64,000 nucleotides of DNA from Candidatus Kapaibacterium sp. (GCA_963665665.1 OY762428.1:3968001-4032000); one strand, 5' to 3'. Shown: positions 1 to 64,000, counted from the first letter of the stretch. The notes: generated from the sequence alone by a model not told the origin. Numbers and translations are program-made.

Positions 1-87
1 TTAGCATTGGTTTATCTGATCAAAGTTATTTTTTTACAAAAAATTTTAAAATTTAGTATCAAAACAAGGATTAAATTAGTAATACCT

Positions 88-360
88 GTGTTCCCCCGTG
101 TTTTCCGAGTGTTCCCCCGTGCTTTCCGAGTGTTCCCCCGTGCTTTCCGAGTGTTCCCCCAAGCTTTCCGAGTGTTCCCCCGTGCTTTCCGAGTGTTCCC
201 CCGTTCCTGCCGAGCGTTCCCCTGTTCCTGCCGAGCGTTCCCCTGTTCCTGCTGAGCGTTCCCCTGTTCCTGCCGAGCGTTCCCCCGTGCCTGCCGAGAG
301 TTCCCCCGTGCTTTCCGAGCGTTCCCCTGTGCTTTCCGAGCGTTCCCCTGAGCTTTCGGA
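88..360. repeat. Tandem array of 13 x 21-bp units (consensus GYGTTCCCCYGTGCTTTCCGA)
   Basis: Units read directly at 88, 109, 130 ... 340 with no spacers; reverse complement of the array at 26425-26692. Confidence 0.95.
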
Positions 361-800
361 ATTATCTTTTTGGACAAAATTTCAATCATTTTGCGGAAAA
401 GATGCCTCTGTTGATATAAATGAAGTACTATCAGGAGCAGCAGAAATATAATATTTACCGGGATTTCAGTTCGGAATGATTATGATTTAAAACGCAGGCC
501 CGGATATTTCAGAAAGATTCAGAACTTTTTACCCGATAAGAAGAGATCAACGAATTAAAAAAGCAATGACATAAAATTATGTGGCGTATGTATCATCAAC
601 TTCTACAATATCAATATATCTGAACAATGAAATATAGCTTTTTGAAGTTGGCGGGAACTGAAACGGAAGAATAAAAAACCTCGGCAATTACTATCAGCTG
701 TGTTCCGGATATTGCATACTACCCAATCAGGCAAAAATCCTATGCATTGCTTTTTAAAATTCGTAAATTGAGTTATTGATTGGAACAAATTCGGGGTTTT

Positions 801-2690
801 ATGTCTGTCAAGAGTAAAAACAAGCAAAAAAAGCAACAGCTGCCACTTCCAAAGAAAGCGGAAATTAATAACCTGGTTACATTAATGATTGTTACTGTAT
901 TGTCGTTTGTATTATATGGTAAAACAATAAATTTTGACTTTACGGGATTTGACGATAAGAAAATAATTGTTGAGCAAAATGAAGAAATCTCGGGTTTAGA
1001 TAAAATACCACATTCATTCAGCCGCGGTTTTGGCAATTACTACAGGCCCATACTCAGGATAAGCTGGATAATTGACGATTCCTTCACGGGTACGTCACCG
1101 GGTTTATATCATGCAAGTAATATTATTATTCATATTTTTTCAACCTGGGTATTATTCATCTTACTGACAAGATTTATTGATGACAAAAAGATCGGATTAC
1201 TGCTGGCATTGCTGTTTTGTGCACACCCTGTTTTGGTTCAGGCAGTGGCCTGGATACCCGGCAGGAACGATTCTTTGCTGGCGTTGTTTGTGTTTTTGTC
1301 CTTTATAAGTTTTGATAAGCTGATAAAAGATTCCAAGCCCGTCAATATAATTCTTCATGCAATGGCGTTTTTTCTTGCTATGTTTACAAAGGAAACGGCA
1401 GCACTTTTCCCCTTGCTTGCTTTAGTTTATTATTTCATAAAAAATGATAAGTATAATTATAAGCCCTTGATAGTATCTTCAGTTATCTGGATTCTAATTA
1501 TTGCGCTTTGGTTTGTTCTAAGGCAGAATGCCCTTTCAGGTATTGAAAGTAGTGATATTATCGGATTTTCTGCTTTCAAAGAAAATATAATTATGCTGCC
1601 GGTTATGGCTGGTAAGGCACTCCTGCCGTTTAAGCTTAGTGTAATGTCGGACTTTGACAGCCTGAATATGGTTTTTGGGCTGGTTCTTTTTGCAGGAATG
1701 GCAGCAGCGATAGTTGTCACCAAAGATTTGAACAGGAAACTTGCAATTTTCGGAGTGTTATGGTTCTTTATTTTTATTATACCGGGACTTTTTGCAAGAA
1801 TGGAAAATGCTGCTGATTATTTTTCATTCCTGGAGCACAGGATTTATTTACCACTTGCAGGGCTGATAATTATAGCTGCTGCTCTTATCCGTCAGATAAA
1901 TCCTTCTGCAAAACCACTTAATCTGCTATTAATATTTATAACCCTGGTCTTTTCAATATTGAATATTTCCTATTCCAATTCTTTTTCGGACAGGCTGACT
2001 TTCTGGAAATCAGCAGAAATATCTTTGCCTGAAAAAGCAAATATTAAAGAGGTACTGGGAAAAATTTACCATGAACAGAAAAACAATAACGAAGCTCAGA
2101 AATATTTTGAACAGGCAATTGAACTGGCCGGCAGGGATTATGACGAATTTTATAATAATCTTGCTGTTGTACTGAAGGAAAACGGGAATATCAGCCGGGC
2201 TATTCAGATGTCCGAAAAATCTGTTGAACTTGCACCTCAAAACAGTTCCTATATGCACTTTCTTGGGAAAATGCTAATGGATGTGAAACAGAATAGTAAA
2301 GCTGAAAAATATCTAACCAAGGCCGGAAAATTAGATCCTGAAAATATTGATGTGAGAATTTTTCTTATTGGTATTTATTCGCAGGAAAACAGGACAGATG
2401 AAATAATTAAAGCCTGCAATGAAATAATTGGGATTGATCCCAATCATTTCCATGCAAATAATATACTGGCATCGATGTATGCTGCCAAAGGCGAGACTGA
2501 TAAAGCCGCCCATGTATGGGAAAAAACTGCGCAGCTTAAACCTGGGTATATTCCGGCATATATCGAGTTAATAAAATATTATGCGAAAAAGAAAGACAAA
2601 ACAAAGGTAGATGAATTCATAAATAAAATGAATCAATATGGTGCTGAAATACCAAATGAAATAAAGGCATTATTGATCAACTTAAAATGA
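801..2690 (+). CDS. TMTC-like GT-C membrane glycosyltransferase (putative protein O-mannosyltransferase) with C-terminal TPRs
   Basis: DD motif after first TM (GFDD), YYRP, HPVLVQAVAWIPGRND and EHRIYLP motifs, many TMs, then TPR helices; ATG at 801 preferred over TTG at 780. Confidence 0.8.
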   Translation: MSVKSKNKQKKQQLPLPKKAEINNLVTLMIVTVLSFVLYGKTINFDFTGFDDKKIIVEQNEEISGLDKIPHSFSRGFGNYYRPILRISWIIDDSFTGTSPGLYHASNIIIHIFSTWVLFILLTRFIDDKKIGLLLALLFCAHPVLVQAVAWIPGRNDSLLALFVFLSFISFDKLIKDSKPVNIILHAMAFFLAMFTKETAALFPLLALVYYFIKNDKYNYKPLIVSSVIWILIIALWFVLRQNALSGIESSDIIGFSAFKENIIMLPVMAGKALLPFKLSVMSDFDSLNMVFGLVLFAGMAAAIVVTKDLNRKLAIFGVLWFFIFIIPGLFARMENAADYFSFLEHRIYLPLAGLIIIAAALIRQINPSAKPLNLLLIFITLVFSILNISYSNSFSDRLTFWKSAEISLPEKANIKEVLGKIYHEQKNNNEAQKYFEQAIELAGRDYDEFYNNLAVVLKENGNISRAIQMSEKSVELAPQNSSYMHFLGKMLMDVKQNSKAEKYLTKAGKLDPENIDVRIFLIGIYSQENRTDEIIKACNEIIGIDPNHFHANNILASMYAAKGETDKAAHVWEKTAQLKPGYIPAYIELIKYYAKKKDKTKVDEFINKMNQYGAEIPNEIKALLINLK

Positions 2691-2698
2691 GGTAATTC

Positions 2699-3910
2699 TT
2701 GAAAAAGATAAATGTATTGCTGGTTTTGATATTATTTTCATTAATTCCGGCAGAAGCTGATGAAAAAACTCCCTACCTGATAATGGTGTCGCTCGACGGT
2801 TTTCGATACGACTACCTGGAGCGTGACATAACGCCAAACCTGAAAAAATTTGAATCAGAGGGTATTCGTGCTAGTTCTTTAAAGCCGGTATTTCCGTCTT
2901 CTACTTTCCCGAATCATCTATCAATAATAACTGGTATGTATGCCGAAAACCATGGAATAATTTCCAATAACTTTAAAAATTATTATACAGGTGAAACATA
3001 TTCAATAAGCAAACCACATTCCATGAATAATGCTAAATGGTATCTTGGCGAACCTTTCTGGACTTCCGCGCGCAGGCAGGGAATTAAAACGGCATCTTAT
3101 TTCTGGCCCGGCTCTGAAGTTGATGCTGAGTACATGAAGCCTGATTATTATTGCCGGTTTAGCAAGGATTCCGCTTATTTAAAAAGAATAAACGGCGTTA
3201 TTGAATGGCTGAAATTACCGTATGCTCAAAGGCCGAAATTTATTACACTCTATTTGGAGGAGACAGATTCCAGGGGGCACGCATTCGGACCTGAAAGCGG
3301 GGAGATAAATTCAGCTATCGGAATGCTGGATTCTCTTATCGGACTTCTTGAACATAAGGTAAATGATATTGGCCTGAAGGACAGTGTTAATTTTATTGTT
3401 TTGTCAGATCACGGTATGGCTAGTATCAGCAAGGACAGCATTATTAAAATTGACGAGATTCTGCGTGGCAGGAAATGTGATAAAGAAGTTTATGGCGCTT
3501 ATGCAATGATATATGCTGAGAATCCTGATGATATCTATGATGTTTTGAAGCTGAATGAATTCCATTTCAAAGTTTATAAAAAAGAAGATATGCCGGAATA
3601 TCTTCATTACTCGAAAAATGCCCTGATCGGGGATGTAATTATGATAGCTGATAAGGGGTGGATGATCAACGAGGATAAGGATAGCGGCTATTCCGGAAAT
3701 CTGGAAGGCGCTCACGGATTCGATCCGGTGGATATTGATATGCACGGGATATTCCTGGCAAAAGGTCCGGCATTCAAAGCCGGAATTAATGCCGGAACAA
3801 TTTTAAATATTGATATTTATCCTCTTCTTTGCCGGATATTTGGCGTTTTCCCACGAAATAATATTGACGGTAAGGCGGAAAGGGTCGATTTCATTCTTTC
3901 AGATAAATAA
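2699..3910 (+). CDS. Alkaline phosphatase superfamily nucleotide pyrophosphatase/phosphodiesterase
   Basis: Signal peptide; SLDGFR, TFPNH, SDHGM and GAHGF motifs. Confidence 0.9.
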   Translation: MKKINVLLVLILFSLIPAEADEKTPYLIMVSLDGFRYDYLERDITPNLKKFESEGIRASSLKPVFPSSTFPNHLSIITGMYAENHGIISNNFKNYYTGETYSISKPHSMNNAKWYLGEPFWTSARRQGIKTASYFWPGSEVDAEYMKPDYYCRFSKDSAYLKRINGVIEWLKLPYAQRPKFITLYLEETDSRGHAFGPESGEINSAIGMLDSLIGLLEHKVNDIGLKDSVNFIVLSDHGMASISKDSIIKIDEILRGRKCDKEVYGAYAMIYAENPDDIYDVLKLNEFHFKVYKKEDMPEYLHYSKNALIGDVIMIADKGWMINEDKDSGYSGNLEGAHGFDPVDIDMHGIFLAKGPAFKAGINAGTILNIDIYPLLCRIFGVFPRNNIDGKAERVDFILSDK

Positions 3911-3986
3911 TTCTTTTCAATTCTGAGTTTCAGAAAAAAATTTTGAAACTTTTTCCTGATTTATGTGTTTTAGTGTCAGGTGAAAG

Positions 3987-4058
3987 ATGAATATTTTTAT
4001 TACACATATCGCAATCCTACGAACCGTCGTCATGTTTATGCCCGCGCGCATCTCCTGA
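3987..4058 (+). CDS. Putative leader peptide 1 (23 aa, MNIFITHIAILRTVVMFMPARIS)
   Basis: Manual translation, ATG 3987 to TGA 4056-4058, preceded by CAGGTGAAAG. Confidence 0.35.
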   Translation: MNIFITHIAILRTVVMFMPARIS

Positions 4059-4107
4059 CCGGTTCTTTAACAATTTACACAATTTTATAATTTTTAGGAG
4101 TTTAGTT

Positions 4108-4248
4108 ATGTTAAACAACATTTTTGTTTTTGTTTCCGGTGATTTTACCACCGCCGCAACCGTAGTCGTCCCTGAGCTTATTGTTATGAACAATGCTATT
4201 GGAAACAGTAAATTTATAAGTGTACAACAAAAACGAAAACGAAGATGA
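4108..4248 (+). CDS. Putative leader peptide 2 (46 aa, ends QQKRKRR), stop overlaps MATE start
   Basis: AGGAG 7 nt upstream of ATG 4108; open frame to TGA 4246-4248, which overlaps the MATE ATG (ATGA). Confidence 0.55.
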   Translation: MLNNIFVFVSGDFTTAATVVVPELIVMNNAIGNSKFISVQQKRKRR

Positions 4249-5687
4249 AAGAAAAAAAATATTTAATATCAGGGCATAAAATATCTGAAATTCCTGTTTT
4301 AGCCTCAAAGTTGTTTTCACATATCAGGCAGGCAATAAACGGGAAAGAATACGATTACACCTCCGGAAGCCTGAACAAGGCTATCTTCCTGCTTTCCATT
4401 CCCATGATACTCGAAATGCTGATGGAATCCATTTTTGCAATAGTGGATATCTTCTTTGTATCCCGTTTGGGAGCCGACGCTATTGCTGCGGTAGGGCTGA
4501 CTGAATCGCTGGTACATCTCATTTATCCGGTTGCAGCCGGCCTTGCAATGGTTACAACTGCACTTGTTGCCAGGCGAATTGGCGAAAAAAATAACCGAGA
4601 AGCCTCTGAAACAGCCTGGCAGGCAATTCTAACGGCGATATTTGCATCGGTACTGATAGGATTGCCGGGATTTATTTATGCCGAGGACATTCTGCGCCTG
4701 ATGGGAGCGTCAGAAACAATTATTATTCAGCATTCAGGCTACACAAGGATAATGCTCGGGTTTAACGTTGTTATTATGCTTTTGTATGTTATTAACGCCG
4801 TTTTCCGTGCTGCCGGCGACGCAGCTTTCTCAATGAGGACGCTGATGCTTGCAAACGGACTGAATATTATTCTCGATCCGCTGCTGATATTTGGTTTCGG
4901 GCCGATACCTGCTCTGGGAATCGAAGGGGCGGCCCTGGCAACAAATATCGGTCGGGGTACTGCCGTTATATATCAGCTTTACATGTTGTTTGCCGGCAGA
5001 GGAAGGATAAACCTACCCGGAATAAGTAAATTGCCGGACTGGAAGCTGATACTGAAAATTCTCCGTATGTCTGTTGGCGGAATCGGGCAGGCTGTTATTA
5101 CAACTTCAAGCTGGCTTGCACTTGTAAGGATAATTGCTTCTTTCGGCAGCGAGGTAGTTGCCGGTTATACTATCGGGCTAAGGATAATTGTATTTACTTT
5201 GCTTCCGTCGCTTGGCATAAGTAATGCAGCGGCAACGCTCGTGGGGCAAAACCTTGGAGCCGACAAACCGGACAGGGCCGAAAAATCTGTTTGGACGACA
5301 GGCAAGATCAACGCTGTAATTATGGGTACAATATGTATTTTCTTCATTGCAGTTCCCGATTTCTGGATTCGGATATTCTCATCCGATCCGGCAGTTATTC
5401 ACTATGGTGCCGAGTTTCTCAGAATTATCAGCTATGGTTTTGCGGCCTACGGTGTAGGGATGGTTCTTGTTAATTCGTTTAACGGGGCTGGAGATACCAA
5501 AACTCCTACTTATATCAATATTCTTTGTTTCTGGATGATTGAAATACCTTTGGCGATAGTTCTTTCCCAATGGACGGAATTGAAATACCAGGGCGTATTT
5601 TATTCAATTATTATTGCTGAAATAATTATGACTTCCATTTCCGCATTCATTTTCAAAAAAGGAAAATGGAAAACGGTCAAGGCATGA
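4245..5687 (+). CDS. MATE family efflux transporter
   Basis: DIFFVSRLG, NIILDPLLIFG, GAALAT, GQNLGA and GAGDTKTP motifs; about 12 TMs. Confidence 0.95.
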   Translation: MKEKKYLISGHKISEIPVLASKLFSHIRQAINGKEYDYTSGSLNKAIFLLSIPMILEMLMESIFAIVDIFFVSRLGADAIAAVGLTESLVHLIYPVAAGLAMVTTALVARRIGEKNNREASETAWQAILTAIFASVLIGLPGFIYAEDILRLMGASETIIIQHSGYTRIMLGFNVVIMLLYVINAVFRAAGDAAFSMRTLMLANGLNIILDPLLIFGFGPIPALGIEGAALATNIGRGTAVIYQLYMLFAGRGRINLPGISKLPDWKLILKILRMSVGGIGQAVITTSSWLALVRIIASFGSEVVAGYTIGLRIIVFTLLPSLGISNAAATLVGQNLGADKPDRAEKSVWTTGKINAVIMGTICIFFIAVPDFWIRIFSSDPAVIHYGAEFLRIISYGFAAYGVGMVLVNSFNGAGDTKTPTYINILCFWMIEIPLAIVLSQWTELKYQGVFYSIIIAEIIMTSISAFIFKKGKWKTVKA

Positions 5688-5765
5688 TTGAATATTTTAT
5701 AATTGTCCGGCAATTGCCTGACGGTAATTATTTCATATTAACGTCAATTATATTTTTATCTAAGA

Positions 5766-5798
5766 AGTCCAACACTTTTTGGGGTGTTGGACATTTTT
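5766..5798 (+). terminator. Intrinsic terminator after MATE
   Basis: GTCCAACAC...GTGTTGGAC hairpin followed by T-run. Confidence 0.7.
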
Positions 5799-5952
5799 AG
5801 CGTTGAAGTTTTAATCGAAGCAGTGCATATAAAGCAAGGAATAAATCAAAATATTATTAAAAAATTATTTTTTAAAGGCGGAATTTATACCGAATTTTGC
5901 AGCTGTTATTTTTTATAAATTAAATCATTGTATTATTTAAGAAATTACTCTT

Positions 5953-7593
5953 ATGCTGACAATATCAAATATATCAATACATTTCGCGGGCAGATACCTA
6001 TTTGACGACGTTTCAATTGCTGTTGGAGAAAATGACAGAATCGGCCTGATAGGAAGAAACGGAACCGGCAAATCAACCATGCTTAAACTTATTGCCGGCA
6101 TTGAAACGCCCGAAACAGGAAAGATTACCAAACCGAATGACTATAAAATTGGCTACCTGCCGCAGGAAATCAAAACTGATTCTACCAAATCTATTTTTGA
6201 AGAAACTGAATCTGCTCTTGCCGATTTGAAACAACTTGAAAGCGATATTGCCGGATACACCAAGGAATTGGAAGAACGAACAGATTACGAGTCCGATGAA
6301 TATATGAAAATAATCGAAAACCTAAGCGAGGCCAGCGAGGTTTACCAGATGATGGGCGGTCAGTCGCTTGAAGCTGAAATTGAAAAAGTATTGATAGGAC
6401 TCGGTTTCGAAAGGTCTGATTTTGACCGCGGTATGAACGAGTTCAGCGGCGGCTGGCAGATGAGGGTGGAACTGGCAAAAATTCTATTGCAGAATAATGA
6501 CTGTATTCTGCTCGATGAGCCGACAAACCACTTAGATATTGAATCCATACGCTGGCTGGAAGTATTCCTGAAAACATATAAAGGTGCGATACTGCTGGTT
6601 TCCCACGACAGCCGTTTCCTTGATAATATAACAAACAGGACAATTGAGTTTTCTCTCGGCAAAGTTTATGATATGCCCTATCCATACACGAGGTTCAACC
6701 AGGAAAGAAAGACACAGCGGGAACTTCAGCTTGCAGCATATAATAATCAGCAGAAACAGATAGCCCAGCAGGAGAGGTTTATAGAAAGGTTCAAAGCCAA
6801 GGCTTCATTTTCATCACGTACACAGTCCAAAGTAAAAATGCTTGATAAAATAGACCGCATTGAAGTTGAGGATGAAGACAGGTCGCGCATTCGTTTCAAT
6901 TTTCCTGATCCTCCACGCGCCGGCAGGGTTGTATTCGAAGCAAAAAAACTCGGGAAAAGTTACGATGAAAAAAGGGTTCTGAATAATATCGATTTCGCCA
7001 TTGAAAGAGGCGAGAAAATATGTTTCGTGGGCAAGAACGGCGAAGGTAAATCAACTCTTTCGAAAATACTTGCCGGAATGGTGGATTACGATGGCGAATT
7101 AATAACAGGATCGAATATAAATCTTGGCTACTTTGCACAGCACCAGGCGGAAATGTTGGATCCCGACCTGACAGTTTTTCAGATAATCGATCAGGCAGCG
7201 GAAGGGGAAATGAGAAAAAAGATACGTTCGATGCTTGGCGCATTCCTCTTTAGCGGTGACACTGTTGAGAAAAGAGTAAAAGTCCTTTCCGGAGGTGAAA
7301 AGGCACGCCTGAGTATTTGCCGTTTGCTTTTACAGCCAATAAATATGCTTATAATGGATGAACCGACAAACCACTTCGATTTAATATCAAAAGAGGTGCT
7401 GAAGAATGCCCTGAACGATTATAAGGGAGCGCTGATAATTGTTTCTCACGACAGGGATTTCCTCCACGGGCTGACCAAAAAGACTTATGAATTTAAAAAA
7501 GGTAAAATTAAAGAATACCAGGGCGATATAAACGAATTCCTGGAGCAGCAGCAGATAGAATCACTTCAACTGCTTGAAGGAGAGAAAAGATAG
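5953..7593 (+). CDS. ABC-F family ATPase (ribosome-associated)
   Basis: Two ABC cassettes (GRNGTGKS/FSGGW/LLDEPTNH and GKNGEGKS/LSGGE/MDEPTNH), no TMs. Confidence 0.95.
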   Translation: MLTISNISIHFAGRYLFDDVSIAVGENDRIGLIGRNGTGKSTMLKLIAGIETPETGKITKPNDYKIGYLPQEIKTDSTKSIFEETESALADLKQLESDIAGYTKELEERTDYESDEYMKIIENLSEASEVYQMMGGQSLEAEIEKVLIGLGFERSDFDRGMNEFSGGWQMRVELAKILLQNNDCILLDEPTNHLDIESIRWLEVFLKTYKGAILLVSHDSRFLDNITNRTIEFSLGKVYDMPYPYTRFNQERKTQRELQLAAYNNQQKQIAQQERFIERFKAKASFSSRTQSKVKMLDKIDRIEVEDEDRSRIRFNFPDPPRAGRVVFEAKKLGKSYDEKRVLNNIDFAIERGEKICFVGKNGEGKSTLSKILAGMVDYDGELITGSNINLGYFAQHQAEMLDPDLTVFQIIDQAAEGEMRKKIRSMLGAFLFSGDTVEKRVKVLSGGEKARLSICRLLLQPINMLIMDEPTNHFDLISKEVLKNALNDYKGALIIVSHDRDFLHGLTKKTYEFKKGKIKEYQGDINEFLEQQQIESLQLLEGEKR

Positions 7594-7722
7594 AAATTCT
7601 TCAGAAATGTTAATAAAAAATATTGACGATTAGCTTTTACAAGTAAGATTTTTTTTCATTTAATGATTTAATTAGTTATCTTAATAATAAGGGAATTAGT
7701 TAAACAGATTTATCGAATTAAA

Positions 7723-9810
7723 ATGAAAAAAACTACTCCGTCTATGTTAGCAGCAAGGATATTGATATCTTTTTTTATATTTATTTACTTCTCAACAATC
7801 GCTTATTCTTATAATCCCTGGAAACCGATTTTTAATATGCCGTCAAGCAGGATGTTTCATGGTATGGCGGTATGTGGCAATGATGATAAAATACTTTTAT
7901 TCGGCGGAGTAAGCGATTATATTGGAGAAACTTATTACTGGTGTGGAAAAAATGATACCTGGATATATGATATATCCGAAGATAAATGGACTGAGTTATA
8001 CCCGGAAGAAAATCCTGAAGTTGGAAAGCAGGCTGGTAAAAGCGATTTATCTGATTTTAAGGCAACAGTTTGCGAGATATATACCGACCATGCAATTCTC
8101 GTTCATTCAAGTTCCTATACGAATACCTTTGAAACATGGATTTTCGATTTCGATGATGAATCATGGACAGAACTTGATCCGATTAACTCTCCTTCCCCTA
8201 CTTCAAACGGGAGGCTTGCTCAGATAAACAATGGTGAAATATTGATGGTAGGCCCCAATTCAATCAGTTACAGCAGCGGTTCGTTTACAACCGAAACCTG
8301 GATTTTCAGGGAAAGCCAGAATACATGGGTAGAACTCAATCCCGCTAATTCTCCCAAAATAACTTTTAATAGCTTCGACCTGGATTGGCTGGAGGACGAC
8401 AAGGTATTACTTTACAACCAGGAATTTATATCAGGAACATCAACTTCATATTTGTCAGAAACCTGGATTTATGACCTGAGCGATAACAATTGGACCAGGA
8501 TTGAACAGGACGCCACACCACATTTGAATAATGGTATTTTAATTTCAAATCTTGAAAGCGGAAGGATTCTTCTAACTGAATGTGAAGACGGTGAAAACTG
8601 CGAAACCCGAATTTTCAATTCATCGACTATGTCCTGGCAAACAATTAATTCCACATTTAATCCTTCAAGCAGGATTTATTCAGAAATCGTGACTAAATCA
8701 GGAATTTCTTATATATTCAGCGGTCTTCCAGGTGTTCCCGCATATACCAACCCTGATATTTTCAATAAATTCAATTCTACCACGAACCAGTGGAGCCAGA
8801 TAACAGGCCCGACAAAGCCGGAACCAAGAGTATATCATAAGATTTGCAATATTGGGCAGGATTACTTTTTGTTATTTTCCGGTATGAAAATAGGATATGA
8901 TATCTTTGATATGTATAATGACACATGGGTTTATTCAATACGTGATGAATCATGGAGGGAAATTAGCACAACAACAAGTCCTGAAGTTGATCTTTGGTAT
9001 TATGATGTTGCTTATGCAGGAGATGATAAAGCACTGCTATATGGATTAACAGCCGAAGCGAGCAGTTCTTTCCAAACCTGGATATTTGATCTAAGTGATG
9101 AAGAATGGACAAAACTTGACATTGCAGAACTTCCCGGTATAGATGAATTTGCAATGTCTTACTGCGGTAATGGTAAAATCCTGCTTTTTGGCGGAGATGA
9201 TTATGATACGGAAACTCCTCAGAATTTATGTTATATTTTTGATGTTAATACTTTGAGCTGGAGCGCTATTTCGCCGACCACGATACCTTCGGCAAGATCA
9301 AACCATGGAATGACCTACATCGGAAATAACAGGGTACTGCTTTACGGGGGCAGGCAAACACAAGCATTATTATTCAATGACACATGGATGTTCGATTCGA
9401 ATACAAATGAATGGACGAATATGAATCCATTGGTTTCTCCTCCTAATGATATTAGATATCGTGGTGAATTCTCTGCAATAAATGATGATATGGTAATACT
9501 TTACGGTGGATTAAATCAATCTACTGACTGTCATTATTCCAGGCGTTGTCTGTATGTTTATTCAATAAAAAGCAATCAATGGTTTTTGAGGGATTTTAAT
9601 CCCAAACCGCAGGGAAGAATTTTTGCGGATATGGCTTGGAACGGAGTAGATAAAACATTCACTTTCGGTGGTATGAGTTCATTCCTTAGTGATTACTGGA
9701 TATTTGACGCGTTTCATTTTGCAATTCCAACACTTCCGGAATGGGGATTGATTTTATTTTCGGGCTTACTTGTTGTTTTCACAGGATGGTTCATCTGGCG
9801 TAGGTTTTAA
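7723..9810 (+). CDS. Secreted Kelch-repeat beta-propeller protein with IPTL-CTERM sorting signal
   Basis: Signal peptide; repeated LLFGG...NDTWIYD...W units; C-terminus IPTLPEWG + TM + RR. Confidence 0.85.
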   Translation: MKKTTPSMLAARILISFFIFIYFSTIAYSYNPWKPIFNMPSSRMFHGMAVCGNDDKILLFGGVSDYIGETYYWCGKNDTWIYDISEDKWTELYPEENPEVGKQAGKSDLSDFKATVCEIYTDHAILVHSSSYTNTFETWIFDFDDESWTELDPINSPSPTSNGRLAQINNGEILMVGPNSISYSSGSFTTETWIFRESQNTWVELNPANSPKITFNSFDLDWLEDDKVLLYNQEFISGTSTSYLSETWIYDLSDNNWTRIEQDATPHLNNGILISNLESGRILLTECEDGENCETRIFNSSTMSWQTINSTFNPSSRIYSEIVTKSGISYIFSGLPGVPAYTNPDIFNKFNSTTNQWSQITGPTKPEPRVYHKICNIGQDYFLLFSGMKIGYDIFDMYNDTWVYSIRDESWREISTTTSPEVDLWYYDVAYAGDDKALLYGLTAEASSSFQTWIFDLSDEEWTKLDIAELPGIDEFAMSYCGNGKILLFGGDDYDTETPQNLCYIFDVNTLSWSAISPTTIPSARSNHGMTYIGNNRVLLYGGRQTQALLFNDTWMFDSNTNEWTNMNPLVSPPNDIRYRGEFSAINDDMVILYGGLNQSTDCHYSRRCLYVYSIKSNQWFLRDFNPKPQGRIFADMAWNGVDKTFTFGGMSSFLSDYWIFDAFHFAIPTLPEWGLILFSGLLVVFTGWFIWRRF

Positions 9811-10760
9811 TCAGAAGCGGACCTTTTCATCTGTTTGGATAGAGGTTCTGTTAATTTTGCTGGTTCCTTTGTTTTTTCCAGAAAATCAATATCCTTGCTG
9901 ATTTTCGTGGCAAGCCTGAGTACGGCATCCACATAAGCATCGCTGTTGTTATAATGAAATACCGCTTTCCGTCTTTGTTTGGGTGTGTCTCCCCATCCGT
10001 TAACTTTCAGGTAGTTAGCAACAGAATAAATTGCGTCTTTCATATCAAAAAGATTAATTTTCATGTCCCCGTTACCGTCCACAGCCCAGTTTATGTAGCT
10101 TGAAGGCAGAAATTGTGAAATACCAAAAGCGCCTGCCCATGATCCTTTCAATTCGTTAATAGGAATTGGTGAAACTTTATGCAGTTTAACAAGCGCCATC
10201 AATTCGCCTAAAGCCCAGTTTGCTTTTTTTTCCGATCTTGCAATAAGCTTCTTTTTCAATTCTTCGAGTTCTTTTTTTGAACCTTTGAATTTCTTTATCA
10301 GTTCAAGTTTATTTTTTAATAAATATTTTTTTTCATTGGCAAGCGCAGTGCTCAAAAATACTGATAATACATGATGCCTGCCAAGATAGTTGCCATGCCT
10401 GGTTTCAATCCATAAAACGGAGGCAATCACTTCTTTGGGAACGCCGAATTTTTTTTCTGCTGAATTTAATGTGCTAAGATTGTCTTCGAGAAAATTGGAT
10501 GTCTTTTTTACAGATTTACTGTTGTAATGTTTGGAATAATCGGCTTTTTTCAGGTAGCCGATTACATTTATTCTTACGAATTTTTCATTAAACTCAACAT
10601 TTTTCATGTTTATCATATCATAAACAAAAGCTGTATCAGCGCCTCGGGCAAGCATTTTATCTATTACGGGCTGAAAGACTTCTCTTCCTGATTTTAATTC
10701 TCTGGCATCAAGGCAATTGGTGAAAACAACAAAGACTAAGGCTGTTAAAAAAAATCTCAT
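9807..10760 (-). CDS. Lytic murein transglycosylase (MltB/SLT_2 family)
   Basis: WIETRHG, GSWAGAFGISQFLPSSY, DAIYSVANYL and YNNS motifs. Confidence 0.9.
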   Translation of the reverse strand: MRFFLTALVFVVFTNCLDARELKSGREVFQPVIDKMLARGADTAFVYDMINMKNVEFNEKFVRINVIGYLKKADYSKHYNSKSVKKTSNFLEDNLSTLNSAEKKFGVPKEVIASVLWIETRHGNYLGRHHVLSVFLSTALANEKKYLLKNKLELIKKFKGSKKELEELKKKLIARSEKKANWALGELMALVKLHKVSPIPINELKGSWAGAFGISQFLPSSYINWAVDGNGDMKINLFDMKDAIYSVANYLKVNGWGDTPKQRRKAVFHYNNSDAYVDAVLRLATKISKDIDFLEKTKEPAKLTEPLSKQMKRSASD

Positions 10761-10914
10761 AATAATTTTCCTGTTCTTTCTTCTTTATGCTGACGATAAA
10801 GATAAAAATAAAATGGCAATTGAGCAAAGGAATAATCAATATCAAACAACACGACAATACAAATATCCGAATAGTCTTGTTTTTATTTATTCTTTTAGCA
10901 ACGGCTAATATTTC

Positions 10915-10945
10915 TTGTAATATATAGTAATACTGATTAAATTTG
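10915..10945 (+). promoter_or_regulatory. Bacteroidota-type primary sigma promoter of ppdK
   Basis: TTG (10915) - 20 nt - TAAATTTG (10938) matches TTG/TAnnTTTG. Confidence 0.55.
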
Positions 10946-11026
10946 TATTCTCATAAAACTGATAACTTATTTGTTTAAGTATTATTAACATTATAAACCA
11001 CATTTTAACAAAATTTGGAGCGCTCC

Positions 11027-13813
11027 ATGGGAAAAACTAAGAAGAAAGATGCCAAATACGTATATTATTTTGGCGGTGGAAAAGCTGACGGTAAGGCAGA
11101 AATGAAAAACTTGCTTGGTGGTAAAGGCGCCAACCTTGCAGAAATGGTTAATCTCGGTTTGCCGGTGCCTCCCGGTTTTACTATCACTACAGAAGTTTGT
11201 ACATATTACTACGACAACGGCGAAAATTATCCAAAATCTCTCAATGCAGAAGTTGACAAAGAACTTGCAAAACTTGAGAAAGAAATGGGTAAGAAATTTG
11301 GCGATGCCAATGATCCTCTTCTTGTTTCAGTTCGTTCAGGTGCTCGTGCTTCTATGCCCGGCATGATGGATACTGTTCTTAACCTTGGCCTTAACGATGT
11401 TACAATCAAGGGCTTAATTGAAAAATCAGGCAACGAACGCTTTGCTTATGATGCATACCGCCGCTTCGTTTCAATGTATGGCGACGTTGTACTGGATATG
11501 AAACCTCAGACAAAAGATGATATCGATCCCTTCGAAGAAATTCTTGAAAAGAAAAAAGAAGCAAGGGGCGTTAAACTTGACATAGAACTGACTGTTGACG
11601 ACCTTAAAGAACTCGTTGTTGAGTTTAAAAAAGCTATTAAAGATATTAAAGGAATTGACTTTCCTGAAGAACCGAAAGACCAGCTTTGGGGAGCCATCAG
11701 CGCTGTATTCGGATCATGGAACAATAACCGTGCTATCATCTATCGCAAACTAAACAACATTCCTGGTGACTGGGGAACAGCTGTAAACGTTCAGACTATG
11801 GTATTTGGTAACATGGGCGAAGATTCAGGAACAGGTGTTGCATTTACACGCGATGCAGCTAATGGCGATGATATTTTCTACGGTGAATTCCTTATGAATG
11901 CACAGGGCGAAGACGTTGTAGCAGGTACTCGCACGCCGCTGTCAATCGACCAGCTTGAAGAAAAAGATCCCGATTCTTATGGCAAGCTTATTAAGATTCG
12001 TGAAACTCTTGAACAGCACTACACAGATATGATGGACATCGAGTTTACAATTCAGGATGGTAAACTCTTCATGCTCCAGTGCCGCGTTGGTAAGAGAACT
12101 GCAATGGCAGCTATGAAAATTGCCGTTGATATGGTTAAAGAAAAACTTATCAAACCAAAAGAAGCTCTTTCAAGAATCGAACCTGAACAGCTTAACCAGC
12201 TTCTTCGTCCGGTATTTGACCTTGAAGAAAAACAGAAATCACTTGACAATGGCAAACTTCTTGCCAAAGGCCTAAACGCAGGCCCCGGTGCAGCAACAGG
12301 TAAAGTTGTATTCAATGCCGAGGATGCTGAAGATTGGGCAAAGAGAGGCGAGAAAGTTATCCTTGTAAGGATTGAAACTTCTCCTGAAGATATTGGCGGA
12401 ATGAATGCAGCCGAAGGTATCCTTACTGCTCGCGGCGGTATGACTTCACATGCTGCACTTGTTGCACGCCAGATGGGTAAAGTTTGTGTTGCTGGTTGCG
12501 AACAGCTTATCATCGACTATAAATCAAGAACTATCAGGGTTGATGGTTCTGATAATGTTGTAAAAGAAGGCGATTATATTTCAATCGACGGTTCAACCGG
12601 TGAAGTTATCGAAGGTAACATCCCGACAAAACCGAGCGAAGTTGTTTCTGTTCTTATCGACAAGACACTTGACCCGAAAGACGCGCCTACATTCAAGATC
12701 TATAACCAGATTATGAAATGGGCCGACAAATACCGTACAATGAATATCCGTACAAATGCCGACCAGCCGGACCAGAGCAGCAATGCTGTTGCATTTGGTG
12801 CTGAAGGTATTGGTCTTTGCCGTACAGAGCACATGTTCTTTGGTGAAGGTAAAATTGGCCCCATGCGCGAAATGATCCTTGCGAAAAACGTTGAAGGCCG
12901 CAAAGAAGCTCTCGCAAAACTTCTTCCTCTTCAGAGAGAAGATTTTGAAGGTATCTTCAAAGCTATGGACGGACGTCCGGTAACTATTCGTACAATCGAT
13001 CCTCCTCTGCACGAATTCCTTCCGCATGATGAAGCCGGCCAGGCAGAACTTGCAAAAGAAATGGGCATTTCAGCAGAAGCAGTAAAAGAAAGAGTTGAAG
13101 CACTTCACGAATTCAACCCGATGCTTGGTTTCCGTGGCTGCCGCCTTGGCACGATGTACCCGGAAATTACAGAAATGCAGGCTCGCGCTATCTTCGAAGC
13201 CACAGTTAACGTTATTAAAGGCGGACAGAAGGTTCTTCCTGAAATAATGATACCGCTCGTTGGTAATGTTAAAGAACTTGACGGCCAGGAAAAAGTTGTT
13301 CGTCAGGCTGCAAAAGATGTAATGAAAGAAACAGGAACAGAATTCGAATACCTGGTTGGTACAATGATCGAAGTTCCTCGTGGCGCTATCACAGCTCGCG
13401 AAATCGCAGAAACAGCAGAATTCTTCTCATTCGGTACAAACGACCTTACACAGACTACTCTCGGCGTTAGCCGTGACGATGCAGGCCGTTTCCTTCCGAT
13501 GTATGTTGATAAAGACTTCTACAAAGTTGATCCTTTCGTAGCTATCGACCAGACTGGTGTTGGCTTCCTTATGGAACACGCAGTAAAAGAAGGCCGTAAA
13601 GCACGTAAGAAAATCAAACTTGGTATCTGCGGCGAGCACGGCGGCGAACCTTCATCAGTTGAATTCTGCCATAACCTTGGCCTCAACTATGTATCATGTT
13701 CACCATTCCGCGTTCCGATAGCACGCCTTGCAGCAGCTCGTGCAGCTATCAATGAAAAAGACGCGAAAAAAGCTAAAAAAGCAGCCAAGAAAGCAAAAAA
13801 AGGAAAAAAATAA
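11027..13813 (+). CDS. ppdK: Pyruvate, phosphate dikinase
   Basis: [41 protein letters not shown] and GICGEHGG motifs; ATG 11027 after GGAG. Confidence 0.98.
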
Positions 13814-13842
13814 TCTGAAAATTTAGATTAAGTTTTTTATCT

Positions 13843-13876
13843 TAGCCCCGGAGTAAATCACTATTCCGGGGTTTAT
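13843..13876 (+). terminator. Terminator after ppdK
   Basis: CCCCGGA...TCCGGGG hairpin with T-rich tail. Confidence 0.7.
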
Positions 13877-13961
13877 ATTTTATATTATAACAATATAAAT
13901 ATTATTATTCCCCATTCGTGATAGTTAGTAACTTACCTTGAGAGTTGTTTTTTAATAGCGG

Positions 13962-15596
13962 TTGAAATTGGACAATGATTTAAATAAAAAAACACTACAC
14001 GATGAATTCGATAATATTAATTTCGAATTTACATCAGTAGTGGATGGTTTATCCAGATCAAGAATCAAGAGTTTCATGAAAATGATGCCGGGGAATTCAT
14101 TCTTCTGTAGTTTTTCTGAATCAGGAAATGTTCTATTTTATAGCCCTTCTGTATCGAAAATGATAAACGGCGAGGAAGAACTACTTTTTAAAACTATTTT
14201 TAAAAATATCCGATCTAATGAAAACTCAAAAGACAAAACTAAAACAATAAACAATATCAATAAATTTGAATTTGAGGTTATTCCTGAAAATGATAAAAGG
14301 ACCTTTGAATTATCTTATTCACCATATATTGATTCTTCCGGTAATAAATACTTTGATTGTTATGGCAGAGATATAAGTAAACTCCGTGATGCTGAAACTG
14401 AACTGATGGACAGCCGTGAGCGCTATCGTTCGGTTGTAATGCAAAGTGCCGAAAATATTTATATCATGGATATGGATACTAAAAAAGTTGTAAAATCAAA
14501 TCCGACACTTCAGAAACTGATCGGCTATACAGAGGAAGAACTCCTTAACATGACAGTTTTTGATTTTATTGCCCATGATGATGTGAACGAGAAAATTGAA
14601 CATGTTGTGCGTGAAGGTAAAATTAATCTGGCTGAAAGACAATATAGAACGAAGGATAACAGAATTATTGATGTGGAAGTTAGCAGCGCCCATATAAATT
14701 ATGGCGGGAAAAAAGCCCTTCTGGTTGTTTCACGTGATATTACTATCAGGAAAAGCCATGAAAAGCAAATACTGGAAATGAATACTATTCTTGACGAAAG
14801 GGTTAAAGAAAGAACTGCTGAACTTGAAAAGGAAATTCATATCAGGAAAAAAGCAGAACAGGAACTTCTTGATACTCAAAAAGGCCTGGCTAAAGCCCTG
14901 CAAAAAGAAAAAATGCTGAATGATATGAAATCAAAATTTATAACAATGATTTCCCATGAATACCGTACACCTCTAACGGTAATCATGACTTCATCCTACC
15001 TTGTAGAAAGATATCTGTTGCCTGATTCCGGAGATAAACCAATGTCTCATCTGGATAAAATCCGGAAATCCGTAAATATGATGGTTCAAATGCTCGAAAA
15101 TGTCCTGAATATTGGCAGAAGTGAAAGCGGAGAAATTGATTTCATGCCTGAGAAAATTGATATTTCTCAATTAATTGATGATATTATCACAGAAACAAGA
15201 GCAGTTATCAGTAAAACAATTGATTATAATTTATCTATCAAACTTAAAAGTAATACAATAATCACTGATAAAAATTTACTTCGCCAAATTCTGTCTAATA
15301 TTATTCTTAATGCCGCAAAATTCTCTCCCAATGATTCCAGAGTGATTATTGACATTTCTGAAACTAAGGATATGGTTAAGACAATTGTAAAAAACAAGGG
15401 CTTGCCAATCTCCGAAGAAGATCAGGAAAAAATATTCGAACCGTTTTATCGCGGACATAATGTTGGCAATATTTCCGGTACAGGCTTGGGCTTAGCTCTT
15501 GTTAAGGTTTGTGTTGATATTCTCAAGGGCACCATCAATTTCAGTTCTACTAAAGATAAGGGAACAATATTTGAAATTTCCATTCCGAAAGAGTAA
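13962..15596 (+). CDS. PAS-domain sensor histidine kinase
   Basis: PAS/PAC region, SHEYRTPL H-box, NAAKFS N-box, GTGLGL G-box. Confidence 0.92.
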   Translation: MKLDNDLNKKTLHDEFDNINFEFTSVVDGLSRSRIKSFMKMMPGNSFFCSFSESGNVLFYSPSVSKMINGEEELLFKTIFKNIRSNENSKDKTKTINNINKFEFEVIPENDKRTFELSYSPYIDSSGNKYFDCYGRDISKLRDAETELMDSRERYRSVVMQSAENIYIMDMDTKKVVKSNPTLQKLIGYTEEELLNMTVFDFIAHDDVNEKIEHVVREGKINLAERQYRTKDNRIIDVEVSSAHINYGGKKALLVVSRDITIRKSHEKQILEMNTILDERVKERTAELEKEIHIRKKAEQELLDTQKGLAKALQKEKMLNDMKSKFITMISHEYRTPLTVIMTSSYLVERYLLPDSGDKPMSHLDKIRKSVNMMVQMLENVLNIGRSESGEIDFMPEKIDISQLIDDIITETRAVISKTIDYNLSIKLKSNTIITDKNLLRQILSNIILNAAKFSPNDSRVIIDISETKDMVKTIVKNKGLPISEEDQEKIFEPFYRGHNVGNISGTGLGLALVKVCVDILKGTINFSSTKDKGTIFEISIPKE

Positions 15597-15701
15597 TCAC
15601 TCCAATATCATTTTTTCCTGATTCCTACCTAAACTTTTCTTAATTTTGAAGATAATTAATTTGGCATTAGTATAATTATATAGATCAGGTGCATATTCGT
15701 T

Positions 15702-16625
15702 ATGGCAAACAAAGAATTCGACAAAGAAGAATTAAAAAAATTGTTTCAATTGCGTGACCGCGTTGTAAGAGTGATGGACAAAGAAGGCAAATTCCGTATT
15801 TCGGCAGTTAAGAATAGTACCGCTGCCAGAACTGCACAGATAAATCACAAATTATCATACCTGCCTGCCTTTTTCCTCGCTCGTCAGTTATCAGCGGCTT
15901 CACTCATTGCTTCATTCCTTAAGGGTGAAGAAAGAATTGCAGTCAGTGCTGACGGTGACGGCCCAATCAGGAAAGTTTTTGCAGAGGCCATCCAGGTAGG
16001 AGAGGTACGCGGGTACGTGGAATTCAACCATGAAAAGAAAGATGTTGAACTGACTCAGCTATCGGATGCATTAGGAAATGGAACTTATTCGGTTACAAGA
16101 ATTTTATACAATAAAAATGAACCTGTAACCGGTATTGTTGAATTGCAAAACGGTGATATTGCCACCGACCTTGCTTCTTACTTTTCGCAATCCGAACAAA
16201 TACCCACGGCAGTAGTACTGGATGCAGACATTGGCGAAGACGGTATAATTAAACACTCAGGCGGTATTATTGTTCAGGCTATGCCCGGAGCCAGCGACGA
16301 AGACCTGGAAAAAGTTTTTGAATCGCTCCAGGGAGCTTCCAGGATGAATGAATTTTTTGAAAAAGAATATACACCGCTGGGTATATTGAAAGAACTGCTG
16401 CCGTTTGAAGTTGAAACCGTTCGAAGTGCTCAGCTTGATTTCTTCTGCCGTTGTTCTAAGGATGCCTTTGTTGATAAACTTGTTACCCTTGGAATTGATG
16501 AAGTAAAAGATATGAGGAAAGCCGGCAACAATGAACTTCATTGTCAGTTCTGCAATGCAAAATATATTCTGGAAGATGAAGATTTCGATAAAATTGAAAC
16601 TGAACTTAAAGCAAATAAAAATTGA
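15702..16625 (+). CDS. hslO: Hsp33 redox-regulated chaperone
   Basis: QSEQIPT, GGIIVQAMPG and CRCS...CQFC zinc motif. Confidence 0.93.
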   Translation: MANKEFDKEELKKLFQLRDRVVRVMDKEGKFRISAVKNSTAARTAQINHKLSYLPAFFLARQLSAASLIASFLKGEERIAVSADGDGPIRKVFAEAIQVGEVRGYVEFNHEKKDVELTQLSDALGNGTYSVTRILYNKNEPVTGIVELQNGDIATDLASYFSQSEQIPTAVVLDADIGEDGIIKHSGGIIVQAMPGASDEDLEKVFESLQGASRMNEFFEKEYTPLGILKELLPFEVETVRSAQLDFFCRCSKDAFVDKLVTLGIDEVKDMRKAGNNELHCQFCNAKYILEDEDFDKIETELKANKN

Positions 16626-16647
16626 TACTTTCGTACCGGATGATTAA

Positions 16648-17220
16648 ATGGCGACAAATATATTTATTAAACTGAAACCGTTACAGCTTTTTATATACCT
16701 TTTCAGCATCCCTACCGTGATGATAATTCATGCCCTGTTTTTCTTTTCGGCAGAAGGGCAAAATTATCATATAATCACGCAAATGACCTTGCTGAATATT
16801 TTTATGGTTGTTTATGGATTCTGGTTTTTTGAAGTCTGCGGAAAAATGGATATGAAGTCCGCCGGCCCGGGACTTTCAAAATTCCTTGGTATTAACTTTA
16901 TTGTATTGGTTACTTATACCATAATTATGAATTATCTTGTTTACAGGCACTTTCTGATATCGCCGGATGAACTGTCAGCGACAGATATTGAGTTCTTTAA
17001 TACTTTAACGCCAATAATGGCTGTGGCTCAGATTTATTCCACATCACTTTACCTTATAACAATTTACCTCCTATCCAAGTCGATTATTATCCGTGAAAAC
17101 GGAAGTTTTAACGGATTCAGAGATACCTTGGGCCTGATGATATTGTTCATTGTATCACCAATAGGAATTTGGTTCATCCAGCCACGATTGCAAAGATTGC
17201 AGGCAGAAAGAAAAATGTAG
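16648..17220 (+). CDS. Hypothetical membrane protein
   Basis: About 5 hydrophobic segments; C-terminal PIGIWFIQPR. Confidence 0.75.
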   Translation: MATNIFIKLKPLQLFIYLFSIPTVMIIHALFFFSAEGQNYHIITQMTLLNIFMVVYGFWFFEVCGKMDMKSAGPGLSKFLGINFIVLVTYTIIMNYLVYRHFLISPDELSATDIEFFNTLTPIMAVAQIYSTSLYLITIYLLSKSIIIRENGSFNGFRDTLGLMILFIVSPIGIWFIQPRLQRLQAERKM

Positions 17221-17288
17221 ATTAATCCAAACAATTTCAGTAAATTAACGTTTATTATCAAAATATTTGTTTATCATTATTAGTTGTT

Positions 17289-17516
17289 ATGATATCAAGA
17301 TCTGAAATAGAACCATTTCTGATAGATAAGATAAAATCTTTACCGGATTATATCTTATATGAGTTAATGGAAGTTATTGCCAATTATCCGGAAAAGTCTG
17401 CTATTGAAAGAATAAACAGAAATGATATTCTTAAATTTGCAGGTTGCTGGAAAGATTTTGAAGAATTTGAAGAATTTACTCAGGATATAAAACAGAGACA
17501 TCAGGAAACCACATAA
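17289..17516 (+). CDS. Small protein resembling a DUF2281/VapB-type antitoxin; no cognate toxin follows
   Basis: 75 aa, KIKSLPD...LKFAGCWKD...EEF pattern recalled from such antitoxins. Confidence 0.45.
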   Translation: MISRSEIEPFLIDKIKSLPDYILYELMEVIANYPEKSAIERINRNDILKFAGCWKDFEEFEEFTQDIKQRHQETT

Positions 17517-17630
17517 TTTTGAAGTCGCAGCTATTGATTATTCCAATTAAGTTTTCGACCCCTCCACTATTGGGGTAGGGCTTTGAAGATGAACAAGGCA
17601 GCAATGACTTCAAACATTTGTACTTTACTT

Positions 17631-17707
17631 CTGACCCCTCCCAAACCCTCCCCGAAGGGGAGGGCTTTGAAGTAAGCCCCTCCTTCGGAGGGGTTTGGGG
17701 AGGTCAG
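17631..17707. repeat. GC-rich nested palindromic REP-like element (partial second copy about 17557-17588)
   Basis: Outer CTGACC/GGTCAG arms enclosing two hairpins CCCTCCCC-GAA-GGGGAGGG and CCCCTCC-TTC-GGAGGGG. Confidence 0.75.
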
Positions 17708-17863
17708 TCATGATAATAATTAACGGTTAAGATATATTGATATGACAAAAATCATTAATATTTACAACATAATAAATTACTACCTTGCCCTTATAAATCG
17801 TTGATTTTTTGTTCCGGGGTAAGGATTTCTGAAACTAAGAAGAAAGAATTGAAACAATTCAAT

Positions 17864-17902
17864 CAAAAAAATGTCCGGGAAAAATTTCACCGGACATTTT
17901 TT
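17864..17902 (-). terminator. Terminator after purH (bidirectional)
   Basis: A-run, ATGTCCGG...CCGGACAT, T-run. Confidence 0.75.
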
Positions 17903-17927
17903 TGATATACTAAAAATCAATTAACAA

Positions 17928-19478
17928 TTAGTGCCTGAAATGTCTCTGCCCTGTAAATACCATTGCCACATTGTTTTCATCGGCAGCTTTTATCACTTCC
18001 TCATCCCTGATAGATCCGCCGGGCTGGATAACGCAGGTTGCTCCTGCTTTAACAGCTTCAACAACACCGTCAGCAAATGGGAAGAATGCATCCGAAGCCA
18101 TGGCCGAACCTGCAAGGTCAAGGCCCATAAGCTTGGATTTTTCAACAGCGATTCTTGACGAATCCACCCTCGACATCTGGCCGGCGCCAATTGCAAGTGT
18201 CCTATCCGGGCCTGTATAAACAATGGCATTTGATTTCACGTGCTTAACTATTTTCCAGCCGAACTCCAAAGCATCCCATTCTTCTTCAGTTGGCTGACGT
18301 TTGGTAACAACCTTCATATCCTGCCTGGGAACTACTTTTGTATCAGAATTCTGCATCAGGAATCCGCCGGCAACCGATCTGACTTCCGTTTTCAGCGATT
18401 TCCTTAATTTAACGAAATCGGCAACAATCAGACGTCTGTTTTTCTTTTTAGTAAGCAATTCCAAAGCGTTATCCGTGAATGACGGAGCGATAAGAACTTC
18501 TGCAAATATATCATGAACAGTTTCGGCCATTTCCAGGTTGCATGGCCTGTTCATAACAAATATACCGCCATAAGGAGATACAGTATCGGTTGCAAAGGCT
18601 TTCTTGTATGCATCCTGAAGATTGTCTGCAACGCCCACGCCACAGGGATTTGTGTGCTTAACAAGGGCTACGGTTGGTTTGTCGAAATCAAGAATTACCC
18701 TTGAAGCGCCATCAATATCAATTATATTGTTATAAGAGAGTTCCTTACCGTGGAGCTGTTTGAATATCCTGCCGTAATTGCCATAGAGGGCAGCATTCTG
18801 ATGCGGGTTCTCGCCATAGCGCAGCATCTGGAACACGCGCAGTGGAATGGTTGTTTTCTCAGGCATTTCACGGCTCGTACTGTCACGGAAGTAATCAGCA
18901 ATAAGGCTGTCGTAATAGGCAGTATGTGCAAATACTTTGCCGGCAAGTTCTTTTCTTGTCTCTTCGGGAACTGTGCGGCATCCGCCTTCCATAACGGTGT
19001 AAATCATTTCATAATCATCAGGATCTACGATAGGAAGAGTCCATTTATAATTCTTTGCAGCAGAACGAAGCATTGTAGGGCCGCCTATATCGATATTTTC
19101 TATCAGTTCGTCATGTCCGGCATTTCTTTTCAAAGCTTGTTCGAACGGATAAAGATTAACAACCAGCATATCTATCGATGCCAGTTCATGTTCTTTTAAT
19201 TGTTTGATGTGTTCATCCTTGCCAAGATCTGCAAGAAGACCGCCATGTACAGCCGGATGGAGAGTTTTCACCCGTCCGTTTAAAATTTCAGGGAACTTGG
19301 TTAGTTCGCTAACTGATTTAACCGGAACGCCTGCTTCGGCAAGTTTGGCTTTTGTTCCGCCGGTGGAGAAAATTTCCACTCCAAGCTGGTTAATTTTTCT
19401 GGCAAATTCAACAATTCCGCGTTTATCTGAAACGGAAATCAACGCACGTTGGATTTTTAAAGTGTCGGGTGTGTTCAT
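17928..19478 (-). CDS. purH: Bifunctional AICAR transformylase/IMP cyclohydrolase
   Basis: RALISVSDK, GRVKTLHP, LRYGENPHQ, SDAFFPF motifs; ends RHFRH. Confidence 0.98.
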   Translation of the reverse strand: MNTPDTLKIQRALISVSDKRGIVEFARKINQLGVEIFSTGGTKAKLAEAGVPVKSVSELTKFPEILNGRVKTLHPAVHGGLLADLGKDEHIKQLKEHELASIDMLVVNLYPFEQALKRNAGHDELIENIDIGGPTMLRSAAKNYKWTLPIVDPDDYEMIYTVMEGGCRTVPEETRKELAGKVFAHTAYYDSLIADYFRDSTSREMPEKTTIPLRVFQMLRYGENPHQNAALYGNYGRIFKQLHGKELSYNNIIDIDGASRVILDFDKPTVALVKHTNPCGVGVADNLQDAYKKAFATDTVSPYGGIFVMNRPCNLEMAETVHDIFAEVLIAPSFTDNALELLTKKKNRRLIVADFVKLRKSLKTEVRSVAGGFLMQNSDTKVVPRQDMKVVTKRQPTEEEWDALEFGWKIVKHVKSNAIVYTGPDRTLAIGAGQMSRVDSSRIAVEKSKLMGLDLAGSAMASDAFFPFADGVVEAVKAGATCVIQPGGSIRDEEVIKAADENNVAMVFTGQRHFRH

Positions 19479-19584
19479 ATTTCTTTACCGTTTGAAATCA
19501 AAAAAATTTTATCTCAATTTTATAATATAACAAAAATATAGATTTTTACTCTCAAAATCAGAATAAAAAAGACAAGTTTGGAAT

Positions 19585-20826
19585 TTATATCATATTGTTC
19601 TTGATGAAGTCTATAATAAAATCATTATCAGAATTCTCTAAAATACTTCCGATAAGATAAAATGATCCACAAACAATGAAATCCTCTTTCAAGCTATACA
19701 GATAGTCAAAAGCATCCTCGGGTTTTTCAATTACTTTGTCAATATCTATTCCCAATCCGGTAGCTATCTTTCGAATATTATCAGGTTTGGCAGCGCGGGA
19801 AGTACCTGCGTTTGTAAGTATTATTTTATTTGAAATTTTGTTGATCATTTTTAAAATGCTTTTGAGGTCCTTATCACCCATTGCACCAAAAAGGAGATTA
19901 AATTTTTTACCCGGATACTTTATATCAATAGTATCAATAAGAGCCTGTACAGCCTGGGGATTGTGCCCGACATCCATAATAATCATCGGATCAGGGCTAA
20001 TCTCTTCCTGGCGGAAATGATATCCGGAATTTTTAACTACATTCTGTATACCTCTATGAATTGCCTCGTCCGGTATATTAAATTTTTCTTTCAATATGTC
20101 AACTGCTTTGATAGCAGTTATTACATTCCGTTTTAAGGGATCAATTCCGGGATGTTTTTCCAAATCGACAAAATCATTTGTCCTGAATAATTCTGAACCG
20201 GTCAGCCTGCATTTTTCTTCAATGATACTTTCAACATTTTCCGGATTTTCAGCCATGACAACAGGGATTCCTGCTTTTATTATGCCGGCTTTTTCTTTAG
20301 CTATTTTTTCAATAGTATCACCGAGATACTCTGAATGATCGATATCAATAGCTGTAATTACTGATATTTCTGGCATTATAATATTAGTGGAGTCATATTT
20401 TCCGCCCATTCCGGTTTCCAGGATAGCAAAATCCACATTTTCATCGGCAAAATACTTCATGGCCATAACTGTAGTTATTTCGAAAAAAGTAGCTTCGTGG
20501 GTTTCTGCGTAGTCGAGTAGCGGTTCGGCAAGTTCGGTTAATTTCTTATCGCTTATCATCCTGCCGTTTATGCGCATCCTCTCATTGAATTTTAGGATAT
20601 GAGGAGAAGTATATAAACCCGTTTTAAATCCTGCTTCCATCAGGATAGAATTAATATACGAACATGTTCCCCCTTTGCCGTTTGTTCCTGCTACATGTAG
20701 GGCTTTCAGTTTCTCATGCGGGTTCCCATATAATTCGGATAGTTTCAGAGTCCTTTGCAGCCCCGGCTTAATACCAAACCTTTGCAGAGAAAATAATTTA
20801 TCAAGGATTCTGTTTATATCAATCAT
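19585..20826 (-). CDS. folC: Folylpolyglutamate synthase/dihydrofolate synthase
   Basis: HVAGTNGKG, YTSPH, ETGMGGKYDSTN, EKAGIIK and DVGHNP motifs; ATG 20826 preferred. Confidence 0.93.
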   Translation of the reverse strand: MIDINRILDKLFSLQRFGIKPGLQRTLKLSELYGNPHEKLKALHVAGTNGKGGTCSYINSILMEAGFKTGLYTSPHILKFNERMRINGRMISDKKLTELAEPLLDYAETHEATFFEITTVMAMKYFADENVDFAILETGMGGKYDSTNIIMPEISVITAIDIDHSEYLGDTIEKIAKEKAGIIKAGIPVVMAENPENVESIIEEKCRLTGSELFRTNDFVDLEKHPGIDPLKRNVITAIKAVDILKEKFNIPDEAIHRGIQNVVKNSGYHFRQEEISPDPMIIMDVGHNPQAVQALIDTIDIKYPGKKFNLLFGAMGDKDLKSILKMINKISNKIILTNAGTSRAAKPDNIRKIATGLGIDIDKVIEKPEDAFDYLYSLKEDFIVCGSFYLIGSILENSDNDFIIDFIKNNMI

Positions 20827-20935
20827 TCTATTGCTTTCAATTATCAAAAAACACGAAATTAATGAAAATAAAACAATGCTGATTGTTAATTTTGGAGAAA
20901 TGAGTTAATGATCAAATGAGAAACTGAAAAGAACT

Positions 20936-21526
20936 ATGGATTGGACAGCATTTATTTCTTTTATAATTATTACATCTATAACTCCCGGCCCGAACAACCT
21001 GATATGTGCCGGTACCGGGCTAAACTATGGCTACAGGAAAGTAATTCCTTTCATATTTGGTGTTTTATCAGGTGTTTGCCTCTTGCTTGTTCTCGCAATT
21101 GTTTTCGGAAATGGAATTTTTGAACTATTTCCAGGGCTTGAAAATTATATTTCATGGATAGGGGCAGCATACATGTTGTATATAGCTTATCAGTTAATTC
21201 GTTCTACAAAAATTGATAATGATAAGGAATATAAACCGCTTGGACTGGTGAAAGGTTTCCTTTTGCAGTTTTTAAATCCTAAAACAATGCTTTACTGTAC
21301 GGTAATTGCTTCAACATTCCTGCTCCCGATGAATCCGACAATTCCACAATTAATATCCTACCTTGCAATAATCGTTACAGTTGTATTTTTTTCACTTTCA
21401 TCATGGGCTTTATTTGGCAAAGTATTTTCCGGCTTTTTCAGGGATAATTACAGAAAGAAGATAATAAATATCATTCTTGCAGTTCTACTTGTTTATTCCG
21501 CCGGCTCGGTTGTGGGTTTGTATTAA
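20936..21526 (+). CDS. LysE family translocator
   Basis: SITPGPNN and QFLNPK motifs, about 6 TMs. Confidence 0.92.
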   Translation: MDWTAFISFIIITSITPGPNNLICAGTGLNYGYRKVIPFIFGVLSGVCLLLVLAIVFGNGIFELFPGLENYISWIGAAYMLYIAYQLIRSTKIDNDKEYKPLGLVKGFLLQFLNPKTMLYCTVIASTFLLPMNPTIPQLISYLAIIVTVVFFSLSSWALFGKVFSGFFRDNYRKKIINIILAVLLVYSAGSVVGLY

Positions 21527-21619
21527 TTATTACATTTTAAGGCTCTAAATTATTTGAGATTATGATTATTTTCATTATCTTTCTTTTTTTGTTGAATCAA
21601 TTCACAACCGGAGTTATCA

Positions 21620-22855
21620 ATGAGAATTTTTACGAAACTTTTTATACTTTTTATTACTCTGTCAATAGTTTACTTACCTGCCAAAGCAGATGAACCCAAA
21701 AAAGACAAGGGTAAAATAATTGAATCAAAGAATGAATTCTGGGACGAAATAAAGAAATCCGTTGAAGATTTTGAAAAAGATGAAGATAAGCCACGCAAGA
21801 AAATGGTTATGGACTTCTCGGGTTATGACTTCCCGAAATCTGTTAAAGATTTTAAAACCCAGTGGCATAACGATCCTGTCAGCCAGGGTTGGTCAGGCAT
21901 GTGCTGGTGCTATTCCACAACATCCATGCTTGAATCGGAAATATTCAGAATACATAAGAAAAAAATTAAACTATCGGAACTGCATACAATTTACTGGGAA
22001 TATGTGGAAAAGGCCATGCGCTTTGTTGACGAAAGAGGAAATTCAAAATTTGCCGAAGGCTCACAGGCCAATGCAGTTCTCAGGATTTGGGACAAATACG
22101 GTTGCGTTCCTGCTAATGTTTATACAGGGCTTAAAAAAGGCCAGACCCATCATTGCCACCAGAAAATGTTCAATGAAATGAATGATTTTCTGCAATCTGT
22201 TAAGAAGAGCAATATGTGGAACAAAGGTATTGTAAAAGCAACAATAAGGCAAATACTTAATAAATATATTGGCCGTGTTCCAAAAAATTTCAAGTATGAA
22301 GGTAAGGAATACACTCCCAAACAGTTTATGGATGAAGTAGTTAAGCTTAATATGGATGATTATATCGACGTTATGTCGCTTAAAACATCCGATTACTGGC
22401 AGAAAGCGCTTTATGACGTACCTGATAACTGGTGGAGAAGCGAACGCTACAACAATGTTCCGCTTGACGACTTTATGGCAGCAATAAAAAAAGCCGTTAA
22501 AAACGGTTATACAATGTTTATCGGCGGTGATGTATCAGAACCGGGTTATGAATCTCATGCTGAAGTTGCAGTAGTTCCCACTTTTGATATTCCGTCGGAA
22601 TATATTGACGAAAATGCCAGGCTGCTTCGATTTATGAACGGGGCAACGACAGACGACCACGGTATTCATATTGTAGGGTGGATGGAAAAAGACGGCGCTA
22701 CCTGGTTCCTGATAAAAGATTCAGGCAGCGGTTCCCGCAATGGTAACAACAAGGGATATTACTTCTACCATGAGGATTATATTAAACTGAAAATGATGAA
22801 CTTCGTTGTTCATAAATCAGCCATCGAAGACCTGATGAAAAAATTCAAAAACTAA
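21620..22855 (+). CDS. Secreted C1 (papain-like, aminopeptidase C-type) cysteine peptidase
   Basis: Signal peptide; QGWSGMCWCYS and DDHGIHIVG motifs. Confidence 0.88.
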   Translation: MRIFTKLFILFITLSIVYLPAKADEPKKDKGKIIESKNEFWDEIKKSVEDFEKDEDKPRKKMVMDFSGYDFPKSVKDFKTQWHNDPVSQGWSGMCWCYSTTSMLESEIFRIHKKKIKLSELHTIYWEYVEKAMRFVDERGNSKFAEGSQANAVLRIWDKYGCVPANVYTGLKKGQTHHCHQKMFNEMNDFLQSVKKSNMWNKGIVKATIRQILNKYIGRVPKNFKYEGKEYTPKQFMDEVVKLNMDDYIDVMSLKTSDYWQKALYDVPDNWWRSERYNNVPLDDFMAAIKKAVKNGYTMFIGGDVSEPGYESHAEVAVVPTFDIPSEYIDENARLLRFMNGATTDDHGIHIVGWMEKDGATWFLIKDSGSGSRNGNNKGYYFYHEDYIKLKMMNFVVHKSAIEDLMKKFKN

Positions 22856-22912
22856 TAATTTCACAAAACGAAACTTTATTCAATCCCGCCAATTTAATTG
22901 GCGGGATTTTTT
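22853..22912 (+). terminator. Terminator after C1 peptidase; near-copy at 23339-23402
   Basis: AATCCCGCC...GGCGGGATT + T-run; the upstream CAAAACGAAACTTTAT is shared with the second copy. Confidence 0.8.
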
Positions 22913-23053
22913 GTTTTTATTTATTGTTTTAATTTTATTTATTGTTTTAATTTTATATATTACAGATATATACAAGAATAATATTTGATTTTAGCCATTA
23001 ATTTTTAAAATTCACCTACGCTTGTTGAAAAGTAAAAATTATTTCACCAACAC

Positions 23054-23296
23054 TTGTTGGTATATTTCAATATTATGAATGAAATGATTGAACATAATTA
23101 TAAAATATTTTTGCAAGATATTATTGCAAATATTGAACATGCAAGAGTCAATGTTGCAAAAAGAATTAACTCAGTTCTAAACGAAGTAAATTTTAATATT
23201 GGCCGAATGATAGTAGAAAGGCAACAGGAATTTGGTTGGGGTCAATCTGTAATAAACCAATTATCAAAAGACCTTAATAATAAATTGGCTCTATAA
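23054..23296 (+). pseudogene. Truncated DUF1016 (YhcG) N-terminal fragment
   Basis: NIGRMIVERQQEFGWGQSVINQLSKDL matches the YhcG N-terminus; stops after about 75 aa. Confidence 0.75.
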
Positions 23297-23469
23297 CGAA
23301 AAGTGTGGGTTAAATAAAAATATCTTATATTGCAAAATTAATAATTCCCCAAAACGAAACTTTATCCAATCCCGTCGGTTTTAATTATGACGGGATTTTT
23401 TTATTCATTTTAATAACAAAATTTCATATTTTATAAAGTATAATAATTTGATTCTAAGCAGAGGACAGG

Positions 23470-24678
23470 ATGTCAGAATTTTACAGGACAAGGATTCCGG
23501 ACGAAACTATTGAAAAATGGCAGAATACTATCAACCTGATGGCTAAAATATTTCAAGTACCTGCCGGCTTGATTATGAAAGTTCACCCTTCGGAAATTGA
23601 AGTGTTTGTTGCCAGTATAACAGAAGAAAATCCGTATAAACCCGGCGAAAAAGAACACTTGAATTCAGGTCTGTACTGCGAAACAGTTATGGAAACAGAC
23701 AGTATGCTCAATATCCCCAATGCTCTGGAAGATAAAGAGTGGGAAAATAATCCCGATATCAAACTTGGAATGGTACATTATCTCGGCCTTCCCTTGCATT
23801 ACCCTGATGGCAGTATATTCGGGACAATATGCGTTCTTGATAAAGAAGAAAGAAAATATGAGGATCTTTATATCGACCTTATTTATCAATTCAGGGAAAT
23901 AATTGATGCGGACCTGAATACAATAATTATGGGCAGGTTAATGGAAGTTACTATGATGAACCTGAAGGAATCTAAGGAACAGCTTTCCATTGCTAATAAA
24001 ACCAAGGATAAATTCTTCGCCATTCTTGCACATGACCTCCGCGGGCCGATAAGCACTATAGACCAGATGACAAGAATGCTTTATGAGGATTATGACATAT
24101 TGGATACGGAATTCCGCAAGGAAACTCTCAGGGAGATGAAAGAATCATCGAAATCTGTATTTGACCTTCTTGAGAACCTGCTGACATGGTCGCGGTCACA
24201 AAGGGGTATTCTGCATTTTGAACCTACCGAAGTAAGCCTTACCGCTATTATACATATCAATTTCGGTTTGCTTAAGCAAACTGCTGATAAAAAAGAAATT
24301 AAACTAATATCAGAAATTGAAGGCGATATTTCCTTCCAGGCAGATGCGAATATGGTTTCCACAATTTTTCGCAACCTTATATCCAATGCTATCAAATTTA
24401 CCGAAAGGGGAGGATCGATAAGAATAAATGCTAAAAAGGACAGTAAAAAAGTAGTTGTGAATGTTATTGATGATGGCGTGGGAATGGATGAGGAAACCAT
24501 TTCAAAGCTATTCAAAATTCATAAAAATGCTTCGAAAAAAGGAACATCAGGCGAGTCAGGTACGGGCCTGGGCCTGATACTTTGCAAGGAATTTGCCGAG
24601 AAACATAATGGAACGATCACGGCAAGTTCAAAATTGGGTGAAGGTTCCGTATTCACGGTATATTTTCCCATTGAATAA
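23470..24678 (+). CDS. GAF-domain sensor histidine kinase
   Basis: GAF (YLGLPL...FGTICVLD), AHDLRGP, NAIKFT, DDGVGM and GTGLGL motifs. Confidence 0.93.
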   Translation: MSEFYRTRIPDETIEKWQNTINLMAKIFQVPAGLIMKVHPSEIEVFVASITEENPYKPGEKEHLNSGLYCETVMETDSMLNIPNALEDKEWENNPDIKLGMVHYLGLPLHYPDGSIFGTICVLDKEERKYEDLYIDLIYQFREIIDADLNTIIMGRLMEVTMMNLKESKEQLSIANKTKDKFFAILAHDLRGPISTIDQMTRMLYEDYDILDTEFRKETLREMKESSKSVFDLLENLLTWSRSQRGILHFEPTEVSLTAIIHINFGLLKQTADKKEIKLISEIEGDISFQADANMVSTIFRNLISNAIKFTERGGSIRINAKKDSKKVVVNVIDDGVGMDEETISKLFKIHKNASKKGTSGESGTGLGLILCKEFAEKHNGTITASSKLGEGSVFTVYFPIE

Positions 24679-24751
24679 TATTTAAATAGAGATTAATAAT
24701 TTTAAAGGCTGTTATGCCCGATCAGTAATTATAAATTAAGGAGTTGATACT

Positions 24752-25582
24752 ATGCCCTGCAAATCAATTTTTATTATCGCAGTTTTTATCCTTCTCAGCT
24801 CGTGCGGCGGCAATTATGCCATAACAACAAAAAAGAATCCTGAATGCAAAACAATTGTCTCCGGTAAAATGCATTACATTCCACCCAAACAAAAACCAAA
24901 GAATGACCTTATAATTCTGTCTCTCGGGCGTAAACCGATCTATCATTTCGGGACAATCGTAAAAAAAACCGACAATGGATTTATTTTCGATCCTGTTGAA
25001 ACATACAGGTCGGATCTGCCCGAAAAGGAATATGAGTTCGATGAGATTGTCTGCCTTATGAATAAAGACGGAGATATCCTTCATGGCAAATTACCACGCC
25101 AGTTTGCCGACGATGGCCTGGAAGACAAAAGGGGCTGGAAAATATACTGGTATCTGAAACCTGTCGATGATCCTGAAGCCGAAGAAATAATCGTAAGAAT
25201 GTACCAGGGCAGGGAATTTTCATATTGCCTTGCTCCGGGTAAATACAAAGTAAATAAATTGGAATTCTATAAAAACGGCAGAGATTTCTGCGACTATTGC
25301 GAAGAACCCCCGAACTTCATAATCAATGTAGAGGATGGAGTTGACAATTATATTGGGGATATCTATTTCGACAGCCCCGGGGCTGAAGGTAATAAAATTG
25401 AAATTCAATGCGAAGCCGGAAGCCGCCCAAGCGATGCCGCTGCATATTCACTCGGTGGCGCTATTGGCGGTATAGCTAACGCATTATCAAAATCGGACGA
25501 CAACCCAGTTCATATCATCTCTGTTCAGGACAAAAGCCCGGCAGCTGATAAAAGAAAAAAATCGTTAGTGGAAGTTAAATGA
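24752..25582 (+). CDS. Hypothetical lipoprotein
   Basis: Lipobox LSSC; AAGGAG RBS; Gly-rich GGAIGG segment. Confidence 0.8.
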   Translation: MPCKSIFIIAVFILLSSCGGNYAITTKKNPECKTIVSGKMHYIPPKQKPKNDLIILSLGRKPIYHFGTIVKKTDNGFIFDPVETYRSDLPEKEYEFDEIVCLMNKDGDILHGKLPRQFADDGLEDKRGWKIYWYLKPVDDPEAEEIIVRMYQGREFSYCLAPGKYKVNKLEFYKNGRDFCDYCEEPPNFIINVEDGVDNYIGDIYFDSPGAEGNKIEIQCEAGSRPSDAAAYSLGGAIGGIANALSKSDDNPVHIISVQDKSPAADKRKKSLVEVK

Positions 25583-25797
25583 TCATACTTTTTAAATGTC
25601 TGATACTGGCCTTCCTTTTCTCTAACCTTTCCTGTGGGCTTGAGGAAAGGAAGATAACGGTGGAGTATATAGCGCAGACACAGGCTCAGATTGATTCCGC
25701 AGTAAGCAAGCTCAATGTGAATGATTCTGTTTTTTATGAAGATGTGAGGTTCTTGGTAAATTTAAAATTTTATGATTATGACTATAGTGATATGTAA
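25579..25797 (+). CDS. Short putative lipoprotein, possibly truncated
   Basis: Lipobox-like NLSC; ATGA overlap with previous gene; 72 aa. Confidence 0.5.
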   Translation: MIILFKCLILAFLFSNLSCGLEERKITVEYIAQTQAQIDSAVSKLNVNDSVFYEDVRFLVNLKFYDYDYSDM

Positions 25798-26234
25798 TTT
25801 GAAGCCAAAACAAGTGGGAAAGTTAGTATATTTAGAGGGGGGAAATTATCCTTTTGCAATTATTAATCGTAATAATAATTATTATGCAAGTTGGAATGAT
25901 TACGGGTCAGTTTCAAAAGTTGGGGATTAAATGCTGAATTGCAAGATAAATACTCCCCGAAGGCCTGCTACTATATCGCGCATCAGGCATTTCATCATTC
26001 ATTCTGTGGAAATTCTGTGCTGATAAATTATCAACCATGCCGGGCATAGCAAACTTCATTATTTTTTAAATAAATATTAACCCGGCCCAAGCGATTACCG
26101 GCTCTGCAAGATCAAAACGGCAATTGAATATAGGGATCGAACGGACAAATAGAACGAAATTCAATATCAAAAAAGTGAAATTCTGTGTTTTCTGAGTAAA
26201 ATTTTACCTGAAAAAATGTTTTTGGAAGCACCAA

Positions 26235-26402
26235 CCAACGCTAAGACGGCATATCCCAACGCTAAGATGACATATCCCAACGTTAAGACGGCACATCCCA
26301 ACGCTAAGATGACATATCCCAACGCTAAGACGGCATATCCCAACGCTAAGATGACATATCCCAACGTTAAGACGGCACATCCCAACGCTATGATAACATA
26401 TA
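26235..26402. repeat. Tandem array of 8 x 21-bp units (CCAACGYTAAGAYGRCAYATC) with ABCB-ABCB higher order
   Basis: Units at 26235, 26256 ... 26382 read directly. Confidence 0.95.
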
Positions 26403-26424
26403 TCAGCGATAATCAGGCTTTGGA

Positions 26425-26692
26425 GAACGCTCGGAAAGCACGAGGGAACGCTCGGGAAGCTCGGGGGAAGGCTCGGGAAGCACGGGGTAATGCTCGGGAA
26501 GCACGAGGGAACGCTCGGAAAGCACGAGGGAACGCTCGGGAAGCTCGGGGGAAGGCTCGGGAAGCACGGGGGAACGCTCGGGAAACACGAGGGAACGCTC
26601 GGAAAGCACGGGGGAACGCTCGGAAAGCACGGGGGAATGCTCGGAAAGCTTGGGGGAATGCTCGGAAAGCTTGGGGGAACGCTCGGGAAGCA
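26425..26692. repeat. Tandem array of 13 x 21-bp units (GAACGCTCGGRAAGCACGRGG)
   Basis: Units at 26425, 26446 ... 26677; same family as 88-360, opposite orientation. Confidence 0.95.
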
Positions 26693-27274
26693 TAAAACAG
26701 CGGGTTTCCGGCACAAAAAATTGTTTCCAAAGAACACACCAACGGCATTAAAGCCAATTATATCATACAATTACATTAACAAAAGCCTATTCAGCAGGAT
26801 TTCTATAGGAGGATGGCCCGCACCGCCGAAATAAAATTTCATCCGGGGGCTGATTTCTCCAAATTTGTTTGTTTTAAAAGCCCGGGGAGATATATAATGT
26901 TCCTGGCTGAGGGAGTATATTAACTGAAGAATACACTTGTTTCTATGATAAAATCATGGAGAATAGATTCTTCACTTCATTCAGGGTGAAATTTTACGGC
27001 TTTATCTGGTACTAACAGTAGATGTGTTGCCGGCCAGACGGAAATAAAATATAACAATTGAAGAAGCAAAAATTCATTTCAATTATCAAAATATGTTCTA
27101 TAGGGATGATTGGTTTACCTTATAAAACGGTTTTTTATAGATGATCATCATCAAATTGTTGTGTGTAGATTTCCTAGAAAAGATAATCTGGGATATATTG
27201 ATATTAAAGATAATAATATCAAGATATATTTTTTGAAAAGTCTTATTTCGTAAGAAATAATTCGAGATTAAAGT

Positions 27275-27306
27275 CAAAAAAAGCCCCGAAAAAATCCGGG
27301 GCTTCT
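27275..27306 (-). terminator. Terminator after glyA
   Basis: A-run then AGCCCCG...CGGGGCT. Confidence 0.75.
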
Positions 27307-27328
27307 TCGTGAAATAATTTTGTTTCGA

Positions 27329-28621
27329 TTACCAGGCAAATAGTTTGAATTTGGAAGTAAATTCTTTGACTTCATTTTTAACTTCCTGGTACATAGAATC
27401 GTTGCCGTGGTTGCTGATAACTTTGTTGATAAATCCTGCAACAACTTTCATATCGTCTTCCTTCAGGCCGCGTGTGGTCATTGCCGGTGTGCCAAGCCTG
27501 ATACCTGATGTGATAAGAGGAGATTTCGGATCGTTAGGAACGGCATTTTTGTTACATGTAATACCAGATGCGTCAAGAGCGTGCTCAGCGTCGCGCCCTG
27601 TAAGGCCTTTATTCTGAAGGTCGATCAGCATAAGGTGGTTGTCTGTACCGCCGCTAACCAGGTTGTAGTCCATTTTAACGAGTTCTTCGGAAAGAACTTT
27701 AGCATTTTTCATTACCTGGATAGTATAATCATTGAATCCGTCTTTCAGGCATTCGCCGAAGGCAACGGCTTTTGCAGCAATAACATGCATAAGTGGTCCG
27801 CCCTGGCAGCCGGGCATTACCCATGAGTCGATAAGTTCGCTCATGTTTTTAACCCTGCCTGATTTAGGAGCTACAACGCCGAAAGGATTTTCAGGATTCT
27901 TACCAAGAAGGATCATACCGCCGCGGGGGCCCCGAAGTGTTTTGTGAGTTGTTGTGGCAACAACGTCGCAATGCGGAATCGGGTTTGTAAGGTGTCCTTT
28001 GGCAATAAGGCCGGCCGGATGAGCAATATCAGCAAAGAGGAAAGCGCCAACCATATCAGCTATCTCGCGGAATTTCTTGAAATCGATATCGCGCGGGTAA
28101 GCTGATGCGCCAACAGTGATAAGTTTTGGTTTGTGTTTCTTTGCAAGTTCTTCAACCATATTGTAATCTATGCGGCCTGTTTCCGGGTCAAGTTCGTAAG
28201 GAATGAAATTGAAGAATTTACCGGAAAAGTTCACGTGTGAGCCATGAGTCAGGTGTCCGCCGTGAGCAAGGCTTAGCCCCATAACGGTATCGCCATGCTT
28301 AATATAGGTGAAGTAAACAGCCATATTAGCGCTGCTGCCGCTGTGAGGCTGCACATTTGCATAAGCTGCGCCAAAGAGTTTCTTTGCTCTTTCGCGAGCA
28401 AGGTCTTCAGCTACGTCTACCCATTCGCAGCCGCCGTAGTAGCGTTTGCCGGGGTATCCTTCGGCGTATTTATTTGTAAGCACAGAACCCTGTGCTTCCA
28501 TAACTGCATCGGAAACAAAGTTTTCGCTGGCAATAAGTTCAATTTTTTCGTGCTGACGGCGATTTTCATTTGTTATCGCGTTATATACTTCCGGGTCGCT
28601 CTGTTTAATTATGTCGTACAT
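27329..28621 (-). CDS. glyA: Serine hydroxymethyltransferase
   Basis: [23 protein letters not shown] and [13 protein letters not shown] motifs. Confidence 0.99.
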
Positions 28622-28784
28622 ATCTCAAGCCCTGATATTTGTTAAATTACAGTTAAATATTCATCAATTTTCAAGGCGCACCGCGCCGTATTCAAATTTA
28701 AGATAAATAGTTAACATTTCATAACATGAGTTAATTATTCTTTACAGTTTATTTTTTCGAACATTATAACTTTCCAAATGTTTT

Positions 28785-29140
28785 TTAATCCGCCATTTAT
28801 ATTGCCATCTTAGCAAGATAAATGGCAAGATAATTTTTCATCAGCCAATATCCTACGATCAAACAGCTTCCAGGAAATTTAATTAATTTCAAACTCGTAA
28901 GTCTGCATATATGCTTATTATTAGTATATTTAGGCCTGTTTGAAGTAGTTGACAGATATTTAACTTTTAACTTGTTATCCTAATTTCGGGGGTAAGCTTA
29001 TGCCTCTAATAATGATTTTAATCCGCCATTTAATCCGCCATTTCTGTCACACAGTATCCTCCGCTCTTACGGCTGCCAAGTTATTTAATTAATTCCAAAC
29101 TCACAAGACTACATATCTATTTGTTATTGCTGTATTTAGG
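28785..29140. repeat. Degenerate 86-bp direct repeat pair plus three TAATCCGCCATTT motifs
   Basis: 28849-28934 vs 29055-29140 align ungapped at 65/86 (manual count); motif at 28786, 29019 and 29031. Confidence 0.75.
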
Positions 29141-29167
29141 TCTTCATTTATATTATCCGGATAAAAA

Positions 29168-29815
29168 TTAATTTTGGATAAATTCTTCACCTAAGTCGCC
29201 TTTGGATACACAGGGATTAGCCGAAAGATAAAACCTCAGAGGCATATCCGCAGATTTTTTTATACCTGTTCTTTTGCTGCGGAATATTCTCTCCCCGTCC
29301 CGGATATATCCGTCCAAAATATAGAATTCATTCCCGGTAAGCTTCTTATAATTATCTTTTCTGTCAATCCCGAAGCCTTTTGCAAAATTGCCCGGGCCGG
29401 ACAGAAGATTTGTCCCTGTATTTAAGCCCCTGTTTCTGGAAATAGTCTCCTTTCCGCACAGCACTTCTCCTGCTCTGATCAGTACGGCAGTTCCAATTCC
29501 TTCCGGGCCGCAAACGAAATTGAAACAGCGATGAACACCATAGATCAGGTAAACATACATTATACCTCCCTTTTCGAACATAGGCCTGTTTCTTTCTGTC
29601 AGGCCGGGAGCAGAATGGCAGGCCATATCTCCTTTGCCCATGTAAGCTTCTGTTTCGCAAATTCTGGCGGCAAGTATATCATCACCGCTTATCTTAACAA
29701 ATATCTTTCCAGGAAGCTCCCTGGCAACCACGGCAGTATTCCTGATAAAGAAATCATCCCGCAGGAAATTACCAGCTTTTATTTCTGATTTGATTTTTTC
29801 GACTTCACTTAACAT
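29168..29815 (-). CDS. mpg: 3-methyladenine DNA glycosylase (MPG family)
   Basis: ETEAY, YVYLIYGVH, AVLIRA and GPGNF motifs. Confidence 0.92.
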   Translation of the reverse strand: MLSEVEKIKSEIKAGNFLRDDFFIRNTAVVARELPGKIFVKISGDDILAARICETEAYMGKGDMACHSAPGLTERNRPMFEKGGIMYVYLIYGVHRCFNFVCGPEGIGTAVLIRAGEVLCGKETISRNRGLNTGTNLLSGPGNFAKGFGIDRKDNYKKLTGNEFYILDGYIRDGERIFRSKRTGIKKSADMPLRFYLSANPCVSKGDLGEEFIQN

Positions 29816-30107
29816 GATAAAAAGAATAGATTTTTAAAATATTGTGTTCAAGTAAATAAACAATACGGGTACTAAAATATAAAAAATTAAAATTAGTCAT
29901 AATTGAGCAAATAGAAATTATTAAGGTTTGAATAAAAATCGTTGCCGGATAATTGACATATCCAGCTATAATAATTTCAAATGAGCATGATAATTTTTTC
30001 GATCATATTTAACCGGTATCTGCGATTAAATATTTTCAGAAAGAAAATTGATTTATTAAAATTACCCATCCGGCTGCTTAAAGCCGCCGGATGAGCTGCT
30101 GAATATT

Positions 30108-31532
30108 CTATCTTTCAATCCTGAAGCGCAGGATTCTTATATTGTTTTCGAGCTCTAATCGCAGGAAGTATGTACCCGAGCTAAGGCTGCCCGTGTCTAT
30201 TCCGGCAGACAAATTGCCAATGCTGCCTTCGTGCGCTTTTTTGCCGTTAATATCGCTGATACTGTAATTTACAGCCGGGCCTGTTTTCTCGGTTTCAAAA
30301 TTCAAAAATATTCTGTTACGTGCCGGGTTGGGGTATATGAATGCCGACTGCAATTCCTTTTGCTCCACCGATACATATTTGGGTGCAATTTCTGCAAGGT
30401 ACAGATGCCTGAAATCATTCACGCCGTAAACAATCAGGTTGCCGTTGTCCTTTTCTGCAACCCCGCCAAGGTAGTTCTCGCTGTCCCTTGCCCAAATATA
30501 TTTTTCTTCAATATCTCCTTCAGGGCTAAGTATTACAATCATAAAATATTTTTTATAATGGTCGGCAACATCCTGCCATTTGCCCCATGCAACAATTTTG
30601 CCATTTTTTAATTCTTTAATACCCCAAAGAAACCATCTTTCACCAAAATCATACTGCCTTTTTAATATAATATCTCCGGACTTATTTAATTTCAAAAGCA
30701 ACCATTGTTGATTGCCGTTTTCCGGCTTTGTTTGGCAATTATAATATTCAGTTCCGTCTTTATTTTCAATTACATTATAGTATGAGTAGTAACCAACTCC
30801 CGGATCAATTTTTTTTCCTGATATGTAATTTCCTTCCGAATCAAAAATTGTTCGTACAAAATATGATTGCTTAGCAAATTCCATATCGCCAGGCCCGGCA
30901 TAGTCCATTTGATAATTTCCGTTTGAAAGCGCTTTCAAGTTTCCGGGCTGAAATATTGTTAATACATCCATATCAATTTGTTCCTTATGCAGGACAAAAG
31001 AATTAATTGTATCCATCCTTAAATTATAGCATGTAAAAACAGTAGTATCTGTTACAAAAATATGAAGAGCATATAATATCGAATCTCCGCGCGGGTATAT
31101 GTCAGCAAATAAACGCATATCATTTTCAGGGTATTCTTCGATAATATTTCCTTCGCCGTCAAGTTTCTTTTTTTTAATGTAAAAACTTACGTCATAGGGA
31201 TCTTTCATTGTGTAGTAAACAATCGAATCGTTTTCCTTTCGAACTCTGTCCTGGTAAAACTTATCGCTTCCCTTAAAAATTTTATGATAGTTAATATCAA
31301 GATCTTTTGAGCATGAGATTATTCCGGCGCCCTGGAGATTATCATTACCGCTGCTGTAAGACGCAGTATATATTAAATATAAATTCCCGTCAATTTCATA
31401 CATTTCCGGTTCCCAGGGTTTTTCATGCCCTGGCGCTTCAATAAACATTTCATTAATAATATCGGGTTCTTCGGTAAAAATATTAATAGCGCTTATGGAT
31501 AATAATAGTAAAGCAAGTCCGAATGTTTTCAT
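30108..31532 (-). CDS. T9SS type A sorting domain protein, paralog A
   Basis: Signal peptide; C-terminal IYPNPA...DING...SGTYFL sorting domain; 474 aa. Confidence 0.9.
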   Translation of the reverse strand: MKTFGLALLLLSISAINIFTEEPDIINEMFIEAPGHEKPWEPEMYEIDGNLYLIYTASYSSGNDNLQGAGIISCSKDLDINYHKIFKGSDKFYQDRVRKENDSIVYYTMKDPYDVSFYIKKKKLDGEGNIIEEYPENDMRLFADIYPRGDSILYALHIFVTDTTVFTCYNLRMDTINSFVLHKEQIDMDVLTIFQPGNLKALSNGNYQMDYAGPGDMEFAKQSYFVRTIFDSEGNYISGKKIDPGVGYYSYYNVIENKDGTEYYNCQTKPENGNQQWLLLKLNKSGDIILKRQYDFGERWFLWGIKELKNGKIVAWGKWQDVADHYKKYFMIVILSPEGDIEEKYIWARDSENYLGGVAEKDNGNLIVYGVNDFRHLYLAEIAPKYVSVEQKELQSAFIYPNPARNRIFLNFETEKTGPAVNYSISDINGKKAHEGSIGNLSAGIDTGSLSSGTYFLRLELENNIRILRFRIER

Positions 31533-31613
31533 CTCATCTCCCGGGGTATGTGTTTGGATTTATTAAATTACCCATCCGATGACTTTAAGTCATCGGATGA
31601 GCTGCTGAATATT

Positions 31614-33038
31614 CTATCTTTCAATCCTGAAGCGCAGGATTCTTATATTTTTTTCAAGTTCTAAGCGTAGGAAGTATGTACCCGAGCTAAGGCTGCCCGT
31701 GTCTATTCCGGCAGACAAATTGCCAATGCTGCCTTCGTGCGCTTTTTTGCCGTTAATATCGCTGATACTGTAATTTACAGCCGGGCCTGTTTTCTCGGTT
31801 TCAAAATTCAAAAATATTCTGTTACGTGCCGGGTTGGGGTATATGAATGCCGACTGCAATTCCTTTTGCTCCACCGATACATATTTGGGTGCAATTTCTG
31901 CAAGGTACAGATGCCTGAAATCATTCACGCCGTAAACAATCAGGTTGCCGTTGTCCTTTTCTGCAACCCCGCCAAGGTAGTTCTCGCTGTCCCTTGCCCA
32001 AATATATTTTTCTTCAATATCTCCTTCAGGGCTAAGTATTACAATCATAAAATATTTTTTATAACCATCATCGATATCTTCGATTCTGCCAAATCCTACA
32101 ATTTTATTATTCTTTAATTGTTTTACACCCTGTATTGACCACCTTTTGCCAATATCATATTGTCTGTTAAAAACAATATCATCGTTTTTATCCAGTTTTA
32201 GCAATAACCACTTTTTATCTCCTGTTTCTGGCTTTGTATAACAATTAATTAACTCTACTCCGTTTGATAAATATAAATAGCTATTATACGAGAAGCTTCC
32301 TGCCTCCGGATCAATTTTTTTCCCGGAAATATAATTCCCATCACTATCAAATATTGTCCTTACTAAATATGTCTGTTTTCCATATTCAACGTTACTTGGC
32401 CCTTTATAATCCATCCTAAACTTCTCATTATGTATAGTTTTCAAGTTGCCAGGTTGGATTTCTGTTAAAGCATCAATATCTATTTGCTCCCTATGAAGGA
32501 CAAAGGAATTAATTTTATCCATCCTTAAATTATAGCATGTAAAAACAGTAGTATCTTTAACAAAAGTATGCAGAGCATATAGGATTTTATCTCCCTGTGG
32601 ATAAAATTGAGCATTAAAATACATATCTTTTTCAGGAAATTCCTCAATTTGATTCCCCTTTTCATCAAGTATTTTCTTTTTTATATAATAACTTGAATAT
32701 TTTGAATTTTTCTGCGTGTAGTAAACAATCGAATCGTTTTCCTTTCGGACTCTGTCCTGGTAAAACTTATCGCTTCCCTTAAAAATTTTATGATAGTAAA
32801 TATCAAATTCTTTTGAGCATGAGATTATTCCGGCGCCCTGGAGATTATCATTACCGCTGATGTAAGACGCGGTATATATTAAATATAAATTCCCGTCAAT
32901 TTCATACATTTCCGGTTCCCAGGGTTTTTCATGTCCTGGCGCTTCAATAAACATTTCATTAATAATATCTGGTTCCTCGGCAAAAATATTAATAGCGCTT
33001 AAGGATAATAATAGTAAAGCAAGTCCGAATGTTTTCAT
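31614..33038 (-). CDS. T9SS type A sorting domain protein, paralog B
   Basis: Same architecture, 474 aa, 1506 bp from paralog A. Confidence 0.9.
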   Translation of the reverse strand: MKTFGLALLLLSLSAINIFAEEPDIINEMFIEAPGHEKPWEPEMYEIDGNLYLIYTASYISGNDNLQGAGIISCSKEFDIYYHKIFKGSDKFYQDRVRKENDSIVYYTQKNSKYSSYYIKKKILDEKGNQIEEFPEKDMYFNAQFYPQGDKILYALHTFVKDTTVFTCYNLRMDKINSFVLHREQIDIDALTEIQPGNLKTIHNEKFRMDYKGPSNVEYGKQTYLVRTIFDSDGNYISGKKIDPEAGSFSYNSYLYLSNGVELINCYTKPETGDKKWLLLKLDKNDDIVFNRQYDIGKRWSIQGVKQLKNNKIVGFGRIEDIDDGYKKYFMIVILSPEGDIEEKYIWARDSENYLGGVAEKDNGNLIVYGVNDFRHLYLAEIAPKYVSVEQKELQSAFIYPNPARNRIFLNFETEKTGPAVNYSISDINGKKAHEGSIGNLSAGIDTGSLSSGTYFLRLELEKNIRILRFRIER

Positions 33039-33119
33039 TTCATCTCCCGGGGTATGTGTTTGAATTTATTAAAATTACCCATCCGGCTGCTTAAAGCCGC
33101 CGGATGAGCTGCTGAATAT

Positions 33120-34544
33120 CTATCTTTCAATCCTGAAGCGCAGGATTCTTATATTGTTTTCGAGTTCTATGTGCAGGAAGTATGTACCCGAGCTAAGGCT
33201 GCCAGTGGCTATTCCGGCAGACAAATTCCCGATGCTGCCTTCGAGAGCTTTTTTGCCGTTAATATCACTGATACTGTAATTTACAGCCGGGCCTGTTTTC
33301 TCGGTTTCAAAATTCAAAAATATTCTGTTACGTGCCGGGTTGGGGTATATGAATGCCGACTGCAATTCCTTTTGCTCCACCGATACATATTTGGGTGCAA
33401 TTTCTGCAAGGTACAGATGCCTGAAATCATTCACGCCGTAAACAATCAGGTTGCCGTTGTCCTTTTCTGCAACCCCGCCAAGGTAGTTCTCGCTGTCCCT
33501 TGCCCAAATATATTTTTCTTCAATATCTCCTTCAGGGCTAAGTATTATAAGCATGAAATACATTTTATAATGGTTGGCAACATCCTTTATCCTGCCCCAT
33601 GCTGCAATTTTCCCGTTTTTTAATTCTTTAATGCCTCTTACCGACCAATTTTCTCCTAACTCATGTAATTTCTTTATTAAAATATTTCCTTCCTTATCCA
33701 ATTTTAAAAGCAACCATTGTTGATTGCCGTTTTCCGGCTTTGTACGGCAATTATAATATTCAGTTCCGTCTTTATTTTCAATTACATTATAGTATGAGTA
33801 GTAACCAACTCTCGGATCAATTTTTTTTCCTGATATATAATTTCCTTCCGAATCAAAAATTGTTCGTACAAAATATGATTGCTTAGCAAATTCCATATCG
33901 CCAGGCCCGGCATAGTCCATTTGATAATTTCCGTATGAAAGCGCTTTCAAGTTTCCGGGCTGAAATATTGTTAATACATCCATGTCAATTTGTTCCTTAT
34001 GCAGGACAAAAGAATTAATTGTATCCATCCTTAAGTTATAGCATGTAAAAACAGTAGTATCTTTAACAAAAGTATGCAGAGCATATAGAATTGTATCTCC
34101 TTGTGGATAATATTGAGCATTCAAATACATATCTTTCTCAGGATATTCCTCAAAAACATTTCCATTTCCGTCAAGTTTCTTCTTTTTTAAATAATAGCTT
34201 GAATAAATCGGGTTTTTCCGGGTATAAAATATTATCGCATTGTTTTCTTTTCGAACCCGGTCTGCCCAATCTTTAAAATCTTCTTTAAAATACTTATGGT
34301 AAATTATTTCCATGTTTAAATTACAAGCTATAATCCCTGGATTTACTTTTTGTTCATTGTTTTCTGTATAAGAGGCTGAATAAATTAAATAAAGCATGCC
34401 ATCAATTTCGTACATATCGGGTATGGCCGGGGCGTACCCGTTAGGTTGTTCAATAAACATTTCATTAATAATTTCGGGTTCCTCGGCGTAAATATTAATA
34501 ACGCTTATGGATAATAATAGTAAAGCAAGTACGAATGTTTTCAT
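33120..34544 (-). CDS. T9SS type A sorting domain protein, paralog C
   Basis: Same architecture, 474 aa, 1506 bp from paralog B. Confidence 0.9.
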   Translation of the reverse strand: MKTFVLALLLLSISVINIYAEEPEIINEMFIEQPNGYAPAIPDMYEIDGMLYLIYSASYTENNEQKVNPGIIACNLNMEIIYHKYFKEDFKDWADRVRKENNAIIFYTRKNPIYSSYYLKKKKLDGNGNVFEEYPEKDMYLNAQYYPQGDTILYALHTFVKDTTVFTCYNLRMDTINSFVLHKEQIDMDVLTIFQPGNLKALSYGNYQMDYAGPGDMEFAKQSYFVRTIFDSEGNYISGKKIDPRVGYYSYYNVIENKDGTEYYNCRTKPENGNQQWLLLKLDKEGNILIKKLHELGENWSVRGIKELKNGKIAAWGRIKDVANHYKMYFMLIILSPEGDIEEKYIWARDSENYLGGVAEKDNGNLIVYGVNDFRHLYLAEIAPKYVSVEQKELQSAFIYPNPARNRIFLNFETEKTGPAVNYSISDINGKKALEGSIGNLSAGIATGSLSSGTYFLHIELENNIRILRFRIER

Positions 34545-34628
34545 TTCATCTCCCGGGGTATGTGTTTTGATTTATTAAAAATTACCCATCCGATGACTTT
34601 AAGTCATCGGATGAGTCTTTTAAATTTA

Positions 34629-35225
34629 TTAATTGCTTAATTTAACAAATTGTGATTTTAATGATTTGCCGTCGCTGGTGTGAACTATTATATAATAAAC
34701 TCCGCTTTGCAAACCGCCAATATTTATTCTTTCCCGAATGTTGTTCGTTCCTGATTTGAATAATGCCATGCCCCCGGTTTCGCTGAAAATACTGATATTA
34801 TTTACCCGGCTTATATTGCCGGGAATTTTTAGCACGATAAAATCCGAAGCCGGGTTTGGAAAGGCCTCAATGCCTGCGGAATTGTTGCCGGGCAATAATT
34901 CAATAATCCAGTTCCGTCCGCCGTCGTCGCTCCTGTAAACAAGGCAGGATTCTGCGTCCTTTTTAAAAACAGGTTTTTGGGTTATTTGAGTAATTTTATT
35001 CCAGTTCCGCCCGGAATCGGTTGAATAGAAATCAGAGCCGTTTTGTTTCTTCCATATTGTCTCGCCAAAATCAGCGCTGCCGGGCCGGTAAAACACTACT
35101 TTCCTGCACAATTTACCTTCGTGCTGCGAACTGCTGATTTCATAAGGCAGGCCTGAAAAAACGGGAGAAGCCCCGATAACAAGCAGCAGCGAAAGCAAAG
35201 TGATTTTTTTAATTGCTATTTTCAT
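34629..35225 (-). CDS. Small T9SS substrate with two Asp-box/BNR motifs
   Basis: Signal peptide; STDSGRNW and SDDGGRNW; C-terminal FPNPA...SGVYYI sorting domain. Confidence 0.85.
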   Translation of the reverse strand: MKIAIKKITLLSLLLVIGASPVFSGLPYEISSSQHEGKLCRKVVFYRPGSADFGETIWKKQNGSDFYSTDSGRNWNKITQITQKPVFKKDAESCLVYRSDDGGRNWIIELLPGNNSAGIEAFPNPASDFIVLKIPGNISRVNNISIFSETGGMALFKSGTNNIRERINIGGLQSGVYYIIVHTSDGKSLKSQFVKLSN

Positions 35226-35237
35226 TTTATTCTCCGT

Positions 35238-36053
35238 TTATTCTTCAGGGCAAATTATTTCGCAGGGATCAAGGTATCTTTCTTCCCAGTATCCCGTGGG
35301 AGTACTTGAACCGGTACATTTATCATAGGGAGGAGTTGAATTTTCACAACTTGCTGAACTTGTTGACGATTCTGACTCCATGTAAACCTGTCCGTTGCAC
35401 ATACAGAAATACCTTGTTTGCGTACAACAGCCTTGGTTTGGCCCGTCGCAAGGCAAAGGGCATACAATCATTCTTGTTTCGTTATTTCTTGTAAACGTGC
35501 CGTGGCACAATGCCTGGCAGGCAGGCGACGAATAGAATACTTCGTAATTTTTACAATAGGGAAAGGTACAATTAGGAGGCGTTCCGCTGCAATCATAATC
35601 TGGTTTTCTTGAAGGGGCAAGCCCCGCGTAAAAATCTTCGAAAAAATCATAGGAAAGCTGGTCCATAAGGTTTGTTTTCATTACTTCAAAATTCCAGGGG
35701 CTCATGTAGGAAAAATCATCGGCATAATAGCCCGGGAAAAGGTAAGAAAGCAATCCCTGGCAAATTGTAGTATCCCAGTCCCATGAAAAAGAAATAGGTT
35801 TAAGTTGGACAATCGTTTTTGTACAGCCTCCTTCGGTATATGTACATTCGCGAAACTTGTATTTTATTGTTATCGGGCAGGTATAGCCCTGGTAGTAATA
35901 CGGGCTACTTTCAGTTTCTACAGACCAATCAAGACAATCAGCTCCTGAAGGTAAATTAGTTTCATAGCAGTCAATAGACTGTGCATTAGCGGAAATAAAA
36001 GAAACAACTATTGCTAATAATATAGCCGCTACCGGCGATTTTATCTTTTTCAT
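35238..36053 (-). CDS. Cysteine-rich secreted protein of unknown function
   Basis: ATG 36053, signal peptide ending ANA-Q; 21 Cys in the mature part; no T9SS sorting domain. Confidence 0.8.
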   Translation of the reverse strand: MKKIKSPVAAILLAIVVSFISANAQSIDCYETNLPSGADCLDWSVETESSPYYYQGYTCPITIKYKFRECTYTEGGCTKTIVQLKPISFSWDWDTTICQGLLSYLFPGYYADDFSYMSPWNFEVMKTNLMDQLSYDFFEDFYAGLAPSRKPDYDCSGTPPNCTFPYCKNYEVFYSSPACQALCHGTFTRNNETRMIVCPLPCDGPNQGCCTQTRYFCMCNGQVYMESESSTSSASCENSTPPYDKCTGSSTPTGYWEERYLDPCEIICPEE

Positions 36054-36820
36054 AAAATATTTCTCTGTAAGAATATAAAATGTTATTTTTGACAATAGAA
36101 TATATAATATATTCTATAAGCGTTAAAATATACCAATCTTTGCGCGGGCGATTTACCATGGTGGCACGCGCTACAGGGCCGATAAAAAAATATTTTTTTA
36201 TCGGCTTCTATTTTTCCGATTTTTCTTATGGCGATCTTATCATAAACCCTCCAACTAAATAGCGTATCATTGAAAACAATTTTTCAAATGCGGCGGGGCA
36301 GTTTTTCCTGTTCCACCTTGTTTTATTATTAAGCTTAAATTAATTTAATAATAATTTGCAAGAAATCCAAAAAAATATTTGTATATTGTGGAAATATTCT
36401 AACTATATATATATATATAATTTGCTTGTTGGCGGCCAACAATATTACCATACAGAAATAAAGACGTATTTGCGGAAACTATGCGGGCATTTTAGTTTCC
36501 GCATTACTCATCCGGTGGGTAGAAACAATATATAGAGAACTATTATTCAATAAAATTGATTGTTGGAGAACGGATTGCCTGCGACATTTTTGTAGAAAGG
36601 CTTCCTATAATTCTTAATTTTCAATAAGGAAATTCCCGCCTTTAGGGCATCCCTTATTATTGAGGAGTGAAAGGTGGGGGGGAAGCGGGAGAAACAATTT
36701 TGATACGAAAGTTGTGAAATATTTCTGTTTCTGTAACATTTAATCGCAAATGATAATAATTTCTTCATCCCAAGCCTTTTATCTTTTATAAATATTTGCT
36801 TATTTTTCGTTTTTTGAAAT

Positions 36821-38944
36821 ATGGTTAAAAGAAAAATGAGTAATAGTAAAATCAATCAAAATGAATTGCCCGTATGGCTGGCAATTATTCCAATTTTGCT
36901 TACAGTTGCCCTTTTGGCGGTACAATTGATCGTTTTCAGGAGTTTCGACCCGCAGGCTCCGCTTTTGTTCGGTATAATGTTTTCTGCTCTTGTTGGAATC
37001 TCCAGGGGGTGGAAATGGCAGGACATGGAGAAGGGAATGTTCAATATCATTGTTATTTCCCTGCCGGCAATTGCTATACTTTTATTAATAGGTGTACTGA
37101 TAGGTTCGTGGGTTGCTTCGGGAACAGTACCCTTTCTGGTGTATTACGGACTGGAATTGCTTTCTCCGGAAATTTTTCTTGCCAGCGGTTTTGTGCTTTG
37201 TGCAATTATGTCCCTGGCGCTCGGTACTTCCTGGGGAACAATAGGAACGCTTGGTATTGTGATAGCAGGAATAGGCGAAACAATGGGCTTTCCTTTATGG
37301 CTTTCCACGGCCGCAGTTGTAAGCGGTGCATTCTTTGGAGATAAAATGTCACCTATATCTGATACCACTAATCTTGCACCTGCAATAACCGGTACAAAAG
37401 TTTACGATCATGTGCGCAATATGGTTCCCACAACAGTCCCGGCCATGATGGCAGGGCTTGTAGTTTACCTGATAATCGGTTTTTCCTATGATATTCCGGA
37501 GATGGACCATAGCAAAGTGGATCAGTTGTTAACAGTTATTGATTCAGGATTTGATCTTAATTTCCTGACACTGTTACCGCCAATTATTATTGTTATCCTG
37601 GCTTTGAGCGGCGTATCGGCTATCCCGGCAATGTTCGGAGGGGTATTCGCGGGATTAGTAATTGCTGTGGCAGTTCAGGGCCACTCGGTCGGGGAGATAT
37701 TTGAAATCATTCGTTCCGGCTACCATATTAAAACCGGGCTTCCTTCGGCAGATAACCTGTTTAACAGGGGTGGTATCGTATCAATGAGCGATACCATGTC
37801 TATAGTTTTCTTTGCCCTGACTTTTGGCGGTATTCTTGAAAGGATTGGCGTTTTTGATGCAATATTGAAACATCTACTGAAAAGGATAAAAAAATTCTGG
37901 CAGTTGCAGGTCAGCGCTATCAGCGGTACCATTATGATGATACTCGGAACGGGTGATTCATATCTGCCAATGGCTTTTATCGGAAGATTATTTTCCAAGG
38001 CTTATGATAAATTCGGGTATTCGCGCCTGAACCTTTCCAGGGCCATTGAGGAAGGCGGAACCCTTATGACGCCGCTGATTCCCTGGAGTGCCAGTGGTAT
38101 TTTTGTTAGTACAACACTCGGCCTTGGAATCACAGAAGGCAATGTTGAGAACCTGCTTTATATTCCCTTGTCTATTGGTTGCTGGCTTTCCCCGATATTG
38201 GGTATAATATTCCCGATAATGGGTTGGTTCTCGAAAAAGGCAACTCCTGAAGAAATTAAAGCTTATTCCGGAGCGGATTCTGATTCTGCAAATATAAGCC
38301 AGCCATTCAAATCATTCCTGAAATGGTATAACCCACCGGTAAATGCTTATGTATCAACACCGGAAATAGCTTTGAAAAATGATATTTCTGATGTTGAAAT
38401 ACCGCTGAAGGAAGTTCTGGAGCACGGGAATATGGGTTTTGCCCATTCCGGGAACAACCTGGTACTTATCAATAATAATATATCATATATTGTTAATGAT
38501 GATATGAACGTAAGTCCTGTTGATGGGAATGTAAACCTTCATGCTGTTAACCTTACTCATTTTTCAAAAGATTATGACGAGACAGTTGAAACTTCTGACG
38601 GGTCTGAAATAAATAAAATTATTCCTGCTGTTCTTCCTTCGCAAAATATGATCTATGGTTTTAATGCTGATGCTGTATTTAAAGCGTTAACATTAAAGAA
38701 CGGAGGCCAATCTGTTGTAATTGAAAATACTTATGGCCGTGTATTTGGATTCTATTATCCTGATTTTATGAAGAACATTGCCGGCGGCCTGAAATTATTC
38801 TATATTGACAGTAAGCGTGAAAAAGGCGGCATGATAGAAAGCGGCTTGATGACAAAACTTGAACTGGAAATAAGCCAGATACCAAAACTTAATGCCGGCC
38901 TTCCGGTAACTGTGAACTTCCTTACAGCTGATCTTGAAGGGTAG
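36821..38944 (+). CDS. NhaC family antiporter with C-terminal acetolactate-decarboxylase-like domain
   Basis: GTSWGTIGT, SGAFFGDKMSPISDTTNLA, RGGIVSM and LIPWS motifs; extra soluble C-terminal region of about 230 aa. Confidence 0.88.
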   Translation: MVKRKMSNSKINQNELPVWLAIIPILLTVALLAVQLIVFRSFDPQAPLLFGIMFSALVGISRGWKWQDMEKGMFNIIVISLPAIAILLLIGVLIGSWVASGTVPFLVYYGLELLSPEIFLASGFVLCAIMSLALGTSWGTIGTLGIVIAGIGETMGFPLWLSTAAVVSGAFFGDKMSPISDTTNLAPAITGTKVYDHVRNMVPTTVPAMMAGLVVYLIIGFSYDIPEMDHSKVDQLLTVIDSGFDLNFLTLLPPIIIVILALSGVSAIPAMFGGVFAGLVIAVAVQGHSVGEIFEIIRSGYHIKTGLPSADNLFNRGGIVSMSDTMSIVFFALTFGGILERIGVFDAILKHLLKRIKKFWQLQVSAISGTIMMILGTGDSYLPMAFIGRLFSKAYDKFGYSRLNLSRAIEEGGTLMTPLIPWSASGIFVSTTLGLGITEGNVENLLYIPLSIGCWLSPILGIIFPIMGWFSKKATPEEIKAYSGADSDSANISQPFKSFLKWYNPPVNAYVSTPEIALKNDISDVEIPLKEVLEHGNMGFAHSGNNLVLINNNISYIVNDDMNVSPVDGNVNLHAVNLTHFSKDYDETVETSDGSEINKIIPAVLPSQNMIYGFNADAVFKALTLKNGGQSVVIENTYGRVFGFYYPDFMKNIAGGLKLFYIDSKREKGGMIESGLMTKLELEISQIPKLNAGLPVTVNFLTADLEG

Positions 38945-39000
38945 GGGGGATAATCAAGTTTCCTGGGGACAATGGAATTGCTCCGAAAGCTGGAAACTAA

Positions 39001-39068
39001 GTCATTCTGTACGCAGCAAAGAATCCTAATCTACTATGAACAATGGGTTTTTTACCGTACAGAATGAC
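39001..39068. repeat. GTCATTCTG...CAGAATGAC palindromic REP-like element (half copy near 26964-26988)
   Basis: Inverted arms GTCATTCTGTACG / CGTACAGAATGAC between convergent genes; resembles the widespread GTCATTCTGAGCGCAGCGAAGAATC repeat family. Confidence 0.7.
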
Positions 39069-39105
39069 TAAACCAATAAATTCAGAATTAAAAAAGTTAT
39101 GGCCA

Positions 39106-39681
39106 TTATTTTTTGGGAAAATTTATTACAGCTGTTTTTGAAAGCGAATCATGAAAACCATCCTGAAAAAACAGGAAAGAAAAATTTTCAAAAGGAATTA
39201 ATCTACAGAGTGTTCTGCCTATTATCCTTGCAATTCCCGGAACATCGCCATTGTAATCCACAACTTTTGTTCCGGTAAGAAATTTTCCGACAGTCCTCTG
39301 GAATTTATTTTCCATAATGCCGTAATATAAAACAAATATTAACGGATAAATAATCAGATCAAGTATAGCCATACCATTTTTCAAGCCAAATAATAATTCC
39401 AGCCCCATTGTAATTACAATAGCAATTGAAATTATTATTATCATATCAACTACCATGTGGATGAATCTTTTGAATTTTCCGGCTTCGTCAAGTTCAATTT
39501 CATCTTCAACATCGTCGGTTCTATCAGCCAAAGGATATGAAATATCAATACCCCTCGACCGAAGTTCATTTATAGCTGTTTCGATGAACTCCTCAGGGTA
39601 ATTATGCCGGTCTTTATTCACAATATAAAGAAGTTCGCTATCGTTTTTTCTCGAAACAGAGTTTATTATATCCGAATTCAT
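39106..39681 (-). CDS. RDD family membrane protein
   Basis: KRFIHMVVD, TVGKFLTGTKVV and HDSLSKT motifs. Confidence 0.88.
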   Translation of the reverse strand: MNSDIINSVSRKNDSELLYIVNKDRHNYPEEFIETAINELRSRGIDISYPLADRTDDVEDEIELDEAGKFKRFIHMVVDMIIIISIAIVITMGLELLFGLKNGMAILDLIIYPLIFVLYYGIMENKFQRTVGKFLTGTKVVDYNGDVPGIARIIGRTLCRLIPFENFSFLFFQDGFHDSLSKTAVINFPKK

Positions 39682-39734
39682 ATTATGCTCCTGCTTAATG
39701 ATTTAATAACTTGTGAGTAAATTTATAAGATAAA

Positions 39735-40388
39735 TCAACTAATCAATTTTTCAACAATTCTATAGACCTGAGAACCAAGTTCTTTTGGAATAATATCTTT
39801 GGTGTTATCATGTTCCTTACCCTGGCCAATAGCAAAATCTACCCTATCCATAAATCTTTTTGGTTTGGGATTATTCTTATTCCAACCTCCCGGAATCAGC
39901 GTTTGCAGGTATTTGTCAATATATTTTTTCCTGCCGCCGGGAACTTTTTTATTTTCAAGTAATTTCCTCCTAACTTCTGGGCTTAAACAGTTAATATCAA
40001 CAAAATGCATTGCAATCCAAATTTCAAAACAGGGATTACTGATTGCAGGAAAAAAATTTCCTTCTTCATTACACATCAGAACAATTTTATTAAGATTTTT
40101 CCATCTATCAACATCTACGATCATCCAAAATTCATCAGAAGGATATAAATGATACTTTTCCTTAATTTCATCTTTTAAAAGATTGAAAACATGAATTGGA
40201 GCGCTCCTTGTATCATCCTTTCCTCTTTTAATAATATGAATATGAATATTCGACGGAATCATTTTGTTATCAATTAATTCCCTGAAATACTTCTCTTCCG
40301 TAATATTCCCTTCGAAAGTCAGAATATATATTTTTTCCGGTTCGATGATATCAGAATCTCTGTATAAATGTGATCTTTCCCGTGCCAT
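39735..40388 (-). CDS. RloB family (TOPRIM-like) protein
   Basis: EGNITEEKYF, VDVD and SNPCFEIWIAMHF motifs. Confidence 0.88.
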   Translation of the reverse strand: MARERSHLYRDSDIIEPEKIYILTFEGNITEEKYFRELIDNKMIPSNIHIHIIKRGKDDTRSAPIHVFNLLKDEIKEKYHLYPSDEFWMIVDVDRWKNLNKIVLMCNEEGNFFPAISNPCFEIWIAMHFVDINCLSPEVRRKLLENKKVPGGRKKYIDKYLQTLIPGGWNKNNPKPKRFMDRVDFAIGQGKEHDNTKDIIPKELGSQVYRIVEKLIS

Positions 40389-40389
40389 A

Positions 40390-41760
40390 TCAGTTATTTA
40401 ACAAGTGTGAAATATCGGGTTTATTGATTTTTGGAACAGCTTTAAATCTTCCGAGAAGATAATCCAACCTGGTATTTTTATCGAAATCAGTTTTAAATTC
40501 ATCAAGAGAGTATAATTTTGTTGCCAAAGATTCATCTTTCCTGAAAAACCAAATTTCATCCTTCCTGAATAGATCATTATTCAATAGCAAATTCTCATGA
40601 GAAGTAAAGATCAACTGGCTATTTTTATTTTTTGATAACACAAATATTAATTCTAAAAATTTTATTACCATGTTGGGATGCATACTTCGTTCAATTTCAT
40701 CAATGAAAAACACTTTGTTTCCCGCGCTGAAATCAAGCAAGAGTGGAATAAAATCAATTAGACGATTAGTACCGTCGGATTCTTGGTTGGAGTCAAAAAG
40801 TACAGGTTCGTATTTATCACCTATCTTGTGTTGAGTCATAAATTTATAAAATGCCAACTCTCCATTTTCTATCGTAATAAAATAATTTTTATTTGTTGAG
40901 GAATAAACCGAGATATAATCCCCTTCATTTTGAACAGTAGAAAGGTTATCCAAAGCTTTTTTTATAGTCTCGGGGGGGATTTCAATTTTATCTCTTGCAA
41001 TTTTTTTAATAGCCACACTATCTATTCCGGTATCAAAATAATCTAATAAACCCGAAAAGATTTCTAAAAGATTTGATTTTTTTTGAATATAAAATCTTGT
41101 ACCGACTTTATATTTATCATCCGGAAAAATTGTAATCAGTGAATTAGCAAACCAATCAATAACATTCAAAATATCATCAATATTCCTGACATTATCTTTT
41201 ACTTTCCTGTTTTTAATTTCAGTAAGTAATAATTGATTGTCAGGAGTACTTTTGGCGATAAACCTGATAAACTGTTTATCTTCCTCATCACTATTCAAAT
41301 TCAATAAATAATTTAGATCGTAAATATTCTTAATTGATTCGTCCCTGTCAAAAATCTTAATTTCATTTTTATCAGTTATTTGATAAAGCCATTCCTCGGT
41401 AATCTTCTTTCTTGAAAAAACGAATCCATAAGCGTAATTTTTTCCATTGCTTTGTAATTCAAATTCCATCCGCGATAATTTATTTCTATTATCCGGATCA
41501 AGCTGAAAATTTTGAAAATCAATTTCAGAATCAGGTTTATTTCCGTTTAAAACAAGATTTCTCCCAAACCGTACAGCTTTAATTAAATTGGATTTTCCGG
41601 AAGCGTTAGGCCCGAACATTACAGAATATTTAAGCGTTTTAATGCCATTTACTTTTTTTCCGATATGTTCCTTCTTTTCACTACTTTTCCCGGGTATCAT
41701 TATTATTGATTGCCTGTCTTTGAAGGATAGAAAATTTTCTATGGTAAATCTTATCAGCAT
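40390..41760 (-). CDS. AAA_21/RloA-type ABC ATPase
   Basis: IENFLSF, GPNASGKS, ESDGT, IDEIERSMHP, QLIFTSH and YLLGRF motifs. Confidence 0.9.
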   Translation of the reverse strand: MLIRFTIENFLSFKDRQSIIMIPGKSSEKKEHIGKKVNGIKTLKYSVMFGPNASGKSNLIKAVRFGRNLVLNGNKPDSEIDFQNFQLDPDNRNKLSRMEFELQSNGKNYAYGFVFSRKKITEEWLYQITDKNEIKIFDRDESIKNIYDLNYLLNLNSDEEDKQFIRFIAKSTPDNQLLLTEIKNRKVKDNVRNIDDILNVIDWFANSLITIFPDDKYKVGTRFYIQKKSNLLEIFSGLLDYFDTGIDSVAIKKIARDKIEIPPETIKKALDNLSTVQNEGDYISVYSSTNKNYFITIENGELAFYKFMTQHKIGDKYEPVLFDSNQESDGTNRLIDFIPLLLDFSAGNKVFFIDEIERSMHPNMVIKFLELIFVLSKNKNSQLIFTSHENLLLNNDLFRKDEIWFFRKDESLATKLYSLDEFKTDFDKNTRLDYLLGRFKAVPKINKPDISHLLNN

Positions 41761-41832
41761 TATATTTTTATCTATCTTATTTAATGTTTGAATTAATTTA
41801 ATATAACAATTTAATACTTAATTTCAATAATT

Positions 41833-43329
41833 TTATCTTGCTACTCCGCCAACAAAAGTAGCTAATACCTTTGTCTGCAATATTTCTTTTCTGTCAATGC
41901 CAAGCAGGTTGGCGTTTAAAATTGTGACATCTGCCGGAGCTCCCGGTTCAAGGCCGTGCCATTTATGCCCGAGGGCTTCAACCGGGGTGCGGGTATAGGC
42001 TGTAACAGCTTCTGCAATATTAAGGCATTCATCAGGGCTGAAGGGTTTTTCAGCTCCAGGAGCTGTCCTGTTTACGAATGCGTCAATTCCCGTCAGAGGA
42101 TCGTGGCTTTCAATCGGATAGTCAGAGCCGCCGCAAAGGAGTAATCCTCTTTCTGCAAGGCTTTTCCATCGGTATGCCCTGCCGAGTGTTTCATCATCCA
42201 TTCTGTCCTGGGCCATACCCGTCATATCGGAAGTTCCGTGTATTGGCTGAACGGAGGCTATAATATTGTTTTCAGCCATTCTGTCGGCATCTTCCGGATG
42301 AATGATCTGGACATGTTCAATACGGAGATTGTTCGTGAAGCCATCTTTACGAAGTTGTTCGTAAACGTCAATAACTAATCTGTTGGCAGCATCCCCGATA
42401 GCATGAACAGCAATGTCAAATCCGGCCTCGCATCCCTTTCGGCATTGCTTTAAAAGTCTGTCAAAATTCGTTAGCAATAGTCCCCTGTTTCCGGGCATAT
42501 CCTTATAATCCCTGAGAAGGGCAGCCCCGTGCGAACCAAGAGCGCCATCGGCATAAAATTTCAATCCTTTTATTTCAAATCTGTTTCCAATATATGGCTT
42601 TATCGAATGTTTTAACCATTCATCCTCGTGGGCTTTAATGTAGGCACTTACCCGGACAGTTAGTTTACTTTCTTCGTCAAGCTTTTTATATGCCGGAATA
42701 TTAAGCGGATTCAAATCCATATCATGAGTGGAGGTGAGCCCGACACTTGACAATTCACGGCAGCCCATGTCGATATTATCCATTATTTGCTGATCGGTGA
42801 AAGGTGGAATATGCTTTGAAACAATATTCATTGCCGTATCTATCAATATTCCCGTAGCATTTCCAGACTTGTCTCTTTGAATTTTTCCTCCGGCAGGATC
42901 AGGTGTATAATTATCAATTCCGGCAATATTCAAAGCTACAGTATTAACCCAGGCGGCATGGCCGTCAATTCTTTTTAGAAAAACAGGTGTATCTGAAAAA
43001 GCAGAATCAAGAATATCTTTGTCAGGATAGCATTTGCTTTTCCACTGCTCCTGATTCCAACCCCATGCAGTCAGCCATTTTCCCTGCATAAACCGGTTTT
43101 GCTCAAGAAGCTGTACGCACTGCCCGGCGCTTTTTGTGCCAACAACAGCCATTCCGCGCTTGAACTTACCCAATGCAGCTACATGCCCGTGAGCATCTGT
43201 CATACCCGGATAAAGCCATCCTCCGGGGTAATCTAATTGTTTGCCGTCTATTATTAATGTTGAACGCCCGGAAATATTTTCAATTGATTTTATTTTGCCA
43301 TTTTCTATTTGTACTATTGCCTGTAACAT
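41833..43329 (-). CDS. Amidohydrolase (YtcJ-like, Amidohydro_3)
   Basis: PGMTDAHGH, DGHAAWVN, DGALGS, HAIGD, RIEHVQ and GSDYP motifs. Confidence 0.92.
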   Translation of the reverse strand: MLQAIVQIENGKIKSIENISGRSTLIIDGKQLDYPGGWLYPGMTDAHGHVAALGKFKRGMAVVGTKSAGQCVQLLEQNRFMQGKWLTAWGWNQEQWKSKCYPDKDILDSAFSDTPVFLKRIDGHAAWVNTVALNIAGIDNYTPDPAGGKIQRDKSGNATGILIDTAMNIVSKHIPPFTDQQIMDNIDMGCRELSSVGLTSTHDMDLNPLNIPAYKKLDEESKLTVRVSAYIKAHEDEWLKHSIKPYIGNRFEIKGLKFYADGALGSHGAALLRDYKDMPGNRGLLLTNFDRLLKQCRKGCEAGFDIAVHAIGDAANRLVIDVYEQLRKDGFTNNLRIEHVQIIHPEDADRMAENNIIASVQPIHGTSDMTGMAQDRMDDETLGRAYRWKSLAERGLLLCGGSDYPIESHDPLTGIDAFVNRTAPGAEKPFSPDECLNIAEAVTAYTRTPVEALGHKWHGLEPGAPADVTILNANLLGIDRKEILQTKVLATFVGGVAR

Positions 43330-43412
43330 ACGTCATCCTGTATAAAAAAATGAAAAAGCCCTGCAAAAAGCAGGGCTAAATATAATCAAAGTTTTCGATT
43401 CAATATGAAAAA

Positions 43413-43649
<237 letters not shown>

Positions 43650-43842
43650 TTAGTCTAAGCTAAATATTTTCGTATCAAATGTTTACAAGAACAAAATTAA
43701 AAGGAATTTTAATATCCACCAAATAAAAATTATTCTTTTTTTGTAATAAAATAATGACAGAACTCCTACCTGTTCCAAACTCTTTTACTTAGAAAGTATT
43801 TATAAGGACTTTCAATTTTATGAATAATAATATTAGTGCTTA

Positions 43843-44682
43843 CTAAATATTGCTCTTGAGTAATTTGTATAATTCAAACCAATCAGTATCAGGAGCCAAA
43901 CGCAGGGAATCGATATGTGTTGAAAGGCTGGGAACGGGAAAATATAAGTTGAAGCGCTTTCCTTTAAGCAACTGAGCCGGCGTATGAAACCATGCCTTAG
44001 CGATAATTTTCGAGTAATATTTATTCGAAAGCAAACTCTTTGCAACGAATCCCGGTTTATTTACTGTATTTCCTGTCAGTGCAAACCAAAGGCTGTTATC
44101 GTAATTGCCCCTGCAATATGTTCGGAAAATTGTTTCAGATTTTCTCATTGTTTCTTTTGTAGTAAAAAATGTCATAGTTGTGGAAGCACCGTATGTCCAT
44201 TCGATATTGCTTATTTGATGTTTCTTTTTTGTATAGTTGTGTATAGGCAGATTGTGGTAGTCAGGATGATTGAATGGCGAAAGAAAATCAGCATCGGGAA
44301 TTTTTTCAATAGCATCAACCATATTCGGAAGCATATCCGGCAAATAGATATAATCATCTTCGGCAAAATATATTTTCTCGGAATAATCCTGGTTAAGCAG
44401 GATATCAATTTGTTTTCCGAATGTTGCGGCGTTCCCTGCCTTATTCATTTCAATTATTTCAAGGTCTTCAGTAGAAAAGCGTTCTTGAAACAGTGTTTTA
44501 TACTCAGCAGGGCAACCGTCAATAATTGCCCAAATCTTAGGCCTCATTCCTCCCAGGCTTTTTACAAATGACTCCAGGGCAACTGCCGACATTTCAAGCT
44601 TATCATCGGTGAAATCCAGGGCAAATTTTGAAATACCCGGATATATTCTATAAGCAACTGCGAAATCATATTTTGATGGCAT
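43843..44682 (-). CDS. Putative GT-A glycosyltransferase
   Basis: IYFAEDDY motif, IDG...GNAATF; next to a GT2 gene. Confidence 0.7.
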   Translation of the reverse strand: MPSKYDFAVAYRIYPGISKFALDFTDDKLEMSAVALESFVKSLGGMRPKIWAIIDGCPAEYKTLFQERFSTEDLEIIEMNKAGNAATFGKQIDILLNQDYSEKIYFAEDDYIYLPDMLPNMVDAIEKIPDADFLSPFNHPDYHNLPIHNYTKKKHQISNIEWTYGASTTMTFFTTKETMRKSETIFRTYCRGNYDNSLWFALTGNTVNKPGFVAKSLLSNKYYSKIIAKAWFHTPAQLLKGKRFNLYFPVPSLSTHIDSLRLAPDTDWFELYKLLKSNI

Positions 44683-44684
44683 AT

Positions 44685-45632
44685 CTATAATTCTTTAAAC
44701 TTTCTTTTCCATACTTTTAAAATCGAACTGAAGAAATCCTGCTGGCCCGCTGCATGGCTTTTTTTCGCCGGCACTGCAAATCCCAGCAATTTCCAAAGAA
44801 CCAACTTGATAAAATTATGAATTATTTCCAATACAATATAGATTCTGCAATAAACACTACTGTTATGCTTTTTGCAGAATAAAACCTTCGAAGAAACAAA
44901 TATATCTGCCTTGTTCGGGGGCATTGTATTAGCTCCGGTACTGCCTCCCCTGTGGTGCATCACTCTGACTTCTGGCAGGTAAATGCATTTATTACCAATA
45001 TTTTCTATCCTTCGGCAAAAATCTGTTTCTTCGGTGAAAAAGAAGTAGTCTTCATCGAAGCCCTTAATTGCATTGAAATCCGATCGACGGACTGCCATGA
45101 CAGCTCCGTCAATATATTGTACGCATTTCTTCGTGTCAAAAGCGGGATCATTATTTTGAAATTTCTTCTTTTTAATATACCTCCGGACGCCGGATAAAAG
45201 AAAAATTTCTTTCAATACCTGGGGAATGCCCGGATAATCGCCGTAGCAATATTGCCAACTCCCATCGGGATAAACCTGCTGGGGGCCGCAAACAGCAACA
45301 TCATGATTTTCTTCCAAAAAGTTTATGATTTTTTCAATAGAATGCGGGTAATATTCTACATCAGAATTTGAAATAATAATATATTTTGAATCTGAAAATT
45401 TCGCGCCTTTATTTACAGCCCCGGCATATCCAAGATTAGTTGAATTTTCAATAATATGAATATCCGGGAATTCTGATTTTATAGTTTCAACAGTATCGTC
45501 ACCCGAATTATTATCAATTACAACAGGATTAATATTCAGCTTACCTGTTGCAGAATTAAGTGAATTCAAACAGGCAATAGTTAATTCCGGATGCTTGTAG
45601 GAAATTATTATAATATCAGCTATTGCAGCCAT
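44685..45632 (-). CDS. Glycosyltransferase family 2 (WbbL-like)
   Basis: IDNNSGD, NLGYAGAVN, NSDV and GFDEDYFFFTEETDFC motifs. Confidence 0.92.
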   Translation of the reverse strand: MAAIADIIIISYKHPELTIACLNSLNSATGKLNINPVVIDNNSGDDTVETIKSEFPDIHIIENSTNLGYAGAVNKGAKFSDSKYIIISNSDVEYYPHSIEKIINFLEENHDVAVCGPQQVYPDGSWQYCYGDYPGIPQVLKEIFLLSGVRRYIKKKKFQNNDPAFDTKKCVQYIDGAVMAVRRSDFNAIKGFDEDYFFFTEETDFCRRIENIGNKCIYLPEVRVMHHRGGSTGANTMPPNKADIFVSSKVLFCKKHNSSVYCRIYIVLEIIHNFIKLVLWKLLGFAVPAKKSHAAGQQDFFSSILKVWKRKFKEL

Positions 45633-45637
45633 TGTGT

Positions 45638-46987
45638 TTACAAATTCCCGTAAGCTTTATACACATTTTTTTTGGTTGAATATCCAAACTGATATATGCC
45701 AAACGGAACAGAGGATTCCAACTTATGCACACCGTCTTTAATTTTGAACTGATAAAAATAATTTTCGGTATTCTCAACATTCTTATAATAATTCTTTGGT
45801 ATTGCAACACCGTCATAAAGTATGTTACCGATACTATTCTTATCAGCCATGATCGTAACATAATCATCAGTCTTTTCATTAAGAGGTTTTGTCAGGATAT
45901 ATTTCTTCTGGTATATCTTTTCCGAAGGTATTGTTAGCATCATAGGGTCACCATGGGCCTGCTTGCCGGCGTAGCCATGAGAATACTGAACTACATAAAT
46001 AATTCTGTTTGATTCAACTAAGGTTGGTTTTGTCATTTCCCGTATATCATAAAATTCGCCTCGGTCTAAATGTGCTACAGTATCACCGTTAACAATGATT
46101 TGGCTGTCATCTTCGAAACACAAAACTCTAGAACTTGATTTTATTTTACCGGGCAGGGGAGGTATAAAATAACTGTTGGAGCAAAGCTTGAAAGGCAGCA
46201 TTTGCTCTGCTAACATATCGCAGCCAATTTCGCCATTTGGTACTTGTGCACATTGATGCCCCGAAAACATGGCAATATCAGAATCCCATGATTCAATAAT
46301 AGAACCGCTCAGGTCAAAAGGCAGGTCGGGTACATAAGCAATATTTGAATTTGGATCCTGAAGGATACAAAAATTCTGATATTTTTCTAATTCAATCCTT
46401 ATAGGATTGCTGCCTTCCTGGAAAATAATTGCACCAATAAATCTTGGGATCATGTCGAAAACAGCGCTCTTGCTTCCGCTAATGAAAGAAGATTGCGAGA
46501 AAAAATTATCCAGGAAATTAAAATAATTTGCAGAAATATACTTTTTACCCCAATATTTTTCGGGTATCAGTGTATAGGTTCCCGCAGATTGGTCTGATGA
46601 TGATACGCAATAAATTTTGATATTTTTATCAGAGCTTACCCTGATAACATTATTGTTTACCCAATCGGATTTTATATAAGTTAAATTGTAGGCTATGTCT
46701 GCCCTTACAATTGAATCAGGAACAATATCAACCCATATAGTATCCTTGAAGCTTTCATGATAGATAGATACCCTGCAACTGTCTTCGGAAATAATACTTA
46801 GATAATAATGATAATTTTTCTGCCTTTCTTCATTTCCGGTAAATCTTTGATTTTGTAACAAAACGAAACTGAAATTTCTGCCCGAAAACGAAAAATTATT
46901 ATTTTCCTCTGCTTTTAAATTCTCAGAAGAAAGAACACCCGACAGTAATACTAACATTATCAAACATTTTAAAAAAGGACTATTCAT
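45638..46987 (-). CDS. Secreted protein with IgGFc-binding N-terminal-like domain
   Basis: LIPEKYWGKKY, DLSGSIIES, SGHQC, EQMLP, GDPMM and HKLES...PFG motifs. Confidence 0.75.
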   Translation of the reverse strand: MNSPFLKCLIMLVLLSGVLSSENLKAEENNNFSFSGRNFSFVLLQNQRFTGNEERQKNYHYYLSIISEDSCRVSIYHESFKDTIWVDIVPDSIVRADIAYNLTYIKSDWVNNNVIRVSSDKNIKIYCVSSSDQSAGTYTLIPEKYWGKKYISANYFNFLDNFFSQSSFISGSKSAVFDMIPRFIGAIIFQEGSNPIRIELEKYQNFCILQDPNSNIAYVPDLPFDLSGSIIESWDSDIAMFSGHQCAQVPNGEIGCDMLAEQMLPFKLCSNSYFIPPLPGKIKSSSRVLCFEDDSQIIVNGDTVAHLDRGEFYDIREMTKPTLVESNRIIYVVQYSHGYAGKQAHGDPMMLTIPSEKIYQKKYILTKPLNEKTDDYVTIMADKNSIGNILYDGVAIPKNYYKNVENTENYFYQFKIKDGVHKLESSVPFGIYQFGYSTKKNVYKAYGNL

Positions 46988-47387
46988 GTATTTACTCAGT
47001 AATTATTTCAAGAATATTATTTTATAAATTAACAATATTAAGAATTAAAAAAAAATCTACCGCGAGCATATATTATATTATCAGTAATTACAGCATTATT
47101 ATGAAAGAAAAATATAAATATTCAACTTTAATATTATCATTAATATATCACTTAAAAGCAAATGAAGCTAAAAATTAGAATAAATTGTAATTAAATTAAG
47201 GTCAAACTAAAAATATTTTGAAAAATTGATAAAATTGGTTTGTTAAATTATCCAAAAATTATATAGTTTTGTACTAACCTTTACGAAGGTTAAAAGATAA
47301 CTATATGTTTTTTAACTAATTGATTTTCTCATATTTCGGGGACATACGTTAATCCGGTCCCGGAAGAGATATAAATAGGAGTAAATT

Positions 47388-48674
47388 ATGGCATCAGAAT
47401 CATTCAATCCGTTCGAAATGGCTCAAGAGCAATTTGATGCAGTAGCAGAACAGTTAGGTTTGGACCAGGCAACAAGAGATTTTCTGAGGAATCCGGACCG
47501 TGAATATCAGTTTAACATTCCTGTACACATGGATGACGGTTCTTACAAAGTATTCCGTGGTTTCCGCGTACAGCACAGCGATGCTCGCGGCCCTGCTAAA
47601 GGCGGTATCCGTTTCCATCCTCAGGAAACAATAGATACAGTTCGCGCTCTGGCTACATGGATGACATGGAAAACAGCAGTTGTTGACATTCCTCTTGGCG
47701 GTGGCAAGGGTGGCGTTATTTGCGATCCACACCATCTTTCACTCAGGGAACAGGAACTTATCTGCCGCGGCTGGGTTCGCCAGGTTGCTAAAAATGTTGG
47801 ACCTCTCCAGGACGTTCCGGCTCCGGACGTGATGACAAACGGCCAGCACATGCTTTGGATGCTTGATGAATACGAAAGAATCTCAGGTTACAAAGCTCCT
47901 GGTTTCATTACAGGTAAACCAATGGGTATGGGCGGTTCTCTTGGCAGGACTGAAGCTACCGGTTACGGTGCTGTTTATACTCTCAGGGAAGCTCTTAAAG
48001 AACTAAACATAGATATTACTAAAACTACTGCTGCATTCCAGGGCTTTGGTAACGTTAGCCAGTATGCAATAGATCTCTATACTCAGTATGGCGGAAAAGC
48101 TATCTGCGTTTCCTGCTGGAACAACAAAGAGAAAAAATCCTATACATTCAAAAAAGCTGATGGTATCGACATGAAAAAACTCATGGAAATCACTGACAAA
48201 TTCGGTGAAATCGATATCGAAAAAGCAAAAGAAATGGGATTTGAAATTCTTCCTGGCGATGCATGGATCGAACAGGATGTTGACGTTCTTGTTCCTGCTG
48301 CCATCGAAAATCAGATCAATGCAAATACTGTTAATAAAATTTCCTCCAGCGTTAAAGTTATCGTTGAAGGCGCTAACGGGCCGACAACACCCGAAGCAGA
48401 TGCAGTTATCAAAGATCGCGGAATCCTTTGTATTCCTGATTTTCTTGCTAATGCAGGTGGTGTTACATGTTCTTACTTCGAACAGGTACAGTGCAACATG
48501 AACTACTTCTGGCCAAAAGAAGAAGTTCTTGAAAAACTCGACGCAAAAATGACTTCAGCATACCATGCAGTATCTGAACTCGCACGTAAAAAAGGTGTTT
48601 ACATGCGTGATGCAGCCTACATGATTGCAATCGCAAGAGTAGCTGAAAATGTTAAAATGCGCGGTTGGGTATAA
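47388..48674 (+). CDS. gdhA: Glu/Leu/Phe/Val family dehydrogenase (glutamate dehydrogenase)
   Basis: GPAKGGIRFHP, GGGKGG, DVPAPD, QGFGNV, EGANGP and NAGGV motifs. Confidence 0.93.
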   Translation: MASESFNPFEMAQEQFDAVAEQLGLDQATRDFLRNPDREYQFNIPVHMDDGSYKVFRGFRVQHSDARGPAKGGIRFHPQETIDTVRALATWMTWKTAVVDIPLGGGKGGVICDPHHLSLREQELICRGWVRQVAKNVGPLQDVPAPDVMTNGQHMLWMLDEYERISGYKAPGFITGKPMGMGGSLGRTEATGYGAVYTLREALKELNIDITKTTAAFQGFGNVSQYAIDLYTQYGGKAICVSCWNNKEKKSYTFKKADGIDMKKLMEITDKFGEIDIEKAKEMGFEILPGDAWIEQDVDVLVPAAIENQINANTVNKISSSVKVIVEGANGPTTPEADAVIKDRGILCIPDFLANAGGVTCSYFEQVQCNMNYFWPKEEVLEKLDAKMTSAYHAVSELARKKGVYMRDAAYMIAIARVAENVKMRGWV

Positions 48675-48691
48675 TTAATTTTGATTTTTTG

Positions 48692-48722
48692 CAGGGCTGC
48701 TTTATTGCAGCCCTTTTTTTTT
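48692..48722 (+). terminator. Terminator after gdhA
   Basis: AGGGCTGC...GCAGCCCT + long T-run. Confidence 0.85.
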
Positions 48723-48834
48723 ATTAAAAAACAGGGCTGATTCCTGATTTATTTGTGATTTATTTAACACAGAATTTGCATATATCAAAACATTTTTTTA
48801 TTATTACAAAAATTGCAACTATGTTTGGAAATCT

Positions 48835-49716
48835 ATGTCTGTAATTGATTCTTTATTGGAAACCCAGGAATTCGCAACCCTACCACCGGTTGCCGCCAGA
48901 ATATTGAAAATTCTTGAAGACGATAATATCGATCTCAGGGATATTGCCGGAGTAATTGAAACTGATGCCTCTCTTACTCTTAAACTTCTCCGGGTTGCCA
49001 ATTCTCCGTTATATGCAACAAGAAACGAAGTAAAATCAATCCATCAGGCAATAGTTACACTGGGCCTGAACAGATTGACAAATATTGTTCTTGGTGTTTC
49101 AATTTTTTCAAAATTTCTGCTTAGCAGTCAGAAACAGGCAGCGGAACTAATGGAAAAATTCTGGTGGCATTCTTCATGTACAGGTATGGTTGCCAAATCA
49201 TTGTGCGCAAAACTCGGCATACATTTCAAAGAAATAGAATTTATTGGCGGCCTGCTTCATGATATTGGAAAACTTGCAATGATTCAGTTTGATTCATATA
49301 AGTACATGCAGGTGATCAAACTGATTAACGAGAAAAAAATCCTTGATGTAGAAGCAGAAATGGAAGTTTTTGGCGCCACTCACGAAGAGGTCGGAAAAGA
49401 AATTGCTCATTTGTGGCAATTGCCAATGGAGCTGACATCCATTGTATCTAATCATTCGAAAATTACGGAACTTGAAGAGTACAAGGAACTGGTATCTGTT
49501 GTCCGGCTGGCTGATATGTTCTGTGAAGTGTGGGGAGCTGATTTCGACGAGGGTATCCTTACTCTGGATGTTGGTAAATCCGAACCCTGGAGAACTCTTT
49601 GCGAAGCTTATCCAAGGCTTATTGACCTTGACATAGAAGCTTTTACATTTGAACTTGAAGAAGATTTTAAGAATTCAGCAGCTTTCCTGAATATTCTTGT
49701 TCAGGATGCTAATTAG
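48835..49716 (+). CDS. HDOD domain protein
   Basis: LPPVA, LRVANSP, WWHS and GLLHDIGKL motifs. Confidence 0.92.
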   Translation: MSVIDSLLETQEFATLPPVAARILKILEDDNIDLRDIAGVIETDASLTLKLLRVANSPLYATRNEVKSIHQAIVTLGLNRLTNIVLGVSIFSKFLLSSQKQAAELMEKFWWHSSCTGMVAKSLCAKLGIHFKEIEFIGGLLHDIGKLAMIQFDSYKYMQVIKLINEKKILDVEAEMEVFGATHEEVGKEIAHLWQLPMELTSIVSNHSKITELEEYKELVSVVRLADMFCEVWGADFDEGILTLDVGKSEPWRTLCEAYPRLIDLDIEAFTFELEEDFKNSAAFLNILVQDAN

Positions 49717-51000
49717 TCATAACTTTAAATGTTTTTGAATTTCTACGGCGATTCTTTCAGATTCGCCTTTTCCCTTATAGACGTAATCAGAAGCAGTCTG
49801 CCCCAAATGCTTCCTGCATTTATTATCTCTTATCATCTCGGAAATAAATGATAGGTAATCCCCGGTATTTTCAATTACATTCAATGCACCGCATTCCTTC
49901 AGGAGAATTGCATCAGGAGAATTATTCATCCCCGGGCCTGTAGTCAGCGGAATTCCATAACCCGCAGGTTCAGTAACGCTATGCACACCTGCTCCGAATG
50001 CACCTCCGATATGTGCTGTGTGAGCATACCTGTAAAGTTTTAGCAGTTTTCCAATACTATCAACTATTATATCCTTTCCATTAACAAATTCCCCGGATTC
50101 AATTTCACTCAGAAGGTTAGCTCCGGCCATTTTTTTCTTCAGCCTGCTTAAATTTTCTTCCTCGGGTTCATGAGGAACCATTATGATTATAATATTTTTA
50201 AATTCCCCTTTGCCAGCCAGTTCTTTTCTGGCTTCGATGATAATGTCTTCATCTTGTTTCCAGCTGCTTCCTGCAACAATCACAAAGTCGGTGTCAGAAA
50301 AATATCCATCCGGAATTATATTGAAATTTTTTGATTCCTCTACTTTCTCAATAATTCGGTCCAGGCGTGTATCAGCTGAGTCAATTGGATTAATGCTTTG
50401 GTCAAGATCTCTAATATAATCAGAATGGATTGGGCCTACTGTAAAAATTTTATTGAATTTTTTGTAAACCGATTTGTAAAAAGATCTGAGAATCGGGTTT
50501 CTGTCAGGTTTTTCCTTTCCGGGCCTTGTTGCACAAATAAGATATACCGGTATTGATAATTTATTGAGCATTGTCAGGTAATTCAGCCATAATTCGTAAC
50601 GAACAAAAACAGCCAAGTCAGGTTTAAGTTTTGTTACGAATGAATTGGCATTAGTACGGGTATCAAAAGGAAGATAAAAAATTGCGTCAGCATAGGGATA
50701 ACTCTTTTGGTTTTCATATCCTGAAGGAGAAAAAAAAGTAACTGCAATAGCAATGTGGTTATTGCCGGCTTTCAATTTTTCAATAATTGGCTTTGCCTGC
50801 TCAAATTCCCCCATGGAAGAAGCATGAAACCAAACCAGCCTGGAATCAGAGCCAATATCTTTTCTGAAAGATTCCAATAACCTGAGCGTCTCATTGCTGC
50901 CCTGTTCACGCTTCTCCAGTTTAGCATCTGATTTTCTTCTAAACCGCAAATATATTGAAGCAAGCGGAACCACAATGAATTTATATAAAAATACTGCCAT
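49717..51000 (-). CDS. waaA: 3-deoxy-D-manno-octulosonic acid transferase
   Basis: WFHASSMGE, YLPFD, AGSSW, VPHEP and EPAGYG motifs. Confidence 0.93.
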   Translation of the reverse strand: MAVFLYKFIVVPLASIYLRFRRKSDAKLEKREQGSNETLRLLESFRKDIGSDSRLVWFHASSMGEFEQAKPIIEKLKAGNNHIAIAVTFFSPSGYENQKSYPYADAIFYLPFDTRTNANSFVTKLKPDLAVFVRYELWLNYLTMLNKLSIPVYLICATRPGKEKPDRNPILRSFYKSVYKKFNKIFTVGPIHSDYIRDLDQSINPIDSADTRLDRIIEKVEESKNFNIIPDGYFSDTDFVIVAGSSWKQDEDIIIEARKELAGKGEFKNIIIIMVPHEPEEENLSRLKKKMAGANLLSEIESGEFVNGKDIIVDSIGKLLKLYRYAHTAHIGGAFGAGVHSVTEPAGYGIPLTTGPGMNNSPDAILLKECGALNVIENTGDYLSFISEMIRDNKCRKHLGQTASDYVYKGKGESERIAVEIQKHLKL

Positions 51001-51073
51001 TTTGATATTTCATTTCGTTAAAAAAACAAAAATAGTATAAATTCCGCTGATTGGGAAAAAAATGATATTATTG

Positions 51074-52423
51074 CTACAGTCCCATTATTAATATGGCTAT
51101 GTTGAAATATATGATCATACCTGTAACGTCGATAAATGTTGCTATGAAAGGGCTGGATATAACAGCAGGATCGAGTTTTAACTTTTCCAGGGCCATTGGC
51201 AGTAATGCGCCGATAAGATTAGCCCATATTACAAGTATAAGCATTGAAGAACTTATAACAATTGCCAGATTCATACTGTCTTTACCTTCAAAATACCCTC
51301 TGAAATAGGTAACACAACCTAAGGCCAAACCAAGTAACAGTCCGATAAATAATTCTTTTCGGAAAACTTTAAGCCAGTCATTGATTTCAATGTCGTTTGT
51401 TGCCAGGCTTCGGATTATCAGCGTTGAAGACTGTGTGCCGGTATTACCGGCAGTTCCTATCAGCATTGGAATGAAAAAAGTCAAGGCCACTACAGCTTCG
51501 ATTATTTCAGAGTAAACTGATATTACTGCTGCTGTTATAAAATTGGCTAAAAGCAAACCAAGAAGCCAGGGAAATCTTTTCGACCATAAACGCCATGATG
51601 ATGCGTTAAGATATGCCTGGTCAACGGGATTGATCGCTGATATTTTCTGAAAGTCCTCTGTGGCCTCTTCTTCAGATATATCCATGATATCATCGAAAGT
51701 AACTATACCAACAAGCTTTCCTTCCGAGTCAACAACGGGGAGGGCGGAAATATCATATTTTTCCATGGTGTGTACAGCTTCTTCCTGATCGTCGAAGGCT
51801 GAAAGGCTTACTACATTATAGTCAGCAATATCAGCTATTGTCTGCTTATCGTTAGCAAGAATAATGTTTCTAAGCAGTATATCATCAAGAAGCTTACCGG
51901 ATCTGTCAGTAACATATATTCTGTTTACGGTTTCACTATCTTTGCCGAACATTCTGATTTGATTCAAAGAATCCTTAATTGTCCATTCAGGGCGCACCGC
52001 AACAAAATCAGGAGTCATCAGCCTGCCAATACTTTCTTCGGGGTATCCGAGCAGCTCCCTGGCTTCTTTCAGATCCTCCGGACTAAGTAAATTTAAAAGC
52101 GACCTGGTTACTTTTGCAGGTAATTCCTCAAGCAGTGAAGTTCTGTCATCAGGATTCAGGTCGGCGAGAAGTTCTCTGGTTTCCTGATCAGTCATTTCAA
52201 TTAGAAGCACCTCCCGCTGTTCGTGCTCCATATAGGTGAAAACATCAGTAGCAAGGTCCCTGGGCAGGGCCCTGAAAAGTAGTACCCTGTTGTATTTATC
52301 GATATCAAGAACAAGGTCGGCAATTTCAGGAGCAGGCCATGAAGAAAGTATATCTTTAAGATCCATCCATTTATGATTGTGGATCAGCTCTTTTATCTCC
52401 GGTTTCAATAGTTCTTTCAGCAT
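51074..52423 (-). CDS. mgtE: Magnesium transporter MgtE
   Basis: MgtE N-domain, CBS pair, GNTGTQ and DPAVISSPFIATFID motifs; ATG 52423 preferred. Confidence 0.95.
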   Translation of the reverse strand: MLKELLKPEIKELIHNHKWMDLKDILSSWPAPEIADLVLDIDKYNRVLLFRALPRDLATDVFTYMEHEQREVLLIEMTDQETRELLADLNPDDRTSLLEELPAKVTRSLLNLLSPEDLKEARELLGYPEESIGRLMTPDFVAVRPEWTIKDSLNQIRMFGKDSETVNRIYVTDRSGKLLDDILLRNIILANDKQTIADIADYNVVSLSAFDDQEEAVHTMEKYDISALPVVDSEGKLVGIVTFDDIMDISEEEATEDFQKISAINPVDQAYLNASSWRLWSKRFPWLLGLLLANFITAAVISVYSEIIEAVVALTFFIPMLIGTAGNTGTQSSTLIIRSLATNDIEINDWLKVFRKELFIGLLLGLALGCVTYFRGYFEGKDSMNLAIVISSSMLILVIWANLIGALLPMALEKLKLDPAVISSPFIATFIDVTGMIIYFNIAILIMGL

Positions 52424-52564
52424 GACTTTCTCCGGTTTTTTCCATTCCTTTGCAAAAATATTATTGCAAATTAAGCATAATTCTCTATTTTTGCCTTGCA
52501 AATTTTGCGCAGCTGTTTGAAAACGGGTTTAGAAAATTATTTTCTTTGTGTGGAAAGATTTTTC

Positions 52565-52595
52565 TTGTTTTGTATTTAGAAAACTCTTATATTTG
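52565..52595 (+). promoter_or_regulatory. Bacteroidota-type promoter of rpsT
   Basis: TTG - 20 nt - TATATTTG. Confidence 0.6.
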
Positions 52596-52631
52596 AAATC
52601 TATGTTAAATACTAAATTTTATGGGTGTTAA

Positions 52632-52898
52632 ATGGCGCATCATAAGTCGGCAATAAAAAGAATAAAGCAATCAAATAAACGCAGAATTTATAACAGGCAG
52701 CACAAGAAAGCCGTTAAATATGCTATCAGAGACGTTCGTGAAGCTACAAATTTCGAAGTAGCCTGGGAAAAATTTAAATTAGCAACAAAAGTACTTGACA
52801 GGGCAGCAGCTCAGGGCGTTGTTCACAAAAACAATGCTGCACGGCGCAAATCACGCCTTGCTAAATTTGTTGGCAAACTCAGGAATGTTGAAGCATAA
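52632..52898 (+). CDS. rpsT: 30S ribosomal protein S20
   Basis: MAHHKSAIKR...HKNNAARRKSRL. Confidence 0.97.
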   Translation: MAHHKSAIKRIKQSNKRRIYNRQHKKAVKYAIRDVREATNFEVAWEKFKLATKVLDRAAAQGVVHKNNAARRKSRLAKFVGKLRNVEA

Positions 52899-52920
52899 TT
52901 CCTGATAATTAAAAATTTCT

Positions 52921-52994
52921 GCACCCGTGGCTCAACTGGATAGAGCACCTGACTACGGATCAGGAGGTTACAGGTTCGAATCCTGTCGGGTGTA
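52921..52994 (+). tRNA. tRNA-Arg(ACG), CCA not encoded; probable integration site
   Basis: Acceptor GCACCCG/CGGGTGT, D-arm GCTC/GAGC, anticodon arm CCTGA-CTACGGA-TCAGG, T-arm GGTTCGAATCC. Confidence 0.96.
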
Positions 52995-53004
52995 CGAAAT
53001 AAAT

Positions 53005-53037
53005 AAGCCGCTACAGTTAGTTCTGTAGCGGCTTTTT
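53005..53037 (+). terminator. Hairpin/terminator after tRNA
   Basis: AAGCCGCTACAG...CTGTAGCGGCTT + T-run. Confidence 0.8.
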
Positions 53038-53090
53038 GCGTTTTTTGATTTCGTTTTTTCTTCTTTTTTTCTTTGGCTAATTTTAACCAA

Positions 53091-53153
53091 TTCTACCTTT
53101 TTCTACTGTTTTCTACCGTTTTTAGTAGAACATTGGTAGAACATTAGTAGAAC
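53091..53153. repeat. Putative integrase arm-type/RDF sites: 3x TTCTAC facing 3x GTAGAAC
   Basis: TTCTAC at 53091, 53101, 53111; GTAGAAC at 53125, 53136, 53147. Confidence 0.65.
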
Positions 53154-53158
53154 GTTTT

Positions 53159-54229
53159 TTAAAACTTTTCCTCCAATATATCTTTCAATACATCAGTATA
53201 TTTCTTTGTGTACTTTCTGTATGTCAAATTTATATCGGTGTGCCGCATCAGATTTGCAGTGTTTTTTAATGACACCCCGGAATTAATTAATTTATTGCTG
53301 AATGTATTTCTCAGCCTGTGGAAGGATTCCCCAGGAACATAATACCCCAATTTCTTGCACACATTGTTAAATTTTTTTGTCAAATTTGATTTCGACACAG
53401 CCTCCCATTTAAATACCTTTTGTTTCTTAGCACCGTATCTTGATTGTGCAATCTGGTACTGCTCCAACAATAACTCACTTATATTTTTTGTAATAGGGAA
53501 AGTATCAATCACTTCCTTATTTATTTTATTTGGCACTTCGATAATCCCTGTTTCAAAATTTATGTCTGTAAACTTCATGTTAAGCGTTTCACTAATTCTA
53601 AATCCTGTCATATACATAAAACGTATAAGATTATTAAACTCTCTGTCCGGCCTGTAATTTGTTCCTTCCATTGTTTCCAGAAAATTAAATATATGTTCCA
53701 TTTCCTCATCAGAAAATGGCTCTTTGGGCTTATTCTGTACTTTTTTCATAAATTCATTACATATATTCGTTTTCTTGATATACTCTTCGCTAATACAATA
53801 ATTCACAAAAGTACGAATATGCCGCAATGCAGTGTTTTTCGATACAACCTGCATATCGGAATTCAATACAAAACTATTTATCATTTTTTCGAGTATTTTC
53901 TTTGATAATATTTCATCAGGTTTCTCAATAACCTTGCAATATGCCCAATCATAATTTCTCATCGTTTTCGGGGCCCGCCCCTTTGCTGTCTGCCTGTCCA
54001 TAAATTCCTGCCAGGCCTGTGCTATTGTTTTTTGCTTTGCCGCCGCGTCTTCAAACTGCCCGGTTATCTGTTGGCGGTAATACTCGTCCTTCAGCTTGTA
54101 AGCAAGCGCGTAACCCTGCTTGTCAGCATTCAGCCCTGTTTTATACCATTTATTAGATATTTTGATATACAGTTTGTTTCTTTTCTGTACTACGCTCCCC
54201 GGTGAACTTGCTCCGCGTTTCCTTGCCAT
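53159..54229 (-). CDS. Tyrosine recombinase/integrase
   Basis: Catalytic R (GFRISE), HRLR, H (MRHTD) and Y (KYT); ATG 54229 after AGGAGG. Confidence 0.93.
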   Translation of the reverse strand: MARKRGASSPGSVVQKRNKLYIKISNKWYKTGLNADKQGYALAYKLKDEYYRQQITGQFEDAAAKQKTIAQAWQEFMDRQTAKGRAPKTMRNYDWAYCKVIEKPDEILSKKILEKMINSFVLNSDMQVVSKNTALRHIRTFVNYCISEEYIKKTNICNEFMKKVQNKPKEPFSDEEMEHIFNFLETMEGTNYRPDREFNNLIRFMYMTGFRISETLNMKFTDINFETGIIEVPNKINKEVIDTFPITKNISELLLEQYQIAQSRYGAKKQKVFKWEAVSKSNLTKKFNNVCKKLGYYVPGESFHRLRNTFSNKLINSGVSLKNTANLMRHTDINLTYRKYTKKYTDVLKDILEEKF

Positions 54230-54615
54230 TGTGCCCTCCTGTTTTGAAAATAAATTGCGACACCGTTTTTTTGATGCTATAATCAAAGCCAGAATCAATT
54301 TCAATCCAAGTTCTCTTAAGCTCTTCAGCCCAAAATTATGAAGTGAAATGTTGATATTTTTTAATTATTCAATAAATCTATGTTACAATTAACATAGTTG
54401 TTTGAATACATATTTCCAAATTTATCTTTGCAAAAAAAATATTAAAATCAGATTAAAATTTTTAAGTCTAAAAATCACAATTAATTGAATTTTATAGAAT
54501 CCTCTCCCTTGCCTTTTTCAAGAATATTAACGATATTGAAGCTGAATGTTCGTTAGGGAAAATTTCGCTTTTAGCTTGTACAAAATTGATAGTTCCATTT
54601 TTTTTGACTTTTATT

Positions 54616-55071
54616 ATGCAAAAAGATAACAAAACTTATAGTATCACTGATCTGGTCGAAGCTTACAGGCAATTTATTAGGTATCAGAATAACGAGAACT
54701 TCCAGTATCATGTTGAAAATTATCGGGCAATGAGCAAAGCTTTTGGGATATTCTTTGAAAATAAAATACCTGACAGGGTATTGGAAGATTACAGAAATTG
54801 GTTTGAAAGATCAATCATGGACAGCCTGAAAAGCCTCAGCCCTTTCAATGGTCTTCTGGAAGCTCCGAAGCATATTATCAAGCTTTTCAAATCCCAAGGT
54901 GGTCACTTCAAGCAAATTGAAGATGATTTTATGATTGCACACAGAAATTTTCAAATACACCTGGTAGAATTGATGTTTGGAAAAGTTGAAAAATCTGTAA
55001 CCTCGGATGACCTGCTGGAAAATGGTTTTGATGACAGACGTGAAGCTCCTGATCCATTTGATTATTCGTAG
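54616..55071 (+). CDS. Hypothetical protein
   Basis: Clean ORF downstream of promoter-like repeat; no recognised motif. Confidence 0.7.
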   Translation: MQKDNKTYSITDLVEAYRQFIRYQNNENFQYHVENYRAMSKAFGIFFENKIPDRVLEDYRNWFERSIMDSLKSLSPFNGLLEAPKHIIKLFKSQGGHFKQIEDDFMIAHRNFQIHLVELMFGKVEKSVTSDDLLENGFDDRREAPDPFDYS

Positions 55072-55088
55072 AATTGTAGTACATTCGA

Positions 55089-55140
55089 TTTTCTTTACCC
55101 CAAGTTAAAAAATTACTGTCATTTCTAAAATATCGGTACA
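55089..55140. repeat. Repeat family R, copy 1 (copy 2 at 58568-58619)
   Basis: 32-bp exact TTTTCTTTACCCCAAGTTAAAAAATTACTGTC plus about 20 bp similar extension. Confidence 0.9.
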
Positions 55141-55327
55141 ACAATAACCATTCAGTCGGTAAACTTTGAATGTTTTATGCGCTAAACAAAAATGAAAACT
55201 GTTTGTAGGAAAATATTTGTTCAGATCATTGAATTAAGCTCCCAATTGACTGATTTGTTATTTTGAAATAAATTCGTATATTAAATTGTTATTTCTACTT
55301 CTTTTGTTTGAAAAATCAGGTGCCATT

Positions 55328-56455
55328 ATGAAGAGGTTCATACCATTTTTATTTATTTCCATTTTAACTTTAATTGAAGTTCAAGCTCAATGTGTTGAAG
55401 GAGATTGTCAGGACGGCTATGGTGTTTTAAATACTCAGGGTGAAATTTATAAAGGAGAATTTAAGAACGGAAAGATGAATGGCAAAGGCAAATATATCTG
55501 GCCTAATGGAAATTATTTAGAAGGAATATTTGTTGACGATTATCTTGAAGGCCTTGGATATAGTTATTATGCATCTGATAGTACACTATACAAGGGGATG
55601 TTCCATAAAGACAAATTGCAGGACGGACATGTTGTAGTTTTTCGGAATGGAGATACAGTCTATGTAGGGGATATGGTTAATTCTAAATACAATGGTAAAG
55701 GAAAAATATTTCTACCGAATGGAGATATTTATCAGGGTGATTGGAAGAATGATAAAATGGATGGAAATGGTACATATTTTTATAAAAATGGGAATTATTA
55801 TACTGGCGGGTTTCGAGACAATTTGTTTCATGGCAAGGGAAAATGCTTGAATGGAAGTGTTCTTTACGATGGCGATTGGGTCAATGATGTTATTGATGGA
55901 GATGGAATTTATATTTATCAAAATGGTGATAAATATGAAGGAGGATGCTATAAATGGATGAAACATGGAAGGGGAACTTTGACATATAAAAGTGGTGGAA
56001 AAATGATCGGCCAATGGGAATTAGATGTTTTTGTAACCGGAAACGAAATTGATAAATATCAGACAAGTGTCGTTTTTTTGGAACATTCTGAATCCGGAAT
56101 TTATTTTATTCCGGTAAAGCTCAATGACAAAATTGAAATTAATATGATATTGGATACAGGCGCTTCAGAATTGTTTTTAACTCCTGATATTGTTCTAACT
56201 TTGATCAGAACCGGAACCTTAACAGAAGATGATATTATGGAAGGTGGTACATTTACTGATGCCAATGGTGATTTAAACTATCATGTTCGGTTCAATATTA
56301 AAAGTGTTAAAATCGGAGATTTTACTTTTGATAATGTTTCTGCTGCAATAGCTAACCAGGTAATGGCATCAAACCTATTAGGCCAAAATGTATTAAATCA
56401 ACTAAAAAGGTTTACATTTGATTATGTCACTGCTACTATGATTTTGTATCGGTAA
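55328..56455 (+). CDS. Secreted MORN-repeat protein with C-terminal retropepsin-like aspartyl protease
   Basis: Signal peptide, CVEGDC, repeated YxGxFKNGKMNGKG units, LDTGAS and LLGQNVL motifs. Confidence 0.88.
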   Translation: MKRFIPFLFISILTLIEVQAQCVEGDCQDGYGVLNTQGEIYKGEFKNGKMNGKGKYIWPNGNYLEGIFVDDYLEGLGYSYYASDSTLYKGMFHKDKLQDGHVVVFRNGDTVYVGDMVNSKYNGKGKIFLPNGDIYQGDWKNDKMDGNGTYFYKNGNYYTGGFRDNLFHGKGKCLNGSVLYDGDWVNDVIDGDGIYIYQNGDKYEGGCYKWMKHGRGTLTYKSGGKMIGQWELDVFVTGNEIDKYQTSVVFLEHSESGIYFIPVKLNDKIEINMILDTGASELFLTPDIVLTLIRTGTLTEDDIMEGGTFTDANGDLNYHVRFNIKSVKIGDFTFDNVSAAIANQVMASNLLGQNVLNQLKRFTFDYVTATMILYR

Positions 56456-56518
56456 AAAATTTGACAAATTCAGATACTATTTCAATATAAAAAATTGTTC
56501 ACATTATTGGGGTTAATT

Positions 56519-57688
56519 ATGCAGGATGATACTTATTCAGAACTCGAATTAAGAATTAAAAGTATTGAGAAGAAACAGAAAAGAAGCAAATTTACAAATC
56601 TATTCCTGTTACTAATAATCATATCCGGGTTAATGTATGGTTTCCAAATTACCCAAAAATTTAAAACACTGGAAGTTGAAAAACTAGTTTTAATTGACAG
56701 TCTTGGTAAACAAAGAGTTGTAATGATGATTGATGAAAAATTTGATCCTAAGTACCAAATGTTTAATAAGAATGGAGATGAAGTATTTGATTTAAGTTTG
56801 GTAAGAGATAAGGCTAATATAAATATGCGTTTTATCGATTCAAATAAAAACGAATCAGTATTATTGTTAAATTCAACTGAATGCATATTAAAAAATGATA
56901 CTAATTGTGCCATTCATTTAACAACTGAATATGATTTAAGTCCTTATATTTTTATTTATCGTAAGGATAATTCTGGTTCAAGTTTCTCATCCGATATAAA
57001 AGCATCATCTATACAAATGGTACATGCCAAAAACGGAGAATCAAACAATTATATCTACATTAAAAATTTTGGTGAAGGTGATTCTCTTGGAATAAAAATT
57101 TCAAAACATTCCTCCGAAAGAGATAGTATGTTTGCGGAAGCCATTGAAGTTAAAATTGAAAACTTTGGCCCTCAAATCCATATGTACGACTATAATAAAA
57201 CTACTTTAAAGTACAGATACCGTCAATTGTTAACCAACTATGGAAATAAATGTGTTTGTAGTCTCGATAGTACTAAATTGGTTTTTGGATATGATTGGTC
57301 AGATTCTTGGAGAAGTAGATTGGTTCATACCCAACCGGGTATGAGAATTTACGATAGAATTAATTCATTGCGCTATATGTCAGGTATTACATATGATAAA
57401 AATATGGTCTATACATCTTACTATGGTAAATCATCTTCTGATATAACTATTATTGGCAATCTTCAAAACAATGGTTTTTTGGATTTTTATAAAAATGATC
57501 GTACGAGAATATCTTTGAACTTTACAGATTATGGCGTACCAAGTATATCTATGTTTGACTATTATGGTAATATTCGATTAAACCTTGGAGGAATTAAAAC
57601 CACAAGAAATGGCAGGTCAATTAATAATTACGAATCTTCAATATTTCTATTTAATGAAAAAGGAAATGGACTTTTTTCAGCCCCGTAA
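56519..57688 (+). CDS. Hypothetical membrane-anchored beta-rich protein
   Basis: Short coiled coil, single TM, recurring (D/N)xxGxxR-type beta motifs. Confidence 0.7.
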   Translation: MQDDTYSELELRIKSIEKKQKRSKFTNLFLLLIIISGLMYGFQITQKFKTLEVEKLVLIDSLGKQRVVMMIDEKFDPKYQMFNKNGDEVFDLSLVRDKANINMRFIDSNKNESVLLLNSTECILKNDTNCAIHLTTEYDLSPYIFIYRKDNSGSSFSSDIKASSIQMVHAKNGESNNYIYIKNFGEGDSLGIKISKHSSERDSMFAEAIEVKIENFGPQIHMYDYNKTTLKYRYRQLLTNYGNKCVCSLDSTKLVFGYDWSDSWRSRLVHTQPGMRIYDRINSLRYMSGITYDKNMVYTSYYGKSSSDITIIGNLQNNGFLDFYKNDRTRISLNFTDYGVPSISMFDYYGNIRLNLGGIKTTRNGRSINNYESSIFLFNEKGNGLFSAP

Positions 57689-57704
57689 TAAAGAAAGCAA
57701 ATAA

Positions 57705-58454
57705 ATGAAAATAGAAGAAATAAATAAAATGATCGAAGAAAAGAAAAAATCTGAAACGTTAATGTATTTTAGTGAAATTGATAATGCAGTTGATTCCTTA
57801 GAAACAGCTGTTTTTTTAATTGACAGAGATGATTCCGGCAAGTGGAAATGGGTATCTTTGTGTATTTATCATTCTCTGTATAATTTTTGCATTGCTTCAC
57901 TAACAAATGGATTTTCCGGGAATGTTCTTCAAGATAAAAGAGGTAAAATATTTTATTCTCGTGATGAAGTTAATTGGAAAAAGGCAGTATGGAAAAAAAT
58001 TGATGGTACAACGTTTGGAAGAATACAATGGAATGATGTAACGGATAAGTCGGAACTACCGAAGATCGATAATAATATTCCAAATACTGATGAAGTGTTT
58101 TACGAATATGAAAAGAATGATTTGATTTCTTTTCAATGTGCCTTGTCCCGAGTAATGGATCAGGAATACTGGATGGGAAGGTATTATGATCAAAAAGGAC
58201 TCAAATTATCCGATGAGGAAATTAAAGATATTGATAAAATTCATAAACTTAGGAATGATTTTATTCATTTTAAACCCAAACTGGTAATATATGATATTGA
58301 AACAATAAAAAAGAAATTAGAAATTTATTTGAAAGCTATAACATTTCTCGTTTTTGATTCTAATTCAATATTGGAAATTGGAGAAAAACCTTTTAGAGAC
58401 AGAGTTGAGGAATTATTACATAAACTGAGTATAGAACTTGATATTCAGAACTGA
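57705..58454 (+). CDS. Hypothetical protein with HEPN-like Rx4H motif
   Basis: LRNDFIHFKP near C-terminus in a helical protein. Confidence 0.6.
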   Translation: MKIEEINKMIEEKKKSETLMYFSEIDNAVDSLETAVFLIDRDDSGKWKWVSLCIYHSLYNFCIASLTNGFSGNVLQDKRGKIFYSRDEVNWKKAVWKKIDGTTFGRIQWNDVTDKSELPKIDNNIPNTDEVFYEYEKNDLISFQCALSRVMDQEYWMGRYYDQKGLKLSDEEIKDIDKIHKLRNDFIHFKPKLVIYDIETIKKKLEIYLKAITFLVFDSNSILEIGEKPFRDRVEELLHKLSIELDIQN

Positions 58455-58567
58455 AATTTCGATTCGTTAGTTTGGTCAGAAAAAAAAAACCGGTAGCTTG
58501 TCACTGCCGGGGTTTTCGACTATCAGGCCAATGCTCTGTTTTTAAAAATCCAAGAAGAAACCACAGG

Positions 58568-58619
58568 TTTTCTTTACCCCAAGTTAAAAAATTACTGTCT
58601 TTTCAAGAATACTGGTACA
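58568..58619. repeat. Repeat family R, copy 2; reads as a minus-strand promoter
   Basis: Minus strand: CTTGAAAAGACAGTAATTTTTTAACTTGGGG. Confidence 0.85.
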
Positions 58620-58820
58620 CTAACAACTGTTTATCGGTACACACGACTGCTGGTTGTGCAACAGGTGGTTGGCAACTCAGCTAACTATATAAATCACATC
58701 TGACTCCTGTTAGTAATTATATTCAAAAATATTACGGCTTTTCTGCTCGATGTATTAAAGATTGAACTTTATAGAAACATCACCTTTTTTAACATACAAT
58801 ACCAGTACAATAAATTATAC

Positions 58821-58848
58821 AAAAAAGCCGGGAATTTCTTCCCGGCTT
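58821..58848 (-). terminator. Terminator for minus-strand HTH gene
   Basis: A-run then GCCGGGAA...TTCCCGGC. Confidence 0.75.
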
Positions 58849-59060
58849 GCTAAGGAACGCATGGCAAAGCAAAAACCAATAGAAAATAAGGAGCTAAAGA
58901 AGCTATTCTGAGTACATTATGCCATGATATTCCGTGAAATTTCAGTGAAAACGGCGTAGCAGTGCGATTTTCGCGCAACTTTTCAGCAACTTTTTGTTGA
59001 TTATCTGCAACAAAGAGCACTGCGTCGCAACTTTTATCAACTTTCTGCAACATTCTGCAA

Positions 59061-60041
59061 TTATTCGCCTGTTGCATCCGTTTTACCGGAACTATCTGCA
59101 ACAAACGAGTCTAAATCATCATCAAAGTCATCCAAATCGGGCAAATCAGGATAAGTTGCATAGTCAACAGGCTCGGGTTGCTGATAGTTTGCCTGTTGTT
59201 GCATTGGCGTTGCAGCCTGTTGCTGTTTGGCAGCGAACATATTCGAAAATGTATTGACAAGTTTCGGCGCGATGCTCGGCCCGATGTTCTCGCCCAGGCT
59301 TTTAAGCAACTCGGACACACCCGGTTTGTCGAGCAGGCCGGAAAGTCCGCCGCTTTCTTTATCTGAGTTCTTACGCAGTTCTGCAATTACCCTGTCGATT
59401 TCTAATTGGATTTCGTCGCCGAATTCAATTATCCTGTTCTCAACCATCTCAGTAATCAAATTCCGGATTTCTTCCTTATTAGTTTTCAGCTTTTCATCCA
59501 TTACAATTTCAAGGTTAAAAGCCTGATCCTGAATTTTACCGTTAATATTATTCTGGAAGTTCTCGAACAGGTATTTCATGTGGTCAACCTCGCGGATAAC
59601 CTGCATATTCTTCAGCCTTTCGTCCTGAAGCTCCTGCGTCAGGTTATAATTTCGGCTTTCCAGCTTATCCATCTTACTTTCTCCCTTACGCACTTCATTT
59701 GTCAGGTATCGTGTATATTCATCGTCGTTTAATTGTTCCATCGGATTTTCCTTAGTTTTTGAGGCAGGTTTCAGTTGTTTCTCGTATTCCATTGTCTGCT
59801 TAATTCTGTTAATCGCGTCAGGGGCGTACTCGGCAGCTCCTCCGGTTTCGGTAAGGCCCTGCACGAAGTTCTGCACAATGTTTGCCGGAACCAGTTCCTG
59901 CTTTTTTCGTTCCATTCTGGAAATCTGACTTTTACTGCTCATGTTAAGAAGCCGTGCAGCATTTTCCTGGCTAAGCCCGAAATATTCCCTCAGCCGTCGG
60001 AATTCTTCTCCTGTCAGTGGAGGTAGGTTGTCGTGAAACAT
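59061..60041 (-). CDS. XRE-family HTH protein with coiled coil and Q/D-rich tail
   Basis: FRRLREYFGLSQENAARLLNMS..QISRMER; heptad-rich middle; acidic C-terminus. Confidence 0.8.
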   Translation of the reverse strand: MFHDNLPPLTGEEFRRLREYFGLSQENAARLLNMSSKSQISRMERKKQELVPANIVQNFVQGLTETGGAAEYAPDAINRIKQTMEYEKQLKPASKTKENPMEQLNDDEYTRYLTNEVRKGESKMDKLESRNYNLTQELQDERLKNMQVIREVDHMKYLFENFQNNINGKIQDQAFNLEIVMDEKLKTNKEEIRNLITEMVENRIIEFGDEIQLEIDRVIAELRKNSDKESGGLSGLLDKPGVSELLKSLGENIGPSIAPKLVNTFSNMFAAKQQQAATPMQQQANYQQPEPVDYATYPDLPDLDDFDDDLDSFVADSSGKTDATGE

Positions 60042-60303
60042 AATTTGTCTTTCTATTATTAATTATATGTTCGTGTTTCATGTTTGATTGAAGCTATTCA
60101 TGAATATAATTATCTTATAGTTAGTAATAAAATAATTTATATTCGTTTTAAAAATTCTGCCTTCATAATCGCTCTCAGAGCCATTTTAGCCGCAGTCTTC
60201 GATTAAAACCATAGCCCTGCATCCAAATCATCACAATGGTTAAATACGGCGCTAATTCCAAGTCCGGCAGTAATTTCCCCGATTATATCCCCAAATATGG
60301 CTT

Positions 60304-60690
60304 TCATAGTTCCTCCTGGGCATTCGGGAACAACTTCGGGGCATTTTCGAGGAAACGGAAAAGCTCGTCCGTGAGTTCTTTCAGGATTTCATCACTAATC
60401 TTGAATTCATTCATGCAGGCAAACGCCAACATAAGAAAATCCTGAAGATAGCTGCGATAGAAATCAGGGCTGGCAAGAACGTCGTGCTCCATGCTCAGGC
60501 GTTTTGTTTCGTGCTGCTTTCTAAGCATATCGGCAAGGTGGTCAATGGCCTCTTTTTCCGGTGCAAGAGGGAAAAGTATTGCTGCCGGTAAATTATTTTT
60601 CGTCAGGCAGGCAAAACCCAGCTTTTCACTCACCCTTACGAGCTGTGAAATTCCCATTTTCGAGGCTTCGTTCATTGCGAAATTTTGCAT
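60304..60690 (-). CDS. Hypothetical protein with Phd/YefM-like N-terminus
   Basis: ISQLVR...CLTKNNLPAAILFPL resembles the Phd ITxxGxPxAVL motif. Confidence 0.55.
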   Translation of the reverse strand: MQNFAMNEASKMGISQLVRVSEKLGFACLTKNNLPAAILFPLAPEKEAIDHLADMLRKQHETKRLSMEHDVLASPDFYRSYLQDFLMLAFACMNEFKISDEILKELTDELFRFLENAPKLFPNAQEEL

Positions 60691-60827
60691 AATGGTCTAA
60701 CCTTGTTTATTATTGTAAAATACTGTTAAGCCCATAAAAAACAATGGCTTATAGTTATAATATACGAAAAATATTTCAATATATTTCAATGTATATGAAA
60801 ATTTATTTTAAGATTTGTATATTCCTT

Positions 60828-60964
60828 CCCTTGCCTTTTTCAAGAAAATTTGCGATATTGGGAATTGAATGCTCGCGGGGGAGTATTCCGGCAATGGCAG
60901 AGCGAAGGGTAGGAAAAATTTAATCAAAGCGGCAGTCAAAACTGACTGGTGTTTTTCGTGGTTT
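60828..60964 (+). repeat. Repeat family P, copy 1 (promoter-like + structured RNA + terminator-like hairpin)
   Basis: 60845-60964 matches 62000-62119 at 116/120; partial copy at 54506-54552. Confidence 0.92.
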
Positions 60965-60985
60965 GATATTTATGAAAGGGTTATT

Positions 60986-61675
60986 ATGAGATTTTTAATA
61001 CTTTTTGTTGTAGCTGTTTTGTCAATTTCTTTTCAGTCTTGTGGGATATCCGGAAATATGACAAGGTCATCAGATATGATACAATTTCAGGGTCGAACTG
61101 CTGTACTAATTGGTGATTACGACCTGGGCAATCTGCCTGATGTTAAGAATGATATTAGAGAATTAAATAGAATTTTACTTAATGCTCTTAAGAGAAATGG
61201 TGTTAATGTAAAAATTACTGATATTAATTCAATTGGCGTATATGATCGTTCTAAGTTGAAGGAAATATGTGAACTCCTTAATATTGACCTTTTGATATTA
61301 CCGTCTTACAATGTTTATGATTCATGGCGGGAATATGTAATCGTTTCAACAAAAAAAGAAGCTGTTAATCTGGAACTGCTTTTTTATGATAATAAGACAG
61401 AAAAGATTGAAGGGCGTATCTTTTGTACCGGAGAATATTTCAGATCCCAGAGGCAAATATTTCTTCTTGGAGGATTAACTACATTTGCAGTTGCAAGCCA
61501 AAAGGATGATGATAAAGAAAAAATTTTAACTTATGGTCTTATCGGATCTGCTGTGATTGAATTTATTAATCATATAGTTACCAGCAGCCCGGATTATCAA
61601 AATACTTTCGAATTTACAATTAACAGGGCAATTGACCATGCTTTTAGAACTGTCCGTTTAAAGGTGGATTATTGA
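60986..61675 (+). CDS. Hypothetical lipoprotein
   Basis: ATG 60986 gives MRFLILFVVAVLSISFQSC with a lipobox; the upstream ATG at 60869 lies inside repeat P. Confidence 0.75.
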   Translation: MRFLILFVVAVLSISFQSCGISGNMTRSSDMIQFQGRTAVLIGDYDLGNLPDVKNDIRELNRILLNALKRNGVNVKITDINSIGVYDRSKLKEICELLNIDLLILPSYNVYDSWREYVIVSTKKEAVNLELLFYDNKTEKIEGRIFCTGEYFRSQRQIFLLGGLTTFAVASQKDDDKEKILTYGLIGSAVIEFINHIVTSSPDYQNTFEFTINRAIDHAFRTVRLKVDY

Positions 61676-61676
61676 T

Positions 61677-61982
61677 ATGAAAACCAATCACTTAATAATT
61701 ATCAAAATCCTTCTTGCAATCTTATTTCTGATATGTCTGCTTAACATGCCTTATGGCTATTTCCAATTAGTCAGGTATCTGGGTATGGTTGGTTTCGGGA
61801 TTTTAGCCTATAAGCAATATCAGAAGAACCTGGGATGGTTTATAATGTGGCTGGCATCAGCAATCCTGATTAATCCAATAATTAAAATCTCTCTTGGAAG
61901 ATTGATTTGGAATATTGTTGATGTTATTTGGGCCGTAATTCTGTTACTTTCAATATTTCTTGAGAAATATGATACTGATTAA
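61677..61982 (+). CDS. DUF6804-like small membrane protein
   Basis: MPYGYFQLVR, LINPIIKI and WNIVD motifs. Confidence 0.75.
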   Translation: MKTNHLIIIKILLAILFLICLLNMPYGYFQLVRYLGMVGFGILAYKQYQKNLGWFIMWLASAILINPIIKISLGRLIWNIVDVIWAVILLLSIFLEKYDTD

Positions 61983-62119
61983 CCCTTGACTCTCTCATCA
62001 AAATTTGCGATATTGGGAATTGAATGCTCGCGGGGGAGTATTCCGGCAATGGCAGAGCGAAGGGTAGAAAAAATTTAATCAAAGCGGCAGTCTAAGTTGA
62101 CTGGTGTTTTTCGTGGTTT
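61983..62119 (+). repeat. Repeat family P, copy 2, upstream of hsdM
   Basis: Direct repeat 1155 bp from copy 1; CCCTTG retained at the same spacing. Confidence 0.92.
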
Positions 62120-62163
62120 ATTTTTTTGTAATTTGGGAAATTATTGAATTTTAAACAGGACAA

Positions 62164-63624
62164 ATGATGTTTGAGCAGACTTTTAAAAATATTGACGATA
62201 TATTATATAAGGACAGCGGCGCAGATAGCGAACTGGATTATATAGGCCAGACTTCCTGGATACTTTTCCTGAAATACCTTGATAACCTGGAAAAGGATAA
62301 ATCCGACAAAGCTGAACTTCGTGGCGAAGATTACAACTATATTCTTGCCGATGAATTTCGCTGGCCAGCATGGGCCATGCCGAAAGATAAGGACGGCAAA
62401 AAGGATCATAATAAAGCCCTGACAGGCCCCGACCTGGTGCAGTTTGTTGATGGGAAGCTCTTTCCATACCTGGCAGGATTTAAGCAGCAGCACAATGATA
62501 AACCGCAAACCATTGAATATAAGATCGGTGAAATATTTTCCGAGTTGAAGAACAAAATCCAGAGCGGCTATAACCTTCGGGAAATTATTGAATATATCGA
62601 TCCTCTGGAATTCCGCACGCAAAAGGATAAACACGAGCTGAGCCACCTGTACGAAAGTAAAATTAAGAACATGGGTAATGCCGGGCGTAACGGCGGGCAA
62701 TACTACACCCCAAGACCGCTTATCCGCGCAATGATTAAGATCATCAAACCGCAGATTGGCGAAAAAGTTTATGACGCTGCCGCAGGCTCCTGCGGATTTC
62801 TTTGCGAAGCTCATGATTATATCTACGGCAGTATGAAGAAAAATACTGCCAACCTGAATACATTGCAGTCCGATACTTTTTACGGCAAGGAGAAAAAGAA
62901 CCTTGCCTACGTTATTGGCATAATGAATATGATACTGCACGGAATTGAAGCTCCCAACCTGATCCATACCAATACGCTGGGCGAGGACATAAGAGGAATC
63001 CAGGAGAAAGACCGCTATCATGTTATATTGGCAAACCCGCCATTTGGTGGCAAGGAAAGAAAGGAAGTTCAGCAGAATTTCGATATTAAAACAGGCGAAA
63101 CTGCTTTTCTATTCCTTCAGCATTTTATTAAAAGCCTTAAGGCCGGGGGCCGCGCCGCTATAGTAATAAAGAACACATTCCTGAGCAACACGGACAATGC
63201 CTCGATCAGTTTGCGTAAACACCTGCTGGAAAGCTGCAACCTGCATACAATCCTTGATATGCCGCAGGGAACATTCCTCGGGGCCGGAGTGAAAACCGTT
63301 GTGCTTTTCTTCCGCAAGGGCGAGCCTACGAAAAGCACATGGTATTACCAGCTTGATCCCGGCCGCAGCCTTGGTAAAACAAATCCGCTTAATGACGCAG
63401 ACCTGGAGGAATTTGTTGAATTGCAGGAGAAAAAGCCGGAAACGGAAAAAAGCTGGAACCTGAAATTTACTGATGTAAACCCGGATACTTTTGACCTTTC
63501 CGTGAAGAACCCGAACACACCCGAGGAAGCCCCGCTGCGAAGCCCTGCCGAAATACTGAAGGAAATGGAAGAGCTTGACGCGGAAACAAAAGCCGTGCTA
63601 TCATCGATCAGGGAGCTGGTATGA
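62164..63624 (+). CDS. hsdM: Type I restriction-modification methyltransferase subunit
   Basis: GQYYTPR, YDAAAGSCGFL and ANPPFGG motifs. Confidence 0.93.
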   Translation: MMFEQTFKNIDDILYKDSGADSELDYIGQTSWILFLKYLDNLEKDKSDKAELRGEDYNYILADEFRWPAWAMPKDKDGKKDHNKALTGPDLVQFVDGKLFPYLAGFKQQHNDKPQTIEYKIGEIFSELKNKIQSGYNLREIIEYIDPLEFRTQKDKHELSHLYESKIKNMGNAGRNGGQYYTPRPLIRAMIKIIKPQIGEKVYDAAAGSCGFLCEAHDYIYGSMKKNTANLNTLQSDTFYGKEKKNLAYVIGIMNMILHGIEAPNLIHTNTLGEDIRGIQEKDRYHVILANPPFGGKERKEVQQNFDIKTGETAFLFLQHFIKSLKAGGRAAIVIKNTFLSNTDNASISLRKHLLESCNLHTILDMPQGTFLGAGVKTVVLFFRKGEPTKSTWYYQLDPGRSLGKTNPLNDADLEEFVELQEKKPETEKSWNLKFTDVNPDTFDLSVKNPNTPEEAPLRSPAEILKEMEELDAETKAVLSSIRELV

Positions 63625-63661
63625 ACGAAAGAATTAAAGAAAACCTGAAAAAGATAAAAAT

Positions 63662-64000
63662 ATGAAAATTGATTTTAATGAACTGGTAGGGAACATACTT
63701 AGTACTGATTCCGGTTTTCGCAACCATGCTGTCAAATCTGTTGATAAATTGATGACATTACGGAACTGGCTTATTGGCGCTTATATTTTTGAATATGAAC
63801 AGAACGGCGCTGATAAGGCTGAATACGGAAGCAAACTGGAAGAGAATATTGCCGTGAAAATAGACCGGAAAGGGCTTTCTGCAAGAAACTTAAAGCTATT
63901 CAAACAGTTCTATATTACTTATCCACAGATTATGCAGACAGTGTCTGCGTTATCTGAAATCAGCCCGGAAACGGTGCAGACAGTGTCTGCATTATTGCCC
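63662..64000 (+). CDS. DUF1016 (YhcG) family protein, runs off the window
   Basis: Manual translation MKIDFNELV...RNWLIGAYIFEYEQNGADKAEYG...SARNLKLFKQFY. Confidence 0.88.
   Translation, partial: MKIDFNELVGNILSTDSGFRNHAVKSVDKLMTLRNWLIGAYIFEYEQNGADKAEYGSKLEENIAVKIDRKGLSARNLKLFKQFYITYPQIMQTVSALSEISPETVQTVSALLP

Follow-up and report, generated by a model that had tools for sequence, protein, structure and literature searches.

Mobile elements carry variable defence hotspots, which are exchanged by homologous recombination through conserved flanks. In integrons, co-oriented and mostly promoterless cassettes are expressed from one promoter on the attI side. A different arrangement is found in the Bacteroidales, where the tyrosine recombinase of the rAID-1 (recombinase-associated acquired interbacterial defence) clusters is co-directional with, and located 5' of, the gene array; in the part of the account drawn on here, such clusters are recognized by a XerD-like recombinase at least 44% identical to the rAID-1 recombinase of B. 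fragilis 9343 and by at least two downstream genes with a GC content of at most 41% (Ross et al., bioRxiv 10.1101/471110). For islands integrated at tRNA genes, the consulted sections on tandem accretion and cis-mobilizable elements (CIMEs) describe internal repeats that duplicate the att core of the island itself, namely the 3' end of the tRNA (PMC5704250); modular excision is reported for PAISt (PMC4057263).

These systems are here compared with a locus in a 64,000-nt stretch of the genome of Candidatus Kapaibacterium sp. (GCA_963665665.1 OY762428.1:3968001-4032000), referred to as the window. The organism has a Bacteroidota-like background, with sorting domains for type IX secretion (T9SS) and with TAnnTTTG motifs. 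As part of the explanation preferred below, and with about even confidence, the region is regarded as part of an integrative element integrated beside tRNA-Arg, of which it makes up the left ~11 kb. The integrase adjoins the 3' end of the tRNA and reads towards it, as in tRNA islands (tRNA end 52995, integrase 3' end 53159). A duplicate of the tRNA-Arg 3' end (attR) was not found in 53000-64000, and the island runs past the window end. The features, including the copies of two repeat families designated P and R, are as follows:

52921-52995, plus strand: tRNA-Arg (ACG), detected by ARAGORN (Rfam tRNA, 68.2 bits); its 3' end, or a point just past it, marks the left border of the island
53091-53152, no strand assigned: six GTAGAA repeats between the tRNA and the integrase 3' end, three inverted and then three direct, at a spacing of about 10-11 nt; candidate arm-type recombinase binding sites
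53159-54229, minus strand: tyrosine integrase of 356 aa (Pfam Phage_integrase, E = 6e-24), XerC/XerD-like by NCBIfam and PDB
54435-54567, plus strand: P1, a diverged, partial P that spans the AT-rich upstream part and the hexamers and reaches ~35 nt into the leader
54616-55071, plus strand: orf161 (151 aa from ATG), no family match, singleton cluster
55089-55164, plus strand: R1, starting 17 nt past the orf161 stop; GC 0.30, no significant RNA or ssDNA fold
55328-56455, plus strand: MORN-repeat and retropepsin-like aspartyl protease with a signal peptide (Pfam MORN and gag-asp_proteas; PADLOC PDC-M08B, E = 1e-5), opening the R-bracketed AT-rich block
56519-57688, plus strand: orf389 (listed as a 397-aa ORF from TTG), predicted to be membrane-anchored; no family, singleton
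57705-58454, plus strand: orf249, with an R-x4-H motif and a terminator-like hairpin downstream
58568-58642, plus strand: R2, downstream of the terminator that follows orf249
58975-59103, no strand assigned: six GCAAC repeats at a spacing of 11-51 nt, at and beyond the 3' end of the HTH gene
59061-60041, minus strand: HTH326, a backbone gene encoding an XRE-type HTH (Pfam HTH_31) followed by a long coiled coil and an acidic tail
60203-60307, minus strand: ORF of 34 aa, its start overlapping the stop of orf128 (ATGA); singleton in the protein collection
60304-60690, minus strand: orf128, a backbone gene divergent from P2
60767-60975, plus strand: P2, with 60767-60827 common to P1 only and 60828-60971 common to P3
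60986-61675, plus strand: lipoprotein (signal peptide and lipobox Cys), an ORFan; in the database it is given as 268 aa, with a start at 60869, within P2
61677-61982, plus strand: DUF6804 small membrane protein (Pfam, E = 2e-28), singleton cluster
61983-62131, plus strand: P3, its first base directly after the DUF6804 stop codon
62164-63624, plus strand: HsdM, type I restriction-modification methyltransferase (Pfam N6_Mtase and HsdM_N; PADLOC MTase_I, E = 9e-159)
63662-64000, plus strand: gene with a DUF1016 N-terminal domain, cut at the window end (Pfam; PADLOC PDC-S02)

Some of the individual genes deserve comment. The product of orf249 had been described as a HEPN protein; the R-x4-H motif is present, but the protein matched no profile in Pfam, NCBIfam, PADLOC or PHROG and is retained as a HEPN-like lead only. 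HTH326 is a candidate regulator, and the GCAAC cluster at its 3' end (6 copies in 129 nt vs a window background of 0.9 per kb) is a candidate iteron-like protein-binding array. Searches of the ESM Atlas with orf128 and HTH326 gave no usable match, and an AlphaFold2 model of orf128 built without an alignment had a mean pLDDT of 51, too low to be of use. A literature search on DUF6804 returned nothing. The annotated start of the lipoprotein, which lies inside repeat P2, is probably wrong; used as a query among longer proteins, the 42-aa peptide encoded by P2 matched nothing but the 268-aa protein to which it belongs. None of seven spurious ORFs that overlap P1, P2, P3, R1 or R2 was present in the protein collection.

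The repeats were compared with each other and with the rest of the window. P2 and P3 are identical at 132 of 144 aligned positions (60828-60971 vs 61983-62126, 92%; blastn E = 1.7e-56), and recomputation reproduced the near-identity given in the preliminary description, that is, 116/120 positions in its frame (60845-60964 vs 62000-62119) and a 32-nt exact block shared by R1 and R2. The longest exact run between P2 and P3 is 68 nt (60845-60912), for which p = 0.004 under uniform mismatch placement; the mismatches are thus not uniform. A 63-nt piece of this run occurs twice in the window and in none of 100 shuffles. P1 is a genuine but diverged and partial copy (54491-54552 vs 60814-60875, 63 nt, 81%, blastn E = 8e-10), and a gapped alignment stretches the match to 54435-54552 vs 60767-60875, beyond the upstream limit of the P2/P3 homology. 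The left part of P2 resembles P1 and is of the island type, the divergent left part being that of P3. Downstream, the P2 homology stops about 15 nt ahead of the lipoprotein ATG, and the edges of the P2-P3 unit are very clean. A possible fourth, decayed P fragment (58761-58787, 27 nt, 81% to 54484-54510) was at chance level (E about 0.1-0.25) and was rejected.

R1 and R2 (55089-55164 vs 58568-58642) share 76 nt at 83% identity (blastn E = 3e-16). The 32-nt block that is identical in both has two occurrences in the window and none in 100 shuffles, and a run of this length has p = 0.011 under uniform mismatch placement. GGTAC-type motifs in R were considered as kin of the tRNA-side GTAGAA repeats and dropped, with a single near match only. 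As described earlier, P lies upstream of three different plus-strand blocks (P1 of orf161, P2 of the lipoprotein and DUF6804 genes, P3 of hsdM), and R1 and R2 each lie downstream of a cargo block and bracket the three-gene MORN-protease, orf389 and orf249 block. All copies point the same way, and each directly precedes or follows a plus-strand unit. In the other ~53 kb of the window, blastn found no additional copy of P or R; within the window, both families are confined to the island.

The GC content of the island is mosaic, with values of 0.369 for orf161, 0.29-0.33 for the MORN block, 0.448 for HTH326, 0.46 for orf128, 0.328 for the lipoprotein, 0.33 for DUF6804 and 0.457 for hsdM. The two low-GC blocks (0.29-0.33) are exactly those bracketed by R1/R2 and P2/P3, in a backbone of 0.45-0.46, and the claim that the repeats partition the plus-strand cargo is borne out. 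This difference in GC from the backbone fits spliced-in modules.

Exact protein look-ups in 90%-identity clusters revealed paralogue sets at 93-99% amino acid identity on a contig of equal length (5,458,198 bp), comprising two integrase, two MORN-protease, two orf249, three HTH326 and four orf128 sequences. The paralogues of the integrase (356-aa form) and the MORN-protease are 97.5% and 99.2% identical, respectively, and that of orf249 (266 aa) is 92.8% identical. HTH326 has three distinct paralogues (96-98%) and orf128 four (94.5-97.7%), the entire orf128 family being one cluster with six members. The lipoprotein, DUF6804 and hsdM genes, located downstream of P2, had no paralogue of at least 90% identity in the clusters; as the lipoprotein is moreover an ORFan, the copy-specific part would begin at P2. 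Between the integrase and its paralogue, 8/9 changes fall within the first 94 residues, and between HTH326 and one of its paralogues (P0008) 9/11 fall within the last 35. Such clustering points to mosaicism by recombination, and the island is one copy of a multi-copy, mosaic and probably lineage-restricted element family, so that partners for homologous exchange exist in the same genome. The preliminary description had proposed P and R as the exchange points, a view that finds no backing here. The amino acid differences from the sister copies are clustered within the integrase and HTH genes themselves, a pattern that suggests ordinary homologous recombination with breakpoints at any position of the shared backbone rather than at P or R alone.

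We consider it most likely, with confidence close to even, that P2/P3 and R1/R2 are scars of recombination and common regulatory leaders within a mobile element of several copies, and not parts of a new integron-like cassette machine. P would be a promoter-like 5' leader module, with sigma-70-like hexamers, an extended -10, a GC-rich leader of ~100 nt, a hairpin, a short upstream ORF and a weak terminator, and R an AT-rich stretch of 76 nt between genes. P2/P3 and R1/R2 would each be a pair of direct-repeat scars around an AT-rich gene module that entered the GC-richer backbone, which runs from orf161 to HTH326, orf128, P and hsdM, most likely by homologous recombination through sequences common to sister or related elements. 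Each module could then loop out or re-insert by general recombination, and since every module would inherit the same leader, the modules are probably co-regulated. Non-uniform mismatches with exact cores of 68 and 32 nt are what one expects when the identical core served in crossing-over or gene conversion, or when it is under constraint, and the P1-like left part of P2 beside the divergent left part of P3 would fit a hybrid pair from a crossover. Several observations count against this explanation. Homologous recombination alone leaves the origin of the first P-cargo-P arrangement unexplained, and the identical stretch in R, with 32 nt, is short for exchange that depends on RecA, judged by the E. 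coli threshold. P1 lacks a fold, the fold z-scores of the other copies are modest, and the hexamers of P may be out of use. The breakpoints suggested by the clustered differences extend beyond P and R. Finally, P had no match in the GTDB representatives, in which no integrase relative was confirmed either, and plasmids and phages yielded no match.

It is possible, if rather doubtful, that P is primarily a cis-regulatory RNA leader (an attenuator with a leader ORF) or a small-RNA gene, perhaps with an operator for the island HTH protein; the copies would then be kept alike by selection for co-regulation, and the bracketing of the lipoprotein block would be incidental to promoter duplication. 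The composition of P argues for this, its core having 54% GC vs 20% for the rest of the same spacer. The hexamers are sigma-70-like (TTGCCT-17-GATATT with a TG extension in P2, TTGACT-17-GATATT in P3), and an 8-bp hairpin or near-palindrome directly follows the -10 (about 60867-60888 in P2). A terminator-like hairpin is present in both P2 (60933-60948, then a T-run) and P3 (62088-62103). Substitutions between P2 and P3 lie in the hexamer spacer and the terminator loop, leaving the -10, the hairpin stems and the T-run unchanged. An ATG is kept at the same place in P1, P2 and P3 (60869 in P2); the ORFs that it opens span 27 codons in P1, 39 in P2, in frame and reaching the lipoprotein start, and 22 in P3, with the stop in the terminator loop. 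The P1 and P2 peptides are not conserved, however, and the terminator stem is just 5-6 bp. RNA folding was in favour of a leader for P3 (z = -2.43, 4/200 shuffles as good) and less so for P2 (z = -1.59, 12/200), whereas P1, which retains the first third only, had no significant fold (z = +0.8); these z-scores are modest, and two to three copies are too few for an assessment of covariation. P matched no family in Rfam 15; only the tRNA passes the gathering threshold in the whole window, and E-value scans of 52400-64000, 61960-62170 and 58455-59065, short inputs included, gave only chance matches far below threshold. A known structured RNA family for P or R is ruled out by these scans. A leader function would also leave R and the jump in composition at the repeat edges unexplained. 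The earlier proposal that P supplies promoters finds no clear support: the hexamers are sigma-70-like, whereas many housekeeping genes in the window are preceded by the Bacteroidota-type motif TAnnTTTG, which occurs upstream of P1 (54423) and is absent upstream of P2 and P3; the P hexamers may not be used as a promoter.

A dedicated non-integron cassette platform with P and R as its recombination sites, at which the island integrase or a recombinase beyond the window inserts and excises promoter-bearing modules, is quite unlikely. The layout of a divergent integrase followed by repeat-separated modules recalls an integron, the P2-cargo-P3 unit has clean edges, and the exact cores of 68 and 32 nt recall att core identity blocks. 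Yet each repeat has just two to three copies, and two unrelated families would require two specificities. The integrase is in the usual tRNA-targeting position with its own repeat array at the tRNA side, and P and R are unlike that att region and lack an attC-type hairpin fold. The HTH326/orf128 module is on the opposite strand, and homologues were lacking in GTDB representatives, plasmids and phages: a degenerate P pattern matching all three copies had no match among the GTDB species representatives, none of 59 pattern matches for integrase relatives in these representatives was confirmed by tblastn (with a query that began one codon before the true ATG), and in the plasmid and phage collections neither 60800-62165, 53000-60990 nor the HTH326 protein found a match. 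It is likewise unlikely that the locus is a lineage-restricted non-integron platform in which the promoter-leader modules double as expression signals and crossover sites, shuttling self-contained defence or immunity modules among element copies in one genome, via a further recombinase or a homologous route favoured by the element. Should modules indeed be moved by way of P and R, mobile elements would have, apart from integrons and the little-studied rAID-1 arrays, a second means of gathering defence or immunity genes that are ready for expression, and this in a lineage of which hardly any relatives have been sequenced. Small repeats of the dispersed intergenic kind (MITE- or REP-like) lying in the island by chance would account for the size (76-150 nt), the intergenic position and the internal hairpins; this is very unlikely given the confinement of both families to the island within the window, the uniform orientation with each copy directly beside plus-strand units, and edges at which no terminal inverted repeats or target duplications were seen.

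On the preferred reading of scars and shared leaders, which is an ordinary one, the locus offers a clear example of how short regulatory leaders can provide the homology for exchanging modules between sister elements, and P is a candidate new cis-regulatory leader ahead of a type I restriction-modification operon.

When compared to the described systems, the locus resembles integrons, in particular chromosomal arrays whose attC repeats are near-identical, in that a divergent integrase precedes a series of unrelated genes with similar repeats of about 60-150 nt between them. As stated in the preliminary description, however, the integrase has no IntI-like features: it scored 41.3 bits against the TIGR02249 integron-integrase model (cut-off 265), below its scores with the XerD and XerA models, and no IntI chain was among its eight PDB sequence matches (XerC-like, XerD, XerH, Tn1549 Int and one entry labelled RaiA). 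The lack of attC structure was likewise confirmed, ssDNA folds of both strands of P2, P3, R1 and R2 giving no single long attC-type hairpin (z from -1.97 to +1.57). An integron is ruled out by these two results. The P repeats are furthermore located upstream of genes and are promoter-leader-like, with promoter-like hexamers, in contrast to the mostly promoterless integron cassettes, and HTH326 and orf128 depart from a common orientation.

With the rAID-1 clusters, as far as the consulted part of their description goes, the locus shares a tyrosine recombinase beside low-GC, mostly unrelated small genes, many of them lipoprotein- or immunity-like, with repetitive intergenic sequences between them; the latter are represented here by three copies of P and two of R, a likeness judged independently of the published rAID-1 motif. 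Some of the genes lie within the rAID-1 GC limit of 41% (0.29-0.37), whereas HTH326, orf128 and hsdM lie above it (0.45-0.46). The integrase here is divergent, on the minus strand and abuts a tRNA, unlike the co-directional rAID-1 recombinase, and the locus differs further in having just two to three repeats of two families, one inverted module and type I restriction-modification cargo.

The accretion islands and CIMEs, in the sections consulted, are similar in being tRNA-gene islands with internal direct repeats that delimit separately excisable modules, some decayed and integrase-less, but P and R are both unlike the tRNA end and unlike the attL region. Internal att copies are ruled out within the window, as the tRNA with its flank (52921-53060) and the tRNA-integrase spacer have no similarity to P or R. 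With defence hotspots, the locus shares a conserved backbone, mosaic divergence between copies and copy-specific defence-like cargo (type I restriction-modification, DUF1016/PDC-S02 and the PDC-M08B-like protease); it differs in that the flanks are short non-coding leaders duplicated within one element instead of core genes.

The preliminary description had placed copies of two non-coding repeat families, P (P1 to P3) and R (R1 and R2), in the island, the left ~11 kb of an integrative element that lies beside a tRNA-Arg gene and runs past the end of the window. Alignment and blastn recovered all of these copies where they had been described, among the following features.

Features of the tRNA-Arg region and the island
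52632-52898, plus strand: ORF, candidate S20 (rpsT) from its translation as read, directly upstream of the tRNA
52921-52995, plus: tRNA-Arg(ACG)
53159-54229, minus: tyrosine integrase
54435-54567, plus: P1
54616-55071, plus: orf161
55089-55164, plus: R1
55328-56455, plus: MORN and retropepsin-like protease
56519-57688, plus: orf389
57705-58454, plus: orf249, with an R-x4-H motif and without a family match
after 58454, plus: terminator-like hairpin
58568-58642, plus: R2
59061-60041, minus: HTH326, XRE-type HTH protein of 326 aa
60203-60307, minus: 34-aa ORF, its ATG overlapping the orf128 stop (ATGA)
60304-60690, minus: orf128
60767-60975, plus: P2
60986-61675, plus: lipoprotein
61677-61982, plus: DUF6804
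61983-62131, plus: P3
62164-63624, plus: hsdM
63662 onward, plus: DUF1016 gene, running off the window end

Without gaps, P2 (60828-60971) and P3 (61983-62126) are identical at 132 of 144 positions (blastn E = 1.7e-56), and the 116/120 likeness described initially was reproduced for 60845-60964 and 62000-62119, including an exact run of 68 nt. Such a run is improbable if mismatches are uniformly placed (p = 0.004), and a 63-nt piece of it occurs twice in the window and in none of 100 shuffles. P1 is a partial, diverged copy (81% over 63 nt, E = 8e-10, blastn), and its likeness to P2 reaches further upstream when gaps are allowed (54435-54552 against 60767-60875). P is therefore composed of an AT-rich part found in P1 and P2 and absent from P3, and a ~95-nt downstream part found in P2 and P3 and absent from P1. 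R1 and R2 share 83% identity over 76 nt (E = 3e-16), in which the leftmost 32 nt are identical (p = 0.011 for uniformly placed mismatches) and are followed by 44 nt of ~70% identity. No further copy of P or R was found by blastn in the other ~53 kb of the window, and the observation as a whole is real and well described.

The composition of P looks like that of a putative promoter-plus-leader module. P2 and P3 carry TTGCCT or TTGACT, a 17-nt spacer and GATATT preceded by TG, and an ATG follows a few bases past the expected transcription start. An 8-bp hairpin after this ATG doubles as a near-palindrome in DNA and precedes a GC-rich stretch, and the unit ends in a short hairpin and a T-run; the P core has 54% GC compared to 20% in the remainder of its intergenic spacer. 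Of the 12 mismatches that separate P2 from P3, five fall in the -35 hexamer and its spacer, one in the leader, three in the terminator hairpin (at its top and loop) and three at the fading right edge. Predicted RNA folding was moderately better than that of shuffles for P3 (z = -2.43, 4/200), with z = -1.59 (12/200) for P2, and did not exceed shuffles for P1 (z = +0.80) or on the opposite strand; P had no match in Rfam. P may be a structured regulatory leader. The ORFs opened by the P ATG span 27, 39 and 22 codons in P1, P2 and P3, respectively, with no peptide conservation between those of P1 and P2. The P2 ORF reads through, in the same frame, to the lipoprotein ORF, and the 268-aa lipoprotein entry of the database begins at this ATG inside P2 (60869); as the signal peptide and lipobox start from the ATG at 60986, the annotation probably places the start 39 codons too far upstream.

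A TAnnTTTG motif, typical of Bacteroidota, is present upstream of P1 and absent upstream of P2 and P3. The same motif precedes many housekeeping genes of the host, which also carries type IX secretion (T9SS) sorting domains; both features point to a Bacteroidota-like host. Three tandem 474-aa ORFs on the minus strand (30108-34544) recur at a period of 1506 nt, which is also the repeat period of the DNA itself, and the one that was scanned (30108-31532) ends in a T9SS C-terminal sorting domain. Also outside the island, the minus-strand genes at 39735-41760 encode an AAA_21/AAA_15 ATPase and, after it, an RloB-like protein, a pair that resembles those of abortive-infection or defence modules.

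The R copies are AT-rich, with GC contents of 0.30-0.32; folding either of their strands as RNA or DNA gave nothing significant, and no RNA family matched them. The one clear property of R is that it flanks an AT-rich three-gene block (MORN-protease, orf389 and orf249). In the MORN protein, PADLOC's candidate defence model PDC-M08B is matched by the C-terminal, retropepsin-like domain (E = 1e-5), and the three genes may form a module for defence or immunity. Upstream of the MORN gene, 55259-55283 (plus) resembles 60758-60783 (minus), upstream of orf128, over 26 nt; this likeness is near chance and may represent a shared island promoter or operator element.

Base composition jumps at the repeats. 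The genes enclosed by R1 and R2 have GC contents of 0.332 (MORN-protease), 0.290 (orf389) and 0.291 (orf249), and those enclosed by P2 and P3 of 0.328 (lipoprotein) and 0.330 (DUF6804), compared to 0.448 for HTH326, 0.460 for orf128 and 0.457 for hsdM; the values for the integrase and orf161 are 0.358 and 0.369. The two low-GC blocks coincide exactly with the repeat-enclosed stretches. The P2-P3 unit is tight, with P3 abutting the DUF6804 stop codon without a single base between them, and P2 homology petering out ~15 nt ahead of the lipoprotein start, and the R-bracketed block has its own upstream spacer and terminator-like hairpin. This is the pattern expected if two self-contained modules had been spliced into a GC-richer backbone, with one direct repeat per insertion.

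The proteins of the window map by exact look-ups to one contig of 5,458,198 bp, and the 90%-identity clusters of several island proteins contain other sequences from a contig of equal length, presumably in-genome paralogues. Distinct sequences from a contig of this length number two each for the integrase (97.5% aa identity to the window copy), the MORN-protease (99.2%) and orf249 (92.8%), three for HTH326 (96.0-96.6%) and four for orf128 (94.5-95.3%). Contigs of 502,520 and 80,844 bp contribute additional members, and no paralogue of at least 90% identity was found for orf161, orf389, the 34-aa ORF, the lipoprotein, DUF6804 or hsdM. The element family is thus confined to the lineage of the host, as orf128 belongs to a single cluster of six members in the whole protein collection and the lipoprotein has no relatives there. 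The P pattern gave 0 matches in the genome contigs of GTDB species representatives, no integrase relative was confirmed in GTDB representative contigs with a query that began one codon before the ATG, and nothing similar to the island sequences was found in plasmid and phage collections.

Divergence among the copies is uneven. Eight of the nine amino-acid changes between the integrase and its in-genome paralogue fall within residues 1-94, the rest being almost identical, which implies a recombination breakpoint inside the gene. HTH326 and its sister sequence P0008 differ mainly at the end (9/11 changes in the last 35 residues), and within one block the MORN-protease diverges by 0.8% compared to 7.2% for orf249. 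As differences cluster and divergence varies within a single block, the copies are mosaics generated by recombination, with visible breakpoints within genes and not solely at P or R. HTH326 is also eight residues shorter at its C-terminus than its three 334-aa sisters, with TAA (59061-59063) where these have a lysine codon; the next seven codons still resemble the sisters' tail, and the TAA looks like a recent nonsense change. At and just past the HTH326 3' end, six GCAAC repeats (58975-59103) lie 11-51 nt apart, against a window background of 0.9 per kb, and positions 58658 and 58672, immediately to the right of R2, have one more each. In appearance the array is iteron-like or a protein-binding site, such as an origin, a centromere-like site or a set of recombinase arm sites. 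The 34-aa ORF, 160 nt from the HTH326 start, is a singleton in the protein collection.

We propose, with about even confidence, that P and R are non-coding sequences conserved in the element family, presumably carried by the sister copies (its other, diverged members), through which both the lipoprotein-DUF6804 and the MORN-protease modules entered by recombination. The partner would most likely have been a sister or related element with the same sequences, and P2/P3 and R1/R2 would have been left behind as direct repeats. The left part of P2 is island-type, like P1, and that of P3 divergent, as expected from a crossover within the identical core. Both downstream units would now be under the same repeat-supplied leader, and general recombination between the repeats could delete each module. 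That P and R instead constitute a cassette platform, a dedicated non-integron system for swapping modules, seems distinctly improbable to us; ordinary recombination scars, together with shared leaders, fit the evidence better than such a dedicated machine. A dispersed-repeat origin is unsupported within the window, where P and R occur only in the island. The surroundings, a multi-copy, mosaic and lineage-restricted element, are of more interest than one island.

Among known systems, integrons were rejected. Profile models and PDB matches agree with the preliminary description that the integrase is not IntI, and single-stranded DNA folds that the repeats do not form attC; unlike in integrons, one unit is inverted on the opposite strand and the repeats precede genes. 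Accretion (CIME) was likewise rejected for the window, as P and R show no likeness to the tRNA end or to the spacer that separates tRNA-Arg from the integrase 3' end. That spacer carries six GTAGAA repeats of its own (53091-53152; three inverted copies and then three direct ones, ~10-11 nt apart), which are candidates for arm-type sites in the attL of the island. The nearest published analogue in spirit is rAID-1 (10.1101/471110), the criteria of which demand a co-directional 5' recombinase, which the island is without.
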